A stretch of 64,000 bases of DNA from Clostridia bacterium (GTDB taxonomy: Bacteria > Bacillota > Clostridia > Oscillospirales > CAG-272). This document shows positions 1 through 64,000 of the stretch, in pieces. The notes under the pieces were generated by a model. That model saw only the letters and a list, made by a program, of their open reading frames with translations, made no database searches and was not told the origin of the DNA. Numbering within the stretch: position 1 is the stretch's first letter; each line of letters begins with the position of its first letter. The DNA is taken from NCBI GenBank assembly GCA_017503865.1, contig JAFVSI010000023.1, forward strand, positions 7,369-71,368, in the 5' to 3' direction. The translations under genes were made by a program, and so were the position numbers.

Positions 1-61
1 ACTTTGTCTCAAATTTCAAAAAAAATTTTTTTAATTTTTTATATAAGTTTTATATAATCTA

Positions 62-90
62 TTGAAAAAAAGTTCGTATTAGTGTATAAT
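62..90 (+). promoter_or_regulatory. sigma-70-type promoter candidate for the PPTase-PHP-lipoprotein operon
   Basis: TTGAAA (62-67), 17-nt spacer, TATAAT (85-90), in an AT-rich stretch upstream of the first CDS. Confidence 0.5.
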
Positions 91-137
91 TGTTATGAAT
101 TTGGCTTTGTTTGGGGCACAAAAAAGGGGGGGGAGTT

Positions 138-782
138 ATGGCAGTAAGTATATGCGTTCTTGACCTTTTGAGTGTTTCGACTGAAAAAAACTGTATCGAA
201 TCCTTCGGTGAGGCGGAAGAAAAAAGGCTTGAAGCTATCAAAAATCCTACTCGAAGACAGGAGAGCGTGGCGGGGCTCACGGCACTCAAAAAGGCTCTCG
301 GCAACAGAGCTTTTTGCAGTATAGTAAGAGACCAAAACGGAAGACCTCGCTTCGAAAAGGATATGGGGATCGATTTCAACATATCGCACAGCGGCTCTCT
401 CGCAGTTGCGGCTGTGTGCGACGGTGATGACACTTGCATAGGAGTCGATATAGAGCTTGTAAAAACGGAAAAGCTCCAACCTCTTTTGCGTGTAGCTGAA
501 AGATATTTTGAGGATACAGAAAAAGAAAAGTTTTATAAGACGCACGACGTTCTTAATTTTTACAAGGCGTGGACGGCAAAGGAGGCTAAGGCGAAGCTTT
601 TGGGTGTCGGTCTTGCGAAAAGCCTCGGAGAAAAAAAAGAGCCCCCAAGGGCATTCTTCACCTCGCATTATTTGGTTTTGCATTCGGGAGAGAGATACGT
701 TTTGTGCCTTTGCAGTGCTGTCGATGGGCGTGAGGATATAGACTTTATAACCGAGCACGACACGTCAGTCAGTCCCCTTTGA
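138..782 (+). CDS. Sfp-type 4'-phosphopantetheinyl transferase
   Basis: ORF 111..782, with preferred start ATG 138 behind a G-rich SD. Motifs GIDFNISHSG, IGVDIELV and FYKAWTAKEAKAKLLG are typical of the PPTase superfamily. Length is ~215 aa. Confidence 0.8.
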   Translation: MAVSICVLDLLSVSTEKNCIESFGEAEEKRLEAIKNPTRRQESVAGLTALKKALGNRAFCSIVRDQNGRPRFEKDMGIDFNISHSGSLAVAAVCDGDDTCIGVDIELVKTEKLQPLLRVAERYFEDTEKEKFYKTHDVLNFYKAWTAKEAKAKLLGVGLAKSLGEKKEPPRAFFTSHYLVLHSGERYVLCLCSAVDGREDIDFITEHDTSVSPL

Positions 783-803
783 CGGATATACGGAATTGAA
801 AAA

Positions 804-1499
804 ATGGAAATAAGAGACGTAGCAAATAAATATAAATACAAAACCGAGCTTCACCTGCATACCTTTCCCGTAAGTGCCTGCTCGGAAATAAGACCTGACG
901 AGGCGGTCGAGATATACGCCGAGGCGGGTGTCGATTCGATAGTCGTGACCAATCACTTGGGTAGCTGGGTGCGTACATCTTACTCGGCAGAGGAATATCT
1001 TAGCGACTATTACGAGGCAAGGGAAGCGGGGGAGAGGTACGGAGTAAACGTAATACTCGGTGCTGAGCTTCGCTTTGACGGCTCAAATAACGATTATCTC
1101 ATTTACGGAATAGACGAGAACGACGTAGATACGCTTGGGTACTATACCGCTTCGGATATAGCGACCTTCTACAAGGAATTTAAGAACGATAGAAACGTCA
1201 TAATCCAAGCTCACCCCTTCAGAGCCGGAATGGAGCGAGTGCCGTCCGAATTTCTTGACGGAATAGAGGTGTTTAACCTTCACCCCAACCACAATAGTCG
1301 CGTTGGAGTTGCGGCTCGGTATGCGAGAAAAGAAAATCTTATTGTTACCTGCGGAACAGATTTCCACCACCCTCATCACGAGGCGTTGGCACTCACGAGA
1401 AGCAAAGCACCACTAAAGAATTCCTTCGAGGTCGCAGAGCTTATTAAGTCGCAAGACCTTTTGTTCGACTTTTCGGGAAACATAGTTATCCCTTATTGA
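804..1499 (+). CDS. PHP-domain (polymerase/histidinol phosphatase fold) metal-dependent phosphoesterase
   Basis: N-terminal ELHLHTFPVSACS (HxH metal motif), VVTNH, QAHPF, and the His cluster GTDFHHPHHE. Confidence 0.7.
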   Translation: MEIRDVANKYKYKTELHLHTFPVSACSEIRPDEAVEIYAEAGVDSIVVTNHLGSWVRTSYSAEEYLSDYYEAREAGERYGVNVILGAELRFDGSNNDYLIYGIDENDVDTLGYYTASDIATFYKEFKNDRNVIIQAHPFRAGMERVPSEFLDGIEVFNLHPNHNSRVGVAARYARKENLIVTCGTDFHHPHHEALALTRSKAPLKNSFEVAELIKSQDLLFDFSGNIVIPY

Positions 1500-1528
1500 T
1501 AAAATCCCTATATGAAAGGAAAAATGTT

Positions 1529-3010
1529 ATGAAAAGAATTATTTGTTTTTTACTTGCAGTTATGATGCTTATAACTCTCGTCGCTTGTGGCAACACTCCC
1601 GACGATAATGTTGATGAAAGCACAAAAGGCGAAGAGACGACCGCTCCCGTAATTGCCGAGAAGATACCCGCTGAGAAATATGACGGTGTATTCAAGGCAG
1701 GTTACGCAAGTGTTGATATAACTCCCACTAAACTGCCTATTGCGAAAAAGAGCGGCGGCTCTTACAAAAAGGTGCAGGATAAGCTTTATGCTACCTGTGT
1801 TGCCGTTAACGACGGAAAAAATACGGCACTTCTTATAACAGTTGACGTTACGAGCATAGGTAACGATATTTGTGAGAATTTCAAAAAGTACATAACAAAC
1901 GCGACGAAGGTGCCCGCTGAAAACATTATAATTTCGGCAACACACACTCATACCGCTCCGTCCCCCGGACTTCCCAAGGGCGATACGGCGTCTATTCGTT
2001 GGCTCGCAGACCTTAATACCGCTATGGCAAACGTGGCTAAAGAAGCGATTGCCGACCTCAGTGACGCCGAGATACACAACGGTACTACCGAGGTAAAGGG
2101 AATGGCGTTCGTTCGTAGAGGATACTCGGCTGACGGCACTCCCGCTGGTATCTGGAGACAAAAGTCCACGAACGATTTTGTTCGCTACGAGAGTGAGGCG
2201 GATAATTCTATACAGATAATAAGATTTGTCCGTGCCGACAAGAAGGATATTCTTATGGCAAACCTCCAGACACACTTTACCGAGGCAGGAAATTACATTA
2301 CCGATACAATTTCTTCCGACCTTGCGGGAGTAATCAAGGGTGTGGTAGAAATTGAGGACGAAGACGCACTTTTTGCAGTTTACGTAGGTGCATCGGGCAA
2401 CATCAACACCGTTGCTTACGTTGAAGGAACAAAGGTGTTTGGTAACTACTCGAAGATGGGCAAGGCGGTAGCTGAAGCGATAGTGGCTACACCTCTTACT
2501 AAGGTCGAGGCAGGAACGATACAGACTACCGAAAAGCAAGTAAAAACAAACGTTCGTAAGGAAGACGACGAAACGGTTAAGAAGGCACAGCAGGCACAAG
2601 CCGAAATTGAAGCTCTCAATGCTTATGATGGTGATGCAGAGGTTTATGCAATTGCCGCAAAGTACGGCTTTGAGAGTGCAAAGGAAGTTTCCTTCACAGT
2701 CAGCCGTAATACAGGCTATGATGCGACCAGAAAACACACTATCATAGGAATTTCCTTTGGTGACCTTGCATTTGTAGCAGTGCCCTATGAGATGTTCGAT
2801 ACAAACGGAATGGAAGTAAAGAACGGCTCACCCTTCAATATGACCTTCGTAATTACAAACGCAGGCGGAGCAGGTGCATACGTTCCCTCAGCTCTTGCAG
2901 TTCCCAACGGCGGATACGAGGTTTATACCGCAGTTGACGAATTTGGTACAGGTGAAAAAATGGTTTCTGAATACCTCGCTATTCTACGTGAGCACAAAGG
3001 GATAAAGTAA
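1529..3010 (+). CDS. lipoprotein, neutral/alkaline ceramidase-like hydrolase, tandem paralog 1
   Basis: Start ATG 1529 after AAAGGA. Lipobox MKRIICFLLAVMMLITLVAC-G. Motifs SVDITP, LYATCVAVNDG, ISATHTHTAPSPG, KEAIADLSDAE, GMAFVRR, GASGNIN, PYEMFDTNG and GGYEVY. Confidence 0.75.
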   Translation: MKRIICFLLAVMMLITLVACGNTPDDNVDESTKGEETTAPVIAEKIPAEKYDGVFKAGYASVDITPTKLPIAKKSGGSYKKVQDKLYATCVAVNDGKNTALLITVDVTSIGNDICENFKKYITNATKVPAENIIISATHTHTAPSPGLPKGDTASIRWLADLNTAMANVAKEAIADLSDAEIHNGTTEVKGMAFVRRGYSADGTPAGIWRQKSTNDFVRYESEADNSIQIIRFVRADKKDILMANLQTHFTEAGNYITDTISSDLAGVIKGVVEIEDEDALFAVYVGASGNINTVAYVEGTKVFGNYSKMGKAVAEAIVATPLTKVEAGTIQTTEKQVKTNVRKEDDETVKKAQQAQAEIEALNAYDGDAEVYAIAAKYGFESAKEVSFTVSRNTGYDATRKHTIIGISFGDLAFVAVPYEMFDTNGMEVKNGSPFNMTFVITNAGGAGAYVPSALAVPNGGYEVYTAVDEFGTGEKMVSEYLAILREHKGIK

Positions 3011-3057
3011 TCCATATACTCAAGCTTTTTAGATTTCCTGTTGAGGAAGGAGATTTT

Positions 3058-4533
3058 ATGATGAAGAGATTTATTTGTTTAGTACTTGCTCTTATGACCT
3101 TATTGACCCTCGTTGCTTGTGGCAACGTGACGGGAGGAGAGCAGGGCACTACGGACAGCAAAGAAGAGAATACAGTTTTCACGGGTAAGCTCGATGCTGA
3201 GTCCTACGACGGAGTTTTCAAGGCGGGTTACTCACGAAAGGACATAACACCCGTAGTTCCGATAAATCAGAATGACGGAACCGTCTACTCAAAGGTTCTC
3301 GATAAGCTTTACGCTACCTGCGTTGCTGTAAACGACGGAGAGACTACTGCCCTTATGTTTACAATAGATACAAAGGGACTTGGAACGGGCCCTTATGAGT
3401 CTATCATAAGGCGTGTAAGCATGGCGGTATCAATTCCTGAGGAAAATATTATGATAACGGCATCGCACTCGCATACAGCTCCAATGCCGGGTGTTCCTGC
3501 GAGCGACCCTAAGAATATTCGTTGGGTGGCTCAGATGACGACGGCAATGGTAGATGCAGCAAAGGAAGCGATTGCCGATCTTTCCGACGCAGAGATACAT
3601 AACGGTACCACCGAGGTAAAGGGAATGGCGTTCGTTCGTCGTTGGATCTACGAGGACGGAACTCCCGGCGGTATCTGGAGACAGCCTAATAACGGAAAGA
3701 TCACGGCTTACGAGTCCGAGGCAGACAATTCGGTTCAGATTATAAGATTTGTCCGTGAGGATAAAAAGGATATTCTAATATCAAATCTTCAAACTCACTT
3801 TACCGAGGCAGGTAATTATGTCAAGAATTCTATCTCGGCAGACCTTGCAGATATACTCAGGTCGATGGTTGAAATACTTGACGAGGACGCTCTTTTCGCA
3901 GTTTACGTAGGTGCATCGGGTAATATAGCGACCGGTGCTCACGTTGACGGAACTAAGAAATTCGGTAATTATCAAAAAATGGGTAAGGCAGTAGCCGAAG
4001 CAATAATCGAGACTCCTCTTACAAAGGTCGAGGCAGGTAAGCTCCAAGCAGATGTAAAAATCGTAACCACAAACGTGCGTAAGGACGATGCCGAAACAGT
4101 TGAAAAGGCAAAGAAGGCACAGGCAGAAATTTCAGCACTCAACCTTTATGACGGTGATGCAGCAGTTCTTGCGATTGCAGCCAAGTATGGCTTTGAGGGT
4201 GCAAAGGAAATCAATTCGATAATTAGCAGAAATACAAATTACAAGGCAACAAGAGAACACCGTCTTGGTGTTATATCCTTCGGTGATATAGCATTTGCCG
4301 CTGTTCCTTATGAAATGTTCGATACAAACGGAATGGAGCTTAAGAACGGCTCACCGTACAATATGACCTTCGTTCTCACAAACGCAGGTGGAGCGGGTGC
4401 ATACGTGCCCTCAGCCCTTGCGGTTCCAAACGGCGGATACGAGGTTTATACCGCAGTTGACGAGTTTGGCACGGGCGAAAGAATAGTTGGAGAATTCCTC
4501 ACAATTCTCCGTGAACATAAGGGCATTAAATAA
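3058..4533 (+). CDS. lipoprotein, ceramidase-like hydrolase, tandem paralog 2
   Basis: Lipobox MMKRFICLVLALMTLLTLVAC-G. Same motif order as paralog 1 (ITASHSHTAPMPG, GASGNIA). The C-terminal ~60 aa are nearly identical to paralog 1. Confidence 0.75.
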   Translation: MMKRFICLVLALMTLLTLVACGNVTGGEQGTTDSKEENTVFTGKLDAESYDGVFKAGYSRKDITPVVPINQNDGTVYSKVLDKLYATCVAVNDGETTALMFTIDTKGLGTGPYESIIRRVSMAVSIPEENIMITASHSHTAPMPGVPASDPKNIRWVAQMTTAMVDAAKEAIADLSDAEIHNGTTEVKGMAFVRRWIYEDGTPGGIWRQPNNGKITAYESEADNSVQIIRFVREDKKDILISNLQTHFTEAGNYVKNSISADLADILRSMVEILDEDALFAVYVGASGNIATGAHVDGTKKFGNYQKMGKAVAEAIIETPLTKVEAGKLQADVKIVTTNVRKDDAETVEKAKKAQAEISALNLYDGDAAVLAIAAKYGFEGAKEINSIISRNTNYKATREHRLGVISFGDIAFAAVPYEMFDTNGMELKNGSPYNMTFVLTNAGGAGAYVPSALAVPNGGYEVYTAVDEFGTGERIVGEFLTILREHKGIK

Positions 4534-4598
4534 CGAAAAAGTAAATTAAAATATAAATTTTCATTACAAATTTTTATTGAAAAGGAGAAAAATTATAA

Positions 4599-6083
4599 AT
4601 GAAAAGGATTATTTGCTTGCTTCTGGCACTTTTGATGACTGTATCAATTGTGTCCTGCGGCAAGCCAGACAACAACAGTGACGATACGACGAATAGCGGA
4701 GAGAGCGATGCTCCCGCAACCGAAAACGTTAAGGCTGATGCCGAAAAGTATGACGGTATCTTTAAGGTAGGCTTTTCGAGAGTTGACATAACTCCCTCAC
4801 AGCTTCCTCACCCACGTAAGGACGGAACAATGATTTCCGACGTTCTCGATCCCATCTATGCTACTTGTATAGCAGTAAACGACGGAGAAAAAACGGCACT
4901 TCTTTACACCGTTGACCTTCCTAACATCGCAGCAGATACTTATTCGGCATATCTTCTTCGCATTAAGATAATGACAAAGGTGCCTGTTGAGAACATAATG
5001 ATCTCAGCAACGCATAACCACTCGGCGTTTACGCCTCAGGCACCCCGAGGCAACGCACAGGCGGACAAGTGGAACACCGAGCTTACAAATCACCTCGTTA
5101 ATGCGGCAAAAGAGGCAATTGCTGACCTTACCGATTCCGAGGTTTACTACGGTACGACTAAGACAACGGGAATGGCTTGGGTACGCCGTTACGTACACGC
5201 AGACGGAACCTATTCGAATACGGGTACCGTTGAGGGACTCAAGAGTAAGTCTCCCATAGTAGGTCCTGCAAGCGAGGCTGACGATACACTTCAGCTTATC
5301 CGTTTCGTTCGTAAGGATAAGACGGATATAGTAATGACAAACTGGCAGGCACACTTGGCGTCGGCTGTAAACGCGATGCCTAAAAAGCTCACGTCTGACC
5401 TTGCTTTCTACGTAAGAGATGCGGTTGAGGGCAACGAGGACGACGTTTACGTAGCTTATTTCCAGGGTGCATCGGGTAACATTAACCTTAATGCTCCCAC
5501 GCCTGAGCTAAAGCAGTACAGAAATTACCAAGAGGTAGGAAAAGCTCTCGGTAAGCTTATCGCAAATACTATGGCGGTAGAAAACCTTACAAAGCTCGAG
5601 CCCGGAAAGATTCAGTCAAATACTACAACGTATAAGGCACTCGTTTGGAAGGACAGCGAGGAGAGAATTGCACAGGCAAAAGAGGTCCTTGCTCTTAAGG
5701 AAGGCTCAAATGAGCAGAAGGCTCTTATGGTCAAGTACAACTTTAACTCCCTTTACGCTCCCAAGCAGATTGCAAGCCGCAACGGCTCTGTAACACACAG
5801 AGAGCAGTATCTCGGTGCAATAGCATTCGGTGACCTTGCATTCGTGTCCGCTCCTTACGAGATGCACGATACGAACGGTATGCAGATAAAGGACGGCTCA
5901 CCCTACAAGAGCACCTTCGTTCTCACCTGCTCGGGCGGAGCACAGGGTTACGTTCCGTCTTACGAGGCATACACCATTTACGGCGGATACGAGGTAGATA
6001 ATACAGAAATAGCTTGCGGTGAGGCAGAAAAGATGGTTGACGAGTTCCTTCGTATGCTTAAGGAATTCAGAGGAATTAAGTGA
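4599..6083 (+). CDS. lipoprotein, ceramidase-like hydrolase, tandem paralog 3
   Basis: Lipobox MKRIICLLLALLMTVSIVSC-G. Motifs RVDITP, IYATCIAVNDG, ISATHNHSAFTP, KEAIADLTDSE, GMAWVRR, GASGNINL and PYEMHDTNG. Confidence 0.75.
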   Translation: MKRIICLLLALLMTVSIVSCGKPDNNSDDTTNSGESDAPATENVKADAEKYDGIFKVGFSRVDITPSQLPHPRKDGTMISDVLDPIYATCIAVNDGEKTALLYTVDLPNIAADTYSAYLLRIKIMTKVPVENIMISATHNHSAFTPQAPRGNAQADKWNTELTNHLVNAAKEAIADLTDSEVYYGTTKTTGMAWVRRYVHADGTYSNTGTVEGLKSKSPIVGPASEADDTLQLIRFVRKDKTDIVMTNWQAHLASAVNAMPKKLTSDLAFYVRDAVEGNEDDVYVAYFQGASGNINLNAPTPELKQYRNYQEVGKALGKLIANTMAVENLTKLEPGKIQSNTTTYKALVWKDSEERIAQAKEVLALKEGSNEQKALMVKYNFNSLYAPKQIASRNGSVTHREQYLGAIAFGDLAFVSAPYEMHDTNGMQIKDGSPYKSTFVLTCSGGAQGYVPSYEAYTIYGGYEVDNTEIACGEAEKMVDEFLRMLKEFRGIK

Positions 6084-6112
6084 TTTTTTTCGCTAACAGA
6101 AAGGGAAATACT

Positions 6113-7591
6113 ATGAAAAAGATACTTTGCTTATTGCTTGCACTTTTGATGCTTACGTCAATTGTGTCTTGCAACCAAACGCCCAATAATAACGAGGACA
6201 CAACAAGCCCCGAGGCAACAGGCGGCAAGGTCGATGCCGAAAAGTATGACGGTGTATTCAAGGTCGGTTATGCTACGGTCGATATCAGCTATACCGAGGA
6301 TGAGTTGCCTTATACAAGAAATGAAGAGGGCGAAAAGATCACAACTATACAAGATCCCATTTACGCTACCTGCGTAGCTGTAAACGACGGAAAAAATACA
6401 GTACTTATCTACACGCTTGACGTGCAGAATATTCGCTTTGAGGATAGCGAGAGCTTTAAGAGCCGCATTCAGATAGCGACTAAAGTGCCTGCGGCGAATA
6501 TTATATTCTCCACCACACATAACCACTCAGGTCCTCATCCCACCGCTCCCTACGGTACACCCGCAGGTGCTAAGCACGGTACAGCCGTTGCCAATAAGGT
6601 AGTTGAGGCGGCAAAGGCGGCGATTGCCGATCTTACCGATGCTGAGATCTACTACGGAACTGCAAAGACAACGGGAATGGCTTGGGTACGCCGCTGGGTA
6701 CACGAAGACGGTGTTACCTATTCAAATACCAGCACTCCTAAGGGACTTCAGGGTAATACCCCCGTTGCAGGTCCCGCAAGTGAGGCAGACGATACACTCC
6801 AAATGGTCCGCTTTGTCCGCAAGGATAAGGCAGACGTACTTATGGTAAACTGGCAGGCACACTTGGCGTCTGCGGTTAACGCAAAGCCCACAACTCTTAC
6901 ATCCGACCTTATGTACTACATAAGAGACGCAGTTCTCGGTAAGGAAGACGAGGTTCTCATAGCTTATTTTGCAGGAGCATCGGGTAACATCAACCTCACA
7001 GCTCCTACACAAGAACTTCGTCAGTACAGAAACTATCAGGAGATAGGAAAAGCACTCGGTAAGCTTATTTACGACAGTATGGGCGTAGAAAAGCTTACAA
7101 AGATTGAGGCAGGCAAGATAACCATATCCCATAAGACCTACAAGGCAGAGATGTGGAAGGATAGCGAGGAGAGAATTGCACAGGCTAAGGAAACCATAGC
7201 CGAAAAGGATAAGAAAAAGCAGGAAGCTCTCCAAGTCAAATACAACTTCAATACAATGTACGCACCGAGAAAGATAGTAAGCAGAAATAGCAGCAAGGCT
7301 ACAACGATAGATTGCTTCCTTTCGGCACTTTCGTTCGGTGATTTCGCACTCGTTGCGGCTCCTTACGAGATGCACGATACGAACGGTATGCAGATAAAGG
7401 AGGGCTCGCCCTATAAGGCAACCTTCATTCTTACAAACGCAGACGGTGCTCTTGCATATCTCCCCTCAATTGAGGCATATACCACCTATGGCGGATATGA
7501 GGTCGACAATACAGACTTTGCTCCCGGAGAGGGCGAAAAGCTTGTCGAGGTCTACCTTGATATGCTCAAAAAACACAGAGAAAAACAATAA
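6113..7591 (+). CDS. lipoprotein, ceramidase-like hydrolase, tandem paralog 4
   Basis: Internal start ATG 6113 of ORF 6080..7591. Lipobox MKKILCLLLALLMLTSIVSC-N. Closest by eye to paralog 3 (FSTTHNHSGPHP, NWQAHLASAVNA, GASGNINL). Confidence 0.75.
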   Translation: MKKILCLLLALLMLTSIVSCNQTPNNNEDTTSPEATGGKVDAEKYDGVFKVGYATVDISYTEDELPYTRNEEGEKITTIQDPIYATCVAVNDGKNTVLIYTLDVQNIRFEDSESFKSRIQIATKVPAANIIFSTTHNHSGPHPTAPYGTPAGAKHGTAVANKVVEAAKAAIADLTDAEIYYGTAKTTGMAWVRRWVHEDGVTYSNTSTPKGLQGNTPVAGPASEADDTLQMVRFVRKDKADVLMVNWQAHLASAVNAKPTTLTSDLMYYIRDAVLGKEDEVLIAYFAGASGNINLTAPTQELRQYRNYQEIGKALGKLIYDSMGVEKLTKIEAGKITISHKTYKAEMWKDSEERIAQAKETIAEKDKKKQEALQVKYNFNTMYAPRKIVSRNSSKATTIDCFLSALSFGDFALVAAPYEMHDTNGMQIKEGSPYKATFILTNADGALAYLPSIEAYTTYGGYEVDNTDFAPGEGEKLVEVYLDMLKKHREKQ

Positions 7592-7628
7592 GAGCCTAAA
7601 TTAGTCAAGTTTGTCAAGGAGAAAATTT

Positions 7629-9107
7629 ATGATCAAGAAATTACTTTGTATAGTACTTACGCTTATCATGCTTTTGTCGGTCGTTGCATGTAATAATACA
7701 CCGGGTACACCCGACGATAGCTCAAACGAGACGGAAAAAGAGGCTGAAAGCGGAAAAGTAGCGGAAGAGAAATATGACGGTGTATTCAAGGTTGGATATT
7801 CAAGAGTAGATATAACGCCCCAGATGCTCCCCATTTCGAGAAAGAACGGACAGAGCACCATAAAGTCGGTAAGCGATCCCATTTACGCTACCTGTATTGC
7901 TTTTTACGACGGTGAGACTACGGCTCTCGTTTTCACGGTTGACCTCTGTAACGTTTCGGAGGATCACTGTAATGCAATAAGGATTCGTATTAAATCGGCA
8001 ACAAGAGTTCCTGAAAAGAACGTTATAATTCACGCAACCCATAACCACTCCTCGCCCACACTTGGAAATCCCAACAATGAGGCGGCAGTTCAGAAGTGGA
8101 CGAGTGCTACACAGCTTAATATGGTAAAGGCAGCCGAGGAGGCTATTGCAGACCTTACGGATGCAACAATATTGGCTGGAACAGGCAAGACAACGGGAAT
8201 GGCGTTCGTTCGTAGATACCTTCTTGAGGACGGTACTTACAGCGGAGTAAACTCTCCTGCGGCAAGCTCTGCAAAGGCAGTTAAGCACGTAAGCGAGGCT
8301 GACGATACCGTTGGAGTTATTCGCTTTGTTCGTGAGGGCAAGAAGGACGTAGTTGCAGTAAACTGGCAGTGCCACCTTGCAAGTGCAGTTGAGATGATGC
8401 CTGCGGCACTTACGGCTGATAGAAACTTTTACATAAGAGGCGATATAGAAAAAGCGGATGACGATGCACTTGTTGCATACTTTGCAGGAGCTTCGGGAAA
8501 TATCGGTGGCAGCAACACTCCTATCCCCTCGCTCAAGAAATACAGAAGCTATCAGGATTCCTCGCAGGCACTTGCAAAGGTTATACTTGACGTTCTCAAC
8601 TCAGGTAAGATGGAAAGCCTTGAGGCAGGACCGATCAAGATAGACAACAAGACCTATAAGGCAGAGATGTGGAAGGACAGCGAGGAGAGAGTTGCGCAGG
8701 CAAATGAGGTGCTTGCACTTACTAACGGCTCTAAGGAGCAAACGGCTCTTTTGAAGAAGTACGGTTGGCAGTCAACCTACGGACCTAAAGCTGTCGTATC
8801 GAGAAACAAATCAAGCGCTACAACGATAAGCGTGCCTATGGCAGGACTTTCCTTCGGAGATCTTGCGTTTATTGCAGCTCCCTACGAGATGTTCGATAAC
8901 AACGGCGTTCAGATAAAGGAAGGCTCTCCCTTCAAGACCACCTTTATTCTCACAAATGCAGGTGGAGCACTCGCGTACGTTGCTTCAATCGAGGCATATA
9001 CCACCTACGGCGGATATGAGGTTGAAAACACCGAGTTCGCTCCCGGTGAGGGCGAAAAGATGGTTGCTGAGTATATAGATATGCTTAAGAGACTTAAAAC
9101 AAAATAA
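7629..9107 (+). CDS. lipoprotein, ceramidase-like hydrolase, tandem paralog 5
   Basis: Start ATG 7629 after AAGGAG. Lipobox MIKKLLCIVLTLIMLLSVVAC-N. Motifs RVDITP, IYATCIAFYDG, IHATHNHSSPT, GMAFVRR, GASGNIG and PYEMFDNNG. Confidence 0.75.
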   Translation: MIKKLLCIVLTLIMLLSVVACNNTPGTPDDSSNETEKEAESGKVAEEKYDGVFKVGYSRVDITPQMLPISRKNGQSTIKSVSDPIYATCIAFYDGETTALVFTVDLCNVSEDHCNAIRIRIKSATRVPEKNVIIHATHNHSSPTLGNPNNEAAVQKWTSATQLNMVKAAEEAIADLTDATILAGTGKTTGMAFVRRYLLEDGTYSGVNSPAASSAKAVKHVSEADDTVGVIRFVREGKKDVVAVNWQCHLASAVEMMPAALTADRNFYIRGDIEKADDDALVAYFAGASGNIGGSNTPIPSLKKYRSYQDSSQALAKVILDVLNSGKMESLEAGPIKIDNKTYKAEMWKDSEERVAQANEVLALTNGSKEQTALLKKYGWQSTYGPKAVVSRNKSSATTISVPMAGLSFGDLAFIAAPYEMFDNNGVQIKEGSPFKTTFILTNAGGALAYVASIEAYTTYGGYEVENTEFAPGEGEKMVAEYIDMLKRLKTK

Positions 9108-9136
9108 TAATTCTTGTCCCTATGAAAGGAAAAAAT

Positions 9137-10498
9137 ATGAAAAGAATAATTTGCTTAATACTTGCACTTTTTATGCTTGTATCGCTTGTTGCGTGCGGCG
9201 ACACAACTTCCTCCTCAGATGATACAGGCGACTCACAGGCAGAGAATACCCCCGCAGGACCTTACACAGGTGAATTTAAGGTAGGCTTTTCGAGAGTGGT
9301 TATAACTCCCACCGAGGCACAGATGAAGAGTGCGGGCTTTAATAGAGTTGACAGCGACCTTACTGCCACCTGCATTGCTTTCAATGACGGTAAGACAACG
9401 TCTCTTATCTACACCATTGACACGCAGAATATTTCGCAGAAATACAGTGATACCGTAAAGGCGAGAATTAAGGCGGTAACAAAGGTTAAGGAAGAGAATA
9501 TCTTTATCTCGGCAATACACACCCACTCCTCGCTTTATCCCGATTCAAATGCCGCTTGGGCAACCTCGGTATTTCTTCCGAAAATGGCTGATGCCGCAAA
9601 GGAGGCGATTGCCGACCTTAGCGATGCAACTGCATATCTTGGAGAGGGTAAGTCAACGGGAATGGCATTTGTTCGCCGTTACATAAATTCCGATGGAACG
9701 ATGTCCTCTGTAAATCCTACAAACAAGTCTGTTAAATGTGTAAGCGAGGCTGACGATACCGTTCTTGCACTTCGTTTTGTAAGAGAGGGCAAGAAGGACG
9801 TAGTTATTGTAAACTGGCAGGCACACCCCGCACACGCAATTTCGGCAATGCCTACCTCTATCTCGGCTGACTTTGTTCGCTACGTAAGAGAAGGCGTTGA
9901 GGGTACGGACGATGACGCACTCGTAGCATATTTCTCAGGTGCACTCGGCAACATCAACCTCAATCCCCCCAACCGTTCCATGAGAAAGTACAAGGACTTT
10001 ATCGAGGTTGGTAAGGCACTTGCAAAGGTAGTAGTTGACATTTCAAAGACCGACAAGATGGAAAAGCTTGAGGTGGGTAACGTAAAGACTACCGCAGAGA
10101 AGTATGATGCTCCCATGAAGAAGGACGACGCGGCAGTAGTTGCGGCAGCTCAAAAGAATTTTGATGCAGGCAAGGCAACTAAGGAAGAAAAATATATCGT
10201 TGCACGAAACAAGGAAGATACAATAAAGATGTACCTCGGCTGTGTTTCTTTCGGTGATATAGCGTTTATTGCAGTTCCTTACGAGATGTTCGATAACAAC
10301 GGTGTTCAGATAAGAGAGGGCTCTCCCTTCAAGACTACCTTTATTATGACTAATGCTGACGGCGACCACGCATATATGCCTTCACGCGAGGCGTGGGAGG
10401 AGTATGGCGGATACGAGACCGAGGCAACTCTCTTCGGCTCGGGAACCGCAGAGCTTTTAGTTGAGGAGTATATTCGTATTCTCAAGTCACACAAGTAA
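9137..10498 (+). CDS. lipoprotein, ceramidase-like hydrolase, tandem paralog 6 (shortest and most divergent)
   Basis: Start ATG 9137. Its RBS/start context (ccctatgaaaggaaaaaatATGaaaagaata) almost duplicates that of paralog 1. Lipobox MKRIICLILALFMLVSLVAC-G. Motifs ISAIHTHSS, KEAIADLSDAT, GMAFVRR, GALGNINL and PYEMFDNNG. Confidence 0.7.
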   Translation: MKRIICLILALFMLVSLVACGDTTSSSDDTGDSQAENTPAGPYTGEFKVGFSRVVITPTEAQMKSAGFNRVDSDLTATCIAFNDGKTTSLIYTIDTQNISQKYSDTVKARIKAVTKVKEENIFISAIHTHSSLYPDSNAAWATSVFLPKMADAAKEAIADLSDATAYLGEGKSTGMAFVRRYINSDGTMSSVNPTNKSVKCVSEADDTVLALRFVREGKKDVVIVNWQAHPAHAISAMPTSISADFVRYVREGVEGTDDDALVAYFSGALGNINLNPPNRSMRKYKDFIEVGKALAKVVVDISKTDKMEKLEVGNVKTTAEKYDAPMKKDDAAVVAAAQKNFDAGKATKEEKYIVARNKEDTIKMYLGCVSFGDIAFIAVPYEMFDNNGVQIREGSPFKTTFIMTNADGDHAYMPSREAWEEYGGYETEATLFGSGTAELLVEEYIRILKSHK

Positions 10499-10514
10499 GA
10501 TTTTAAATATTGAA

Positions 10515-10548
10515 GAAAACCACCTTTCGAGGTGGTTTTCTTTGTTTT
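10515..10548 (+). terminator. rho-independent terminator closing the lipoprotein operon
   Basis: GAAAACCACC-tttcga-GGTGGTTTTC followed by TTTGTTTT, 17 nt after the paralog-6 stop. Confidence 0.8.
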
Positions 10549-10740
10549 AAACGGTAGAAAAATAAATTTGTCTTTATCCAAAGATAACGCAAAGAAGTCT
10601 TTTGGTAACATTTCGTTTAACGCCCAACCATTCGCTATTACAAAGAACAAATGTGGGAATGTGGGAAAAATCCAAAAAAACACCTCAAAAAAATAGACAT
10701 AATGCACAATTAGAACAAGAAAATTAGTCTTTTTTGTGCA

Positions 10741-10769
10741 TTGACTTGTGGTTTTGTTTGGGGTAAAAT
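10741..10769 (+). promoter_or_regulatory. promoter candidate for metallophosphoesterase paralog 1
   Basis: TTGACT (10741-46), 17 nt, TAAAAT (10764-69). The -35 is overlapped by the inverted repeat AATGCACAA/TTGTGCATT. Confidence 0.5.
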
Positions 10770-10831
10770 AATTATATACATTATCATAGTAAAAATATGA
10801 TTTATGAAACTTTTTGAAAAGGAGAATTTTT

Positions 10832-13360
10832 ATGACACGTTCAAGAAGAATCAGGATAGTGGCAATTGTAGCGACCTTCGCAATTGTTTTGCCGCTTCTT
10901 GTAGCATCCCTTAACGCAGTTACAGCCCCGATGTCATCGGCGGAGTGGTCTGACCTTGACGTATTCTACGAGGAGGAGATAGCTCCCGTAGATACAAACA
11001 TTACCCCCGAGTCATTCGTTATCGGTGAAACGGTTTACGATCCCGACCTTACGAGCACCACAGCATTGCCTGAGGGCTGGCTTGCAGGTCCTCCTAAGTA
11101 CAGCACTTGGTACAAAAACGGTGGTCAATCCAGCGGCGGATGGGCTACTGCTGTTGATGAAAATACTACAACAAGCACAGCACTTAACACAAGCGTAGTT
11201 ATGCCTACCGCAGACGGCGTTAAGGTAACAACTGCAGGAAACGGAGACTTTGCTGTTTTGTTCCCCTCGCTTAAGAATTCAAGCGGCAAGGCAGTAACAA
11301 ACTACGTTTTCACCGCAGTAATAAACTACGTTGGCGAGTCAAAGGGCTCGGCAGGTCTTCTTACCGCTTCTCGTGGTAGTGAGAACACATTTGTTGGCGG
11401 TTCGTATTTTATGCTTTACGGTCCGGGTGACACAAGCAGCCATAGAATATATAAGTTTAACGGTACGAGAACCGATTTGATTTCGTATAGCAGCATTACA
11501 AAGACCGGCACGGGCGGTATAAATTATACTACCGGTCAGGATATGACGCTTACTGTTTATTTCTGTGACGGAATAAACTACTATTACGTAAACGGTAATC
11601 ACATTTTTACAACTCCTGCTCCCGATTATTATAACGGTGCTTCTCTTAACGGAATTGGACTTAATTTCAGTACAACTAAGAACTGTCTTATAAAGGACAT
11701 CGTTGTCAAGGAACTTGCCCCCAAGGTTGCTGTTTCCTCTGACATTAAGCTCGGCGAGCCCACAATAAGATATTGTTCGCCTCTCGGTGTCGTTACAGGA
11801 GACGACTCTGAGGGACTTCGCTTCACGGCAACAGTTGACAAGACTTCCGATACGTATAAGAACAATGTAAGCGGTACTTATGCGGCAACCAACGAGAACG
11901 TTAAGTTCGGTATGCTCCTTATTCCCGAGGACCTTATTCCCGATAACGGTCTTATAACCGTTGATACACCTAACGTGCTTGACACAGTCGTTGAGAAGAT
12001 AGACAGCCAGGACGATAATTCTCTTACTTATGCTGTTTCGCTTCTGAATATTCCCGATGCCCAGAGAGACCGTGTTTACGTGGCTCGTGCATATATGAAG
12101 GTTAAGAACGGAAGCTCTTGGAGCTATACCTACTCGAAAACAAAGGTATCTCGCTCCTATGCAGGTGTTGCAAATATTTGCTACACCGAGGCTTCAACTA
12201 AGGCAGTACGTGACCGCCTTGACGAGATGTTCGAGGGGGCGAACACTTACGAGGGTGGAGAAGCAAAGACACTTACTTTCTCACTCTTTGCCGACCTTCA
12301 CTATTATCCCGGCGGATATATAACCCCTGTTTCACACGTTGACAAGATAATGACTAAGGCAAATCTCAATGACGTTGATTTCGTTATGCAGGCGGGCGAT
12401 TTCTGTAACAATTTCCCCGGCTCTCCCGAAATTGTAAACGCATATCTCGGTAATAGCTACAATCTTCCTGCCTATGGTGTTATGGGTAACCACGACCTTG
12501 AAAATGGCGGTAAGCTTAGATCCGGTACAACCACGACTGACGTTACCTCAAATCTTACAAACAGAAATGACAGTGTAGTTTGGGGAACTGCTGACGGAAA
12601 AATTGGTGACGGTAGCATAGCTTACTACTACTTTGACGTAAACGGCTTCCGTGTTATTTGTACCGATACAAACTACTATTACTACGTAAACGGAGACGTT
12701 AAGGAATACAGACATTATCCTTCTTGGTATGCAGGACCCGGTAGTGATGCTTCATACGCCGAAAAGACCAACTGTCTTGGTGACACACAGAGAGCTTGGC
12801 TTGAGAAGGTTCTTATGGATGCGGCTGAAAATGATATTCCTTGTATCGTTGTAACTCACGCAAGCACAGCGGGCACAAGAGGCTCGTCACAGTGCGGAGA
12901 CTATAAGGAAGTTCAGGAAATATTCCGCAAGGCTAATAACAAGAATCTCGGAACAGTTCTTATGGCTATCAACGGACACCACCATACAAACCACACCGAG
13001 TACGTTGACGGAATCCTTTACTTCGATATGAATACAAGTAACGGTGCGTACGTTCCCGACGGAAGCACAAAGACACCGAACTATGCAGAGGATGCTACCT
13101 TTGAGTACGTTGAGTACGATTCTGACGGAGTTGCAACGAGCACTTCCACAAAGCTTATAACTACACTCGGCTCTCTCGGTCAGAACGAAATGTTCTACTT
13201 TGAGGGACCTCTCAGCGCGATAGTTCACGTTTCCTCGAACGGTAGAATTATTATCGAGGGTGACTCGACCGATTGGTATCTTGACGTTGCTCCCGCAAAT
13301 CCTTCGGACGGAGAAGAGCCCTTTGTAAACAGTGGTGTATTTAACGTAGGACAGCACTGA
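10832..13360 (+). CDS. secreted multidomain calcineurin-like metallophosphoesterase (paralog 1)
   Basis: Start ATG 10832 after AAAGGAG. Signal peptide MTRSRRIRIVAIVATFAIVLPLLVASLNAV. The N-terminal ~300 aa are lectin/ConA-like by composition. Metallophosphoesterase motifs are LFADLHYY, QAGDFCNN, GVMGNHD, VVTHAS and INGHHHTNH. Confidence 0.75.
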   Translation: MTRSRRIRIVAIVATFAIVLPLLVASLNAVTAPMSSAEWSDLDVFYEEEIAPVDTNITPESFVIGETVYDPDLTSTTALPEGWLAGPPKYSTWYKNGGQSSGGWATAVDENTTTSTALNTSVVMPTADGVKVTTAGNGDFAVLFPSLKNSSGKAVTNYVFTAVINYVGESKGSAGLLTASRGSENTFVGGSYFMLYGPGDTSSHRIYKFNGTRTDLISYSSITKTGTGGINYTTGQDMTLTVYFCDGINYYYVNGNHIFTTPAPDYYNGASLNGIGLNFSTTKNCLIKDIVVKELAPKVAVSSDIKLGEPTIRYCSPLGVVTGDDSEGLRFTATVDKTSDTYKNNVSGTYAATNENVKFGMLLIPEDLIPDNGLITVDTPNVLDTVVEKIDSQDDNSLTYAVSLLNIPDAQRDRVYVARAYMKVKNGSSWSYTYSKTKVSRSYAGVANICYTEASTKAVRDRLDEMFEGANTYEGGEAKTLTFSLFADLHYYPGGYITPVSHVDKIMTKANLNDVDFVMQAGDFCNNFPGSPEIVNAYLGNSYNLPAYGVMGNHDLENGGKLRSGTTTTDVTSNLTNRNDSVVWGTADGKIGDGSIAYYYFDVNGFRVICTDTNYYYYVNGDVKEYRHYPSWYAGPGSDASYAEKTNCLGDTQRAWLEKVLMDAAENDIPCIVVTHASTAGTRGSSQCGDYKEVQEIFRKANNKNLGTVLMAINGHHHTNHTEYVDGILYFDMNTSNGAYVPDGSTKTPNYAEDATFEYVEYDSDGVATSTSTKLITTLGSLGQNEMFYFEGPLSAIVHVSSNGRIIIEGDSTDWYLDVAPANPSDGEEPFVNSGVFNVGQH

Positions 13361-13376
13361 GAAAGGATAATTACAG

Positions 13377-13964
13377 ATGAAAAGAATTATATTATGTCTG
13401 TTATTGATCCTTTGTATAACAGTGGCATTTATAGCGTGTTCCGGCGATGATTCCCCCTCGGGTGATACCGATGAAATCACTACCGACACACCCACAACAG
13501 AGGCTGAGATAACAGAAATTGAGACTGATGCTCCCGACAGCACCGAGCCTCCTACTACCGAGGCTGACACGGCAACTCCCGTATCTACCGATGCGCTAAC
13601 TACCGAGGCTGTGACGACCGGAGCAGTAACTACCGAAGCGGCAACTACTGAGGCTGTAACCACAAGTGCCCCCTCAGGCGGAGGCGGTGGTGGCGGAGCA
13701 GTTCCACCGTCCGGCGGCGGTGGCGGAGGAGGAAGCGTGCCTCCGTCTCCCCCTCCTGCTGATACGGATACAACGGCTGCTGATACCACGGTGGCTCCCG
13801 ACACACAAGCACCTGATACCGATGAGCTTGACGGAAGCATTTTTGAAAATGATAATGACGTGAATTATCCCGATTCTTGGAATCCTTCAACTGTCGAGGG
13901 ACTTGACGGAAAGATATTTGAGAATGACAATGATGTAGAATACCCCAATTTCTGGGTCTCGTAA
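13377..13964 (+). CDS. low-complexity lipoprotein (Thr/Glu-rich linker, Gly7 tracts, C-terminal tandem motif)
   Basis: Lipobox MKRIILCLLLILCITVAFIAC-S. TTEA-type repeats. The unit GGGGGGGAVPPS/GGGGGGGSVPPS is encoded by a 2 x 36-nt duplication. The motif LDG(S/K)IFENDNDV(N/E)YP occurs twice. Confidence 0.6.
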   Translation: MKRIILCLLLILCITVAFIACSGDDSPSGDTDEITTDTPTTEAEITEIETDAPDSTEPPTTEADTATPVSTDALTTEAVTTGAVTTEAATTEAVTTSAPSGGGGGGGAVPPSGGGGGGGSVPPSPPPADTDTTAADTTVAPDTQAPDTDELDGSIFENDNDVNYPDSWNPSTVEGLDGKIFENDNDVEYPNFWVS

Positions 13965-14020
13965 GAGTCTTGGCTTAAAAGAATCGGTGAAATGCTCTGC
14001 GATTCCAGAACAAAATAAAT

Positions 14021-14051
14021 TGCCCCGCACTAACGGTGCGGGGCATGTTTT
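14021..14051 (+). terminator. rho-independent terminator
   Basis: TGCCCCGCAC-taacg-GTGCGGGGCA followed by TGTTTTG. Confidence 0.75.
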
Positions 14052-14103
14052 GTAAATGTCAAAATGCACAAACAGAGCTAAATTATTTGGTGTAAAAAAG
14101 ATA

Positions 14104-14132
14104 TTGAAAAAAACGGGGAAATAATGTAAAAT
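14104..14132 (+). promoter_or_regulatory. promoter candidate for metallophosphoesterase paralog 2
   Basis: TTGAAA (14104-09), 17 nt, TAAAAT (14127-32). Confidence 0.5.
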
Positions 14133-14166
14133 ATAAGATGAAAAATGATGCAAAGGAGATATATTT

Positions 14167-16695
14167 ATGTCAAATTTCAAAAGATTTATTTTGACGTTGA
14201 CATCTATTGTTTTGGCACTCGTTATGCTTTTGTCAGTGGGCTGCACAAACGATGCGGGCAACAATGATGATGACGAAAACAACAACGGCAGCGGTGAGCA
14301 GCTTGAGGTTATTCCCGACACCAAGGATCCCTTCTCGGTAAATTCTTGGTCAGACCTTAAGGTTTAGGGGGAAGAGACGGTAGCTCCTACCGACTCTAAC
14401 GTTTCGGTCGATTCCTTCGTTGTGGGTGAGACTATTTACGAGCCCACACTCACAGGTAGCGGCAAGGGTGTTCCCGAGGGCTGGCTCGCAGTTCCCGATG
14501 CACTTGTTGCTTGGCCTAACAAGGGTGCTGCAGACGGCTGGGCAAACTATTCGGGCACAGATACCGATGCTAACGAAGAGATAAACACCGCCAGGTTTGT
14601 TTATACGGATACAGGTCTTAAGGCATCTATCGGCGGCGGAGACTTTTCACTTCTTATGCCTACCCTTAAGGATAGCGCGGGCAACGAGGTAGATAACTAC
14701 GTTTATACAGTAAAGGCTACATTCCCGACGGGAGCTAAAGGACAGTTCGGTCTCATTACGGGCACTCGCGGTAGCGACGTGACCTACAAGGGTGGTACCT
14801 TCCACTGCTACTATGCACCAAACGAGACTAATTCTTGGTACTACTATCATTATAGTGCAGCGGGACGTTCAGGCACAAAGGTTGCCGACACGGCAGCAAA
14901 TGCACTTCCTGCTCCTGTATTTGGAGAAGAGTTTACTATTAGCATCTATCACTGCGACGGAATGAACTACCTGCTCGTAAACGGAGAATACGTACACACG
15001 TACGCCGACGCAGATTATTACAACGGCGCAAAGCTTTCGGGCATTGGTCTTTATTTTTGTAACAGCACGGTAGTCTTTAACGAGATAACCGTTAAAAAGG
15101 TAAGCCCCAAGACTCAGCTCACAGGTGACATCACTCTCTCTGAGCCCGCAATAGTTCTTGATGCAGAGACAAACAAGGCAAACGGTCTTTCCTTTATCGC
15201 AAAGGTAAATAAGAGTGCAGATTTCTATGCGGGCAAGGTATCGGGCAATTATGACGTAGCTAACGAAGACGTTAAATTCGGTATGCTCGTTATCGCAGAG
15301 GACGCACTTCCCGCAAACGGTGTAGTGCTTGCGGATACTGCAAACGTTACCGATATCCCTGCCGACAAGGTAGTGCTTGAGGATTCAAACACACTTGCAT
15401 ACTCCGCACCCTTTACAGGCATTGCCGACGCAGACAGAGAAAAGGTTTACGTTGCACGTCCTTATGCAAAGGTTAAGGAGGGCGACTCCTATACTTATTA
15501 CTACTCAAAGACTGAGATCCTTCGCTCCTACGTCGGTGCTGCAAACATTTATTACACCGACTGTGAAAGTACAGCGGCACGTGCACTTCTTGACGAGGCG
15601 TTTGCAGGCTGTGACTCGTACGTTGGTGCTAATGCAAAGACGATGACCTTTGCATTGTTTGCAGACCTTCACTACTACAAGAACACCTATATCACAAGTG
15701 TAGCAAAGCTTGAAAAGATACTTGCAAGAGCAAATGCGGAAAAGGTTGACTTCGTAATTCAGGCGGGTGACTACTGTAACAACTTCAGAAAATCTCCTGA
15801 GATCATAGACACCTATATCAATAACAAATACGACCTTCCCGTATACGGAGTTATGGGTAACCATGACTGCGAAAACGGAAGCGATATGATGAACTTTGTA
15901 ACCGAGCGTCTTAACAACCGCGAGGTCGTTTGGGGAACAGCTAACGGTAAGCGCGGTGACGGAAGTATAGCTTATTTCCACTTTGATACCGAAGAGGGCT
16001 ACCGTATAGTTTGCTGTGATACAAACTACTACTACAATACAGCTAAAAAGGTTTGGGAACATTATCCTGACTGGTATTCGGGCCCGAGCGTAAAGACCTA
16101 CTCTCAGGCGAACTCGCTTGGCGACACACAGCGTCAGTGGCTCGAGAAGGTGCTTATGGACGCAGCTGATAAGGATATGCCTTGTATCGTTGTAACCCAC
16201 GCTTCTATGTCGGGCAACAGAAATACGGGCTCTGATGCTAACCTTGTTCGTGAGATATTCAATAAGGTAAACGCAAAGAATCTCGGCACGGTGCTTATGG
16301 TCATCAACGGACACCATCACACCAACCACACCGAGTACGTTGATGGAATCCTTTACTTCGATATGAACACAAGTAACGGTGCATACGTTCCCGACGGAAG
16401 TGCAAAGACACCGAACTATCCTGGAAACGCTACCTTTGAGTACGTTGAGTACGATTCAAACGGCAAGCCAACGGGTACGAAGAACAAGAGAATAAACGAT
16501 CTTCAGTCTATCGGTAAGAACGAAATGTATTACTTTGAGGATTCTCTCAGTGCAATAGTTCACGTTTCCTCTAACGGACGTATAATTATCGAGGGAGACC
16601 AGACCGATTGGTATCTCGGCGTTGCTCCCGCCAACCCCGGTGACGGAGAAGAGCCTCTCGTCAACAGCGGAGTTTTCAGTGTAGGAATGCACTAA
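14167..16695 (+). pseudogene. lipoprotein-type metallophosphoesterase paralog 2 interrupted by one in-frame TAG (pseudogene, assembly error or recoded gene)
   Basis: ORFs 14167..14367 (lipobox LLSVGC-T) and 14422..16695 lie in the same frame, separated only by TAG at 14365-67. Translation across it (SWSDLKV*GEETVAPTDSNVSVDSFVVGETIYEP) aligns colinearly with paralog 1 (EWSDLDVFYEEEIAPVDTNITPESFVIGETVYDP). The metallophosphoesterase motifs are all intact downstream. Confidence 0.65.
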
Positions 16696-16713
16696 TTTAA
16701 AATCTAATCAAAA

Positions 16714-16747
16714 AGCCCCACGCAACCGCGTGGGGCTCTCTTTGTTT
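16714..16747 (+). terminator. rho-independent terminator
   Basis: AGCCCCACGC-aacc-GCGTGGGGCT followed by CTCTTTGTTT. Confidence 0.75.
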
Positions 16748-16791
16748 ATAAATTGGTATTTATCGGGGAGTTAGTTTGTGTTAGGTTTTTT

Positions 16792-16991
16792 TCGAACCCT
16801 TCCCCAAAAGGGTTCGAGCTCCCAAAACTTCTCATACATTTTTAAGGATATAGGGGGAAGAAAGCAATTCAATATCCGCTCAGATGCGGATATTGAGATG
16901 AAATATAGCAACAAGCAAAGTCGCTAACGCAGCCCTTGTTCCGCCCTTCGTGCTCTGGGCGGGCACAAGGACGTGTAGGGACCTGCGTCCC
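16792..16991. other. cluster of four unrelated GC-rich inverted repeats in a convergent intergenic region
   Basis: The hairpins are 16792-16817 (10-bp stem), 16870-16895 (10-bp stem), 16934-16970 (6+6-bp stem with internal loop) and 16978-16991 (5-bp stem). None has a trailing T-run. Confidence 0.4.
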
Positions 16992-17019
16992 CAACGGTCC
17001 GTTTCACTGATTCGACAAT

Positions 17020-18090
17020 TTAATCAAGCTTCATATATCCGTCTTTAACAAGACCTACTTTGCGAAGTATCTCGTTGAATACGAAGGAAAGAAGGGCAGG
17101 GAGCACGAAGCATATGAGGATAAGACCTATCCAATTGAGTGCCGTAACGTCGCCCACGTAGCCGTTCGAGGGATCTATCCAACCGAGGATCATGCCGATA
17201 GGGCCAAGCAGACCGCAAGTGCCCATTCCCGAGTTTATTGCCTCACCGTACATACGGAGACCGAATACGCAAACAGCAAGAGGGCCTGTGAAGGCAGAGG
17301 CAAGTGTAGGAGCAATCCATATCTGCGGATGACGAACGATGTTCGGCATCTGGAGCATACTCGTACCGATTCCCTGTGAAACAAGACCGCCCCACTTGTT
17401 TTCTCTGAAGCTAATAACCGCAAAGCCAACCATCTGTGCACAGCAGCCTGCGACCGCTGCCGCTCCTGCGATTGCAAGACCTTCGTTCGTTACTCCGCCG
17501 TGTGCTAAGGCACTTCCTGTCATAAGGAGTCCCGCACAAATAGCCGCACTCGAGATGGGGAGAGTCAAAACAACACCGATTACTACCGAAATGATTATCG
17601 AAGCTATGAGAGGTGCTTGGAGAGACGCCCAGCCTATAAATGTGCTTATGTATCCTGCAAGTATTCCGATGAGAGGAGCCACGAATATCGAAAGAATACC
17701 GCCGACGAATATCGTGGTAAAGGGAGTTACGAGAATATCGACCTTCGTTTTCTTCGAAACGAGCATTCCAACTTCACTTGCTATAATTGCAATAAAGAAT
17801 ACAGCGAGAGGGCCGCCCGCCTTGCCGAGCGAGTTTGCCGCATATCCGACGGTTGCCGCCGAAAAGACAACAAGAGGGTGAGCACCGAGCGAATATGCTA
17901 TTGCCGCACCCATAGCAGGACCTGCCATAGCTTGTGCAAAGCCGCCAATCTCGGCGAGAATTTCAAGGTTTGGTATCATACCGAGTGCCTTGAATATTGT
18001 ACCAATGAGGAGCGAAGCAAAAAGACCTTGTGCCATAGCTCCCATCGCGTTAATAAAATAACGCTTAAACAGTTTTTTTACGAGTTCCAT
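17020..18090 (-). CDS. polytopic membrane protein, PTS EIIC_2-like family
   Basis: Start ATG 18090 after GGAGG. Gly/Ala-rich with ~10 predicted TM segments. The N-terminus MELVKKLFKRYFINAMGAMAQGLFASLLIG matches my recollection of the PTS_EIIC_2 family. No EIIA/EIIB partner is adjacent. Confidence 0.5.
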   Translation of the reverse strand: MELVKKLFKRYFINAMGAMAQGLFASLLIGTIFKALGMIPNLEILAEIGGFAQAMAGPAMGAAIAYSLGAHPLVVFSAATVGYAANSLGKAGGPLAVFFIAIIASEVGMLVSKKTKVDILVTPFTTIFVGGILSIFVAPLIGILAGYISTFIGWASLQAPLIASIIISVVIGVVLTLPISSAAICAGLLMTGSALAHGGVTNEGLAIAGAAAVAGCCAQMVGFAVISFRENKWGGLVSQGIGTSMLQMPNIVRHPQIWIAPTLASAFTGPLAVCVFGLRMYGEAINSGMGTCGLLGPIGMILGWIDPSNGYVGDVTALNWIGLILICFVLPALLSFVFNEILRKVGLVKDGYMKLD

Positions 18091-18185
18091 TACAATTCCT
18101 CCAAAATTTAATGGGTACAGTATACCACAACGGAATTTTCTTTTCAATCCTTGTCAAATTTTTAACAAACTTTCGACAAAAAGAA

Positions 18186-18210
18186 CAAGGGTGCGATAGA
18201 AACACCCTTG
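18186..18210 (-). terminator. rho-independent terminator of the 18227..19513 gene
   Basis: On the minus strand, CAAGGGTG-tttctatcg-CACCCTTG followed by TTCTTTTT. Confidence 0.65.
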
Positions 18211-18226
18211 CTTTTTATCTATTATT

Positions 18227-19513
18227 TTACTGTTCAAGTGGGTAGATCGTAATTTTTCGTTCTTTACGCGTGAATCCTGTCTTAATGTAATCATCACCTA
18301 CAAGCTGACGTATCTTTGTCATAGTAAGTCGTTTGCCTGTGTATTCTGCAGGTATCTCATCGTAAAGTGCCGTATATATCATATGAGCCCCGATATATCC
18401 AGCAGGAGCCTTGCTGTGATGGTAGGCGTCGTTTTCACAAAATTCCCAATAATTAACGCCCGTAGCGATAATATCGTCTATTTCCTGCTTCCAATCAAGG
18501 AAAATAACGTTTGGATACTGATTCTTTGCATTGGGAATTTGCGGATAACGCTCGTTATGAGCAGGGAATACCACAAGCACCGCACCGCCCTTCTCACAAG
18601 CCTTAAGAAAAGTGTTTATTACGGGAATATCTGCATCGTAATAAAGTCCGCAGAGAAATACCACCGAATATTTACCCTCGCGTATAGGTGAAAGAATTTC
18701 CTCAGTAGCATACACTCTCATAACTGCACCGTTTATAGATTGAATATTGACCACTGTTTTCTTTTTACCTGAAGAGATAAAGTTTTTAAGAAAATCCGAT
18801 ATACCCGAGGTACGAACGAAGCTGTTTCCTATGATAAGTATTTTATCCTTGCCGTTCGATCTCGTCACGGGGATCTTTATGTTACCCTCGCGGTGCTCAA
18901 CTTTGTCTACAGATTCGAGTATATGCTTGGTAGCCGCATCGTCAAGCTCACCGTAGTCGACTTGAAGACGTGAAGCATAGGTCTTTGTGCCGTATTCCAT
19001 TGCGAAGGTGAAAGAGTGACGGTAAATATACTCAGTGTCGGTTTCAATAAGATGTATCTCGTGCTTTGTTGTAATTGCGTTCGACGTTGCTTTTGCTACC
19101 TCGTTGATCTCCTTGACGTTTTTGGGAAGCTCCGAGGTTATTCTGCCTATTTCCTTGCCGTTACGCAAAATGCTGTAGGTTTTCGGTGATTGTTCCGAAA
19201 GAGTCCAATCGGAAGGAATATTTACTGCAATAGCACGTATAGCATCTTCAAAGGAAAATCCTATCTCACGCCAAGACCTTACGGCAGTTCTCTTGATGCT
19301 GTTTATGTCCTGTCGCTCCTTGATTATAGCCTCAGTCTCGTCCTCTTTTTTTGCTGTCTGAGCATCTGTTCCCAATTTATCGTCAGAAGAATTGCCCGAT
19401 TGCTCAGAGTCACTTGAAATGGAGTCGTTGGTAACGTCTTTTTGTGTGCCGATGCAGGATACAGCACAAAAGAGAGTAGTCAGAATAAGAATTAAAGAAA
19501 TAAGTTTTTTCAT
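18227..19513 (-). CDS. lipoprotein with C-terminal SGNH/DUF4886-like hydrolase-fold region
   Basis: Lipobox MKKLISLILILTTLFCAVSC-I. The C-terminal half has ILIIGNSF (block I-like) and ENDAYHHS (DxxH-like). Confidence 0.45.
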   Translation of the reverse strand: MKKLISLILILTTLFCAVSCIGTQKDVTNDSISSDSEQSGNSSDDKLGTDAQTAKKEDETEAIIKERQDINSIKRTAVRSWREIGFSFEDAIRAIAVNIPSDWTLSEQSPKTYSILRNGKEIGRITSELPKNVKEINEVAKATSNAITTKHEIHLIETDTEYIYRHSFTFAMEYGTKTYASRLQVDYGELDDAATKHILESVDKVEHREGNIKIPVTRSNGKDKILIIGNSFVRTSGISDFLKNFISSGKKKTVVNIQSINGAVMRVYATEEILSPIREGKYSVVFLCGLYYDADIPVINTFLKACEKGGAVLVVFPAHNERYPQIPNAKNQYPNVIFLDWKQEIDDIIATGVNYWEFCENDAYHHSKAPAGYIGAHMIYTALYDEIPAEYTGKRLTMTKIRQLVGDDYIKTGFTRKERKITIYPLEQ

Positions 19514-19732
19514 AGTAGTAAATATAAATTTGTGACGTATGGTGGATTGTCTTCGTAATTTTCACAAAGTACATTTCTTTGCGGTGATTCGATTATATCA
19601 CACGGTCAAGTGACTGTCAAGATAAAACCACACATAAATATCGCAATTCTATGTTTCTTACAAATGCAAAACGTTGAATTTGTGTAATTTGAACAATTAT
19701 GGCTTGTAATTATTTAGCTCTGCTGATAGTGA

Positions 19733-20737
19733 TTATCTTCCTATCTGCACAAATCCAAGCTTCTTTTGAACCTTCGAGAGTGTACGGCGGGCAACGTAGG
19801 ACGCTGTCTCAGCACCGTTTTTCATAACCTCCTCAAGGTATGCCTTGTCTTTGAGAAGCTCGTCGAATTTTGCTCTTACGGGAGCGAGTGCGTCGGCACA
19901 GGTCTCACCGACTGCAAGCTTGAAGTCGCCGTAGCCCTTGCCCTCAAATTCACGCTCTATCTCGTCAAATTCCTTGCCCGTAAAGCAGGAATAGATAGTC
20001 ATAAGGTTGTTGATTCCGTCCTTGCCGTCGGCAAAGCGAACACAAGTATCGGAGTCGGTAACGGCTCTCTTGAACTTGCGGATAACTGTGTCCTTATCGT
20101 CAAGAATGTAAACAACGGCGTTTGTGTTCTCGTCGGACTTCGACATCTTCTTGGTAGGATCTGCAAGAGACATTATCTTCTTACCCGACTTTGCTATAAT
20201 GGGCTCGGGCATAGTGAAGGTGTCGGGATAAAGCTGATTGAATCGCTCGGCAATATTTCGCGTAAGCTCAACGTGCTGCTTCTGGTCAACGCCTATCGGA
20301 ACAACGTCGGTCTGGTAGAGAAGGATATCTGACGCCATAAGGGTAGGATAGGTAAAGAGTCCCGCATTTACGTTGTCGGCGTGCTTTGCACTCTTGTCCT
20401 TGAACTGCGTCATACGCGAAAGCTCGCCAAAGCCCGTGAAGCAGTTGAGTATCCACGCAAGCTCTGCGTGCTCGTGAACGTGCGACTGAACGTAAAGGGT
20501 ATTCTTTTCGGGATCAAGACCGCAGGCAATATAAAGAGCGAGAGTCTCGTAGGTGCGGCGGCGAAGGTCGGCAGGGACCTGACGCACGGTTATTGCGTGC
20601 TCGTCAACCACACAGTAGAAGCACATATATTTGTCGGAGTAAGCGGAAAAATTCTTTATAGCTCCGAGATAGTTACCAATAGTAAGGTTTCCGCTGGGCT
20701 GAACACCCGAATAGGAAACGAGTTTGTCCTTAAACAT
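19733..20737 (-). CDS. trpS: tryptophan--tRNA ligase
   Basis: Start ATG 20737 after GGAGG. Motifs SGVQPSGNLTIGNYLGA and KMSKS. Length is ~334 aa. Confidence 0.95.
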   Translation of the reverse strand: MFKDKLVSYSGVQPSGNLTIGNYLGAIKNFSAYSDKYMCFYCVVDEHAITVRQVPADLRRRTYETLALYIACGLDPEKNTLYVQSHVHEHAELAWILNCFTGFGELSRMTQFKDKSAKHADNVNAGLFTYPTLMASDILLYQTDVVPIGVDQKQHVELTRNIAERFNQLYPDTFTMPEPIIAKSGKKIMSLADPTKKMSKSDENTNAVVYILDDKDTVIRKFKRAVTDSDTCVRFADGKDGINNLMTIYSCFTGKEFDEIEREFEGKGYGDFKLAVGETCADALAPVRAKFDELLKDKAYLEEVMKNGAETASYVARRTLSKVQKKLGFVQIGR

Positions 20738-20781
20738 AAATAAAACCTCCAAAAGCACAAAGACGTGCATTGTCATAGGAT

Positions 20782-20839
20782 ATGATATCATATAATCTTT
20801 AAATTGTCAATTGACTTTTTTTCTTTATTATGGTATCAT
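20782..20839. promoter_or_regulatory. back-to-back divergent promoters (trpS and Dabb gene)
   Basis: Minus strand: TTGACA (20805-10 rc), 17 nt, TATCAT (20782-87 rc). Plus strand: TTGACT (20811-16), 17 nt, TATCAT (20834-39). The abutting -35 boxes form the palindrome GTCAATTGAC. Confidence 0.5.
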
Positions 20840-20872
20840 AATAAAAGTAAAACGTTTTGAGGAGAAAAAGCT

Positions 20873-21163
20873 ATGATAAAGCACGTTGTAATGTGGAAAT
20901 TCAAGGAAGAGAATAAAGCTGAAAATCTCAAGAAGGCGAAGGAAATGCTCCTCGCTCTCCCCGCAATCATCGGTGAGCTTAAAAAGATGGAGGTCTACTT
21001 CGATATAACGGGAAGCGATATGTCTATGGATATGATGCTCGACACCGAGTTTCTCTCGGTCGAGGATATGAAGACCTATGCCGTACACCCCGAGCATTTA
21101 AAGGTATCTGCGTTTATCAGAAGCGTTATCGAGAGCCGCGTCGTTCTCGACAGTGAAATATAA
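20873..21163 (+). CDS. Dabb (stress-responsive alpha/beta barrel) family protein
   Basis: 96 aa. MIKHVVMWKFKEE...LKKMEV...SVEDMKTYAVHPEH fits the Dabb family pattern. Confidence 0.8.
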   Translation: MIKHVVMWKFKEENKAENLKKAKEMLLALPAIIGELKKMEVYFDITGSDMSMDMMLDTEFLSVEDMKTYAVHPEHLKVSAFIRSVIESRVVLDSEI

Positions 21164-21185
21164 ATAGGATAAAGGAGAGCTTGCT

Positions 21186-21809
21186 ATGCTTACAATTGAA
21201 AGAGTATCGGTAATGAATATTGAGAACGCCATAAGAGGTGCCCGTAATCCTATGAACAGTTGGGCTAAAATGGACAGCGAATATGACGAAAACGGTAACT
21301 ATCTTCTCGGAGAGAATGACCTTGACCTTGCAAAGCGTCTCGCTCACGCTGGAAGTGACCACCGCAAATTTTTGCGTCAGATATTCGTGAGCGTTGACAT
21401 AACCGCTCCGCTTTATTGGTGGAAGGAATTTGACACCTATAAGGTAGGCACCGTTGCAAACTCCTGCTCGACAATGCATAAGATTCACTCGAAGGCATTT
21501 GAGAGAGACGATTTTTCGCACGACAGACTCGACGAGGGCGGACTTCGTATGCTTGACGCTACGATTGAATATCTTGAGAGTGAGAGACAAAAATTCTGTG
21601 CCGATAAGAGCGACAGACAAAGCTGGCATAATATGATACAGATGCTCCCCTCAAGCTACAATCAGATGAGAACTGTAACGCTCAATTATGAAAATCTTAT
21701 AAATATGTACTATGCGAGAAAGAGCCATAAGCTTGCCGAGTGGCACACCGTTTGCGATTGGATAGCTACACTTCCTTATGCAAATGAGCTTATCCTCATA
21801 AAAGATTGA
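21186..21809 (+). CDS. ThyX-fold protein lacking the ThyX RHR signature (function unknown)
   Basis: By-eye colinearity with thymidylate synthase ThyX. AGSDHRKFLRQIFVSVDITAPLYWWKEFDTYKVGTVANS matches [38 protein letters not shown], and MLPSSYNQMRTVTLNYENLINMYYARKSHKLAEWH matches [34 protein letters not shown]. Confidence 0.55.
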   Translation: MLTIERVSVMNIENAIRGARNPMNSWAKMDSEYDENGNYLLGENDLDLAKRLAHAGSDHRKFLRQIFVSVDITAPLYWWKEFDTYKVGTVANSCSTMHKIHSKAFERDDFSHDRLDEGGLRMLDATIEYLESERQKFCADKSDRQSWHNMIQMLPSSYNQMRTVTLNYENLINMYYARKSHKLAEWHTVCDWIATLPYANELILIKD

Positions 21810-21839
21810 CAAAATTAAAACAAACTTTTATCTAAACTA

Positions 21840-21868
21840 TTGACTTGACGGGTAAAAGAGTGTATAAT
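21840..21868 (+). promoter_or_regulatory. promoter candidate for serC-serA
   Basis: TTGACT (21840-45), 17 nt, TATAAT (21863-68). Confidence 0.6.
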
Positions 21869-21929
21869 CAAATATAAATTTATAAAAAATATTCACCCAC
21901 AGTGGCGAAATAAAAAGAGAGGTTTTATT

Positions 21930-23021
21930 ATGAACAGAGTATTCAATTTCTCGGCGGGCCCTTCCATGCTTCCTTTAGAGGTTCTCGAAAAAGCAGCATC
22001 CGAATTGGTCTGCTACGGCGAATCAGGAATGTCGGTAATGGAGATGTCCCACCGCTCTCCCGATTATGAAGCCATCATCAACGAGGCAGAGGCTATGCTT
22101 CGCCGCCTTATGAACATTCCTGACAACTACAAGGTACTTTTCCTTCAGGGCGGTGCATCTACACAGTTTGCGGCAGTTCCCATGAACCTTATCAAGAGAA
22201 CGGGCAAGGCTGATTACGTTGTATCAGGTCAGTTCTCGGGCAAGGCATTCAAGGAGGCTCAGAAGCTCGGTTATGACGTTAAGTGCATAGCTACAACAAA
22301 AGAGGACAACTTCGATCACGTTCCCGTAGTTACAAAGGATATGATCCGTCCCGATGCAGCATATCTCCATATCTGCTTCAATAATACAATTTACGGTACA
22401 AAGTACGGCTACATACCCGAGACAGGAGATATTCCTCTCGTAGCTGACCTTTCTTCCTGCATTATTTCCGAGCCTATCGACGTTTCTAAGTTCGGCGTGA
22501 TCTACGCAGGTGCACAGAAGAATATGGCTCCCGCAGGACTTACTCTCGTTATAGTTCGCGAGGACCTTCTTGACTATGCAGAAGAGAAGATGCCCACAAT
22601 GCTCGAGTGGAAGACAATGGCTGAAAACGGTTCTATGTACAACACTCCTCCTTGCTACACTATCTATATGGCAAAGCTCGTTTACGAGTGGATCCTTTCC
22701 ATCGGCGGACTTGAGGAGATGAAGGCAAGAAACGTAAAGAAGGCAGCTCTCCTTTACGACTACCTTGACAACCAGAACTACTACATCGCTCCCGTTAAGA
22801 AGGACAGCCGTTCTATGATGAACGTAACCTTCGTAACAGGTGATGCTGAGCTTGACAAGAAGTTTGCAAGCGAGGCAGGCAAGGCAGGTCTCAAGAACCT
22901 TAAGGGACACCGTTCGGTTGGCGGTATGAGAGCTTCTATCTACAACGCTATGCCTTACGAGGGCGTTGAAAAGCTCGTACAGTTTATGAAGGACTTTGCA
23001 GCGGCAAACCCCAAGAACTAA
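21930..23021 (+). CDS. serC: phosphoserine aminotransferase
   Basis: FNFSAGPSMLPLEVL N-terminus, 363 aa, class V aminotransferase pattern, followed by serA. Confidence 0.95.
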   Translation: MNRVFNFSAGPSMLPLEVLEKAASELVCYGESGMSVMEMSHRSPDYEAIINEAEAMLRRLMNIPDNYKVLFLQGGASTQFAAVPMNLIKRTGKADYVVSGQFSGKAFKEAQKLGYDVKCIATTKEDNFDHVPVVTKDMIRPDAAYLHICFNNTIYGTKYGYIPETGDIPLVADLSSCIISEPIDVSKFGVIYAGAQKNMAPAGLTLVIVREDLLDYAEEKMPTMLEWKTMAENGSMYNTPPCYTIYMAKLVYEWILSIGGLEEMKARNVKKAALLYDYLDNQNYYIAPVKKDSRSMMNVTFVTGDAELDKKFASEAGKAGLKNLKGHRSVGGMRASIYNAMPYEGVEKLVQFMKDFAAANPKN

Positions 23022-23050
23022 TTTTTGATTAAGTAACAGAGGACAAGAAA

Positions 23051-24214
23051 ATGAAAAATATACAGTGTCTTAACAAGATAGCCGCTGTCGGCACAGATAA
23101 GCTCGACAAGGCTGTATACAACGTTGGAACAGACGTTGAAAATCCCGATGCTATTATGGTTCGTTCGGCTGCTATGCACGATATGGAGTTCGGCAAGGAG
23201 CTTCTCGCAATCGCACGTGCAGGTGCAGGCGTAAACAATATCCCGATAGACCGTTGCTCTAAAGAGGGAATCGTTGTTTTCAATACTCCCGGAGCTAATG
23301 CTAACGGCGTTAAGGAACTCGCAATTTGTGCTCTTATGCTCGCTTCCCGTAATATCGTTGGCGGTATCGAGTGGGCAAAGACTCTCGAGGGTACTGAGGG
23401 CGTTGCAAAGGCAGTTGAGGCAGGCAAATCCAAATTTGCAGGCGTTGAGATAAAGGGTAAGACTCTCGGTGTTATCGGTCTCGGTGCTATCGGCGGTCTC
23501 GTTGCAAACGCAGCGGTAGCTCTCGGAATGAAGGTAGTTGGATGTGACCCCTTCCTCAGCGTTGAGGCAGCTTGGAACATCGACAGTCAGGTAGTTAAGG
23601 CTGCAACCTTTGACGAGGTATTCAAGGTAGCTGATTACGTAACTCTTCACGTTCCTTCAACTCCCGACACAAAGGGAATGATAAACGCAACAACTCTCGC
23701 AACTATGAAGGACGGAGTTCGCATTATCAACCTCGCCCGTGCAGACCTTGTAAATGCGGCTGACATGAAGGCGGCTCTTGAGTCCGGAAAGATGGCGGCT
23801 TACGTTACCGACTTCCCCACAGAGGACGTTCTCGGCGTACCCGGTGTAGTTGCAATTCCTCACCTTGGAGCATCTACTGCCGAGGCAGAGGACAACTGTG
23901 CAGTTATGGCGGCAGTTCAGCTTGACGATTATCTCCGTTACGGTAACATCAAGAACAGCGTAAACTTCCCGAACGTTGCAATGCCCGTAGTTGCAGGACA
24001 CAAGAGAATTTGTGTTCTCCACGCAAACGTTCCCGCAGTTATCTCGGGTATTACCGCAGTCCTCTCCGAGACAGGTGCTAATATCGAGAATATGATAAAT
24101 AAGTCAAAGGGCGACAATGCTTACACCCTCGTTGACTTCACAGGCGACCTTGCAGACGGTGTGGTTGAAAAGATCACATCTATCGCAGGTGTCGTAAGAG
24201 TAAGAATTATCTAA
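23051..24214 (+). CDS. serA: D-3-phosphoglycerate dehydrogenase with C-terminal ACT domain
   Basis: GKTLGVIGLGAIGG NAD-binding motif, 2-hydroxyacid dehydrogenase pattern, ACT-like tail, serC neighbour. Confidence 0.9.
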   Translation: MKNIQCLNKIAAVGTDKLDKAVYNVGTDVENPDAIMVRSAAMHDMEFGKELLAIARAGAGVNNIPIDRCSKEGIVVFNTPGANANGVKELAICALMLASRNIVGGIEWAKTLEGTEGVAKAVEAGKSKFAGVEIKGKTLGVIGLGAIGGLVANAAVALGMKVVGCDPFLSVEAAWNIDSQVVKAATFDEVFKVADYVTLHVPSTPDTKGMINATTLATMKDGVRIINLARADLVNAADMKAALESGKMAAYVTDFPTEDVLGVPGVVAIPHLGASTAEAEDNCAVMAAVQLDDYLRYGNIKNSVNFPNVAMPVVAGHKRICVLHANVPAVISGITAVLSETGANIENMINKSKGDNAYTLVDFTGDLADGVVEKITSIAGVVRVRII

Positions 24215-24218
24215 AAAT

Positions 24219-24247
24219 AAGGGGCTGACGCCAAGCGTCAGCCCCTT
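24219..24247. terminator. bidirectional terminator between serA and the carboxypeptidase gene
   Basis: AAGGGGCTGACGC-caa-GCGTCAGCCCCTT, flanked by an A-run upstream and T-containing sequence downstream. Confidence 0.7.
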
Positions 24248-24261
24248 GTAGTTTGTATGAA

Positions 24262-24307
24262 GTTCAAATTTTGCAAACCGAAGGGTTATGCCTTTAGGTA
24301 ATTTATC
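24262..24307 (-). repeat. copy A of a ~45-bp intergenic element (minus orientation)
   Basis: The reverse complement reads GATAAATTACCTAAAGGCATAACCCTTCGGTTTGCAAAATTTGAAC. It lies 15 nt 3' of the stop of the minus-strand carboxypeptidase gene. Confidence 0.8.
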
Positions 24308-24322
24308 TACCAACAAAAACAA

Positions 24323-25666
24323 TCAAAAAATTCTATCGATTTTTATTTTTTTATCTTTCTTTTGCATCGCTTTAATTTCATAGGTGAAAAAGTACACGGC
24401 AAAAAGTGCGACAAAAACAATAAGAAATACTATAAATGCTCGGCTGACGAGCATTTTTTTTGCACTTGTCATAAGTGAGAGGAAGGCGTTTGCCTCAACG
24501 TCGTTTGCCGCTACAAGAGTTGCGTTTCCACAGAGCCTTCCGTCAATAAAAATATCAACTCCGCCAAGTGCCTCGCCATTTTTTATGGGGGCAGAATATT
24601 CATCATAAAAGAAATATGGGCGAAGCTCGATATTTTCAAGAGAATTGCTGTCGTAAGGAGCAAAGACTGTTACGTCGTCGGCAACGGTACATTTGAGCAT
24701 ATAAAAATCATCGTCACCGTTGCTGGTAGCAAGCTTTACGGGTATTTTCGTTACGGCGTCTCCCGCATCAATAACGTCAAGCTCTCCGTAATAATTTATC
24801 GTGTGCGAAATAACGTCGTTTGCGATAGTATAAGACAATATTTTACCGTCTTTTTCACCTGCTCCCATAACTATCAGAAGATAGGAAAGTCCATCATATT
24901 CGAATGTCGTGGCAAGACAGTTGCCGCCCTCGTCGGTGTTTCCCGCAATAAGACCTTTAGCCCTCTTGTTGTGGTAGCCTATCGCATAGAAAGAGCCTAT
25001 AAGTCCGTTTCGGTTATGTACCGTAAATCCCTCGCCTCTGTTAACACCGTCTACCTTGTAGCTTGTCTCCGAGCTTATCTCAAGATAAAGAGGGTTTTTC
25101 ATAGCCGCCTTTGCCACAAGCGAGGTGTCGTAAAGAGTTGTCACCGCTTTTTCATCATACCAGCCAGTAGGATTTGTGTAGTGCGTGTCACGTGCCCCAA
25201 GAGAGAGAGCCTTTTCGTTCATCTTTTCTACAAAAGCCGAAATACTACCCGAACTCGCTACCGCAAGGGCATATGCAGCATCGTTGAAGCCGCCGCATAC
25301 AGTTCCGTAAAGCAGGTCTTTGTAAGTCAGAACGTCTCCTACACGCAGTCCCATACTCGTTCCGTTTTTGTTTTTGAGCATATCTCCCGTGAGAGTTATG
25401 CTCTCGTCAAGCCGTTCGCTGACAATATCTATAGCAACGAGTCCCGTCATAATTTTGGTGAGGGAGGCGGGGCATAGCACTTGTGAGTTACCTTTTGAAA
25501 AGATGACCTTGTTATGCTCGGCGTTCCATAGATAGACGACGTTAGCACCCGACACGTCGGGAAAGGCGGGAAGTGCCGACACCGAAAAGCAAAAAGGGAA
25601 GAGCAAGGCAAAAATCAGCAATAGGGATAGAAGCCCCTTTGTAGCTTTATTTCTGCGTTTCGACAT
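24323..25666 (-). CDS. serine-type D-Ala-D-Ala carboxypeptidase (PBP5-like)
   Basis: Start ATG 25666 (MSKRRNKATK), one nt after the ireB stop. Signal/TM segment, SLTKIMT (SxxK) motif, and a C-terminal TM anchor. Confidence 0.85.
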   Translation of the reverse strand: MSKRRNKATKGLLSLLLIFALLFPFCFSVSALPAFPDVSGANVVYLWNAEHNKVIFSKGNSQVLCPASLTKIMTGLVAIDIVSERLDESITLTGDMLKNKNGTSMGLRVGDVLTYKDLLYGTVCGGFNDAAYALAVASSGSISAFVEKMNEKALSLGARDTHYTNPTGWYDEKAVTTLYDTSLVAKAAMKNPLYLEISSETSYKVDGVNRGEGFTVHNRNGLIGSFYAIGYHNKRAKGLIAGNTDEGGNCLATTFEYDGLSYLLIVMGAGEKDGKILSYTIANDVISHTINYYGELDVIDAGDAVTKIPVKLATSNGDDDFYMLKCTVADDVTVFAPYDSNSLENIELRPYFFYDEYSAPIKNGEALGGVDIFIDGRLCGNATLVAANDVEANAFLSLMTSAKKMLVSRAFIVFLIVFVALFAVYFFTYEIKAMQKKDKKIKIDRIF

Positions 25667-25667
25667 C

Positions 25668-25892
25668 TTATTTTTTGCGAGATTCGAAATAATTTTCGAT
25701 AAGTATTTTAAGAAGCTCGTCACGGCTGAGGTGGCGTATCATTCCGCGAGCACCGAGATGGTCGGGAATATAAGTGGGGTCCTCGGTCATAATATATCCC
25801 GCGATCTGACGCACGGGGTCATACCCCTTCGTCTTTATAGCCTCGTAAACTGTATCGAGTATAACGTCGGCATTAGCCTTATTTTCACTCAT
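25668..25892 (-). CDS. ireB: IreB/UPF0297 family regulatory protein
   Basis: 74 aa. VYEAIKTKGYDPVRQIAGYIMTEDPTYI matches the UPF0297 signature. Confidence 0.75.
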   Translation of the reverse strand: MSENKANADVILDTVYEAIKTKGYDPVRQIAGYIMTEDPTYIPDHLGARGMIRHLSRDELLKILIENYFESRKK

Positions 25893-25969
25893 ATAAAATT
25901 CTCCTTTTTAAAGAAAATATATCACTACTCTAATTATACTATAAAACTTAAATTATGGCAACCGTTTTC

Positions 25970-25998
25970 TTGACAAAAGTCTTAATATATATTATAAT
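25970..25998 (+). promoter_or_regulatory. promoter candidate for miaB
   Basis: TTGACA (25970-75), 17 nt, TATAAT (25993-98). Confidence 0.6.
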
Positions 25999-26039
25999 AT
26001 AATATTATACGGAAATAGACGGGAACAAAGAGGAATAGC

Positions 26040-27458
26040 GTGGAAAATATCGAAAAAAAGCCCTACGAAAGATTTTCTGGGCAAATAAAATATATCGAAA
26101 AAGTAAAGAATGATAACGATGCCACCTTTGCCGAGAGAGGTGAGAGAAGACGTGCCTTTGTCGTTACCTTTGGCTGTCAGCAAAACGAGGCAGACGGTGA
26201 GAAAATGAAGGGACTCGCTCTTGCGATGGGATATGACCTGACACAAGAGGTGAGCGAAGCGTCTCTCATACTCGTAAACACCTGTGCTATTCGTGAGCAC
26301 GCAGAGAAGAGAGCACTGTCTATCATCGGTCAGTACAAGCACTTAAAACAGAAAAATCCCGAGCTCATAATCGGTATTTCTGGCTGTATGGTAACGCAGG
26401 AGCATAGAGAATACGAGATAAAGCACAGCTACCCATACGTCGATTTTATCGTGGGAACGTCGGCATTTCACCGCATTCCCGAGCTTATTTACGAGAGACG
26501 TGCCCGTGACAAGAGGCAATTTTGCCGTGAGGACGAGTATGCCGTTGTTGAGGGAATGCCTATAAAGCGAGACAGCACCTACCGTGCGTGGGTGTCGGTA
26601 ATGTACGGCTGTAACAATTTCTGCTCGTACTGTATCGTGCCTTACGTCAGAGGCCGCGAGAGAAGCAGACAGAAACAAGAGGTCTTACGCGAGGTTGAGG
26701 AGCTTGTGAGGGCGGGATATAAGGATATAACCCTGCTTGGACAAAACGTAAACTCATACGGCAAGGACCTTCGTGCTGACTACGATTTTGCGGATTTGCT
26801 TTCCGAGCTTGATAAAATTGAGGGTGACTACACCCTTCACTTTATGACGAGTCACCCGAAGGACGCCACCAAAAAGCTTATCGACGTTATGGCAAAAGGA
26901 AAGCATATTGCAAAGCATTTTCACTTGCCTATGCAGTCGGGAAGTGACAGGGTGCTCTCTGCTATGAACCGCAGATACGATTTTGAGAAATATATCGGCA
27001 TTGTCGATTATATAAGAGAAAAAATGCCCACGGCAACGCTTTCTTCGGATATCATCGTCGGTTTTCCGGGTGAGAGTGACGAGGATTTCGAGGCAACGCT
27101 TTCGGCTCTTCACCGAGCGAGATTCGATATGATATATTCCTTCATCTACTCACCGCGAAAGGGAACGCCCGCCGCCGAGATGGATACGCAGATACCCGAC
27201 AAGATAAAGAGCGAGCGATTTGACAGACTCCTTGAAACTCAAAACGGCATAGCCCTTGAGGCTAACAAAAAGCTCGAGGGGCAGACGCTTCGCGTGCTTT
27301 GTGACGGAAGAAGCAAAAACAACAGCGAGATGTTTACAGGTCGTACCGAGGGAAACAAGATAGTTTTCTTTGACGGCACAGACAGTGACGAGGGCAAATT
27401 TATAGATATTTTCATTGAGCGAGGCGAGACCTTTGCTCTTTGGGGAAGAAAAGCTTGA
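26040..27458 (+). CDS. miaB: tRNA-2-methylthio-N6-dimethylallyladenosine synthase (radical SAM methylthiotransferase)
   Basis: GTG start. VVTFGCQQNEADGE (UPF0004 domain), the radical SAM motif GCNNFCSYCIVPYVRG, and a TRAM-like C-terminus. Confidence 0.9.
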   Translation: MENIEKKPYERFSGQIKYIEKVKNDNDATFAERGERRRAFVVTFGCQQNEADGEKMKGLALAMGYDLTQEVSEASLILVNTCAIREHAEKRALSIIGQYKHLKQKNPELIIGISGCMVTQEHREYEIKHSYPYVDFIVGTSAFHRIPELIYERRARDKRQFCREDEYAVVEGMPIKRDSTYRAWVSVMYGCNNFCSYCIVPYVRGRERSRQKQEVLREVEELVRAGYKDITLLGQNVNSYGKDLRADYDFADLLSELDKIEGDYTLHFMTSHPKDATKKLIDVMAKGKHIAKHFHLPMQSGSDRVLSAMNRRYDFEKYIGIVDYIREKMPTATLSSDIIVGFPGESDEDFEATLSALHRARFDMIYSFIYSPRKGTPAAEMDTQIPDKIKSERFDRLLETQNGIALEANKKLEGQTLRVLCDGRSKNNSEMFTGRTEGNKIVFFDGTDSDEGKFIDIFIERGETFALWGRKA

Positions 27459-27486
27459 TTTAGAAAAAAGAAAAGAGGTAAATAAA

Positions 27487-27873
27487 ATGGAAATTTTTGA
27501 ACTTGCAGCAGAGCTTGGTAAAGCACTCAAGGCAGACGAGAGACTCGTAAAGCTCGAGGAAGCAAAAAAGGCGTACGAGGAGAACAAAACTCTCCAGAGA
27601 AATATAGTAGAGTTTGACGTTCAGCAAAAGGCACTCCAGCAGGAGATGATAAAGCCCGAGAAGGACACCATCTTTATCGAGGTGATTCAAAAGAGAATCG
27701 ACGAGCTTTACAAGATGATAACCGAGGACGCAGACTTTGTGGCTCTCAACGAGGCACAGGCAGTAGTAAACGAGCTTATGAACTCGGTAAACAGCACCAT
27801 CACCTACAACATTACAGGCGAGCTTCCCTCGTCCTGCACACACGATTGCTCGAGCTGCGGCGGCTGCCACTAA
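27487..27873 (+). CDS. YlbF/YmcA family protein with C-terminal Cys cluster
   Basis: Start ATG 27487 after AGAGG. MEIFELAAELGKALKADERLVKLEEAKKAYEEN fits the YlbF family. The C-terminus is CTHDCSSCGGCH. Confidence 0.7.
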   Translation: MEIFELAAELGKALKADERLVKLEEAKKAYEENKTLQRNIVEFDVQQKALQQEMIKPEKDTIFIEVIQKRIDELYKMITEDADFVALNEAQAVVNELMNSVNSTITYNITGELPSSCTHDCSSCGGCH

Positions 27874-27907
27874 TTATTACTAAATCATTGAAAGTGAGGA
27901 TATCTCT

Positions 27908-30496
27908 ATGACTCCGATGATGGAGCAATATTTTGAGATAAAAAACCAATATAAAGATCATCTGCTTTTCTACCGTCTTGGCGACTTTTACGAGATGTTC
28001 TTTGACGATGCGATACTTGCCTCGCGTGAGCTTGGACTAACACTTACAGGCAGAGATTGCGGAGAGGCAGAGAGAGCTCCTATGTGCGGTGTACCCTTCC
28101 ACAGTGCAGAGGGATATATCGGAGAGCTTATTGAGAAGGGCTACAAGGTAGCTATCTGTGAGCAGACCGAGGACCCCGCACTCGCAAAGGGACTTGTAAG
28201 ACGCGAGGTAGTGAGAATAATAACTCCCGGTACTATAATCGAAAACGGACTACTCAGCGAAAAGACTAATAATTATCTCGCTTCGGTCTATATGACTGAT
28301 TTTAACTGCGGTGTTGCCTTTGCCGACATTTCAACTGGCGTTGTATATGCAACCTCCCTTTCGGGCACAACTCTTTTTAATAAGCTTTTAAACGAGCTTG
28401 GCACCTTCCGTCCGAGCGAGGTAATAGCAAACGTGCCGCCTGCTAATATCGGTAGCCTTGAGAGCTTCGTTTCAGAGCGGATCGGTGCTATGCTTACCCG
28501 TCCCGAGCTTATAAAATTCGATTACGATAACGCAAAGGAGCTTGTAAGAGAGCAGTTTTCATCAAAGGCTGATGAAAACGTTACCGAGGACAGAGCACTC
28601 ACCTCGGCTCTCGGTGCGTTGCTTTCTTATATAGCGGAGACACAAAAGACCGATATTTCCTACATCAACGACCTGAACGTCTACTCTGACGGACAGCATC
28701 TTGAAATGGATATTAACACGAGAAGAAACCTTGAGCTTGTAGAGACTATGCGTTCTAAGGAAAAGAAGGGAACTCTTCTTTGGGTGCTTGACAAAACCAA
28801 GACTGCCCCCGGAGCGAGACTCCTTCGCAACTGGGTGGAGCACCCCCTTGTCAGCTCCTCGAAGATAGCAAAGAGACAGCGAGCTGTCAGCGAGCTTGCA
28901 GGAGACTTTATGCTCCGCGAGGAGATAGGCGACCTTTTTTCGGGTGTGCTTGACCTTGAAAGACTTATTGCAAGAACTGTCTACGGTACGGCAAACGCAA
29001 AGGACCTTCGTGCTATAAGAAATTCTATTTCTATCCTTCCCGAGCTTAAGGGCATTCTTGAGAGATGCCTTAGTGACGAGCTTTCGGGTATTTGTAAAAG
29101 CATAGATACGCTTGAAGATATTTTCTCAAAGATAGATGCCGCAATTTGCGAGGAGCCGCCCTTCTCGACGAGAGAGGGTGGAATTATAGCCGAGGGCTAT
29201 AACGCTGACGTAGACCGCCTTCGCTCTATAATGAAGGACGGTAAGAGCTATATCGAGCAAATTGCCGAGAGCGAGAAGGAACGCACGGGTATAAAGACGC
29301 TTAAGGTTGGCTACAACAAGGTCTTTGGATATTACATAGAGGTATCAAAATCCTACGTAAACGAAGTTCCCGACCACTATATCCGCAAGCAGACGCTTAC
29401 AAACGGCGAGAGATATATCACGCAGGAGCTAAAGGATATGGAAGCTACTATTCTCGGAGCGGCAGACAAGGTATGCTCGCTTGAATACGAGCTTTTCTCC
29501 GAGGTTCGCGACTATGTGGCAAAGAACAGTGCAAGAGTGCAGAGAGCGGCAACGCTTATCTCAACCGTTGACGCGTATCTCAGCCTTGCAAACGTAGCGG
29601 TAAAGAACAATTACGTCTGCCCCGAGGTCGACGACAGCGACGTCATCGACATCAAGGACGGCAGACACCCCGTTGTCGAGCAGTTCGTGAGCGACAGCTA
29701 TTTCGTTCCAAACGATGCACTTCTCGATACCGACAGAAACCGCCTTATGCTTATAACAGGTCCCAATATGGCGGGTAAATCGACTTATATGAGGCAGATA
29801 GCCGAAATCGTTGTAATGGCACAGATAGGCTCGTTCGTTCCCGCTAAAGAGGCGAGAATAGGCGTTGTCGATAAGCTCTTTACAAGAGTGGGAGCATCTG
29901 ACGACCTCGCGTCAGGTCAGTCGACCTTTATGCTCGAGATGAACGAGGTTGCTTACATTCTCGCAAATGCGACAAAGCGTAGTCTTATCATATACGACGA
30001 GGTTGGACGAGGCACGTCAACCTTTGACGGAATGAGCATTGCACGTGCTATCGTTGAGTACACGCACAGCAAGAAGATAGGTGCAAAGACTCTCTTTGCA
30101 ACCCACTATCACGAGCTTACAGTCCTTGAGGACGAGCTTGAGGGTGTTGTAAACTACAATATTGCCGCTAAAAAGAGGGGGGACAACATTACCTTCCTCA
30201 GAAAAATAATAAGAGGCTCGACCGATGACAGCTACGGTATTGAGGTAGCAAAGCTTGCGGGCGTGCCGAATGAGGTAATCAAGAGAGCGAGAGAAGTGCT
30301 TGCCTCGGTTGAGAAGACCGCAAAGGCAATCAAGAGCACCGACAAGGCAGAAGAGGTCAAGGACGACACCCTTATCACTATGGACGATTTTGTAAACGAC
30401 CAAGTCATAGAGGAGCTTCGTGCCGTTGACTTGAATACACTTTCGCCTTATGAGGCTATGAGCTTTTTGTTCTCGCTTAAAAAGAGACTTAAATAA
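27908..30496 (+). CDS. mutS: DNA mismatch repair protein MutS
   Basis: 862 aa. MTPMMEQYFEIK, GDFYEMFFDDA and Walker A GPNMAGKST. Confidence 0.97.
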   Translation: MTPMMEQYFEIKNQYKDHLLFYRLGDFYEMFFDDAILASRELGLTLTGRDCGEAERAPMCGVPFHSAEGYIGELIEKGYKVAICEQTEDPALAKGLVRREVVRIITPGTIIENGLLSEKTNNYLASVYMTDFNCGVAFADISTGVVYATSLSGTTLFNKLLNELGTFRPSEVIANVPPANIGSLESFVSERIGAMLTRPELIKFDYDNAKELVREQFSSKADENVTEDRALTSALGALLSYIAETQKTDISYINDLNVYSDGQHLEMDINTRRNLELVETMRSKEKKGTLLWVLDKTKTAPGARLLRNWVEHPLVSSSKIAKRQRAVSELAGDFMLREEIGDLFSGVLDLERLIARTVYGTANAKDLRAIRNSISILPELKGILERCLSDELSGICKSIDTLEDIFSKIDAAICEEPPFSTREGGIIAEGYNADVDRLRSIMKDGKSYIEQIAESEKERTGIKTLKVGYNKVFGYYIEVSKSYVNEVPDHYIRKQTLTNGERYITQELKDMEATILGAADKVCSLEYELFSEVRDYVAKNSARVQRAATLISTVDAYLSLANVAVKNNYVCPEVDDSDVIDIKDGRHPVVEQFVSDSYFVPNDALLDTDRNRLMLITGPNMAGKSTYMRQIAEIVVMAQIGSFVPAKEARIGVVDKLFTRVGASDDLASGQSTFMLEMNEVAYILANATKRSLIIYDEVGRGTSTFDGMSIARAIVEYTHSKKIGAKTLFATHYHELTVLEDELEGVVNYNIAAKKRGDNITFLRKIIRGSTDDSYGIEVAKLAGVPNEVIKRAREVLASVEKTAKAIKSTDKAEEVKDDTLITMDDFVNDQVIEELRAVDLNTLSPYEAMSFLFSLKKRLK

Positions 30497-30498
30497 CC

Positions 30499-30543
30499 GA
30501 TAAATTACCTAAAGGTAGAAACCTTCGGTTTGCAAAATTTGAA
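30499..30543 (+). repeat. copy B of the ~45-bp intergenic element
   Basis: GATAAATTACCTAAAGGTAGAAACCTTCGGTTTGCAAAATTTGAA begins 2 nt after the mutS stop. Confidence 0.8.
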
Positions 30544-30583
30544 TATCAAACAAATAATAAACAAGAGAGGAGGATTTTCCACT

Positions 30584-32566
30584 ATGGGAAAGATAAACGT
30601 ACTGTCGTTTGAGGTAGCCAACCTTATAGCCGCAGGAGAGGTCGTTGACAGACCTGCTTCTGTCGTTAAGGAGCTTATGGAAAACGCAATAGACTCGGGT
30701 GCTGATCGCATAACTGTCGAAATACAGCACGGCGGCGTTACCTTTATTGGTGTTACCGATAATGGCTGCGGAATGGAAGCCGAGGACCTTCCCGTAGCTA
30801 TAAGACGTCACGCCACGAGTAAGATTCGCGAGGCGAGTGACCTCGACGGAATTTCCACTCTCGGTTTTCGCGGCGAGGCACTTGCGGCAATAGCATCGGT
30901 CTCGCATATGCGAATCATATCAAAGCCAAGAGGAGCTGATGTTGGAGCTATGCTCGAGGCTGATTGCGGAAATATTATCAGTGTGAGTGAGAGAGGAGCA
31001 TCCGAGGGAACGAGAGTTATTGTCGAAAATCTATTTGCAAACGTTCCCGCAAGAAGAAAATTCTTGAAAAAGGACGCCACCGAGGCTATGGCGGTTGCCG
31101 CCTACGTCGAAAAGATAGCTCTTTCCCGCCCCGATATAGCCTTCCGCCTTATAATTGACGGTACCGCGAAGCTCGACACAGTTGGCGACGGCAACCTCAA
31201 AAACACTATATATGCTGTCTTTGGACGTGATTTTGCTTCCAAGCTTATACCTACCGATATGACGCTTGACTCGGTAAAGGTCAGCGGCTTTATCGGTCGA
31301 AGCGACAACGTAAGAGCTAACAGAAATTATCAAAACTTCTTTATAAACGGAAGATACATAAAGAGCAAGACCGCGTGTGCGGCAATCGAGCAGGCATATA
31401 CGTCATATATCCCGCCCGAAAAATTCCCGTGCTGTGTTTTGCGTATAGACATAAATCCCGCAGCGGTCGACGTAAACGTTCACCCTGCAAAGCTCGAGGT
31501 CAAGTTCTCTAACGAGAGACTCGTATTTGAGGCGGTCTATTATGCGGTTCGAAACGCACTTGAGGCAAACATAACACGCCCGTCAATTGATACCTCATCG
31601 GTTTGGGCTCCACCAAAAAAGGTGAGCGAGATGACCTCGCCCGTTGACGAGAAGCGAGAGAGCCTTGAAAAAAGACAGGTGAGTGTTCCGCTTTACACAA
31701 AGTCCGAGCCGAAGCCTGCCGAAAAGCCAAAAACAAGCGGTGGCTTTGAGCATCTTACGGCAGAGGAATACGTAAGACAGTATGTGGCACAAAATGCGGC
31801 AAGGTCAACACCCACACAAAAGCCCCAAGGTGCCGTCAACACTCCCGAATTAAAGGTAGTGACTCCGCCTCCCGTTAAGGAAGAGCCAAAGGTACAAACG
31901 GTCGCACCTAAAATCGTGGAGACGAAAATTTACGAGCAAGTAAAGCCCGCTCCCTCAGGTTCTGTGGAAAACTCCGCACCCAAATCGCTTGAATACAGAA
32001 TCGTCGGTGAGGTCTTTAATTCCTACGTAATCGTCGAGAAGGGCGACACGATGCTCCTTATCGATAAGCACGCAGCACATGAGCGTATAATTTTCGAGAA
32101 ACTCAAAAAGAGTATGAAGGAAGCGACAATTACCTCGCAGATGCTTATGATTCCTATTGAGGTTATGATGACCTCGGCTGAGATACGCAGCCTTGAAGAA
32201 TTTAAGGCGGACATCGAGGCGGTCGGCTTTGAGGTAAGCTTTGGACAGAACACCGTCAGCGTCAGTGCAATTCCCGAGGGAATTGAGATGGCGGCAGTTG
32301 AGGATATGCTTATAACTATGGCAGACAGAATGAAGGAAGGCACGGGAAGTGCCCGTCTTACAAGAGATATAATTTTTGAGAAAGCACTTTATCAGGCGTC
32401 CTGCAAGGCAGCAATCAAGGCGGGCAGGGAATATGCCCCCGAGCAGATAAAATGGATAGTAGATAAGCTTATGGAGCTGCCCGACATTACCTTCTGCCCT
32501 CACGGCAGACCTGTTGCTATGGAAATGAAGCACAGACAGCTTGATAAACAGTTTGAAAGATGCTAA
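30584..32566 (+). CDS. mutL: DNA mismatch repair protein MutL
   Basis: Start ATG 30584 after GAGAGGAGGA. ANLIAAGEVVDRPASVVKELMENAIDSGA (GHKL ATPase), with a Pro/Lys-rich linker. Confidence 0.95.
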   Translation: MGKINVLSFEVANLIAAGEVVDRPASVVKELMENAIDSGADRITVEIQHGGVTFIGVTDNGCGMEAEDLPVAIRRHATSKIREASDLDGISTLGFRGEALAAIASVSHMRIISKPRGADVGAMLEADCGNIISVSERGASEGTRVIVENLFANVPARRKFLKKDATEAMAVAAYVEKIALSRPDIAFRLIIDGTAKLDTVGDGNLKNTIYAVFGRDFASKLIPTDMTLDSVKVSGFIGRSDNVRANRNYQNFFINGRYIKSKTACAAIEQAYTSYIPPEKFPCCVLRIDINPAAVDVNVHPAKLEVKFSNERLVFEAVYYAVRNALEANITRPSIDTSSVWAPPKKVSEMTSPVDEKRESLEKRQVSVPLYTKSEPKPAEKPKTSGGFEHLTAEEYVRQYVAQNAARSTPTQKPQGAVNTPELKVVTPPPVKEEPKVQTVAPKIVETKIYEQVKPAPSGSVENSAPKSLEYRIVGEVFNSYVIVEKGDTMLLIDKHAAHERIIFEKLKKSMKEATITSQMLMIPIEVMMTSAEIRSLEEFKADIEAVGFEVSFGQNTVSVSAIPEGIEMAAVEDMLITMADRMKEGTGSARLTRDIIFEKALYQASCKAAIKAGREYAPEQIKWIVDKLMELPDITFCPHGRPVAMEMKHRQLDKQFERC

Positions 32567-32587
32567 AGGAAGGATAAATACTAAAAT

Positions 32588-33724
32588 ATGTTCGAGTTAC
32601 TTTGTACCGATGGAAGAGCACGCAGAGGTGTTTTCCATACCGTTCACGGAGATATACAAACTCCCGTATTTATGAACGTGGGCACCTGTGCCGCAATCAA
32701 GGGCGGCGTTTCCTCGCGTGAGCTTATCGACCTTGACTGTCAGGTGGAGCTTTCAAATACCTACCACCTTCACATTCGCCCCGGTGACAAGCTCATATAT
32801 GAGATGGGCGGACTTCATAGATTTATGAACTGGGAACGCCCAATACTTACCGATAGCGGCGGATTTCAGGTATTTTCACTCTCTCAGTTGCGTAAAATAA
32901 CCGAAGAGGGAGTAAAGTTTGCCTCCCACGTTGACGGAAAGCGTATATTTATGGGCCCTGAGGAGAGTATGCAGATACAGTCGAACCTTGCTTCGACTAT
33001 TGCAATGGCTTTTGACGAGTGCGTTGAAAATCCCGCACCCTACGATTACGTAAAGCAGTCGAGCGAAAGAACTACAAGGTGGCTCGTTCGTTGCAAAAAG
33101 GAGATGGAAAGACTTAATTCCTTGCCCGAGACGATAAACAAAAAGCAGATGCTTTTCGGTATAAATCAGGGAGGTACTTACGAGGACCTTCGTATTGCAC
33201 ATATGAAGGCGATTGCCGAGCTTGACCTTGACGGATACGCAATAGGCGGTCTTGCAGTGGGCGAGGCTACCGAGGATATGTATCGCATAATCGATGCGGT
33301 AGAGCCCTATATGCCCAAGAATAAGCCGAGATACCTTATGGGAGTCGGTACACCCTGTAACATTCTTGAGGCGGTGCATCTCGGAGTTGATTTCTTCGAC
33401 TGCGTAATGCCGAGCCGTAATGCCCGTCACGGCAACCTCTTTACATGGCATGGCAAGATGAATCTTATGAATGAGAAGTACGCCAAGGACCCCCGTCCCT
33501 TTGACGAGAACTGTGGTTGTCCCGCTTGCCGTAATTACAGCCGTTCCTATATTCGTCATCTTATAAAGGCGAAGGAATCGCTCGGTATGAGACTTGCCGT
33601 TGCACACAACCTCTATTTCTATAACAATCTCACAAGAAAGATTCGCGAGGCACTTGACGGCGGCTACTTCGAGAGCTTCTATCAAAAATATAGAAACATT
33701 CTTGGCGAGCGTTCGCAGGACTAA
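32588..33724 (+). CDS. tgt: tRNA-guanosine(34) transglycosylase
   Basis: RRGVFHTVHGDIQTPVFMNVGT, LTDSGGFQVFSL and the zinc motif CGCPACRNYSRSYIRH. Confidence 0.95.
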   Translation: MFELLCTDGRARRGVFHTVHGDIQTPVFMNVGTCAAIKGGVSSRELIDLDCQVELSNTYHLHIRPGDKLIYEMGGLHRFMNWERPILTDSGGFQVFSLSQLRKITEEGVKFASHVDGKRIFMGPEESMQIQSNLASTIAMAFDECVENPAPYDYVKQSSERTTRWLVRCKKEMERLNSLPETINKKQMLFGINQGGTYEDLRIAHMKAIAELDLDGYAIGGLAVGEATEDMYRIIDAVEPYMPKNKPRYLMGVGTPCNILEAVHLGVDFFDCVMPSRNARHGNLFTWHGKMNLMNEKYAKDPRPFDENCGCPACRNYSRSYIRHLIKAKESLGMRLAVAHNLYFYNNLTRKIREALDGGYFESFYQKYRNILGERSQD

Positions 33725-33727
33725 GGT

Positions 33728-33771
33728 ATAAATTACCTAAAGGTAGAAACCTTCGATTTGCAAGATTTGAA
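33728..33771 (+). repeat. copy C of the ~45-bp intergenic element
   Basis: ATAAATTACCTAAAGGTAGAAACCTTCGATTTGCAAGATTTGAA begins 3 nt after the tgt stop and differs from copy B at two positions. Confidence 0.8.
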
Positions 33772-33792
33772 ATATATTTAAAGGGTAAACAA

Positions 33793-35181
33793 ATGATAAT
33801 AAATGAAAAAATAATTCCCGAGGTACTTGCAGTTGCAATGTCGGGCGGAGCAGATTTTGCCGAAATTTTTGCTCAGCGTTCGAGAACTAACAGCATAAAT
33901 TATCTCGGCGGGAAAATTGATAACATCAGCGACAACGTTATAAGCGGTGTTGGAGTAAGAGCCTTCATCGGTACGAAGACGGTATATGCTTCAACCACCG
34001 ACATAAGCCGCGAGGGACTTCTCAGGTGTGCCGAGAGTGTTGCGGCAGCTATGGGCGAAAGCAGAAAAACGGCACTTTCAAATATTGTGCTTACTCCCAC
34101 AGCGGTAAATAATGCTCACACGGTAAAGACCTATCCTTCAGACGTTGAAACAAAAGTTAAAGCGGACATACTCCGCTCTGCCTGCTCCGCGGCAAAGGAG
34201 TACGACTCTCTTATTTCGCAGTGTACGGGAACTTATCTTGACGTTGACCGCACGATACTTGTGGCAAACACCGAAGGATTACTCGTTACCGACAGAAAGA
34301 TAAGAACTCGTCTTATCGTTAGTGCTGTTGCCTCACGTGACGGTGAAAATCAGTCGGGAATGTGCGGTCCGGGTGCAGGAATGGGTATGGAGTTTTTTGA
34401 TACCATATCTCCCGAAGAGACCGGTAAACACGCCGCACGTCAGGCAATTACCAATCTTAAGGCTGACTACTGTCCCGCAGGACAGATGACGGTAGCCATA
34501 GAGAACGGATTTGGCGGAGTTATATTCCACGAGGCTTGCGGTCACTCTCTTGAGGCAACTCAGGTAGGCGTCGGAATGAGTGAGATGTGCGGAAAGCTCG
34601 GTCAAAAAATCGCTAACGAAAAGATAACGGCGATTGACGACGGAACTATCGTTAATGGCTGGGGCTCGTCTAATATCGATGATGAGGGCAATCCCACACA
34701 GCGTAACGTTCTGATTGAAAACGGAATTTTAAAGAATTATATGATAGACAGGCTCGGTTCAAGACGAATGGGAATGCCTATGACGGGCAACAGCCGCCGT
34801 CAGAACTACGGCTTTGAGCCTACCTCGAGAATGACCAACACCTTTATCGACAACGGTTCCGACAAGAACGAGGACATTATCGCCTCTATCGAGTACGGAC
34901 TTTACGCAAAGGAAATGGGCGGTGGCTCGGTAAATCCGCTGACGGGTGCATTCAATTTTGCCGTTAAAGAGGGCTATATTGTCAGAAACGGAAAAATATG
35001 CGAGCCTGTAAGAGGGGCATCACTTATCGGAACGGGCTCTCAGATACTCGAGGATATCGATATGGTTGGACAAAATCTTGCAACGGGACAGGGAATGTGT
35101 GGCTCGTCGAGCGGAAACGTGCCCACCGACGTCGGTCAGCCCCTTATCCGTGTTAGCAAGATAACCGTTGGCGGAAGATAA
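33793..35181 (+). CDS. tldD: TldD family metalloprotease
   Basis: 462 aa. HEACGHSLE metal motif, peptidase U62 pattern, paired with a PmbA-like gene. Confidence 0.85.
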   Translation: MIINEKIIPEVLAVAMSGGADFAEIFAQRSRTNSINYLGGKIDNISDNVISGVGVRAFIGTKTVYASTTDISREGLLRCAESVAAAMGESRKTALSNIVLTPTAVNNAHTVKTYPSDVETKVKADILRSACSAAKEYDSLISQCTGTYLDVDRTILVANTEGLLVTDRKIRTRLIVSAVASRDGENQSGMCGPGAGMGMEFFDTISPEETGKHAARQAITNLKADYCPAGQMTVAIENGFGGVIFHEACGHSLEATQVGVGMSEMCGKLGQKIANEKITAIDDGTIVNGWGSSNIDDEGNPTQRNVLIENGILKNYMIDRLGSRRMGMPMTGNSRRQNYGFEPTSRMTNTFIDNGSDKNEDIIASIEYGLYAKEMGGGSVNPLTGAFNFAVKEGYIVRNGKICEPVRGASLIGTGSQILEDIDMVGQNLATGQGMCGSSSGNVPTDVGQPLIRVSKITVGGR

Positions 35182-35194
35182 GGCAGGTGTAAGT

Positions 35195-36535
35195 ATGAAT
35201 TTTGAAAAAGCAAGAGAAATTCTTATTTCTGCGGCAAAGGCGGCAGAACTTACAGAATACGAGATATATTATATACAAAGCGAAAGTGTGGCTGCAGAAA
35301 CACTTAAGGACGAGATTTCTTCCTTTTCAAGCAGTGTTGAGGGCGGAATAAGCTTTCGCTGTATATCGAACGGAAAAATGGGATATGCCTCAAGTGAGCT
35401 TTTCGAGAAAGAAGAAATGGAAGCGCTTGTAAAAAGAGCAATTTCAAATGCCGAGAATATGGACGGTGATGACGTTCCCGAAATATTCAGAGGCTCCGAA
35501 AGCTATCCCAAGCCCACTCACAAGGCTCCCGCTGATATTTCGGCGGCAACTCTTAAGGAAGTGGCACTTGAACTTCAGAAAAAGACCTACGGTGAGAGTG
35601 AGTACGTTGCCGACGGCACACAAAGCGGAGCTTTCGTGTCAAAGATGGACGTAGCACTTTCAAATTCCTACGGACTTGAGCTTCGCAATACACTCGGAAC
35701 GTGTGGCTCATACGTTCAGGCTGTTATCAACCGCAACGGTGAAGCGGAGAGCGAGTTTAAGCTTTGTGAGGGCTTTGAGGGCGAAAAATATGACTCTATG
35801 AGTAAAAGAGCAGTAGAGGGTGCACTCGAAAAGCTTGGTGCGACCGAGGTGGATTCGGGAAAATACGATATAGTTTTCTCTGCAAAAGAGATGAAGAGTA
35901 TGCTTTCTACCTTTTCTTCTGTTTTTTCGGGGAAAATGGCACACGAGGGACTCTCACTCCTTGCAGGTAAGGTTGGAGAGAAAATTGCGGCAGACTGTAT
36001 CACAATAGTTGACGATCCTATGCGAGAGGGAAGTTCGATGCAGACTTCGTTTGACGGAGAGGGAGTAGCGACTTATAGAAAGAACGTAATCGAGAACGGA
36101 GTTCTCAAAACTCTCCTTTACGATCTCGCCACCGCCAAGAAGGTGGGCGTTGTGTCAACGGGTAACGGACACAGAGGCTCTTATACAAGCCCCGTTTCGA
36201 TTGCCCCCTATAACTTCTATATAAAGGGCGGAGAAAAGACACGTGAGGAGCTTATGGCAGGAGTAGAAAAGGGAATATATATAACCGAGCTTAAGGGACT
36301 TCACGCAGGTGCAAACGCCGTCACGGGAGATTTTTCCATTGAGAGTGCGGGATTTTTGATAGAAAACGGAAAATTGGGACGTGCGGTAAAATCCTTTACC
36401 GTTGCAGGTAACTTCTTTGAGATGCTTCGCTCGATTGAGGATATTTCAAGTAACGTTGACTTCTCGTTTGGTTCTCTCACCTCCTTCGGTTCTCCCGATG
36501 CACTTGTAAGAAATATGAGCGTTGCAGGAAAATAA
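35195..36535 (+). CDS. pmbA: PmbA/TldE family protein
   Basis: Start ATG 35195. U62-family pattern without the HExxxH motif, directly downstream of tldD. Confidence 0.8.
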   Translation: MNFEKAREILISAAKAAELTEYEIYYIQSESVAAETLKDEISSFSSSVEGGISFRCISNGKMGYASSELFEKEEMEALVKRAISNAENMDGDDVPEIFRGSESYPKPTHKAPADISAATLKEVALELQKKTYGESEYVADGTQSGAFVSKMDVALSNSYGLELRNTLGTCGSYVQAVINRNGEAESEFKLCEGFEGEKYDSMSKRAVEGALEKLGATEVDSGKYDIVFSAKEMKSMLSTFSSVFSGKMAHEGLSLLAGKVGEKIAADCITIVDDPMREGSSMQTSFDGEGVATYRKNVIENGVLKTLLYDLATAKKVGVVSTGNGHRGSYTSPVSIAPYNFYIKGGEKTREELMAGVEKGIYITELKGLHAGANAVTGDFSIESAGFLIENGKLGRAVKSFTVAGNFFEMLRSIEDISSNVDFSFGSLTSFGSPDALVRNMSVAGK

Positions 36536-36561
36536 ATATTTTCCACTCATTAAATAACATT

Positions 36562-36609
36562 AGAGATTTCATAAAATTTGTTGAAAGTTTTATGAAATCT
36601 CTTTTTTTA
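36562..36609 (+). terminator. rho-independent terminator after pmbA
   Basis: AGAGATTTCATAAAA-tttgttgaaag-TTTTATGAAATCTCT followed by T7. Confidence 0.85.
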
Positions 36610-36724
36610 TAAAAATGTTTATAAAAAAGCTCAGTTCTTTTACAAGATTTTGTGATTACATTGATTTTTTTGCAATATAATGATATAATAACAATGGAGT
36701 ATTATATCAAGGAGTTCTCAATTT

Positions 36725-37672
36725 ATGAAGTTTATGGATTTTTGTGCGGGTATAGGCGGGGGCAGATTAGGACTTGAAAAGAATAATCTTCAATGTGTTG
36801 CACATAGTGAAATAGATATGATTCCTAACTATACATATAGGTTGTTTTTTGGAGAAGAAGAAAAAAACTATGGCGATTTAATGCGTATTGACACAAAAAC
36901 ACTACCGGATTTTGATGTTTTAATTGGTGGATTTCCTTGCCAAACTTTTAGCATTGTTGGAAAAAGAGCTGGCTTTGAAGATAGTAGAGGTCAAATAATT
37001 TATGGGTTAATTAAAATATTGGTTGAAAAAGATATACCATATTTTATTTTGGAAAATGTAAAAGGCTTAGTCAATCATAATAAGGGGGAAACGTTAAAGG
37101 TTATATTAGAAGAACTTTCGAGGATTGGTTATTATGTTGATTACAAAGTTCTTAACTCGGAAAAATACGGTGTTCCTCAGCTTAGGGAAAGAATATATTT
37201 TGTCGGTGTAAAAAAAGAGTTGTTGAAAAAGCCTTTTGAATGGCCCAAACCGACAGATACTCCCAACTTACAAGATTATTTGATAGATACAGATAACGAT
37301 ATTTTGGATTTCAACAATCCCACTTGGCAGAAATACATCAACAACAAATACAACAAAGGAAGGTTCAATTTTGAAGAACTTTTAAAAGAGGATTATTTGG
37401 TGTTGGATTGGAGACAGAGTGATTTAAGGATATATAGAGGCAAAACTCCAACGTTAAGAACCGGTAGACACGGAATATTGTACGTAAAGAATGGTAAATT
37501 AAAAAAATTGAGCGGTTATGAGGGATTGCTGTTGCAGGGTTTCCCCAAAGAATTGGCAAACAAAGCTAAAAATGCAAAAATCAATAGTAACAAACTTTTG
37601 TCACAAGCAGGTAACGCTATGACGGTCTCGGTTATAGAAGCGATAGGGAAATCACTTTTGGAGTGTATATAA
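36725..37672 (+). CDS. DNA (cytosine-5)-methyltransferase
   Basis: Motif I FCAGIGGG, motif IV GGFPCQTFS, motif VI ENVKGL, motif VIII QLRERIYFVG, motif X QAGNAMTV. The gene is AT-rich. Confidence 0.9.
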   Translation: MKFMDFCAGIGGGRLGLEKNNLQCVAHSEIDMIPNYTYRLFFGEEEKNYGDLMRIDTKTLPDFDVLIGGFPCQTFSIVGKRAGFEDSRGQIIYGLIKILVEKDIPYFILENVKGLVNHNKGETLKVILEELSRIGYYVDYKVLNSEKYGVPQLRERIYFVGVKKELLKKPFEWPKPTDTPNLQDYLIDTDNDILDFNNPTWQKYINNKYNKGRFNFEELLKEDYLVLDWRQSDLRIYRGKTPTLRTGRHGILYVKNGKLKKLSGYEGLLLQGFPKELANKAKNAKINSNKLLSQAGNAMTVSVIEAIGKSLLECI

Positions 37673-37683
37673 GGAGAGAAAAA

Positions 37684-38427
37684 ATGGAAGATTTGGTTTT
37701 AAGAGGATCGAAAACCGCAAAGAATGGTTTTAAAAATGAAAAGGAAGTAGCAGATAAGTTTAATCATTGGAAGACAGATGCAGAAGCAAAACAATGGTTA
37801 GTTATTATGAAGTATGATTTGAATGAAATTGAATACGTAAAGGCAGTTGTTTTGAGCGGTTATAAAGCAGACATAAATGTTCAAGTTCAAATCAAATTAA
37901 AAGATACGGTTGATACAGAGAATATACAAGTAAAATTAGTAAGTAGTGAAAAAGGATTTAATCAAGTTGATAAGAGGTGGTTATCTCATTATAAGGAGCT
38001 TTGGAATATACCGAATAATGTTTATGAGATATTAGAGTATTTTACCGGTGAAAAACCGCCTTATAAGGCAAACACAAAAGACCAGAGAAGAATGTTTTTA
38101 AGTGAAATGGAGCTTGAAAAACAATATACCGTTATAGAATGGTTTAAACAGAATAAAACTTTGATATTAAGTGATATCATTAAAGGAAGAGGACAATTTT
38201 CTGCCGAGTGGGTTTTAGTTGTGCAAAAGGCAGAAGCAAACAGCAGATGGGAATTGAAAAACATAAACGAAGTTCTACAGCATTATGCTGTTGGAGAAGT
38301 TGGAATATCTCCAAGAGGAAGTATTATGTTGGGCGGTGTTTTGATACAAAGAAAAGGTGGAGACGGTGGCAGAGACACTGCAAAAATGTTGCAGTTTAAA
38401 TTAGATCCCACAAGTTTATTTGATTGA
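37684..38427 (+). CDS. type IIP restriction endonuclease, MspI/HinP1I-like
   Basis: Start ATG 37684 after AAGGAG, 12 nt 3' of the methyltransferase stop at 37670-72 (the longer track ORF from ATG 37663 overlaps that stop). 247 aa. The N-terminal SKTAKNGFKNEKEVADKF and C-terminal QRKGGDGGRDTAKMLQFKLDP resemble what I recall of HinP1I/MspI. The assignment is memory-based. Confidence 0.55.
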   Translation: MEDLVLRGSKTAKNGFKNEKEVADKFNHWKTDAEAKQWLVIMKYDLNEIEYVKAVVLSGYKADINVQVQIKLKDTVDTENIQVKLVSSEKGFNQVDKRWLSHYKELWNIPNNVYEILEYFTGEKPPYKANTKDQRRMFLSEMELEKQYTVIEWFKQNKTLILSDIIKGRGQFSAEWVLVVQKAEANSRWELKNINEVLQHYAVGEVGISPRGSIMLGGVLIQRKGGDGGRDTAKMLQFKLDPTSLFD

Positions 38428-38500
38428 TATTATACATAGGTTACGATATCTTAATAAAACACGTCTTATCGAAAATGGTCAAAGGAAGTTTGTTTATTAC

Positions 38501-38529
38501 TTGACAATCTTGCTTTAATGTGGTAAAAT
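38501..38529 (+). promoter_or_regulatory. promoter candidate for glyQS
   Basis: TTGACA (38501-06), 17 nt, TAAAAT (38524-29). Confidence 0.6.
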
Positions 38530-38571
38530 TATAAATTGTTAGATATTTCGACTTTGAAAGGACTAAAAAAG

Positions 38572-39969
38572 ATGAATAATACCGAAAAAACGATGGACAA
38601 AATAGTCGCTCTTTGTAAAGGACGCGGATTTATTTTCCCCGGTTCCGAGATATATGGCGGACTTGCAAACTCTTGGGACTACGGTCCTCTTGGCGTTGAA
38701 TTTAAGAACAACGTTAAGCGTGCTTGGTGGAAAAAGTTTGTTCAGGAGTGCAAATATAACGTAGGACTTGACTCCGCAATCATTATGAATCCCGAAACTT
38801 GGGTTGCTTCGGGACACGTTGGCGGCTTCTCCGATCCTCTTATGGACTGTAAGTCCTGTAAGACACGTCACCGTGCGGATAAGCTTATCGAGGAGTATGC
38901 TTTTGCGAACGGCCTTGACGATAACCCTGCAGGCTGGACGTTTGACGAGATGTCGGCATACATCAAGGAAAAGGGAATTGCTTGTCCCGATTGCGGAAGC
39001 ACCGACTTTGCTGATATAAAGAAGTTTAACCTTATGTTTAAGACCTATCAGGGCGTTACCGAGGACTCTACCACAGAGCTCTATCTCCGCCCCGAGACAG
39101 CACAGGGTATCTTTGTTGATTTCCCAAGCATTCAGCGTTCGTCCCGTAAAAAGCTTCCTTTCGGCGTTTGCCAGATAGGTAAGTCTTTCCGTAACGAGAT
39201 TACTCCCGGTAACTTCACCTTCCGTACACGTGAGTTTGAGCAGATGGAGCTTGAGTTCTTCTGCAAGCCCGGAACCGACCTTGAGTGGTTCAACTTCTGG
39301 AAGAATTACTGCCACCAGTGGTTGCTCGACCTCGGTATGAGAGACGAGAATCTTCGTCTTCGTGACCACAGCCCCGAGGAGCTTTGCTTCTATTCAAAGG
39401 CTACTACCGACTTCGAGTTCCTCTTCCCGTTCGGTTGGGGCGAGCTTTGGGGTGTTGCTGACAGAACCGATTATGACCTTTCTCAGCACGCAAAGCAGAG
39501 CGGTAAGGATATGATGTACTTCGACCAGGAAACAAACGAGAAATATACACCTTACGTTGTCGAGCCCTCGCTCGGTGCTGACCGTGTAGCTCTCGCATTC
39601 CTCGTTGATGCTTATGACGAAGAGGTAATTGACGCAGAGAAGAATGACGTAAGAGTAGTTCTTCACCTTCATCCTGCTCTTGCTCCCTTTAAGGCAGCAG
39701 TGCTTCCTCTCTCTAAGAAGCTCTCCGAGAAGGCAGGAGAGGTTTACGATGAGCTTGCAAAGTACTTCAACGTTGACTTTGACGAGGCAGGCTCTATCGG
39801 TAAGAGATACCGCCGTCAGGACGAAATAGGTACTCCTCTTTGCATCACCTACGACTTCGACTCTGAGGTTGACGGTTGCGTAACGGTACGTGACAGAGAC
39901 ACTATGGAGCAGGTTCGAATTCCCGTAAGTGAGCTTAAGGCTTATATCGAAAAGGCAATTTTCTTCTAA
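38572..39969 (+). CDS. glyQS: glycine--tRNA ligase (homodimeric class II type)
   Basis: Start ATG 38572. [31 protein letters not shown] and [25 protein letters not shown]. Confidence 0.95.
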
Positions 39970-40056
39970 TAATATAAAATAAAAATACAAGGGAGAACAT
40001 TTTATTCGTTCTCCCCTGTATTTATAAAATGACGTTTTAAGAAAAAGGAAAATAAA

Positions 40057-41466
40057 ATGGAAATACTTTCAAAAATATACGGAGCGATACTCTACTTTTT
40101 TACGGGAGCACTTTTCAAAATTCCGCTTGGTAACGATTCAACGCTTGATATATCTCTTATGATACTCTTGCTTGTTCCCGCAGGAATTTATTTTATGATA
40201 AGAACGAGATTCGTACCTGTGAGAATGTTTCCCGAAATGCTCCGTATCTCAGTCGAGAAGAATGATAAGGGGCATGGCGGTGCTATTTCGGGCGTTCAGG
40301 CACTTATCGTTTCAACGGCAACGAGAGTTGGAATGGGAAATCTCGTAGGAGTTGTAGCCGCAGTTTCAATGGGCGGTGCGGGTGCTGTTTTCTGGATGTG
40401 GGTAATGGCAATAATCGGCTCGTCAATGGCGTTTGTCGAGGCAACCTTAGCCCAGATACATAAAGAGAGAGATCCCCTTTACGGAGGATACCGTGGTGGC
40501 CCCGCATACTATATGCACAAGAGATTTGCAGGCGGAAAAAAGAAGAGCATTATGGCAATACTTTTCGCACTTTCGGGACTTATCTGCTGGTGTGCGATAA
40601 GCCAGGTGTCGAGCAACTCTGTAACAACAATGTTCGAGTCGGCATTTTCCTTTGAGATACCGAGAGTTGCAACCGTTTCGGTACTCGTTATAATTGCGGC
40701 ATTCATCGTGCTTCGTAAGAATACCACCGTCAAGGTGCTTGACGTTATGGTTCCCGTTATGGCGGTTGCTTATTTTGCACTCACTATTTTTGTGATGATA
40801 AAGAACGCAGGCGTGCTTCCCTCGGTGTTCAAGAGAGTTTTCGAAGAAGCCTTTGGAATAAGACAGATAGCAGGCGGTGGAATCGGTGCGGTAATTATGT
40901 GCGGTGTGCAGCGTGGATTATTCTCGAACGAGGCAGGCTCTGGCTCAGCTCCCTGTGCGGCAGCGGCAGCTGACGTGTCTCACCCCGCAAAAGCAGGACT
41001 TTTCCAGACGCTCGGTGTACTTATAGACACCCTCGTTATTTGTACTTGTACGGCAATGCTTCTCTTGACAGTTCCCGAAAACATTTCGGCGGGACTTGAG
41101 GGAATGGGACTTCTCAATGTCGCTATGGAGTATCATTTTGGCAAGGTAGGCGTTGTGTTTATCGCTCTCGTGCTTTTGTTATTCAGCTTTTCCACCTTCC
41201 TTGGCATACTTTTCTATGCCCGTCCCAACGTTGCATACGTATTTGGAGACACTTGGACCTCGCAGACGGTCTATAAGGTGATAGCCCTTGCGATGTTCTT
41301 TGTGGGCGGAATAATGGACCCCAACTTCGTATGGGATTTTGCTGACATCGGTATAGGTCTTATGACGGTATTCAATATTGTCGCAATAATAGTTATGGCA
41401 AAAGAGGCACTTAACGCACTTGACGATTATACGGTGCTCGTAAAGCAAAGAAAAAAACAAGAATAA
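40057..41466 (+). CDS. agcS: alanine/glycine:cation symporter (AGCS family)
   Basis: 469 aa and polytopic. GAISGVQALIVSTATRVGMGNLVGVVAAVSMGGAGAVFWMW is typical of the AGCS family. Confidence 0.85.
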   Translation: MEILSKIYGAILYFFTGALFKIPLGNDSTLDISLMILLLVPAGIYFMIRTRFVPVRMFPEMLRISVEKNDKGHGGAISGVQALIVSTATRVGMGNLVGVVAAVSMGGAGAVFWMWVMAIIGSSMAFVEATLAQIHKERDPLYGGYRGGPAYYMHKRFAGGKKKSIMAILFALSGLICWCAISQVSSNSVTTMFESAFSFEIPRVATVSVLVIIAAFIVLRKNTTVKVLDVMVPVMAVAYFALTIFVMIKNAGVLPSVFKRVFEEAFGIRQIAGGGIGAVIMCGVQRGLFSNEAGSGSAPCAAAAADVSHPAKAGLFQTLGVLIDTLVICTCTAMLLLTVPENISAGLEGMGLLNVAMEYHFGKVGVVFIALVLLLFSFSTFLGILFYARPNVAYVFGDTWTSQTVYKVIALAMFFVGGIMDPNFVWDFADIGIGLMTVFNIVAIIVMAKEALNALDDYTVLVKQRKKQE

Positions 41467-41478
41467 ATAAACAAAAAT

Positions 41479-41516
41479 AGGAGCTAAGGCTGTGCCTTAG
41501 CTCCTTTGTTTTTTTG
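41479..41516. terminator. bidirectional terminator between agcS and ftsH
   Basis: AGGAGCTAAGGC-tgt-GCCTTAGCTCCT, with an A-run before and a T-run after. Confidence 0.85.
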
Positions 41517-41519
41517 ATT

Positions 41520-43607
41520 TTAGTGACCGACATCGTCCTCGTCACCGTTAGAAACGCTGCCGTCTCTGTCGTAGTGGTCAAAGTTGTCGTCGGGTTCTTT
41601 ATTTTCTTTTTCGCGACGCTCAGTCGCCTCTTTCTCACGACGCTCCTTTTCTTTCTCTTCGCGGAGTCTTTCGTCGTTTTCTTCACGGCTGCGTCTCTTC
41701 TTAGCCTCGGTCATTTCCTCGAGGTACTCAAACGTGACCTCACCGTCCATAGCCGCCTTGAACTGCTCGCCGTCCATGATCTCGTGCTTTAAAAGGAACT
41801 CTGACACGAAGTGAAGCTTGTCAAGGTTAGCTCTGAGAATTTCCTTAGCCTTGTTATAAGACTCGGTAATGATATTGTGGATCTCGGAGTCGATCTTAGC
41901 AGCAACCTCTTCGGAGTAATCCTGAGCACTCGAGAAATCCTTGCCGAGAAATACCTCGCTGTGTCCGGTGCCGAAAGAGCGGGGACCGAGAATATCGCTC
42001 ATACCGAGCTGAGTAACCATCTTCTTGGCAATATCGGTAGCACGCTGAATATCGTTCGATGCACCGCCCGAAATATCACCGAAAATAATTTCCTCTGCCG
42101 CACGTCCGCCGAGAAGCATAGAGATCTTTTCCTTAAGCTCGTTCTTATATACGCTGTAACGGTCCTCTGTCGGGGGATTGAGCGTATATCCAAGAGCATT
42201 TCCGCTCGGGATAATGGAGATCTGCTGAACGGGGTCCTGCGTGGGAAGAAGGTGTGCGAGAATTGCGTGTCCTGCCTCGTGATAAGCGGTCTTGCGAAGC
42301 TCGCTTTCCTTGTGATTCTTGACCTTCTTCTTTGGGCCTGCAATAACCTTGATAAAGGCGTCCTCAATGTCTTCCATACCTATAAGAGACTTCTTTCTGC
42401 GAGCTGCAAGAAGAGCTGCCTCGTTAAGAAGGTTTGCAAGGTCAGCACCCGTAAAGCCTGCAGTTGTCTTCGCAACCTTGGCGAAATCAACCGACTTCTC
42501 GAAGGGTTTGTTTCTTGCGTGAACGTGAAGAATTTCCTCACGTCCCTTAATATCGGGATAATTTACAGTGATCTGTCTGTCAAAACGACCGGGGCGGAGA
42601 AGTGCCGGGTCGAGAATATCGGGACGGTTCGTAGCGGCTATAACGATTATACCCTCGTGAGAGCCGAATCCGTCCATCTCAACGAGAAGCTGGTTGAGTG
42701 TCTGCTCACGCTCATCGTGACCGCCGCCGAGACCTGCTCCTCTGTGACGGCCAACTGCGTCGATCTCATCAATAAATACGATAGAGGCGGGAGCTTTTCT
42801 TGCGGTCTCGAAAAGGTCGCGGACACGCGAAGCACCGACACCGACGTACATTTCAACGAAATCCGAGCCCGAGATAGAGAAGAAGGGAACACCCGCTTCT
42901 CCTGCAACTGCCTTCGCAAGTAAGGTCTTACCTGTTCCGGGAGGGCCCATAAGAAGTACACCGTGAGGTATCTTTGCACCGAGCTTTGAGAATTTTGTGG
43001 GATCCTTCAGATATTCGACCACCTCTTCAAGCTCTGCTTTTTCTTCGTCAGCACCTGCAACGTCGGAGAAAAGCACCTTTTTTGCATCGGAATCGGGAGT
43101 TTTTACTCTCGCCTTGCCGAAGTTTGCGAACTTGCCGCCCGCACCGCCGCTTTTGCCTCCGTTCATCTGATTCATAACGAAGAACCAGAAAACGATAACA
43201 AGAATGATTATTATAATGAAGGGAAGATAAGATACCCACCAAGGCGTTTCGGCATCGGGTATAATATCGTACGTGGTGAGATTTTTGTTTGAAACACCGT
43301 CCTCGCCGCCGAGATAATATTTTTCAAGGCTCTGGAGAAGGGGATATCCCGCGAGTTGATAGCCTACAGTACTTTCGCTGTTTGCTATTTTATTGCCGTT
43401 TTCATCAAACTTTGCGACCTTCATCGTGATAAACATATTTTCATCGACCGTGAAGCTCACTACCTCATCGTTTTTAAAGTAGTCGACAACGTCGCTGTAC
43501 GTCAAGGCTTCTTCCTCGTGTGAGCCAAACACAAACGACACCGCGACTATTATGCCTACAATGAGCACGGCATAAAAGGCAAGTGTTTTTATATGATTCT
43601 TTTTCAT
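41520..43607 (-). CDS. ftsH: ATP-dependent zinc metalloprotease FtsH
   Basis: Walker A GPPGTGKT, the AAA SRH region, zinc motif HEAGHA, an N-terminal TM pair, and a charged E/R/K-rich C-terminal tail. Confidence 0.97.
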
Positions 43608-43640
43608 CTGTTCCTCCGTAAAATAACGTAACTTTAGCCG

Positions 43641-44189
43641 TTACTTTTCATAAACCTCACGCTTGAGAATACCCACGTAAGGAAGATTTCTGTATTTCTC
43701 GTTATAATCGAGACCGAAGCCGACAACAAACTCGTCAGGAATTACCTTGCCGAAATAGTCGGGCTTGAAATCAACCGTACGTCTTGAGGGTTTATCGAGA
43801 AGGGTAGCTGTGCGAACGCTGCTCGCACCCTTCTCTGTAAAGTATTTTATAAGATGCGAAAGAGTTCTTCCGCTGTCAATTATGTCCTCAATAACGATAA
43901 AATCAACGTCCGCAATATCGGTACGCTTGATGTCAAGGTGTATGTTGATAACACCTGTAGTAGAAGTTCCCGAGCCGTAAGAGGAGACCTTCATAAAGTC
44001 AAGCTCAAGCGGCAGAGTTATACGCTTCATAAGCTCCGAGGTAAACATAATTGAACCCTTAAGAATGCAAATAAGCACAAGCGGCCTTCCCGAATTCTTG
44101 TAATCTTCGTTTATCTGCTGTGCAATCTTGTCGCAGATACTTGCAATTTCGTCCTCGGATACGAGAACCTTTTCAATGTCCTTTTCCAT
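43641..44189 (-). CDS. hpt: hypoxanthine phosphoribosyltransferase
   Basis: 182 aa. PRPP motif FIVIEDIIDSGRTL and tilS-hpt-ftsH synteny. Confidence 0.93.
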   Translation of the reverse strand: MEKDIEKVLVSEDEIASICDKIAQQINEDYKNSGRPLVLICILKGSIMFTSELMKRITLPLELDFMKVSSYGSGTSTTGVINIHLDIKRTDIADVDFIVIEDIIDSGRTLSHLIKYFTEKGASSVRTATLLDKPSRRTVDFKPDYFGKVIPDEFVVGFGLDYNEKYRNLPYVGILKREVYEK

Positions 44190-44210
44190 AGTGTTGACCT
44201 TTCAGTATGT

Positions 44211-45623
44211 TCAATATAAATAGAATATGATTGATTTTTTTTCCAAGTTTTCTCCTGAGCCGCACTTTTTAGGATTTGCGGAGTCTCTAACACCCACATA
44301 GGGAATTGCTACCACTCCGTCAGAGTCGCATAAAAGCGGAATACGGTCTCTTTCGTCCGGGGGGATTTTTTTGTCGCACATAAGCTTTTTTACGCTCTTG
44401 TGCATACCGCCCATAAATATTTTGTCACCTGCCAAACGCTGACGCAAAATAAGCGTCCCATTTATTGTAGCAGAATTTATTTCTAATTGTATAGACTTTT
44501 TGTAAATATTTTTTTCTTTATGTGATTTTCCTATGACGATTTCGGCATTTGTTTGTGAAATGAAATTCTCGCCCTCTTTTGCCGCTACCTCATAGTATTC
44601 GCATTTTGCGTCCCGAATATCGTTCTTTTTTTCAAAGCGGAAATTTTTTCCTGTTCTTGTGGCATAAAAGCCGTTTGGAAGGGAAATTTTACCGTCAACC
44701 CCCGTGAGAAGAAAATCAAGCACCGCCCTTACGTGTACCTCTTCGAGTGAAATGCTCGAAATCCTGTCGAAAAGCTTTATTAAAGCCCTTGATGAAAGAG
44801 AAGTGTGTGCCGACGCAATGATTTCCGAGTCATACCTGCCGTCTCCCTTGTAAGCTCTGTCTAAAAGCTCATCTGTGAGAGAGGAAAGAAGGCTTGCGTC
44901 CTCTTTAAGAAGGGAAGCAGTCCTCAAAGCTCGCTTTTCTGCCGCAGGGCATATTTCTTTTAAGACGGGAACGATACCCGCACGAATTTTATTTCTCGTG
45001 TAATCCGTGTCAAGATTTGTGCTGTCGGTCACAAAATCGAGTCCGTTTTCCTCACAGTAGTGAAGAACGTCCTCGCGGCTCATACCAAGAATAGGGCGAA
45101 CGAGTGTGCCGCCCTCGCACTTTCTCAATGCAGGAATGCCCGAAAGTCCCGAGAGTCCCGTTCCTCTTGCGAGGTTAAAGAGCATCGTCTCAAGATTGTC
45201 GTTTGCATTGTGAGCCGTCGCGAGAAGGGGAATACCGTTTTCCTTCATCACTCTCGCAAAAAAGGCATATCTCTCGTCTCTCGCACAAAGCTCAACGCTT
45301 TTTGAGCTTTCCTTCGCAAGAGAGGGAATATCTACGTGATGCAGAAAGATATCGATTCCGTATTTTTTTGCAACGTTTACGCAAAATGCCTCGTCTCTGT
45401 CCGCCTCAGCACCCCTGATGCCGTGATTTACGTGTGCGGCACAGACACGCCAGCTGTTTTGCTCTGCAAATTTACAAAGAAGGTCTAAAAGCACTCTCGA
45501 GTCAGCACCGCCCGAAAAGCCGACCAGCACCGATTTTGAGCCGCCCGTCTCAGCTAAACTGAAGTCGGGGAAACAAAAACCTTCGGGAAAGCTTTGTGCC
45601 TTGCCATTTGTTTTTTTGTTCAT
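44211..45623 (-). CDS. tilS: tRNA(Ile)-lysidine synthetase
   Basis: PP-loop VGFSGGADS, 470 aa, upstream of hpt-ftsH. Confidence 0.9.
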   Translation of the reverse strand: MNKKTNGKAQSFPEGFCFPDFSLAETGGSKSVLVGFSGGADSRVLLDLLCKFAEQNSWRVCAAHVNHGIRGAEADRDEAFCVNVAKKYGIDIFLHHVDIPSLAKESSKSVELCARDERYAFFARVMKENGIPLLATAHNANDNLETMLFNLARGTGLSGLSGIPALRKCEGGTLVRPILGMSREDVLHYCEENGLDFVTDSTNLDTDYTRNKIRAGIVPVLKEICPAAEKRALRTASLLKEDASLLSSLTDELLDRAYKGDGRYDSEIIASAHTSLSSRALIKLFDRISSISLEEVHVRAVLDFLLTGVDGKISLPNGFYATRTGKNFRFEKKNDIRDAKCEYYEVAAKEGENFISQTNAEIVIGKSHKEKNIYKKSIQLEINSATINGTLILRQRLAGDKIFMGGMHKSVKKLMCDKKIPPDERDRIPLLCDSDGVVAIPYVGVRDSANPKKCGSGENLEKKSIIFYLY

Positions 45624-45708
45624 AATAATTTTATTAGCTCCAAATGCTTAAATATACTTTCTCCCGAAAAGTCTCGGGCATACGTAAATATAAAAGCAAA
45701 GAATTTGT

Positions 45709-47058
45709 TTATGAGGGTTCCTCGACGTTTACGATAGTACGGAATTTGGTATAGCTTCCTATCCAACCCATCTTAACGCTGTCAGTCGAGCCGTGACGGT
45801 TTTTAGCAACTATGATTTCCGCTACGCTGCCGCCCTCGCCCTTTGCCTCTTGATTGTAGTATTCTTCTCTGTGAATAAAGATAACTATATCGGCGTCCTG
45901 CTCGATAGAGCCCGAGTCACGAAGATCGGAAAGCACAGGTCTTTTGCTATTGCTCGAGGTTCCTCTCTTTTCGTTGTCACGGGAGAGCTGTGCACAGCAG
46001 ATAATAGGAACGTTTAGCTCCTTAGCCATAAGCTTGAGACCTCTTGAAATATCACCGACAACCTGTGCACGGTTGTCTGATTTTGTGTTCTCGCCTTGCA
46101 TAAGCTGGAGATAGTCAACCACAACAAGTCCGAGATTCTCAACTCTGCGAAGCTTACCTATCATACCCGAAACGGTGATGTTCGAGGTATCGTCTATAAG
46201 TATATCGCAACCCGCAAGCTTGTCTGCGGCGTGGGCAATATTGTCCCACTGTTCGGTGCTGAGCTTGCCCGTACGCATAGCCTTGCTTTCAACCATAGCC
46301 TCGCTCGAGATAATTCTCGATACGAGCTGCTCTGCAGACATTTCGAGAGAGAATATACATACCTTTTTCTTTGTCTGGGTAGCAACGTTCGTAGCTATAT
46401 TGAGTGCAAACGAGGTCTTTCCCATACCGGGACGTGCACCAACGATGATAAGGTCGGAGTTACCCATTCCCGCGAGGACGTTATCAAGTCCCGAAAAGCC
46501 CGTATTCGTGCCGTGAGAGCCGCTGTTGCTAGCAAGCTCGTTAAGGCTTATGAATACCTCTCCTATTACGTCGGAGATGTGCTTGAAGTTCCTCGTGTCG
46601 CGTCCCTGACTAAGCTCAAATATCTTGCTTTCGGCAAAATTGATTATTTCGCTCGCCTTGCCCTCTTCACTGTACGCGGTATCGGATATCTCGTTACAAG
46701 CATCGATAAGAGTACGGAGAAGGCTTTTTTCCTTAACAATGTCGGCATAGTCAAGCACGTTAAGAGAGTTTGGAACAACCTGACCGAGAGTTCTTATATA
46801 ATCCTCTCCGCCCGATTTCGTATAAACTCCACGCTTAACGAGCATATCGATAAGAGTTACGATATCTATTTGCTTGCTCGCCTTGAAAAGCTCGAGCATT
46901 GCGGTATATATCTGTGAATGCTCGGTGAGATAAAAGTCGGTAGCCTTTACCCTCTCGGTTATATCGTTAAAGCAGTCGGGGTCGGAAAGAATAGCACCGA
47001 GTAAGGATTGCTCTGCTATAAGCGAAAAGGGAAGCTTTTTCAAAAAATCGTCGTTCAT
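45709..47058 (-). CDS. dnaB: replicative DNA helicase
   Basis: LPFSLIAEQSLLGAIL, Walker A GARPGMGKTSFAL, 449 aa, downstream of rplI. Confidence 0.96.
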   Translation of the reverse strand: MNDDFLKKLPFSLIAEQSLLGAILSDPDCFNDITERVKATDFYLTEHSQIYTAMLELFKASKQIDIVTLIDMLVKRGVYTKSGGEDYIRTLGQVVPNSLNVLDYADIVKEKSLLRTLIDACNEISDTAYSEEGKASEIINFAESKIFELSQGRDTRNFKHISDVIGEVFISLNELASNSGSHGTNTGFSGLDNVLAGMGNSDLIIVGARPGMGKTSFALNIATNVATQTKKKVCIFSLEMSAEQLVSRIISSEAMVESKAMRTGKLSTEQWDNIAHAADKLAGCDILIDDTSNITVSGMIGKLRRVENLGLVVVDYLQLMQGENTKSDNRAQVVGDISRGLKLMAKELNVPIICCAQLSRDNEKRGTSSNSKRPVLSDLRDSGSIEQDADIVIFIHREEYYNQEAKGEGGSVAEIIVAKNRHGSTDSVKMGWIGSYTKFRTIVNVEEPS

Positions 47059-47079
47059 TTTATTTATCCTGTTTTCAGT

Positions 47080-47529
47080 TTATTTTTTGCTTGTTACCGT
47101 AAATTTGATTTTTGCCGAAACGTCGCTGTAGAGCTTTGCGTCTGCGGTAAAGGTGCCAAACGTCTTTACGGGCTCTGCGAGAACTATCTTTCTTTTATCC
47201 ACAGTTATTTTATATTCAGCAGCGAGCTTTTCCGCAAGGTCCTTGTTTGTGACCGAGCCGTAGAGCTTCGAGTCAGCTCCTGCGGCATACTCGAAAACGA
47301 GAGTAATGCCCTCAAGCTTTGCGGCAACCGCCTTTGCCTCGGCTCTTTCTGTCTCTATCTTATGCTGCTTCGATGCTTCCTTGTTTTTTATTTCGTTCAT
47401 TGACTTTGCGTCAGCGGGAACGGCAAGCTTTTTGGGGAATAGAAAGTTGCGTGCGTATCCGTCCGATACGTCAACTATCTGGTCCTTCTTGCCCTGTCCC
47501 TTTACGTCCTGTGTTAAAATTACCTTCAT
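47080..47529 (-). CDS. rplI: 50S ribosomal protein L9
   Basis: [36 protein letters not shown], 149 aa. Confidence 0.97.
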
Positions 47530-47569
47530 TTGTTTTACCTCCGTGATATATGCGATTAGCTGTTAAAAG

Positions 47570-49648
47570 TTATTTGTTGTTTTCCTTCGAAAACTCTTCG
47601 ATTTTTTCCATAAGAAGAGCCTTTGCCTCGTCAAGCGTCTTTTTCTCAAGTGCGGCTCCCGCCATATCAAAGTGACCGCCGCCGCCCATCTTTTCGAGAA
47701 TGAGCTGAACGTTTACGCTTCCGTTTGAACGTGCCGAGATGTGAATAGTATCGCCTATTTTAACGAGTGCGAATGCTGCATTTACGTTTTTGATGGTGAG
47801 GAGCTTGTTAGCCGCCTTCGCTGCCGCAACTCTGTCGTGAGCAGAATCGGTGCCTTCACTTGCCGTGATAGCAAACTGCTCACCGAAAAGCTCAACGTCA
47901 GCACCGAAAAGTGCCTCTGAGCGGTAGGAATCGAACGCTTCCTCAAAGTAGGTACGTGCAACCTCAGTACTTGCTCCCGCGTTACGCAGATAAAGGGCTG
48001 CCGCAAAGGTTCTCGCACCGACAGTTCTTGTGAAATTGTTGGTGTCTACCATAATTCCCGACATAAGGATATTTGCTTCTTCCTTTTTGAGAAATCCTGC
48101 GGGTACGCTCTGCTCAATTATCTCGGTCACAAGCTCGGATGCCGAGGATGCCGACGGATCTATATAAGCGAAGAGGGGCTCGTGCTCAAACTCAGCCTTT
48201 TTGATGTGGTGGTCAAGCACTATAGTATTGAAGGACTGCTTTGCGATTTCGGGTGCTTCGAGGATATCAAAATTGTTTGTGTCAACAACTATGAGATGCG
48301 AGCCTGCCTCGTAATATCCGAGACCGACAACACCGTCAACGAAGACGTCCTTGTATTCCTCGAGCTTAAGAAGCTCCTTCGTGCAGCTCTTGAAATTCTC
48401 ATTATTCGTGTCGACAACGATTTTAGCGGGAAGCCCGAGATGTCTTGCAAGAGCGTAGATACCGACGCAAGCACCTATCGAGTCAAAGTCGGGATTGCTG
48501 TGTCCCATTATGACAAGACCTGCCGACGTGGAAATAGTCGAGCAAAGCTTGTTTGCGATAATTCTCGAATGTCCCTTCGTTCTCTTCTGCTGGCTCTTGG
48601 TTTTTCCACCGAAATAGAAGAAGCCGTTGTCCTTCTTTATAACTACCTGGTCGCCGCCTCGCTGAAGAGCCGTGTCGAGTGCAACGAGTGCGATGCGTTC
48701 ACGCTCAGCAAGTGTGTCGCCCGTAGTCGAAATTCCCATAGAGACGGTAATAGGCATATTTTCGTCGCCTATCTTTATCTCTCTTATCGAATCAAGTATC
48801 TCAAACTTTGTTCTCTCGCAGGCACGCAAAGCCTTACGGGAGAGGAACAGTACGTATTTGTCTCTGTCGTATTCGCGTAAAACTCCGCCAAAGGAAGCCG
48901 CCCAGTCCTTGAGGATAGTGTCGACCTGATTTGCCTCGGAGCGGTAGCTGACCTTGACGTACTGAGCTATCTCCTCGAGGTTGTCGAGTACGATGTAAGC
49001 GATAACGGGAGTTTCAGCGTAATGCTTATCTGCAAGCTCGCAAAGCTCGGTAATATCCTCGAAAACGAGCATATAGTAAATGTGTCCCTTGAATTTAATG
49101 GGGTGACTTGCCACCTTGAATCTCTTTTTGCCAAGCTTTATAGTGCCTATACGCTTAAGCTCGCCGTCGGCAAGCGGAACGGAATCGTCGTTTTCCTCAA
49201 TAGAGGTCTCCTTCGCTGCAAGTTCGAGAAGCTTGTCGAGAGGCTCACCGCATATGTCCGCAATATTAAGGTTAAGAAAAGAATCTCTGAGGGGGAGAGC
49301 AGAACGCATAGCGGTATTTACCGTGATGACCTTGCCCGTCTCGGAAACGATGGCGTAAGGGATATTTACGCTGTCTCTGAAAGCGGCGATAACACTTCCG
49401 CTTTGGCTGTCGGACGCCTCTGCCTCGGTTCTGTAAATGCTCATACGGCGGCTGCTCACAAAGAAGATTACTACCGAGATGGCAATGTAAAGCACGATAG
49501 AGACAAGACCGCTCCATGTGGCGGGTATCTCCTTATTGTAAGCACAAAAGATTACGTGTGCCGCAAGAAATATAACTCCAAGAAGAATATAAAGTCTTGA
49601 AGGAAGGTCGTCAAAGACGCCCCAGATATTTTTTTTGTTTTTTTGCAT
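47570..49648 (-). CDS. gdpP: GdpP-type DHH/DHHA1 phosphodiesterase (c-di-AMP phosphodiesterase family)
   Basis: Two N-terminal TM segments, a degenerate GGDEF-like middle region, DHH motifs (GHSNPDFDSIGA, VLDHH), DHHA1 GGGGH, and yybS-gdpP-rplI-dnaB synteny. Confidence 0.85.
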   Translation of the reverse strand: MQKNKKNIWGVFDDLPSRLYILLGVIFLAAHVIFCAYNKEIPATWSGLVSIVLYIAISVVIFFVSSRRMSIYRTEAEASDSQSGSVIAAFRDSVNIPYAIVSETGKVITVNTAMRSALPLRDSFLNLNIADICGEPLDKLLELAAKETSIEENDDSVPLADGELKRIGTIKLGKKRFKVASHPIKFKGHIYYMLVFEDITELCELADKHYAETPVIAYIVLDNLEEIAQYVKVSYRSEANQVDTILKDWAASFGGVLREYDRDKYVLFLSRKALRACERTKFEILDSIREIKIGDENMPITVSMGISTTGDTLAERERIALVALDTALQRGGDQVVIKKDNGFFYFGGKTKSQQKRTKGHSRIIANKLCSTISTSAGLVIMGHSNPDFDSIGACVGIYALARHLGLPAKIVVDTNNENFKSCTKELLKLEEYKDVFVDGVVGLGYYEAGSHLIVVDTNNFDILEAPEIAKQSFNTIVLDHHIKKAEFEHEPLFAYIDPSASSASELVTEIIEQSVPAGFLKKEEANILMSGIMVDTNNFTRTVGARTFAAALYLRNAGASTEVARTYFEEAFDSYRSEALFGADVELFGEQFAITASEGTDSAHDRVAAAKAANKLLTIKNVNAAFALVKIGDTIHISARSNGSVNVQLILEKMGGGGHFDMAGAALEKKTLDEAKALLMEKIEEFSKENNK

Positions 49649-49692
49649 ATTCTACCTCTTTATCCGCCGAGGCGGTTGTTGTATAGAGCTTT

Positions 49693-50880
49693 TTATTTTC
49701 TGCCCCTTGATTTGATTTCGGAAATAATAACTATCAAAGCTCCCGCAAAGGATGCAATAACGAGCATAACGTCAGTAAAGACGAAGAGCAATGCGAACAT
49801 TGCAAAATAGACGAGCGTGCCGAGGCACGAGCCCCTGCCGCTTCTAACGAGTCCACCGAAGAACCCAAAGCATACAAGGGTAAATCCGGGGAAGAGTATC
49901 GTATAAAGATTTTGTGCCGCTACCGCGTAAACGCCAATACCGTCCGACGAAAGAATAAGTGCGAGAAGGTATGAAACGATAAATATAACGGCTGAGGTAA
50001 CGCTCATCTTGAAGGTAACTGCATTCGTTATCTCACGCTTATCCTCGACAGTGACCGACAAGATAGAGATATAGAGCGAATGTGCCACAAAGGATATAAC
50101 AAAGAAAACTATTGCAAGTATGGCGGGGAGAAGATTAAAGGTAAACGTTATAGCAGATAACGCAATAGCCTTCGCATCGGCAGGTGTGATTGGAAGCTCA
50201 ACGTTTGTAAGTGCGTTCGTAAGTGCTGTGACGACCGCCTCGGTTATCTGCGTTTTAAGCGAGTCAAAAAACGTCCTCAACGTTTCGGCATAGAGATTGC
50301 CGTCTTTTACGTAAATAAACGCAAGGAGTGCGACGGAAAGCGTCAGTGCCATTGCGGACGATATAGAGACCACAGACGCAACTCTCTGCTTTTTTTGCCT
50401 GAACGATGAAAAAAGCATAAGTGCCGCAGGGATAAAGGCAAGAGAGAGCAAAAGCACCGCAATACTTCCGCTAAGGAAAAATAATGCCGCAAGCGACAAA
50501 ACGTTCGCCAAGAGAGCCGCAAACCACAAACGCTGCTCGAAAAGATATGCGTATATCGCGATAAGTATCAAAAATACGCAAAGAACTGACGAAAGCACAA
50601 CGTTTATTCCGAAAAACAAAATGAATGCCGCAATAAAGCAGAAGGGAATAATGGGCTTTGGCGAGACAGTTACTAAAATACATACGCCTATTCCCGCGAG
50701 CGGCATAGCCATCGATAAGGCAAGGCTTAGCGACGCCGGTATGATATTTGTGAAGAGTACTGTCGGTATATATGCCGACGCACAGGCTACGTAAAGGGTG
50801 AGTAAGATAGCGAGCAACAGCCTTAAGCGTCCGTTCTCGTTTCTTATACCCGGTTTTCTCGGTTCTATATATGAATTCAA
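49693..50880 (-). CDS. yybS: YybS/DUF2232 family membrane protein
   Basis: 395 aa and highly hydrophobic. Its position immediately upstream of gdpP matches the conserved Firmicutes operon. Confidence 0.7.
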   Translation of the reverse strand: MNSYIEPRKPGIRNENGRLRLLLAILLTLYVACASAYIPTVLFTNIIPASLSLALSMAMPLAGIGVCILVTVSPKPIIPFCFIAAFILFFGINVVLSSVLCVFLILIAIYAYLFEQRLWFAALLANVLSLAALFFLSGSIAVLLLSLAFIPAALMLFSSFRQKKQRVASVVSISSAMALTLSVALLAFIYVKDGNLYAETLRTFFDSLKTQITEAVVTALTNALTNVELPITPADAKAIALSAITFTFNLLPAILAIVFFVISFVAHSLYISILSVTVEDKREITNAVTFKMSVTSAVIFIVSYLLALILSSDGIGVYAVAAQNLYTILFPGFTLVCFGFFGGLVRSGRGSCLGTLVYFAMFALLFVFTDVMLVIASFAGALIVIISEIKSRGRK

Positions 50881-51054
50881 GTTAATACCTCTGAGTTTGA
50901 AATCTTTACAAAATACAATTATATACTATTACTTCATTTTAGTAGTATATCATAATTTTTGTGATTTGTAAACACCAAATGCAAAGTATATCAAAATAAT
51001 GAAAGAAAATTTACAAAAAATAGGCAAAAAACTTGAGAAAAATTCAAAAAGCTA

Positions 51055-51083
51055 TTGCAAAAGCTAAAAAAGTGTGATATACT
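51055..51083 (+). promoter_or_regulatory. promoter candidate for the rimP-nusA-infB operon
   Basis: TTGCAA (51055-60), 17 nt, TATACT (51078-83), with a TG at the extended -10 position. Confidence 0.55.
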
Positions 51084-51190
51084 ACTCACAGTAGATTATG
51101 AGAGTGGGTTTTTCGGAATCCACTCTCAACTGTTGATACGGCTACTTTGCCGTCATATTTTTTAGCAGATTGTCAAAACGGGGGGTAAAT

Positions 51191-51661
51191 ATGGCACAAA
51201 AACAAAAGGGCGTTTGCGAGGTAGTAAAAGAGCTTGCTACGCCGCTTACCGATGAATTCGGATTTATTCTTTGGGACGTAGAGCTCGTAAGAGAGGGTTC
51301 TAAGAAAATTCTTCGTATAACGATAGATTCCGAAGAGGGAATTTCGGTTGACGATTGCGAAAAGATGCACAGGGCGATAGATCCCGTGCTTGACGAGGCA
51401 GATCCTATTGAGGATGCGTACTATCTTGAGGTAAGCTCACCCGGAATAGAGCGAGAGCTACGCACCGATGCACATCTCGAATATTGCGAGGGAGCTGACG
51501 TTGAGGTAAGGCTTTACGCACCGAGAGACGGTAGCAAGAGCTTTCGAGGAGAGCTTCTGCCGCTTCGCGAGAACGGAAATATTGCAATTCTTGTGGGTGA
51601 CAGCGAGATGGAGTTCGAGAGAGCGGCTGTCGCAAAGATAAAAACTGTATTTGAATTTTAA
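51191..51661 (+). CDS. rimP: ribosome maturation factor RimP
   Basis: Start ATG 51191. LWDVELVREGSKKILRITID and YLEVSSPGIERELR. Confidence 0.92.
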   Translation: MAQKQKGVCEVVKELATPLTDEFGFILWDVELVREGSKKILRITIDSEEGISVDDCEKMHRAIDPVLDEADPIEDAYYLEVSSPGIERELRTDAHLEYCEGADVEVRLYAPRDGSKSFRGELLPLRENGNIAILVGDSEMEFERAAVAKIKTVFEF

Positions 51662-51702
51662 TTCTTGATAATATTGATAAATTTTAAAGGACGGAACATA
51701 AA

Positions 51703-52728
51703 ATGAATAAGGAATTTTTCGTAGCACTTGACCTTCTCGAGAAGGAGAAGAGAATCCCCAAGGAGTATATGATAGAGAAAATAGAGCTTGCTCTTCTTGC
51801 AGCTATCAAAAAGGAGTACGGAAGCAGTGCTCTTATGAGAGTTGTGATCGATCCCGTAAAGGAGGACGTAAAGGTATATACTCAGCGTGAGGTAGTCGAG
51901 GAGGTAACTAATCCTCAGTGCCAGATCTCTCTTGAAGAGGCAAAGGCTATAAGCAAGAGAAATACTATCGGAAAGATGGTTGAGACCGAGGTCAAGACCA
52001 AGAATCTCCGCCGTCTCAGTGCAGGTGCTGCAAAGTCGGTAATCATTCAGGCAATACGCGAGGGTGAGAGAAAGGCAATGCAGGACGAGTATGAGAGCAA
52101 GCGTGAGGAGATCATCACTGCAACCGTTAGCAGAGTGGACAGCACAACGGGCAACGTAGTGCTTGAGACGGGCACGAGCCACGCCGTACTTCTCAAGGGT
52201 GAGCAGATCCCCGGCGAGACCTTCGTACCCGGTCAGAAGATAAAGGTGTTCGTTATCGAGGTAAACAAGGAGTCTCGCGGACCTCTCGTAACACTTTCCC
52301 GTTCGCATCAGGGACTTGTTCGCAGAATGTTCGAGCTTGAGATCCCCGAAATTCAGGACGGAACCGTTCTTATCAAGGGCGTAGCACGTGAGGCAGGCTC
52401 AAGAACCAAGATATCGGTTATGTCAAGAGATGCTGACGTTGACGCGGTAGGAGCTTGTATCGGTAACGGCGGTATGCGTATATCCACCATTGTAAACGAG
52501 CTTCGCGGCGAGAAGATAGACATAGTAAACTACAGCGAGGATCCCGAGGAATACGTAGCGGCAGCTCTTTCACCCGCAGAGGTAATTTCGGTTGAAATGA
52601 CGGGCGAGCGTTCCTGCAAGGTAATCGTTGACGAGGATCAGCTCTCTCTCGCTATCGGTAAGGAAGGACAGAACGCACGTCTTGCAGCAAGACTTACCGG
52701 AATGAAGATAGATATCAAATCCGAATAA
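51703..52728 (+). CDS. nusA: transcription termination/antitermination factor NusA
   Basis: 341 aa with S1 and KH domains (AVGACIGNGGMRI, LAIGKEGQNARLAARLTG). Confidence 0.96.
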   Translation: MNKEFFVALDLLEKEKRIPKEYMIEKIELALLAAIKKEYGSSALMRVVIDPVKEDVKVYTQREVVEEVTNPQCQISLEEAKAISKRNTIGKMVETEVKTKNLRRLSAGAAKSVIIQAIREGERKAMQDEYESKREEIITATVSRVDSTTGNVVLETGTSHAVLLKGEQIPGETFVPGQKIKVFVIEVNKESRGPLVTLSRSHQGLVRRMFELEIPEIQDGTVLIKGVAREAGSRTKISVMSRDADVDAVGACIGNGGMRISTIVNELRGEKIDIVNYSEDPEEYVAAALSPAEVISVEMTGERSCKVIVDEDQLSLAIGKEGQNARLAARLTGMKIDIKSE

Positions 52729-52748
52729 TAGATAAAACAGAGGCTTAT

Positions 52749-53024
52749 ATGGAGCACAAGGTAAAAAAGATACCTATGAGGCAATGCCTCGGATGCAACG
52801 AGCACAAGCCGAAGAGCGAGCTTATGCGAGTTGTCCGCACCCCCGAGGGTGAGACGGTGCTTGATTTTACCGGCAAAAAGTCGGGAAGAGGAGCGTACGT
52901 CTGCCACTCTCTTTCGTGTCTTAGAAAGGCAAGAAAGTCAAAGAGACTTGAAAAGAATCTCGAGTGTGCGATATCCGACGAGGTATACGACAAAATGGAA
53001 AGCGAGATAGAAGGTAATGAGTAA
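52749..53024 (+). CDS. ylxR: YlxR/RnpM (DUF448) family RNA-binding protein
   Basis: MRQCLGCNEHKPKSELMRVV...GRGAYVC, located between nusA and ylxQ. Confidence 0.88.
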   Translation: MEHKVKKIPMRQCLGCNEHKPKSELMRVVRTPEGETVLDFTGKKSGRGAYVCHSLSCLRKARKSKRLEKNLECAISDEVYDKMESEIEGNE

Positions 53025-53361
53025 TAATGCTCAGCATAAGGCTCTGCTTTCGGCACTCGGCTTTTCCGCAAGAGCGGGAGCAATAATTTTCGGTGTTCCG
53101 CTCATATGCGAGGCACTTTCGTCAAAAAAGAAGGTAAAGGGAAAATACCCGCTTCTCGTGGTCGAGGCATCGGACTCGTCGGAAAACACGCATAAGAGGA
53201 TAAGTGACCGTTGCTCGTTTTACGGAGTAAAGCACGTAAGGATAGAGGCAACTATCGAGGAGCTTTCATCGGCTCTCGGTAAAAACGCACCGATAGCGGC
53301 GGTTGCACTTACCGACGAAAATCTATGCCGTCTGGCACAAAAGCAATTAAACGATCAATAA
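53017..53361 (+). CDS. ylxQ: L7Ae-family RNA-binding protein YlxQ
   Basis: 114 aa. Its position between ylxR and infB, overlapping the ylxR stop, matches the conserved operon. Confidence 0.7.
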   Translation: MSNNAQHKALLSALGFSARAGAIIFGVPLICEALSSKKKVKGKYPLLVVEASDSSENTHKRISDRCSFYGVKHVRIEATIEELSSALGKNAPIAAVALTDENLCRLAQKQLNDQ

Positions 53362-53467
53362 AGAAAAACAACAAATTACAATCGGGAACAAAACGTTGTA
53401 TAAACGCGGCACCCCAACCTAAGGAAAGGAAGTCCTTCGTTCGCAGTAGAAGGACACGGTATAAGGA

Positions 53468-56248
53468 ATGGCACAAACACAGTACAAGGTTAATCAATTT
53501 GCAAAGGATCTTAATATGAAGAGCAAGGATATCGTTGATATTCTTGAATCGAAGAATATTTCCGTAAAGTCGCAGTCAACTCTTGATGCGGCTCAGTTCA
53601 ACATACTCTTTGAGTCTCTTACAAAGGCAAATCAGATAGTTGGAATAGAGGATTATATCGACGGCATTACCCAGATTCCGTCTGTAAAGAAGGTGCCCGA
53701 AAAGAAGGAAGCAGAAAAGGTAGAAAATAAGGAGCAGAAGCCCGAGGTGTCCGCAGAGACTGCGGCAAAGGCGGAGAAGGTCGATACTGCGAAGAAGACC
53801 GAGGCTCCCGCAAAGAAGGAGACTGCCGAAAACGTTGCGAAGCCCGTTCCCGAAAAGAAGGCGGAGCCTCAGAAGACCGAGACTCCCGTAAAGAAGGATG
53901 AGCTTGTTCGCAAGCCTCAGCAGACAAACCAGAACAATTCAACTCAGCATCAGCAGAAGCCCCAGCGTGACTTCCAGGGCAACCGTCAGCCTCAGCAGCG
54001 TGACGGCAGAGACAATACACAGAGACCGCAGCAGAACGCACAGTTCCGTCCTAATCAGGGTACAGCTAACAATGCTGAAAGAGGTAAAAACGATAGATTT
54101 AACAATCCCTTTACACAGGAGAAGAAGCCACAGAGAGACAACGGCCCCCGCAAGCCCGATAACAGACAGCAGGGCGGCTTCAGAGATAAAGACGAGGGCG
54201 GCAGTTTCAAGGGTGGAAAGATCGAGAGCTTTAAGCCTCAGGCTGTAAGCCGTCCCGAGACGCAGAAGGGCGAAAAGGTTACCAAGAAGGGTGGCGTAAG
54301 AGTCGTTGATATGCGTGCGGGAAGCGTTGACCTTTCCAAGTACGACGAAAGAGACAGACTCGACAAGTTCGCAGCAGATATGGTAGGCGATCTTCGCGGC
54401 GGTAACCAGAGAGTTAAAAGGCAGGCTCCTCAGAACAACCGTCCTATGAAAAACAATAAGAAGGCGGCAAAGGGAGCTTCGGCACAGCCTGTAACAAAGG
54501 CACCTACAAGCGTAAGCATTCCCGACGAGATAATGGTAAGCGATCTCGCTTCCCGTCTCAAGGTTACAGCGGCAGAGGTAGTTAAGAGACTTATGCTCCT
54601 CGGTATGATGGTCACCGTAAACCAGACGGTAGACTTTGACACAGCGGCAATAGTTGCAGATGAAATGGGAATAGCGGCAACACGCGAGGTTGTCGTAACC
54701 ATAGAAGAAAAGCTCTTCGAGGAAGAAGAGGACAACGAGACAAATCTCGTTCACCGTGCCCCCGTCGTTTGCGTAATGGGACACGTTGACCACGGTAAGA
54801 CTTCTATCCTCGACGCGATAAGACACACAAGCGTAACTCGCGGTGAGGCGGGCGGAATTACTCAGCACATCGGTGCGTACAGAGTAAGAATAAACGATCA
54901 GGATATCACCTTCCTTGACACCCCCGGACACGAGGCGTTTACCGCAATGAGAGCAAGAGGCGCTCAGGCGACTGATATCGCAGTTCTCGTTGTAGCGGCA
55001 GATGACGGTATTATGCCCCAGACCATTGAGGCAATAAACCACGCAAAGGCTGCGGGAATTGAAATAATCGTTGCAATAAATAAGATGGATAAGCCCACCG
55101 CTAACCCTGATATGGTAAAGCAGGAGCTTACAAAGTACGACCTTGTTCCCGAGGACTGGGGCGGAGACGTTATCTGCGTTCCCGTGTCTGCTCTTACTAA
55201 ATTTGGTATAGAGGACCTTCTCGAGAATATCCTTCTCGTTGCAGAGGTCAAGGAGCTTAAGGCTAATCCTAAGAGACGTGCAAAGGGTATCGTTATCGAG
55301 GCTAAGCTCGATAAGGGACGCGGCCCTGTTGCGACAATTCTCGTTCAGTCAGGTACACTCCACAGCGGAGATATCGTTATAGCAGGTACGGCAGTAGGCC
55401 GTGTAAGAGCTATGACCGACCATAACGGTAAGAAGCTCAAAGAGGCAGGTCCCTCTGTTCCTGTTGAGATCATCGGTCTTGACGAGGTTCCGCTCGCAGG
55501 AGACGAGTTCAACGGAGTTGAGGACGAGAGAATGGCAAGAACCCTTGCCGACCAGAGACGTGCGAAGGCAAAAGAGGAAGAGTTCAAGGCAAATGCAAGA
55601 GCAAACCTCAACGACCTCTTCGCACAGATCTCCGAGGGTGTTAAGGAGCTTAACATCATCGTAAAGGCAGACGTTGGCGGCTCTGCGGAAGCAGTTAAGC
55701 AGTCGCTTGAAAAGTTATCTAACGAGGAAGTTCGCGTTCGCGTTATCCACGCGGCAGCGGGCGGTATTCGTGAGAACGACGTTATGCTCGCAGCAGCATC
55801 TAACGCAATTATCGTTGGATTTAACGTTCGTCCCGACAGAGCGGCTCTTGACAGTGCTGAAAGACAGAACGTTGAGATAAGAACTTACCGCGTAATTTAC
55901 GATTGTATCAACGAGATAACCGATGCTATGAAGGGAATGCTTGCACCCAAGTTCAAGGAAACTCTTCTCGGTCACGCAGAGGTTCGTCAGACTATCCACG
56001 TACCGAACGTCGGAACTATTGCAGGTTCTTACGTACAGGACGGTAAGATAACACGTTCCTCTATGATAAGAATTGTCCGTGACGGTATCGTAATTTTTGA
56101 GGATAAGATATCCTCGCTTAAGCGTTTCAAGGATGACGTCCGCGAGGTAGCACAAAGCTACGAGTGCGGTGTCGGTCTTGAAAGATTTAACGATATCAAG
56201 GTAGGCGACGTTCTCGAAGCATTTATAATGGAAGAAATCGAGAGATAA
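53468..56248 (+). CDS. infB: translation initiation factor IF-2
   Basis: 926 aa. Low-complexity K/E/Q/P-rich N-terminus. G-domain motifs [14 protein letters not shown] and NKMD. Confidence 0.97.
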
Positions 56249-56253
56249 TATAA

Positions 56254-56286
56254 CAAAAAAAGGAGAGGCAAGCCTCTCCTTTTTTT
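56254..56286. terminator. bidirectional terminator between infB and the GNAT gene
   Basis: A7-AGGAGAGGC-aa-GCCTCTCCT-T6. Confidence 0.9.
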
Positions 56287-56323
56287 GTCCTTAAAGGTTT
56301 AAAAGGTATAAAGTGAAAGCGGG

Positions 56324-56878
56324 TTACCGTTTCATTTTTTTTACGAAATGGAACATTTCGTCCGGTCCTTCATCAAGATCGTTTTCCTTGTCATCGGGCA
56401 TATTGTGTTCAGTTTTATAATACTCGCACCAAAACTCATCAATTTGAAAACCGCATTTATTTACGTAAAAATGAATATTCCGCTTCTCGAAATACGGTGT
56501 GCAGGTTTCCCAGATTTCAGTTTCAGGATACAGAGCCTCAACCGCTTGCCACGCACCGTATCCAATGCCTTTGCTGTGTGCTTCTGGCGATACAAAGAGA
56601 ATATCCAAATGGTTGTGCTTTGTTTCCTTATCTATGGTAATTATCAATCCACCGACCTTTTTGCCGTCAAGCACTATACGGTAAGCTTCACTTTTTTCGT
56701 TATCAATTGATTTTTCAATAGTTGTACGGGATATTATTTCTCCATCGTCGTCAATGTGGTTGTCGCACTCACCAAATTCCATCATAGCACCGTACTTGAA
56801 TGCCCATTGATTATCAAGAATGAATTGTTCGCGGTCGTCCGCTGTAAGCGGTGCAAGAGTAACTTTTGTGTTTTTCAT
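56324..56878 (-). CDS. GNAT family N-acetyltransferase
   Basis: Start ATG 56878 after GGAGGTG. DILFVSPEAHSKGIGYGAWQAV (acetyl-CoA binding motif A). ~184 aa. Confidence 0.75.
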   Translation of the reverse strand: MKNTKVTLAPLTADDREQFILDNQWAFKYGAMMEFGECDNHIDDDGEIISRTTIEKSIDNEKSEAYRIVLDGKKVGGLIITIDKETKHNHLDILFVSPEAHSKGIGYGAWQAVEALYPETEIWETCTPYFEKRNIHFYVNKCGFQIDEFWCEYYKTEHNMPDDKENDLDEGPDEMFHFVKKMKR

Positions 56879-56995
56879 AAAACACCTCCAAAATAAAAAT
56901 AGAGTCTCAGCTATTGCTATCCAATAACCGAGGCTCACCCCGACACCTAATCCGGCATTACTGTACTACGGTACACAGCCTCCGGTGACAAAGAT

Positions 56996-57024
56996 ATTAT
57001 AATTCAATTTACAATATAAGTCAA
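56996..57024 (-). promoter_or_regulatory. promoter candidate for the GNAT gene (with ~110-nt leader)
   Basis: Minus strand TTGACT (57019-24 rc), 17 nt, TATAAT (56996-57001 rc). Confidence 0.6.
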
Positions 57025-57070
57025 GTGCTATTTTATTGTTATTTCTTTTTTAAAGAAAAACGTCAAACTA

Positions 57071-57099
57071 TTTACATTGGTAAATTTTTGTGATATACT
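57071..57099 (+). promoter_or_regulatory. promoter candidate for fhs
   Basis: TTTACA (57071-76), 17 nt, TATACT (57094-99), with an extended -10 TG. Confidence 0.5.
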
Positions 57100-57137
57100 A
57101 TTTTTGTATAGTGTTTTTTATGAAAGGAATTTTTCTT

Positions 57138-58811
57138 ATGAAAACGGATATTCAAATTGCAAACGAAGCTAAAATGCTTCCGATAACTGAAATTGCCAAG
57201 GAGCTTGACGTAAAAGATGACGAGCTTGAGCTTTACGGAAAGTACAAGGCAAAGATAAATGACGATTTCTTAAAGAGAATGAGCACAAAGCCGGACGGTA
57301 AGCTTATTCTCGTTACCGCCATCAACCCCACCCCCGCAGGAGAGGGAAAGACAACCACAACTGTTGGTCTCGGTATGGCTATGAAGAAGATAGGAAAAAA
57401 GGCGATTATCGCCCTTCGCGAGCCTTCTCTCGGTCCCGTTTTCGGTGTCAAGGGCGGTGCTGCCGGCGGCGGATACGCACAGGTAGTTCCTATGGAAGAT
57501 ATCAACCTTCACTTTACGGGTGACTTCCACGCAATAACTGCCGCAAACAACCTTCTTTGTGCTATTATAGACAACCATCTTCAGCAGGGAAATGAGCTGG
57601 GTATTGACCAGAGAAGAATACTCTTTACACGAGTAACCGACACAAACGACCGTGCTCTCCGTAACGTAACCGTTGGACTTGGCAGCCGTGTTGACGGTAT
57701 TCCTCGTCAGGACCATTTTATGATAACCGTTGCCAGCGAGATTATGGCTATCCTTTGCCTCGCTGAAAACCTTGCCGACCTCAAAGAGAGATTCGGTAAC
57801 ATTCTCGTTGCATACACCTATGACGGCAAGCCCGTTTATGCACGTGACCTTCAGGCTCACGGTGCTATGGCGGCACTTATGAAGGACGCTATAAAGCCTA
57901 ATCTCGTGCAGACTCTCGAGAATACCCCTGCCCTCATTCACGGCGGACCTTTTGCAAATATCGCACACGGCTGTAACTCGATAAGAGCTACAAAGCTTGC
58001 TCTAAAGCTTGCCGATTATACTATAACCGAGGCGGGCTTTGGTGCTGACCTCGGAGCTGAAAAATTCCTTGACATCAAGTGCCGTAAGGCAGGTCTTGCA
58101 CCCTCTGCTGTCGTGCTCGTTGCAACCGTAAGAGCACTCAAATATAACGGTGGCGTGGCAAAGGCTGACCTTGGTGCAGAGAACGTTGAGGCACTTAAGA
58201 AGGGTGCTGTCAACCTCGAGGCTCACATTGACAATCTCCACAAGTACGGTCTCCCCGTTGTTGTTGCCATCAATAGATTTGGCAGCGACAGCGATGCTGA
58301 AATTGCTTGTCTTAGAGCAATTTGCGAGGAAAAGGGAGTTGATTTCGCACTCTCCGAAGTGTTTGCAAAGGGCGGAGACGGCGGTATAGAGCTTGCCGAG
58401 AAGGTAGTTGCCGCTTGCGAGAAAAAGTCTGAGTTCAAGTTTATTTACAGCGACGATATGTCTATCAAGGAAAAGATTGAGGCTATCGCTAAGAATATAT
58501 ACGGTGCTAAGGACGTTAAGTACGATGCGGCTGCTGAAAAAGCACTTGCCGACATTCTCTCAATTGACGAGAAGTATGCAAAATTCCCCGTATGTATGGC
58601 AAAGACACAGTACTCTCTCTCCGATGACGCTACAAAGCTCGGCAGACCTGAAGGCTTCACTCTTAACGTAAGAGAGATAAAGCTTTCGGCAGGAGCTGAG
58701 TTTATCGTAGCTCTTACGGGTGCTATCATGACTATGCCCGGTCTCCCCAAGAAGCCTGCGGCATACTCGATAGATATTGACGCAGACGGAAATATCACGG
58801 GACTTTTCTAA
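57138..58811 (+). CDS. fhs: formate--tetrahydrofolate ligase
   Basis: Start ATG 57138. [16 protein letters not shown] and [14 protein letters not shown]. ~557 aa. Confidence 0.96.
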
Positions 58812-58814
58812 TAT

Positions 58815-59273
58815 ATGAAAATTTTAAAAACGATACAGACCTTTTCGGCAGACGAAACCGAAAAAGTAGGCGTCGAGATAGCGAAAATGATGCTTGAGGA
58901 CTCCTCACTGCCTCGATTTGTGGCACTTGAGGGCGACCTCGGAGTCGGAAAAACGGTGTTTGTGCGGGGCTTTACCTCGGTGGTAGCCCCCACCTCCGCC
59001 GTTCGTTCTCCCACTTTTGCTCTTGTAAATGAGTATAGAAATAAAGAGAATAAGAGGACTGTCTATCATTTTGACGTTTATAGAATAAAAGACGAGGACG
59101 ACCTCTATTCAATAGGCTTCTACGACTATCTTGACAAGGGATTTTGTCTTGTCGAGTGGAGTGAGAATATACGTTACGCTTTCCCAAAGAGCTATCTTAC
59201 TGTAAGGATAGAAAAGGATAACGCCGATAATACCGAAAGCAGACTTATAACTGTTTTTTCGTGTGAGGCGTGA
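58815..59273 (+). CDS. tsaE: tRNA t6A37 biosynthesis ATPase TsaE
   Basis: P-loop LEGDLGVGKT, RSPTFALVNEY and HFDVYR. Confidence 0.9.
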   Translation: MKILKTIQTFSADETEKVGVEIAKMMLEDSSLPRFVALEGDLGVGKTVFVRGFTSVVAPTSAVRSPTFALVNEYRNKENKRTVYHFDVYRIKDEDDLYSIGFYDYLDKGFCLVEWSENIRYAFPKSYLTVRIEKDNADNTESRLITVFSCEA

Positions 59274-59301
59274 CAACGCGATAAACTGAGGACAACAAAA
59301 A

Positions 59302-60000
59302 ATGAAAATACTTGCTTTTGACAGCACAGCGGTAACGGCAAGCGTTGCCGTAGCTGAAGACGAGCGTCTTCTTGCCGAGATAACGCTCAATAACGGAAAT
59401 ACGCATAGCGAGACCTTGCTTCCTATGGCAGAGTCTCTTTTCCGTATGCTCTCGATTACTGCCGAGGATATAGACCTCTTTGCTACGTCGAGCGGCCCGG
59501 GCTCCTTTACGGGAGTAAGAATAGGTGCGGCAACCCTTAAGGGTATGGCATTTGGCAGAGGTAAGCCTTGCGTGGGCATTTCTACGCTTGAGGCACTTGC
59601 CTATAATCTTCGCACACACAAGGGCATAATCTGCCCCGTTATGAATGCGAGACGCTCGCAGGTCTATACGGCAATTTTTGAGAGTGACGGAGAAAGGGTA
59701 ACCCGTCTTTCAGAGGATATGGCAATTGCCGCAGAGGAGCTTGACGAGAGACTTTCGCCGTACACCTTGCCCGTGTATCTCGTCGGTGACGGAATTGAGG
59801 TAGCTCTCGAATGCTTTAAGAAAACAAAGGCAATAGCCGCAAGTGAAAACGAACGCTATCAGTCGGGATATTCGGTCTCGCAGGTAGCCCTCGCCCTCTA
59901 TAAAGAGGGTAAATATACGAGTGACGCAGAGGTAACGGCTACTTATTTGCGTCTCTCTCAGGCCGAAAGAGAAAGGCTTGAACACGAAAATAAACAGTAA
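59302..60000 (+). CDS. tsaB: tRNA t6A37 biosynthesis protein TsaB
   Basis: MKILAFDSTA and SGPGSFTGVRIG, downstream of tsaE. Confidence 0.9.
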   Translation: MKILAFDSTAVTASVAVAEDERLLAEITLNNGNTHSETLLPMAESLFRMLSITAEDIDLFATSSGPGSFTGVRIGAATLKGMAFGRGKPCVGISTLEALAYNLRTHKGIICPVMNARRSQVYTAIFESDGERVTRLSEDMAIAAEELDERLSPYTLPVYLVGDGIEVALECFKKTKAIAASENERYQSGYSVSQVALALYKEGKYTSDAEVTATYLRLSQAERERLEHENKQ

Positions 60001-60020
60001 AAGAATAAAGGTAGAACAAT

Positions 60021-60470
60021 ATGAAAAAAATAGCAGTAGGCTGTGACCACGCAGGCTTTGCAATAAAAGGTGCGGTCATTGAGCATATAAAGGGAAAAGG
60101 ATACGATGTTGTTGACGTGGGAACGTACAGCGAGGAAAGCTGTCACTATCCCATCTATGCTGAGGCGGTTTGTGAGAAGATACTCGACGGTGAGTGCGAG
60201 CGAGGTGTCCTTATATGCGGAACGGGAATAGGAATGTCCATAGCGGCAAATAAGCATAAGGGAATAAGAGCTGCTTGCTGTTCAGACACATTTTCGGCAA
60301 GACTTACCCGCGAACATAACGACGCAAACGTGCTTTGCTTTGGGGAGCGAGTAGTAGGAGTCGGTCTTGCTATCGACCTTGTCGACGCCTTTCTTGACGC
60401 GGAGTATCTTAACAATGGAAATCACGTTACCCGTGTGGCAATGCTCAAGGATATAGAAAATAAGAACTAA
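60021..60470 (+). CDS. rpiB: ribose-5-phosphate isomerase B
   Basis: 149 aa. MKKIAVGCDHAGF and GVLICGTGIGMSIAANK. Confidence 0.92.
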   Translation: MKKIAVGCDHAGFAIKGAVIEHIKGKGYDVVDVGTYSEESCHYPIYAEAVCEKILDGECERGVLICGTGIGMSIAANKHKGIRAACCSDTFSARLTREHNDANVLCFGERVVGVGLAIDLVDAFLDAEYLNNGNHVTRVAMLKDIENKN

Positions 60471-60484
60471 AACGGAGAACGCTT

Positions 60485-61261
60485 ATGTGTTTTAAAAAGA
60501 TAGCGGGAGTGCTAAGAGCAATATCGGGCTCACCTCATCCGAAGAACTTTACATCAGCCATAATTGCGGCAGGCGGAAGCTCTGTTCGATTCGAGGCGGC
60601 ACTAACAAAGCAGATGACTCCCGTTTGCGGTATTCCGCTTATAGTACACACTCTCCTTGCCTTCGAGAATACCGAATGTATTCATGAGATAATCGTTTGT
60701 GCAAAGCGAAGCGAGATAGATTACTATGAGGAGCTTGTGAAAAAGCACGGACTAAAGAAGGTAAGTGCGATAGTTGCGGGGGGAAACACCCGACAGGAGT
60801 CGGTCTTAAACGGACTTAAGGCTGTTAGCGATAAATCAAAATACGTGGCAGTTTCCGACGGAGCAAGATGCCTCGTAACACCCGAGCAGATAACTTCGGT
60901 TTGCCTTGCGGCATACAAATACGGAGCGGCAACGGCGGCTCACAAGTCGACCGACACCGTAAAAATAGCCGACAGTAAGGGATTTATTGACACAACTATA
61001 GACAGAAATACCGTGTGGCTCGCACAAACGCCTCAGGTATTCAAGACCAAGCTATACAGAGCGGCGGCGTATACCGCCCTCAAAAAGCAGTACGAGGTCA
61101 CCGACGACAATATGCTCGTCGAGTACGTAAAGCACCCCATTCGCCTCGTTGAGTGCGGAACGGAGAATATCAAGATAACAACGGTTGACGATATGATTAT
61201 GGCGACAACAGTGCTTGAAAACAGAATGAAGGTAAACAAGAATAAAGGAGAAGAGGCGTGA
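60485..61261 (+). CDS. ispD: 2-C-methyl-D-erythritol 4-phosphate cytidylyltransferase
   Basis: [22 protein letters not shown] and AQTPQVF. It has a ~25-aa N-terminal extension if ATG 60485 is the start. Confidence 0.88.
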
Positions 61262-61731
61262 GAATAGGTCACGGATACGACGTTCACAGGCTCGTTCGAG
61301 GACGAAGACTTGTCCTTGGCGGTGTTGAAATTTCATACGAAAAGGGTTTGCTCGGTCATTCCGACGCAGACGTGCTTCTTCACGCAATTGCTGACTCCTT
61401 GCTCGGTGCATCGGCACTTGGCGACATAGGAAAGCACTTTCCCGACAGTGACGAAAAATACAAGGACGCAAACAGCCTTGTCCTTCTTTCCGAGGTGGCA
61501 AAAATTCTTCGCGAAAACGGATTTTCCGTTACAAACGTTGACTCGACCGTCATCGCACAGAGACCGAAATTAGCTCCTTTTATCGATGAAATGAGACAAA
61601 ATATCGCATCTGCTCTTGGAGTTGACGTAAGCTGTGTCAGCGTAAAGGCAACCACCGAGGAGCATCTCGGATTTACGGGAGCGGGAGAGGGAATCGCGGC
61701 TCACGCAGTTTCTTTAATCGACAGTATTTGA
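61258..61731 (+). CDS. ispF: 2-C-methyl-D-erythritol 2,4-cyclodiphosphate synthase
   Basis: [24 protein letters not shown] and [11 protein letters not shown]. Its start overlaps the ispD stop. Confidence 0.95.
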
Positions 61732-61749
61732 TATTTTTTGCAAAGGCTT

Positions 61750-61896
61750 TTAACAGAAAACGGCAGGCGGTTTTCCCGCTGACGAAGCAATTTTTCTTCA
61801 TCTCTGCCGCTTTCTGCACAGTAGCACCCCTTGAGTCTAAGCTCTACACGACCATTTTCTTTAACGTCAGGACTCACCGAATGCTACTTGTATTCA
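61750..61896 (-). ncRNA. candidate small RNA of unknown class (tentative)
   Basis: Minus-strand TTGTCA (61927-32 rc), 18 nt, TATTAT (61903-08 rc). The hairpin GAAAACCGCC/GGCGGTTTTC-type palindrome at 61756-61775 is followed on the minus strand by TTTTCTGTT. No convincing CDS lies in the 247-nt ispF-rpe gap. Confidence 0.2.
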
Positions 61897-61978
61897 CAAT
61901 ACATAATATGACGCAAACGGCGTTTGTGACAACGCCGAAAATAATAATTTTATTAAAACAAAGAACGGAGACAAAAAG

Positions 61979-62650
61979 ATGTTTATAGTTTCACCCTCAG
62001 TCCTCGCTGCCGATTTTGCTAAACTCGGTGACGAGCTCAAAAAGATTGAAAAAGCAGGTGCGGAATATGCTCACCTTGACGTTATGGACGGAATTTTCGT
62101 GCCCAACATAAGCTTTGGTGCACCTATGATATCGTCAATAAGAAAGGCAAGCAGCCTCATTTTTGACGTACACCTTATGATAACCGAGCCCCAGCGTTAC
62201 GTTGACGACTTTATCAAGGCGGGTGCCGACATTCTTACAATCCACTACGAGAGCTGTGAAAATCCTCTCGAGGTCGTAAGATACATAAAGTCAAAGGAGT
62301 GCAAGGTTGGTCTTTCAATCAAACCCGCAACTCCCGCAGAGGCAATTTACGATATGCTCCCCGAGCTTGATATGCTCCTCGTTATGACCGTTGAGCCCGG
62401 CTTTGGCGGACAAAAGATGATGCCCGATATGCTCGAGAAGGTTCGCAAGATAAGAAAGTATGCGAACGAAAAGGGAATTAAGATAGACATTGAGGTTGAC
62501 GGCGGACTTACCGCTGACAACGTAGGACTTGCTACTGCCGCAGGAGCGAACGTAATAGTTGCAGGTTCTGCGGTTTACAACGCAAAGAGTCCCAAGGAAG
62601 TTATTAAGAAAATGAAGGAAGCGGCTCTCTCAAATCCTTTTGTTGACTAA
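61979..62650 (+). CDS. rpe: ribulose-phosphate 3-epimerase
   Basis: SPSVLAADFAKLG, HLDVMDGIFVPN and VMTVEPGFGGQ. Confidence 0.95.
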   Translation: MFIVSPSVLAADFAKLGDELKKIEKAGAEYAHLDVMDGIFVPNISFGAPMISSIRKASSLIFDVHLMITEPQRYVDDFIKAGADILTIHYESCENPLEVVRYIKSKECKVGLSIKPATPAEAIYDMLPELDMLLVMTVEPGFGGQKMMPDMLEKVRKIRKYANEKGIKIDIEVDGGLTADNVGLATAAGANVIVAGSAVYNAKSPKEVIKKMKEAALSNPFVD

Positions 62651-62675
62651 TTTTATTTCAAAGGAGAAACGTATT

Positions 62676-63335
62676 ATGCCTGTAAAAATTGGACTTAAGG
62701 AGTTTGAGGCTTGGGGTGGAAAGGCCTCAATGGAAAATGCCGTGAAAAAGTATGAGGAAGAGCCTATAATCAAAGGACAGATAGTCTTTTACGGCCCTTC
62801 AAACTACACAAGATGGGGTGAGAAGTACGGTCACGTGCCGTTGCGTCGGGTACTTCTCGGCAAGAGTGGTGCAGAGTGCTGCCTCAATCGTGGCTTTGGT
62901 TCAAGCTGTGCTGAGCATCAACTCTATTATTATCCGAGACTGATTCGTCCTCTTGAACCGAAAGTTCTCGTTTATTCGAGCTTCGGTAACGGCGAAGATT
63001 TTGGATATACCTCTGAGGAGACTTGGGAGATAGGACAGAGAGTTGTTGAATATGCCCTTGCGGATTTCCCCGATATAAAGATATACCTTGCAGGTGTTCA
63101 AAACAGACGAAATATGACTCCTGAGCGTTATGAGATGGCGAAGGAATACGACGCAAAGCTCATAGAGTACACAAAGACTCATCCGAGCTGTAAGTATCTT
63201 AACTTTATCGACCGCAAGGATATGAACAATGAGGAGCTTTTCGTCGAGGACGGAGTTCACTATAATCAAAAGGGCTACGACCTTTATGCCGACTACTTCA
63301 GAGAGGCACTTAAGGAAGAGCTTGACCGGTTCTAA
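62676..63335 (+). CDS. SGNH/GDSL-like hydrolase-fold protein (uncharacterised)
   Basis: Start ATG 62676 after AAAGGAG. FYGPSNYTRWG near the N-terminus and FVEDGVHYNQKGYDLYADYF (DxxH block V-like) near the C-terminus. Confidence 0.5.
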   Translation: MPVKIGLKEFEAWGGKASMENAVKKYEEEPIIKGQIVFYGPSNYTRWGEKYGHVPLRRVLLGKSGAECCLNRGFGSSCAEHQLYYYPRLIRPLEPKVLVYSSFGNGEDFGYTSEETWEIGQRVVEYALADFPDIKIYLAGVQNRRNMTPERYEMAKEYDAKLIEYTKTHPSCKYLNFIDRKDMNNEELFVEDGVHYNQKGYDLYADYFREALKEELDRF

Positions 63336-63346
63336 AATACATAAAA

Positions 63347-63377
63347 GGCATAACCTGAGCGGTTATGCCTTTTTTTA
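63347..63377. terminator. bidirectional terminator between convergent genes
   Basis: GGCATAACC-tgagc-GGTTATGCC with a flanking A-run and T-run. The T-run overlaps the minus-strand stop codon. Confidence 0.85.
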
Positions 63378-63812
63378 TCTTCTTATTCTTCTTTTTTTGC
63401 TAAGAGTGCTCTTAGCTGTGTATGAGCCGAAGAGGGAGAAAACTATTATGAGCAGTCTTAGTCCCACCGAAAGCAAAAAAGGACGTCCCGACGAGAAAGT
63501 GTCGGGCAGGAAAAGCGAAATGAAAACTCCGTATATAAGAAGCATTCCGCCCGAAAACGCCCCCGAAGCAAGCCACCCTTCCTTCGTCCCTCTCATTGAG
63601 AGAAAGCCGCAAATAAAAGACGATAAATACAAGATCACGGCTGAGACAGGGAATACGATTGCAGTCGCGTCAGGTAAAGAGAGAAGCACCGCACTTGCTA
63701 AAAGAGATAGCACGAGCGAGAGGGCAAGGGAGATAAGCGAGCTTTTTATTGACGAAGCCACCACTGAGGTACTGCCTCTGTGTCTGTTTTGCTTATTTTG
63801 TTTTTTCGGCAT
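63375..63812 (-). CDS. small membrane protein (TIGR04086/YrzE-like)
   Basis: Start ATG 63812 (MPKKQNKQNRHRG) after GAAAGGA, four hydrophobic segments, and a basic C-terminal tail KKRRIRR. Confidence 0.55.
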   Translation of the reverse strand: MPKKQNKQNRHRGSTSVVASSIKSSLISLALSLVLSLLASAVLLSLPDATAIVFPVSAVILYLSSFICGFLSMRGTKEGWLASGAFSGGMLLIYGVFISLFLPDTFSSGRPFLLSVGLRLLIIVFSLFGSYTAKSTLSKKRRIRR

Positions 63813-63885
63813 AATAATTATTTTCCTTTCGGTAAGACCTTCGGTAAAATATATTCCGCCAAAAAGGAAAAAATGCCAAAAACGC

Positions 63886-64000
63886 TCAGTTTGCTTTCGG
63901 GTAAATCTTATATAGGTGTACGATGTTGAGGTCTTCTTCCATATCGAGCCCGTGAGAACCGCACGAGCCGTCAATTTCGTGGCAGCCGTGATCCATCGCA
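63886..64000 (-). CDS. 3' end of an unidentified gene running off the window
   Basis: An open frame on the minus strand reads ...MDHGCHEIDGSCGSHGLDMEEDLNIVHLYKIYPKAN-stop (TGA, rc of 63886-88). Only 38 codons are visible. Confidence 0.3.
   Translation of the reverse strand, partial: AMDHGCHEIDGSCGSHGLDMEEDLNIVHLYKIYPKAN

Follow-up and report, generated by a model that had tools for sequence, protein, structure and literature searches.

A six-copy tandem array of predicted lipoproteins homologous to the catalytic domain of neutral ceramidases

What do six consecutive, related lipoprotein genes on one strand of the genome of an uncultured Clostridia bacterium from the gut encode, and why are there so many of them? 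The question is raised by positions 1529-10498 of the 64-kb stretch of DNA analyzed here (the window), in which a sequence-only reading had seen a diversified battery of ceramidase-like lipid-amide hydrolases in an operon headed by genes for a PPTase and a PHP phosphoesterase. Our best explanation, to which we give a probability of roughly 60%, is that the array encodes a set of zinc amidohydrolases at the cell surface that differ in their specificity for extracellular N-acyl substrates, most likely lipid amides.

Organization of the array and its neighbors

Six consecutive ORFs on the plus strand were found at the coordinates first reported, but the lengths given with them (458-504 aa) are those of the longest ORFs; starts preceded by an RBS yield proteins of 453-494 aa. 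With these starts, the copies are c1 (1529..3010, 493 aa), which was used for structure modeling, c2 (3061..4533, 490 aa, with an alternative ATG at 3058), c3 (4599..6083, 494 aa), c4 (6113..7591, 492 aa), c5 (7629..9107, 492 aa) and c6 (9137..10498, 453 aa), separated by spacers of 50, 65, 29, 37 and 29 nt. In c6 the helical insert is shortened and Leu replaces the near-invariant Ser289. There are exactly six copies, with none elsewhere in the 64 kb (tblastn). Comparison of all copies against each other gave E-values of 1e-90 to 0, far beyond chance, and pairwise identities of 39-68%, i.e. 68% for c1/c2, 62% for c3/c4, 53% for c5 against c3 and c4, 47% for c5/c6 and 39-45% for the remaining pairs, which bears out the grouping (1,2), (3,4,5) and (6) previously made by eye. 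Nucleotide identity among the copies is ~0.5-0.9 in 30-codon windows. The shared motifs are, as described, colinear and present in the copies, but a few exceptions fall outside the patterns given for them: c4 has VDISYT, c6 has VVITP and LTATC, and both c4 and c5 deviate in KEAIADL. The RBS and start contexts of c1 and c6, which had been called duplicates, are indeed near-duplicates (CCCTAT(A)TGAAAGGAAAAA..ATGAAAAGAAT).

Upstream on the same strand are an Sfp-type 4'-phosphopantetheinyl transferase (PPTase) gene (138..782; PF01648 43.5 bits, cut-off 25; E 1.7e-5 to Sfp, 1qr0), whose ORF opens at TTG 111 and which likely starts at ATG 138, preceded by the RBS GGGGGGAG, and a gene for a cytoplasmic PHP-domain metal phosphoesterase (804..1499; PF02811 32.3 bits, cut-off 26.4), to which TM0559 and an RNase AM-type exoribonuclease are the nearest solved relatives. 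A sigma-70-like, promoter-like site (62..90, plus strand; TTGAAA-17-TATAAT), identified by consensus match only, with 11 of 12 matches, precedes the PPTase gene. It is the best-scoring site within 1-11000, but promoter-like sites as a whole are not enriched over shuffles (20 vs 14.6 +/- 4.1), and internal promoters are therefore possible. After c6, the array is closed by an intrinsic terminator (10511..10548, plus strand; originally placed at 10515-48), a strong hairpin with a T-run after its 15-bp stem (-20.3 kcal/mol, z -4.41; 0 of 200 shuffles fold as well). This terminator was not listed by a simple hairpin scan. None of the inter-copy spacers folds better than shuffled sequence, in agreement with the reported lack of hairpin terminators between the copies. 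The signals are consistent with one transcript for the array, PPTase and PHP genes. Given short spacers free of hairpins and a single strong terminator, the array probably shares a transcript with the PPTase-PHP pair upstream or is reached by readthrough from it. Further downstream is a gene for a large metallophosphoesterase (10814..13360, plus strand; 848 aa with a hydrophobic N-terminal segment; PF00149 47 bits), which has its own promoter-like site at 10741-10769, is kept downstream in the close relatives L052-L055 and is absent from 51 distant loci.

Fold, active site and membrane anchor

By Pfam, membership of the ceramidase family falls short, with PF04734 scoring 21-27 bits (27 for c1) against a gathering cut-off of 32.1, but fold and active site speak for it. 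Foldseek searches with an AlphaFold (AF2) model of c1 (pLDDT 90.7, pTM 0.87) gave significant PDB matches only to the neutral ceramidases 2zws, 2zxc and 4wgk (E 4e-24, for 2zws, to 6e-22; TM 0.63), while the next matches had E>6e-4 and TM ~0.1. In the PDB, the family profile matched human neutral ceramidase alone (E 5e-9), and PF04734 was matched by 61 of 97 relatives at E<1e-3, with no other family recurring.

In the profile alignment, H139 and H141 of c1 pair with H194 and H196 of the ceramidase, R196 with R257, E421 with E540, Y451 with Y579 and Y463 with Y591, while H249 lines up with H303 once a shift of one residue is allowed. The catalytic-site His, Glu and Tyr are invariant in 97 homologues and R196 nearly so. 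Four related arrays comprise 22 copies, none of which varies at the equivalents of His194, His196, Arg257, His303, Glu540, Tyr579 and Tyr591. Catalytic roles have been stated for H196, R257, Y579 and Y591 (PMC6952831). All six copies keep the full set of metal and catalytic site residues, including c3, which has no Pfam match by itself. Sequence and model support homology of the six proteins to the catalytic domain of neutral ceramidases, with the metal and catalytic site left intact. They are nevertheless not canonical ceramidases, but a divergent single-domain subfamily, because PF04734 stays under its gathering score and they lack the C-terminal domain of ceramidases. If they work like PaCD and human ASAH2, His139, His249, Glu421 and Tyr451 (c1 numbering) would hold zinc, and the water that it activates would attack an N-acyl amide bond with help from His141, Arg196 and Tyr463. 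One copy, c6, may be impaired if Ser289 corresponds to Ser354 of ASAH2, as it has Leu there.

All six proteins start with MK(R/K)I(I/L)C..., followed by a hydrophobic stretch and a V(A/S)C lipobox with Cys at position 20, i.e. the near-identical lipoprotein signals already noticed. Every one of the 22 copies of the four related arrays has the lipobox Cys, as do at least 90% of the 97 homologues, and a lipobox is found in 128 of 151 complete copies from other loci. This supports their prediction as lipoproteins: each would be exported and then lipid-modified at Cys20, with a disordered acidic linker of ~25-30 residues (residues 19-38 are disordered in the c1 model) presumably tethering the enzyme to the outer face of the cytoplasmic membrane.

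Origin and distribution of the copies

The copies cluster with their positional orthologues in related assemblies and not with their neighbors. Identity between positional orthologues is 74-98%, with dN/dS of 0.07-0.19; c1 has orthologues in L053_1 (83%) and L054_1 (76%), c2, which L053 lacks and of which L052 has lost the greater part, has one in L054_2 (82%), and the c3 orthologues are 86-97% identical. Furthermore, 93 positions are fixed inside orthologue groups yet differ between groups, some flanking catalytic residues and others lying in the variable helical insert (~residues 345-400). Divergence has thereby been maintained, as the proposal of a diversified set would have it, and the six genes are supported as old tandem duplicates that diverged and were selectively maintained. 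The near-identical tails of c1 and c2, for which gene conversion had been suggested, are a real similarity (89% aa identity over the last 75 residues), but one that is equally high across genomes and paralogues (81-93% aa identity) and in which third-position identity is barely raised (0.67 vs 0.59); with the copies also grouping by orthologue, gene conversion is not supported.

Colinear arrays of 4, 5 or 7 copies occur in close relatives (L052-L055, four independent assemblies). Two of these, L054 and L055, have an identical seven-copy order, while in the sister strain L052 the C-terminus of PHP is lost along with c1 and c2, and c3-c6 are kept. As close relatives hold 4, 5, 6 or 7 copies, the array would appear to evolve through gain and loss of whole genes, not through homogenization. 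Other Oscillospiraceae MAGs contain tandem runs of 8, 12, 13 and 18 copies, with genome totals of at least 26-33, and the family comprises 1,841 clusters at E<=1e-30. As had been supposed, no account of this ceramidase-fold lipoprotein family or of such arrays was found in the literature, but the six-copy array is not unique: it is a small case beside the much longer ones, of up to 18 copies in tandem, found among related MAGs.

Substrates and alternative explanations

Each protein would be a zinc amidohydrolase of one domain, sharing fold and catalytic machinery with the corresponding domain of neutral ceramidases, and since the copies differ at positions fixed within orthologue lineages, each would take a different extracellular N-acyl substrate. 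Lipid amides, of the ceramide type or otherwise, from the diet, the host or Bacteroidota are most likely, and fatty acid and amine would be released from them; N-acyl groups of glycoconjugates are possible. A lipid role is suggested because genes for GDPD (glycerophosphodiester phosphodiesterase), patatin-like proteins and esterases adjoin arrays elsewhere, with GDPD genes found inside or ending the 13-, 8- and 18-copy arrays and the other two types among array-flanking genes. This large, unstudied family may be the missing gut bacterial enzymes that split sphingolipid-type amides.

Certain features of the relatives are more typical of carbohydrate-active loci. Fusions to F5/8 type C domains, which we take to be CBM32-like, are found in P0218, P0252 and P0206, and fusions to DUF4886, presumably SGNH-like, in P0131 and P0182. 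GH28 genes close three arrays (L018, L022, L027), GH36 occurs once beside arrays, and in distant MAGs no family flanks the arrays more often than AraC regulators (5 of 91 flanking genes). The proteins could thus be N-deacylases or N-deacetylases acting on mucin or dietary glycans, on other glycoconjugates or on the glycan-bearing side of glycosphingolipids, with the arrays being carbohydrate-utilization sets and not lipid-catabolic ones. We regard this explanation as rather unlikely, as ceramidases are the only solved relatives, the GDPD, patatin and esterase neighbors point to lipids, and the window's array neither contains nor adjoins a gene for a sugar ABC transporter or glycoside hydrolase. 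AraC regulators are, moreover, common, and one of them (SphR) controls a Pseudomonas ceramidase (PMC5150637).

That the array and the upstream PPTase and PHP genes form one pathway, e.g. for processing a carrier-protein-derived acyl or lipopeptide product, is suggested by their common strand, gaps of 21-29 nt, one good promoter, one terminator, and a gene order shared with four close relatives. We find it very improbable, however, as conservation stops at these relatives: the PPTase adjoins the array only there, a PPTase or PHP homologue lies near 0 of 51 distant array loci, and the PHP gene has 2,125 homologues, widespread in Clostridia in other, unrelated contexts. In L052, c3-c6 persist despite the truncation of PHP. 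Furthermore, PPTase and PHP are cytoplasmic while the array products are predicted to be extracellular, and those of the larger ORFs in the 64-kb window that were scanned showed no carrier-protein, PKS or NRPS domain. A functional link of either gene to the array is thus not supported; the PHP gene is probably unrelated to it, and the two would be housekeeping neighbors, not functional partners. The strong divergence among the paralogues could also befit non-catalytic surface lipoproteins, i.e. binding proteins or variable antigens that retain an enzyme fold and are arrayed for surface variation, and lipoprotein paralogues encoded in tandem are well known, e.g. the lpl cluster of S. aureus. 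Retention of the catalytic and metal residues across 97 homologues (R196 nearly) and 22 array copies, strong purifying selection on the orthologues and short spacers that are unremarkable by eye make this hardly credible. As to a repeat collapsed or expanded during assembly, the related sequences are metagenome assemblies, which lends no specific support, and copies at 39-68% aa and ~0.5-0.9 nucleotide identity are too diverged to confuse an assembler; with colinear arrays in independent samples, two of them in the same seven-copy order, an artefact is negligibly probable.

Comparison with known systems

The proposed surface amidohydrolases share features with several known systems. As in the SphR-regulated ceramidase and sphingosine system of P. 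aeruginosa (PMC5150637), they would be extracellular enzymes of the ceramidase type, and AraC genes recur near distant arrays; unlike in that system, no AraC gene adjoins the window's array. No sphingomyelinase/PlcH homologue was identified, and because AraC regulators are too common, such neighbors are no evidence for an SphR-like link.

The sphingolipid ceramide N-deacylase (SCDase) of Shewanella, a bacterium, strips glycosphingolipids of their N-acyl chain, and we take it to belong to a protein family unrelated to the array proteins; similarity to it was not detected, as PDB searches gave neutral ceramidases only. It is a possible functional analogue, which would fit the F5/8 type C fusions in relatives. 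The S. aureus lpl (DUF576) cluster consists of same-strand paralogous lipoprotein genes with near-identical signal peptides and a strain-variable copy number, and in all these respects the array resembles it. While we know of no enzyme fold or catalytic site in the lpl proteins, every array copy keeps complete zinc-hydrolase site residues and has stable orthologues.

Closest are the neutral ceramidases, i.e. PaCD/CerN of Pseudomonas aeruginosa (2ZWS, 2ZXC) and human ASAH2 (4WGK), with which the array proteins have the catalytic-domain fold in common (Foldseek E ~1e-24), as well as the same order of zinc ligands and catalytic His, Arg and Tyr, a Tyr-to-Tyr spacing of 12 residues and a (predicted) extracellular location. 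In contrast, identity is only 13-14%, and the array proteins end ~30 residues past the last catalytic Tyr, without the C-terminal beta-sandwich domain of the ceramidases (presumably PF17048). They also carry a family-specific helical insert, are anchored through a lipobox where neutral ceramidases are secreted or held by a type II membrane anchor, and are encoded in tandem arrays of 4-18 copies, whereas neutral ceramidases are encoded by single genes.

Gene layout and transcription signals

The first part of the window (1-10,600) holds eight genes, all on the plus strand, namely a PPTase (ORF opening at 111, likely start at the ATG at 138, which a GGGGGGAG ribosome-binding site precedes), a PHP-domain protein of the metal phosphoesterase type (804-1499) and six paralogues: c1 (1529-3010), c2 (3061-4533), c3 (4599-6083), c4 (6113-7591), c5 (7629-9107) and c6 (9137-10498), each starting behind a ribosome-binding site. 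By employing tblastn with each copy we found these six and no further copies in the 64-kb window. The shared motifs listed in an earlier, sequence-only reading of this DNA were found in the same order along the copies, apart from small deviations in c4, c5 and c6, and together with the lipobox starts described below this layout confirms the six-gene array proposed there. The most similar pairs are c1/c2 (68% identity) and c3/c4 (62%), followed by c3 or c4 against c5 (53%) and c5/c6 (47%), the remaining pairs sharing 39-45%.

The spacers from c1 to c6 measure, in order, 50, 65, 29, 37 and 29 nt, and none of them folded more stably than shuffled sequence; from the PPTase through c6, all spacers are 21-65 nt long and hairpin-free. 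Downstream of c6 the plus strand carries a 15-bp hairpin and then a T-run (10511-10548; -20.3 kcal/mol, z -4.4), and the best promoter match of the region, with 11 of 12 positions, lies at 62-90 on the same strand. These signals, i.e. short hairpin-free spacers, one strong terminator and one upstream promoter, are consistent with a single operon of all eight genes. Promoter-like sites overall were no more frequent than in shuffled sequence, so that internal promoters may also exist.

Ceramidase fold and active site

Pfam alone gave a faint signal. The ceramidase profile PF04734 (Ceramidase_alk; gathering threshold 32.1 bits) scored 27.0 bits in c1, 23.6 in c2, 21.4 in c4, 21.8 in c5 and 24.0 in c6, all below threshold, and did not match c3; the matches span only profile positions ~33-232 out of 509, i.e. 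the first 40%. A homologue search returned 284 proteins, all derived from metagenomes or MAGs and none of them named. Among 97 relatives, PF04734 was found in 61 at E<1e-3 (best 1.7e-10), and no other family recurred. When the 97-member family profile was compared with the PDB, human neutral ceramidase (4WGK) was matched at E 5e-9, and nothing else was.

When c1 was modelled with AlphaFold2 from the 97-member alignment, the model reached a pLDDT of 90.7 and a pTM of 0.87, with only linker residues 19-38 disordered. In a Foldseek search of the PDB with this model, the only significant matches were the neutral ceramidases of Pseudomonas aeruginosa (2zws, 2zxc) and human (4wgk), at E 4e-24 to 6e-22, 13-14% identity and a query-normalised TM of 0.63, the next-best having E>6e-4 and TM ~0.1. 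The predicted structure thus has the fold of the ceramidase catalytic domain.

In the HMMER alignment, H139, H141, R196, E421, Y451 and Y463 of c1 are paired with His194, His196, Arg257, Glu540, Tyr579 and Tyr591 of human neutral ceramidase (ASAH2), respectively, as is H249 with His303 after a one-residue slip (WQAH vs WFAIH), and the 12-residue spacing between the two tyrosines is kept. The active-site His, Glu and Tyr residues are invariant in 97 out of 97 homologues, with R196 nearly so, and all of the aligned residues, R196 included, are invariant in the 22 copies of the window and three related arrays. Reportedly, the structure paper by Airola et al. of 2015 names His194, His303, Glu540 and Tyr579 as the zinc ligands. 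All four have their equivalents in c1 (H139, H249, E421 and Y451), which would form a putative metal site, and the conservation of metal ligands, which the sequence-only reading had put forward as a check, is borne out in both sets of proteins. His196, Arg257, Tyr579 and Tyr591 are catalytic in human ASAH2, and Ser354 supports Arg257 (PMC6952831). Candidate counterparts of His196, Arg257 and Tyr591 are likewise present as H141, R196 and Y463, and for c1 we infer both the metal geometry and the substrate pocket.

One copy stands apart. The residue corresponding to c1 Ser289, in the GASGNI motif, is Ser in 20 of the 22 related copies and in at least 90% of the family, the two exceptions being c6 and its orthologue in the closest relative, which have Leu; c6 also lacks ~20 residues of a helical insert. 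Ser289 is probably the equivalent of ASAH2 Ser354 and, if so, the activity of c6 may be altered or reduced.

The proteins end ~30 residues after Y463, with no second domain in Pfam or in the model, and therefore lack the C-terminal immunoglobulin-like domain that in neutral ceramidases is packed on the catalytic domain. The ceramidase assignment of the sequence-only reading consequently holds for the fold and the active site, but not at the level of the Pfam threshold or of the complete domain architecture.

Lipoprotein signals

All six copies start with MK(R/K)I..C, followed by 12-14 hydrophobic residues, an (L/I/V)V(A/S)C lipobox with Cys20 and a polar acidic linker. Weak matches to lipoprotein signals were obtained with NCBIfam and Pfam (LPAM_1), and for NCBIfam the lipoprotein signal was the sole thing recognised in c1-c6. 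The lipobox Cys is present in all 22 related copies and, among distant loci, a lipobox was found in 128 out of 151 complete copies, the remainder being mostly cytoplasmic-looking, with a few carrying other N-terminal sequences. The copies hence have the sequence features of bacterial lipoproteins, i.e. of Lgt/Lsp substrates, and are predicted to be lipidated, in agreement with the surface anchoring suggested earlier.

Evolution of the array in close relatives

Four close-relative assemblies keep the order PPTase, PHP, array and metallophosphoesterase, and vary in copy number, which the sequence-only reading had singled out for comparison. Locus L052 (~96-98% nucleotide identity to the window over aligned segments) has four copies, L053 (~78%) has five, and L054 and L055 (~76%), which stem from two independent samples, have seven. 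The c2 orthologue is absent from L053, and an extra, seventh gene follows c6 in both L054 and L055. L052 lacks window positions 1237-4328, a 3.1-kb deletion that removed the rest of the PHP gene, all of c1 and most of c2. At the junction lies an 11-nt microhomology, CGGAATGGAGC, found in the window at 1226-1236 and 4329-4339 and in the relative at L052:9731-9741, and across it the first 144 residues of PHP are fused in frame with the 60-odd C-terminal residues of c2, giving a chimera.

In an NJ tree with the arrays of three relatives, each window copy grouped with its positional orthologue (74-98% identity) and not with its neighbors, and dN/dS between orthologues was 0.07-0.19. Gene conversion had been suggested from the likeness of the c1 and c2 tails, and the last 75 residues are indeed 89% identical at the amino-acid level, with a third-position identity of 0.67 in the tail vs 0.59 in the rest of the gene. 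Cross-genome pairs of the two paralogues, however, share 81-93% over the same stretch. The tree, sliding-window nucleotide, amino-acid and same-codon identity, and a comparison of body and tail all indicate old paralogues that evolve independently, and gene conversion between copies was rejected; the likeness of the tails is clade-wide conservation. From the orthologue clustering, the dN/dS values and the cross-genome tail identity it follows that the duplications predate the separation of the window and relative lineages. Six distinct paralogues have thus been upheld over the long term, with selection maintaining each of them, and nothing in the data calls for gene conversion as an explanation.

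The proposed diversification also found support. At 93 alignment positions, five or all six of the orthologue groups show no internal variation, with at least three states between groups; these positions include neighbors of H139/H141, H249 and Y451 and cluster in the helical insert at ~345-400. Such a pattern fits divergence in specificity.

The family beyond close relatives

By scanning one genome per species, we found 51 distant array-family loci in MAGs of uncultured Oscillospiraceae, "Eubacteriales", Faecousia, Lawsonibacter and Acutalibacteraceae. Sources given in the record titles include sheep rectum, yak cecum and Hadza samples, as well as one RUG-series MAG. Many of these loci hold tandem arrays, e.g. 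of 13 (L004), 12 (L038) and 8 copies (L012), and on contig SVQO01000002 the stretch from 137,316 to 165,013 contains 18 copies, all on one strand. Two MAGs harbor at least 26 and at least 33 copies, counting the retrieved loci alone. In an exhaustive profile search of 1.84 billion cluster representatives, 1,841 clusters passed E<=1e-30; with the cut-off relaxed to E<=1e-10 the number rose to 8,094, and with E<=1e-3 to 16,730. We found nothing relevant in the literature on this ceramidase-like subfamily or on such arrays. Set against this expansion of a large, unnamed family, the window array is modest in size; the family forms a branch of the neutral-ceramidase superfamily in which single-domain lipoproteins are encoded in arrays.

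Most of the best 150 clusters are 440-510 aa long. A few members are longer, at 700-2,800 aa, and include fusions to DUF4886, which we take to be SGNH-like (P0131, P0182), and to F5/8 type C domains (P0218, P0252, P0206), while others have long regions without a Pfam match (P0125, P0162, P0192, P0222, P0240). By eye, a dockerin/EF-hand-like motif, GD(L/V)D(Q/E)NG..D.EDA(I/V)(Y/H)LL(Y/F)H..FP(E/D)RY, was seen in some distant copies and in an adjacent BspA-type LRR protein (L013:4175-5470, L019:3900-5192, L006:11496-12329), which hints that some family members may be scaffold-held rather than lipid-anchored.

Pfam searches and clustering of 91 flanking ORFs revealed no universal partner gene around the distant arrays, only small recurrent sets, i.e. 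AraC, GDPD, GH28 and an LRR protein. A cytoplasmic GDPD gene lies in or at the end of arrays of 13 (L004:14386-15195), 8 (L012:13237-14097) and 18 copies (L017:4310-5173); in the two of these three MAGs that were scanned it matched PF03009 at E ~1e-34. A GH28-like gene closes three other arrays (L018, L022, L027).

Neighboring genes in the window

The PPTase is of the Sfp type (PF01648, 43.5 bits with a cut-off of 25; Sfp 1qr0, E 1.7e-5), and for the PHP protein 2,125 Clostridia homologues were found, its nearest solved relatives being TM0559 and an RNase AM-type exoribonuclease. A functional link between the array and the PPTase, as once supposed, or the PHP and metallophosphoesterase genes, finds its counter-evidence in the distant loci: out of 55 loci examined by tblastn, only those of the four close relatives had these genes near the array, and none of the 51 distant ones did. 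PHP homologues in three more distant genomes occur in unrelated contexts, in one of them with a PPTase two genes away and no ceramidase-like gene nearby. No carrier-protein, PKS or NRPS domain was identified in those larger window ORFs, above ACP size, that were scanned; most of them are housekeeping genes (e.g. TrpRS, MutS/MutL, TGT, ProRS, FtsH, TilS, DnaB, NusA and IF-2). Judging from gene context, we conclude that the array grew beside the housekeeping pair PPTase-PHP, with which it may be transcribed, and does not work with it. A role of the PHP protein in removing the PPTase by-product, as a 3',5'-bisphosphate nucleotidase, is speculation, with an NCBIfam score of only 18.5 bits and unspecific PDB profile matches; antibody matches in a single-sequence PDB search were spurious.

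Downstream of the array, two large paralogous metallophosphoesterases of 848 and 757 aa (10814-16695) flank a 195-aa lipoprotein (13377-13964) with acidic repeats rich in Thr and Glu and with two Gly7 runs that precede Pro-rich stretches. This block is kept 3' of the array in close relatives only, and a search of the PDB for a sphingomyelinase-like identity of the downstream metallophosphoesterase gave no significant sequence match. In all four close relatives, a phage-like block is situated directly 5' of the PPTase on the opposite strand (L052:1368-8422, L053:1-6842, L054:1-5236), encoding a small protein, a 439-aa terminase, a 581-aa protein, a P22-type portal and a capsid. It falls outside the window, which begins at the PPTase promoter, and may represent either what is left of a prophage, conserved beside the array, or a cluster resembling gene-transfer agents.

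Elsewhere in the window, a C5 cytosine methyltransferase and an R.HinP1I-type restriction endonuclease (36725-38427) occupy the stretch of lowest GC (35.5% vs ~46%), and probably make up a type II restriction-modification system gained by horizontal transfer. A 428-aa lipoprotein on the minus strand (18227-19513) has no Pfam or NCBIfam match. Its ILIIGNSF block resembles the first motif of SGNH/DUF4886 hydrolases; a DUF4886-like identity found no support, as the BLAST match to that domain covers just 9 residues.

Possible substrates and significance

We consider it highly probable (roughly 0.9) that c1-c6 are active zinc amidohydrolases of the ceramidase fold. They would then act on the cell surface, hydrolysing an N-acyl amide bond in a zinc-dependent manner, each copy presumably with a different substrate. 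As to what is hydrolysed, lipid amides are favored because of the homology itself, the GDPD genes in three large arrays and patatin/esterase genes among the flanking ones, and we give them about even odds. Other features point to glycans or glycoconjugates, namely the fusions with F5/8 type C domains and DUF4886 as well as the GH28, GH36 and AraC neighbors; removal of N-acyl groups from glycans nevertheless seems rather improbable to us. Should it be the case, the family would constitute new deacylases, likewise useful.

The gut is rich in sphingolipids and other N-acyl lipids, which come from food, from epithelial cells that are shed and from the membranes of Bacteroidota, and which serve as host signals; bacteria are credited with some of their degradation. 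To our knowledge, the bacterial enzymes responsible are essentially unknown outside a few pathogens. The locus offers concrete and testable candidates for the bacterial breakdown of amide-linked lipids, belonging to a large unnamed branch with a fully conserved active site and predicted surface anchoring. The family is concentrated in gut bacteria, and single genomes of uncultured Oscillospiraceae from the gut contain dozens of its members. With their clear orthologues and their sequence differences near the active site, the six copies make a ready panel for substrate specificity.

More tentatively, and with less confidence than for lipid amides as such, the family could be a missing gut-bacterial toolkit for amide-linked lipids (ceramides, Bacteroidota sphingolipids, glycosphingolipids and N-acyl amides), made up of dozens of substrate-specialised surface enzymes of the ceramidase fold in uncultured Oscillospiraceae, in arrays of up to 18 genes. 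If this holds true, the arrays would be for lipids what utilisation loci are for polysaccharides, built from a single-domain branch newly added to the ceramidase superfamily.
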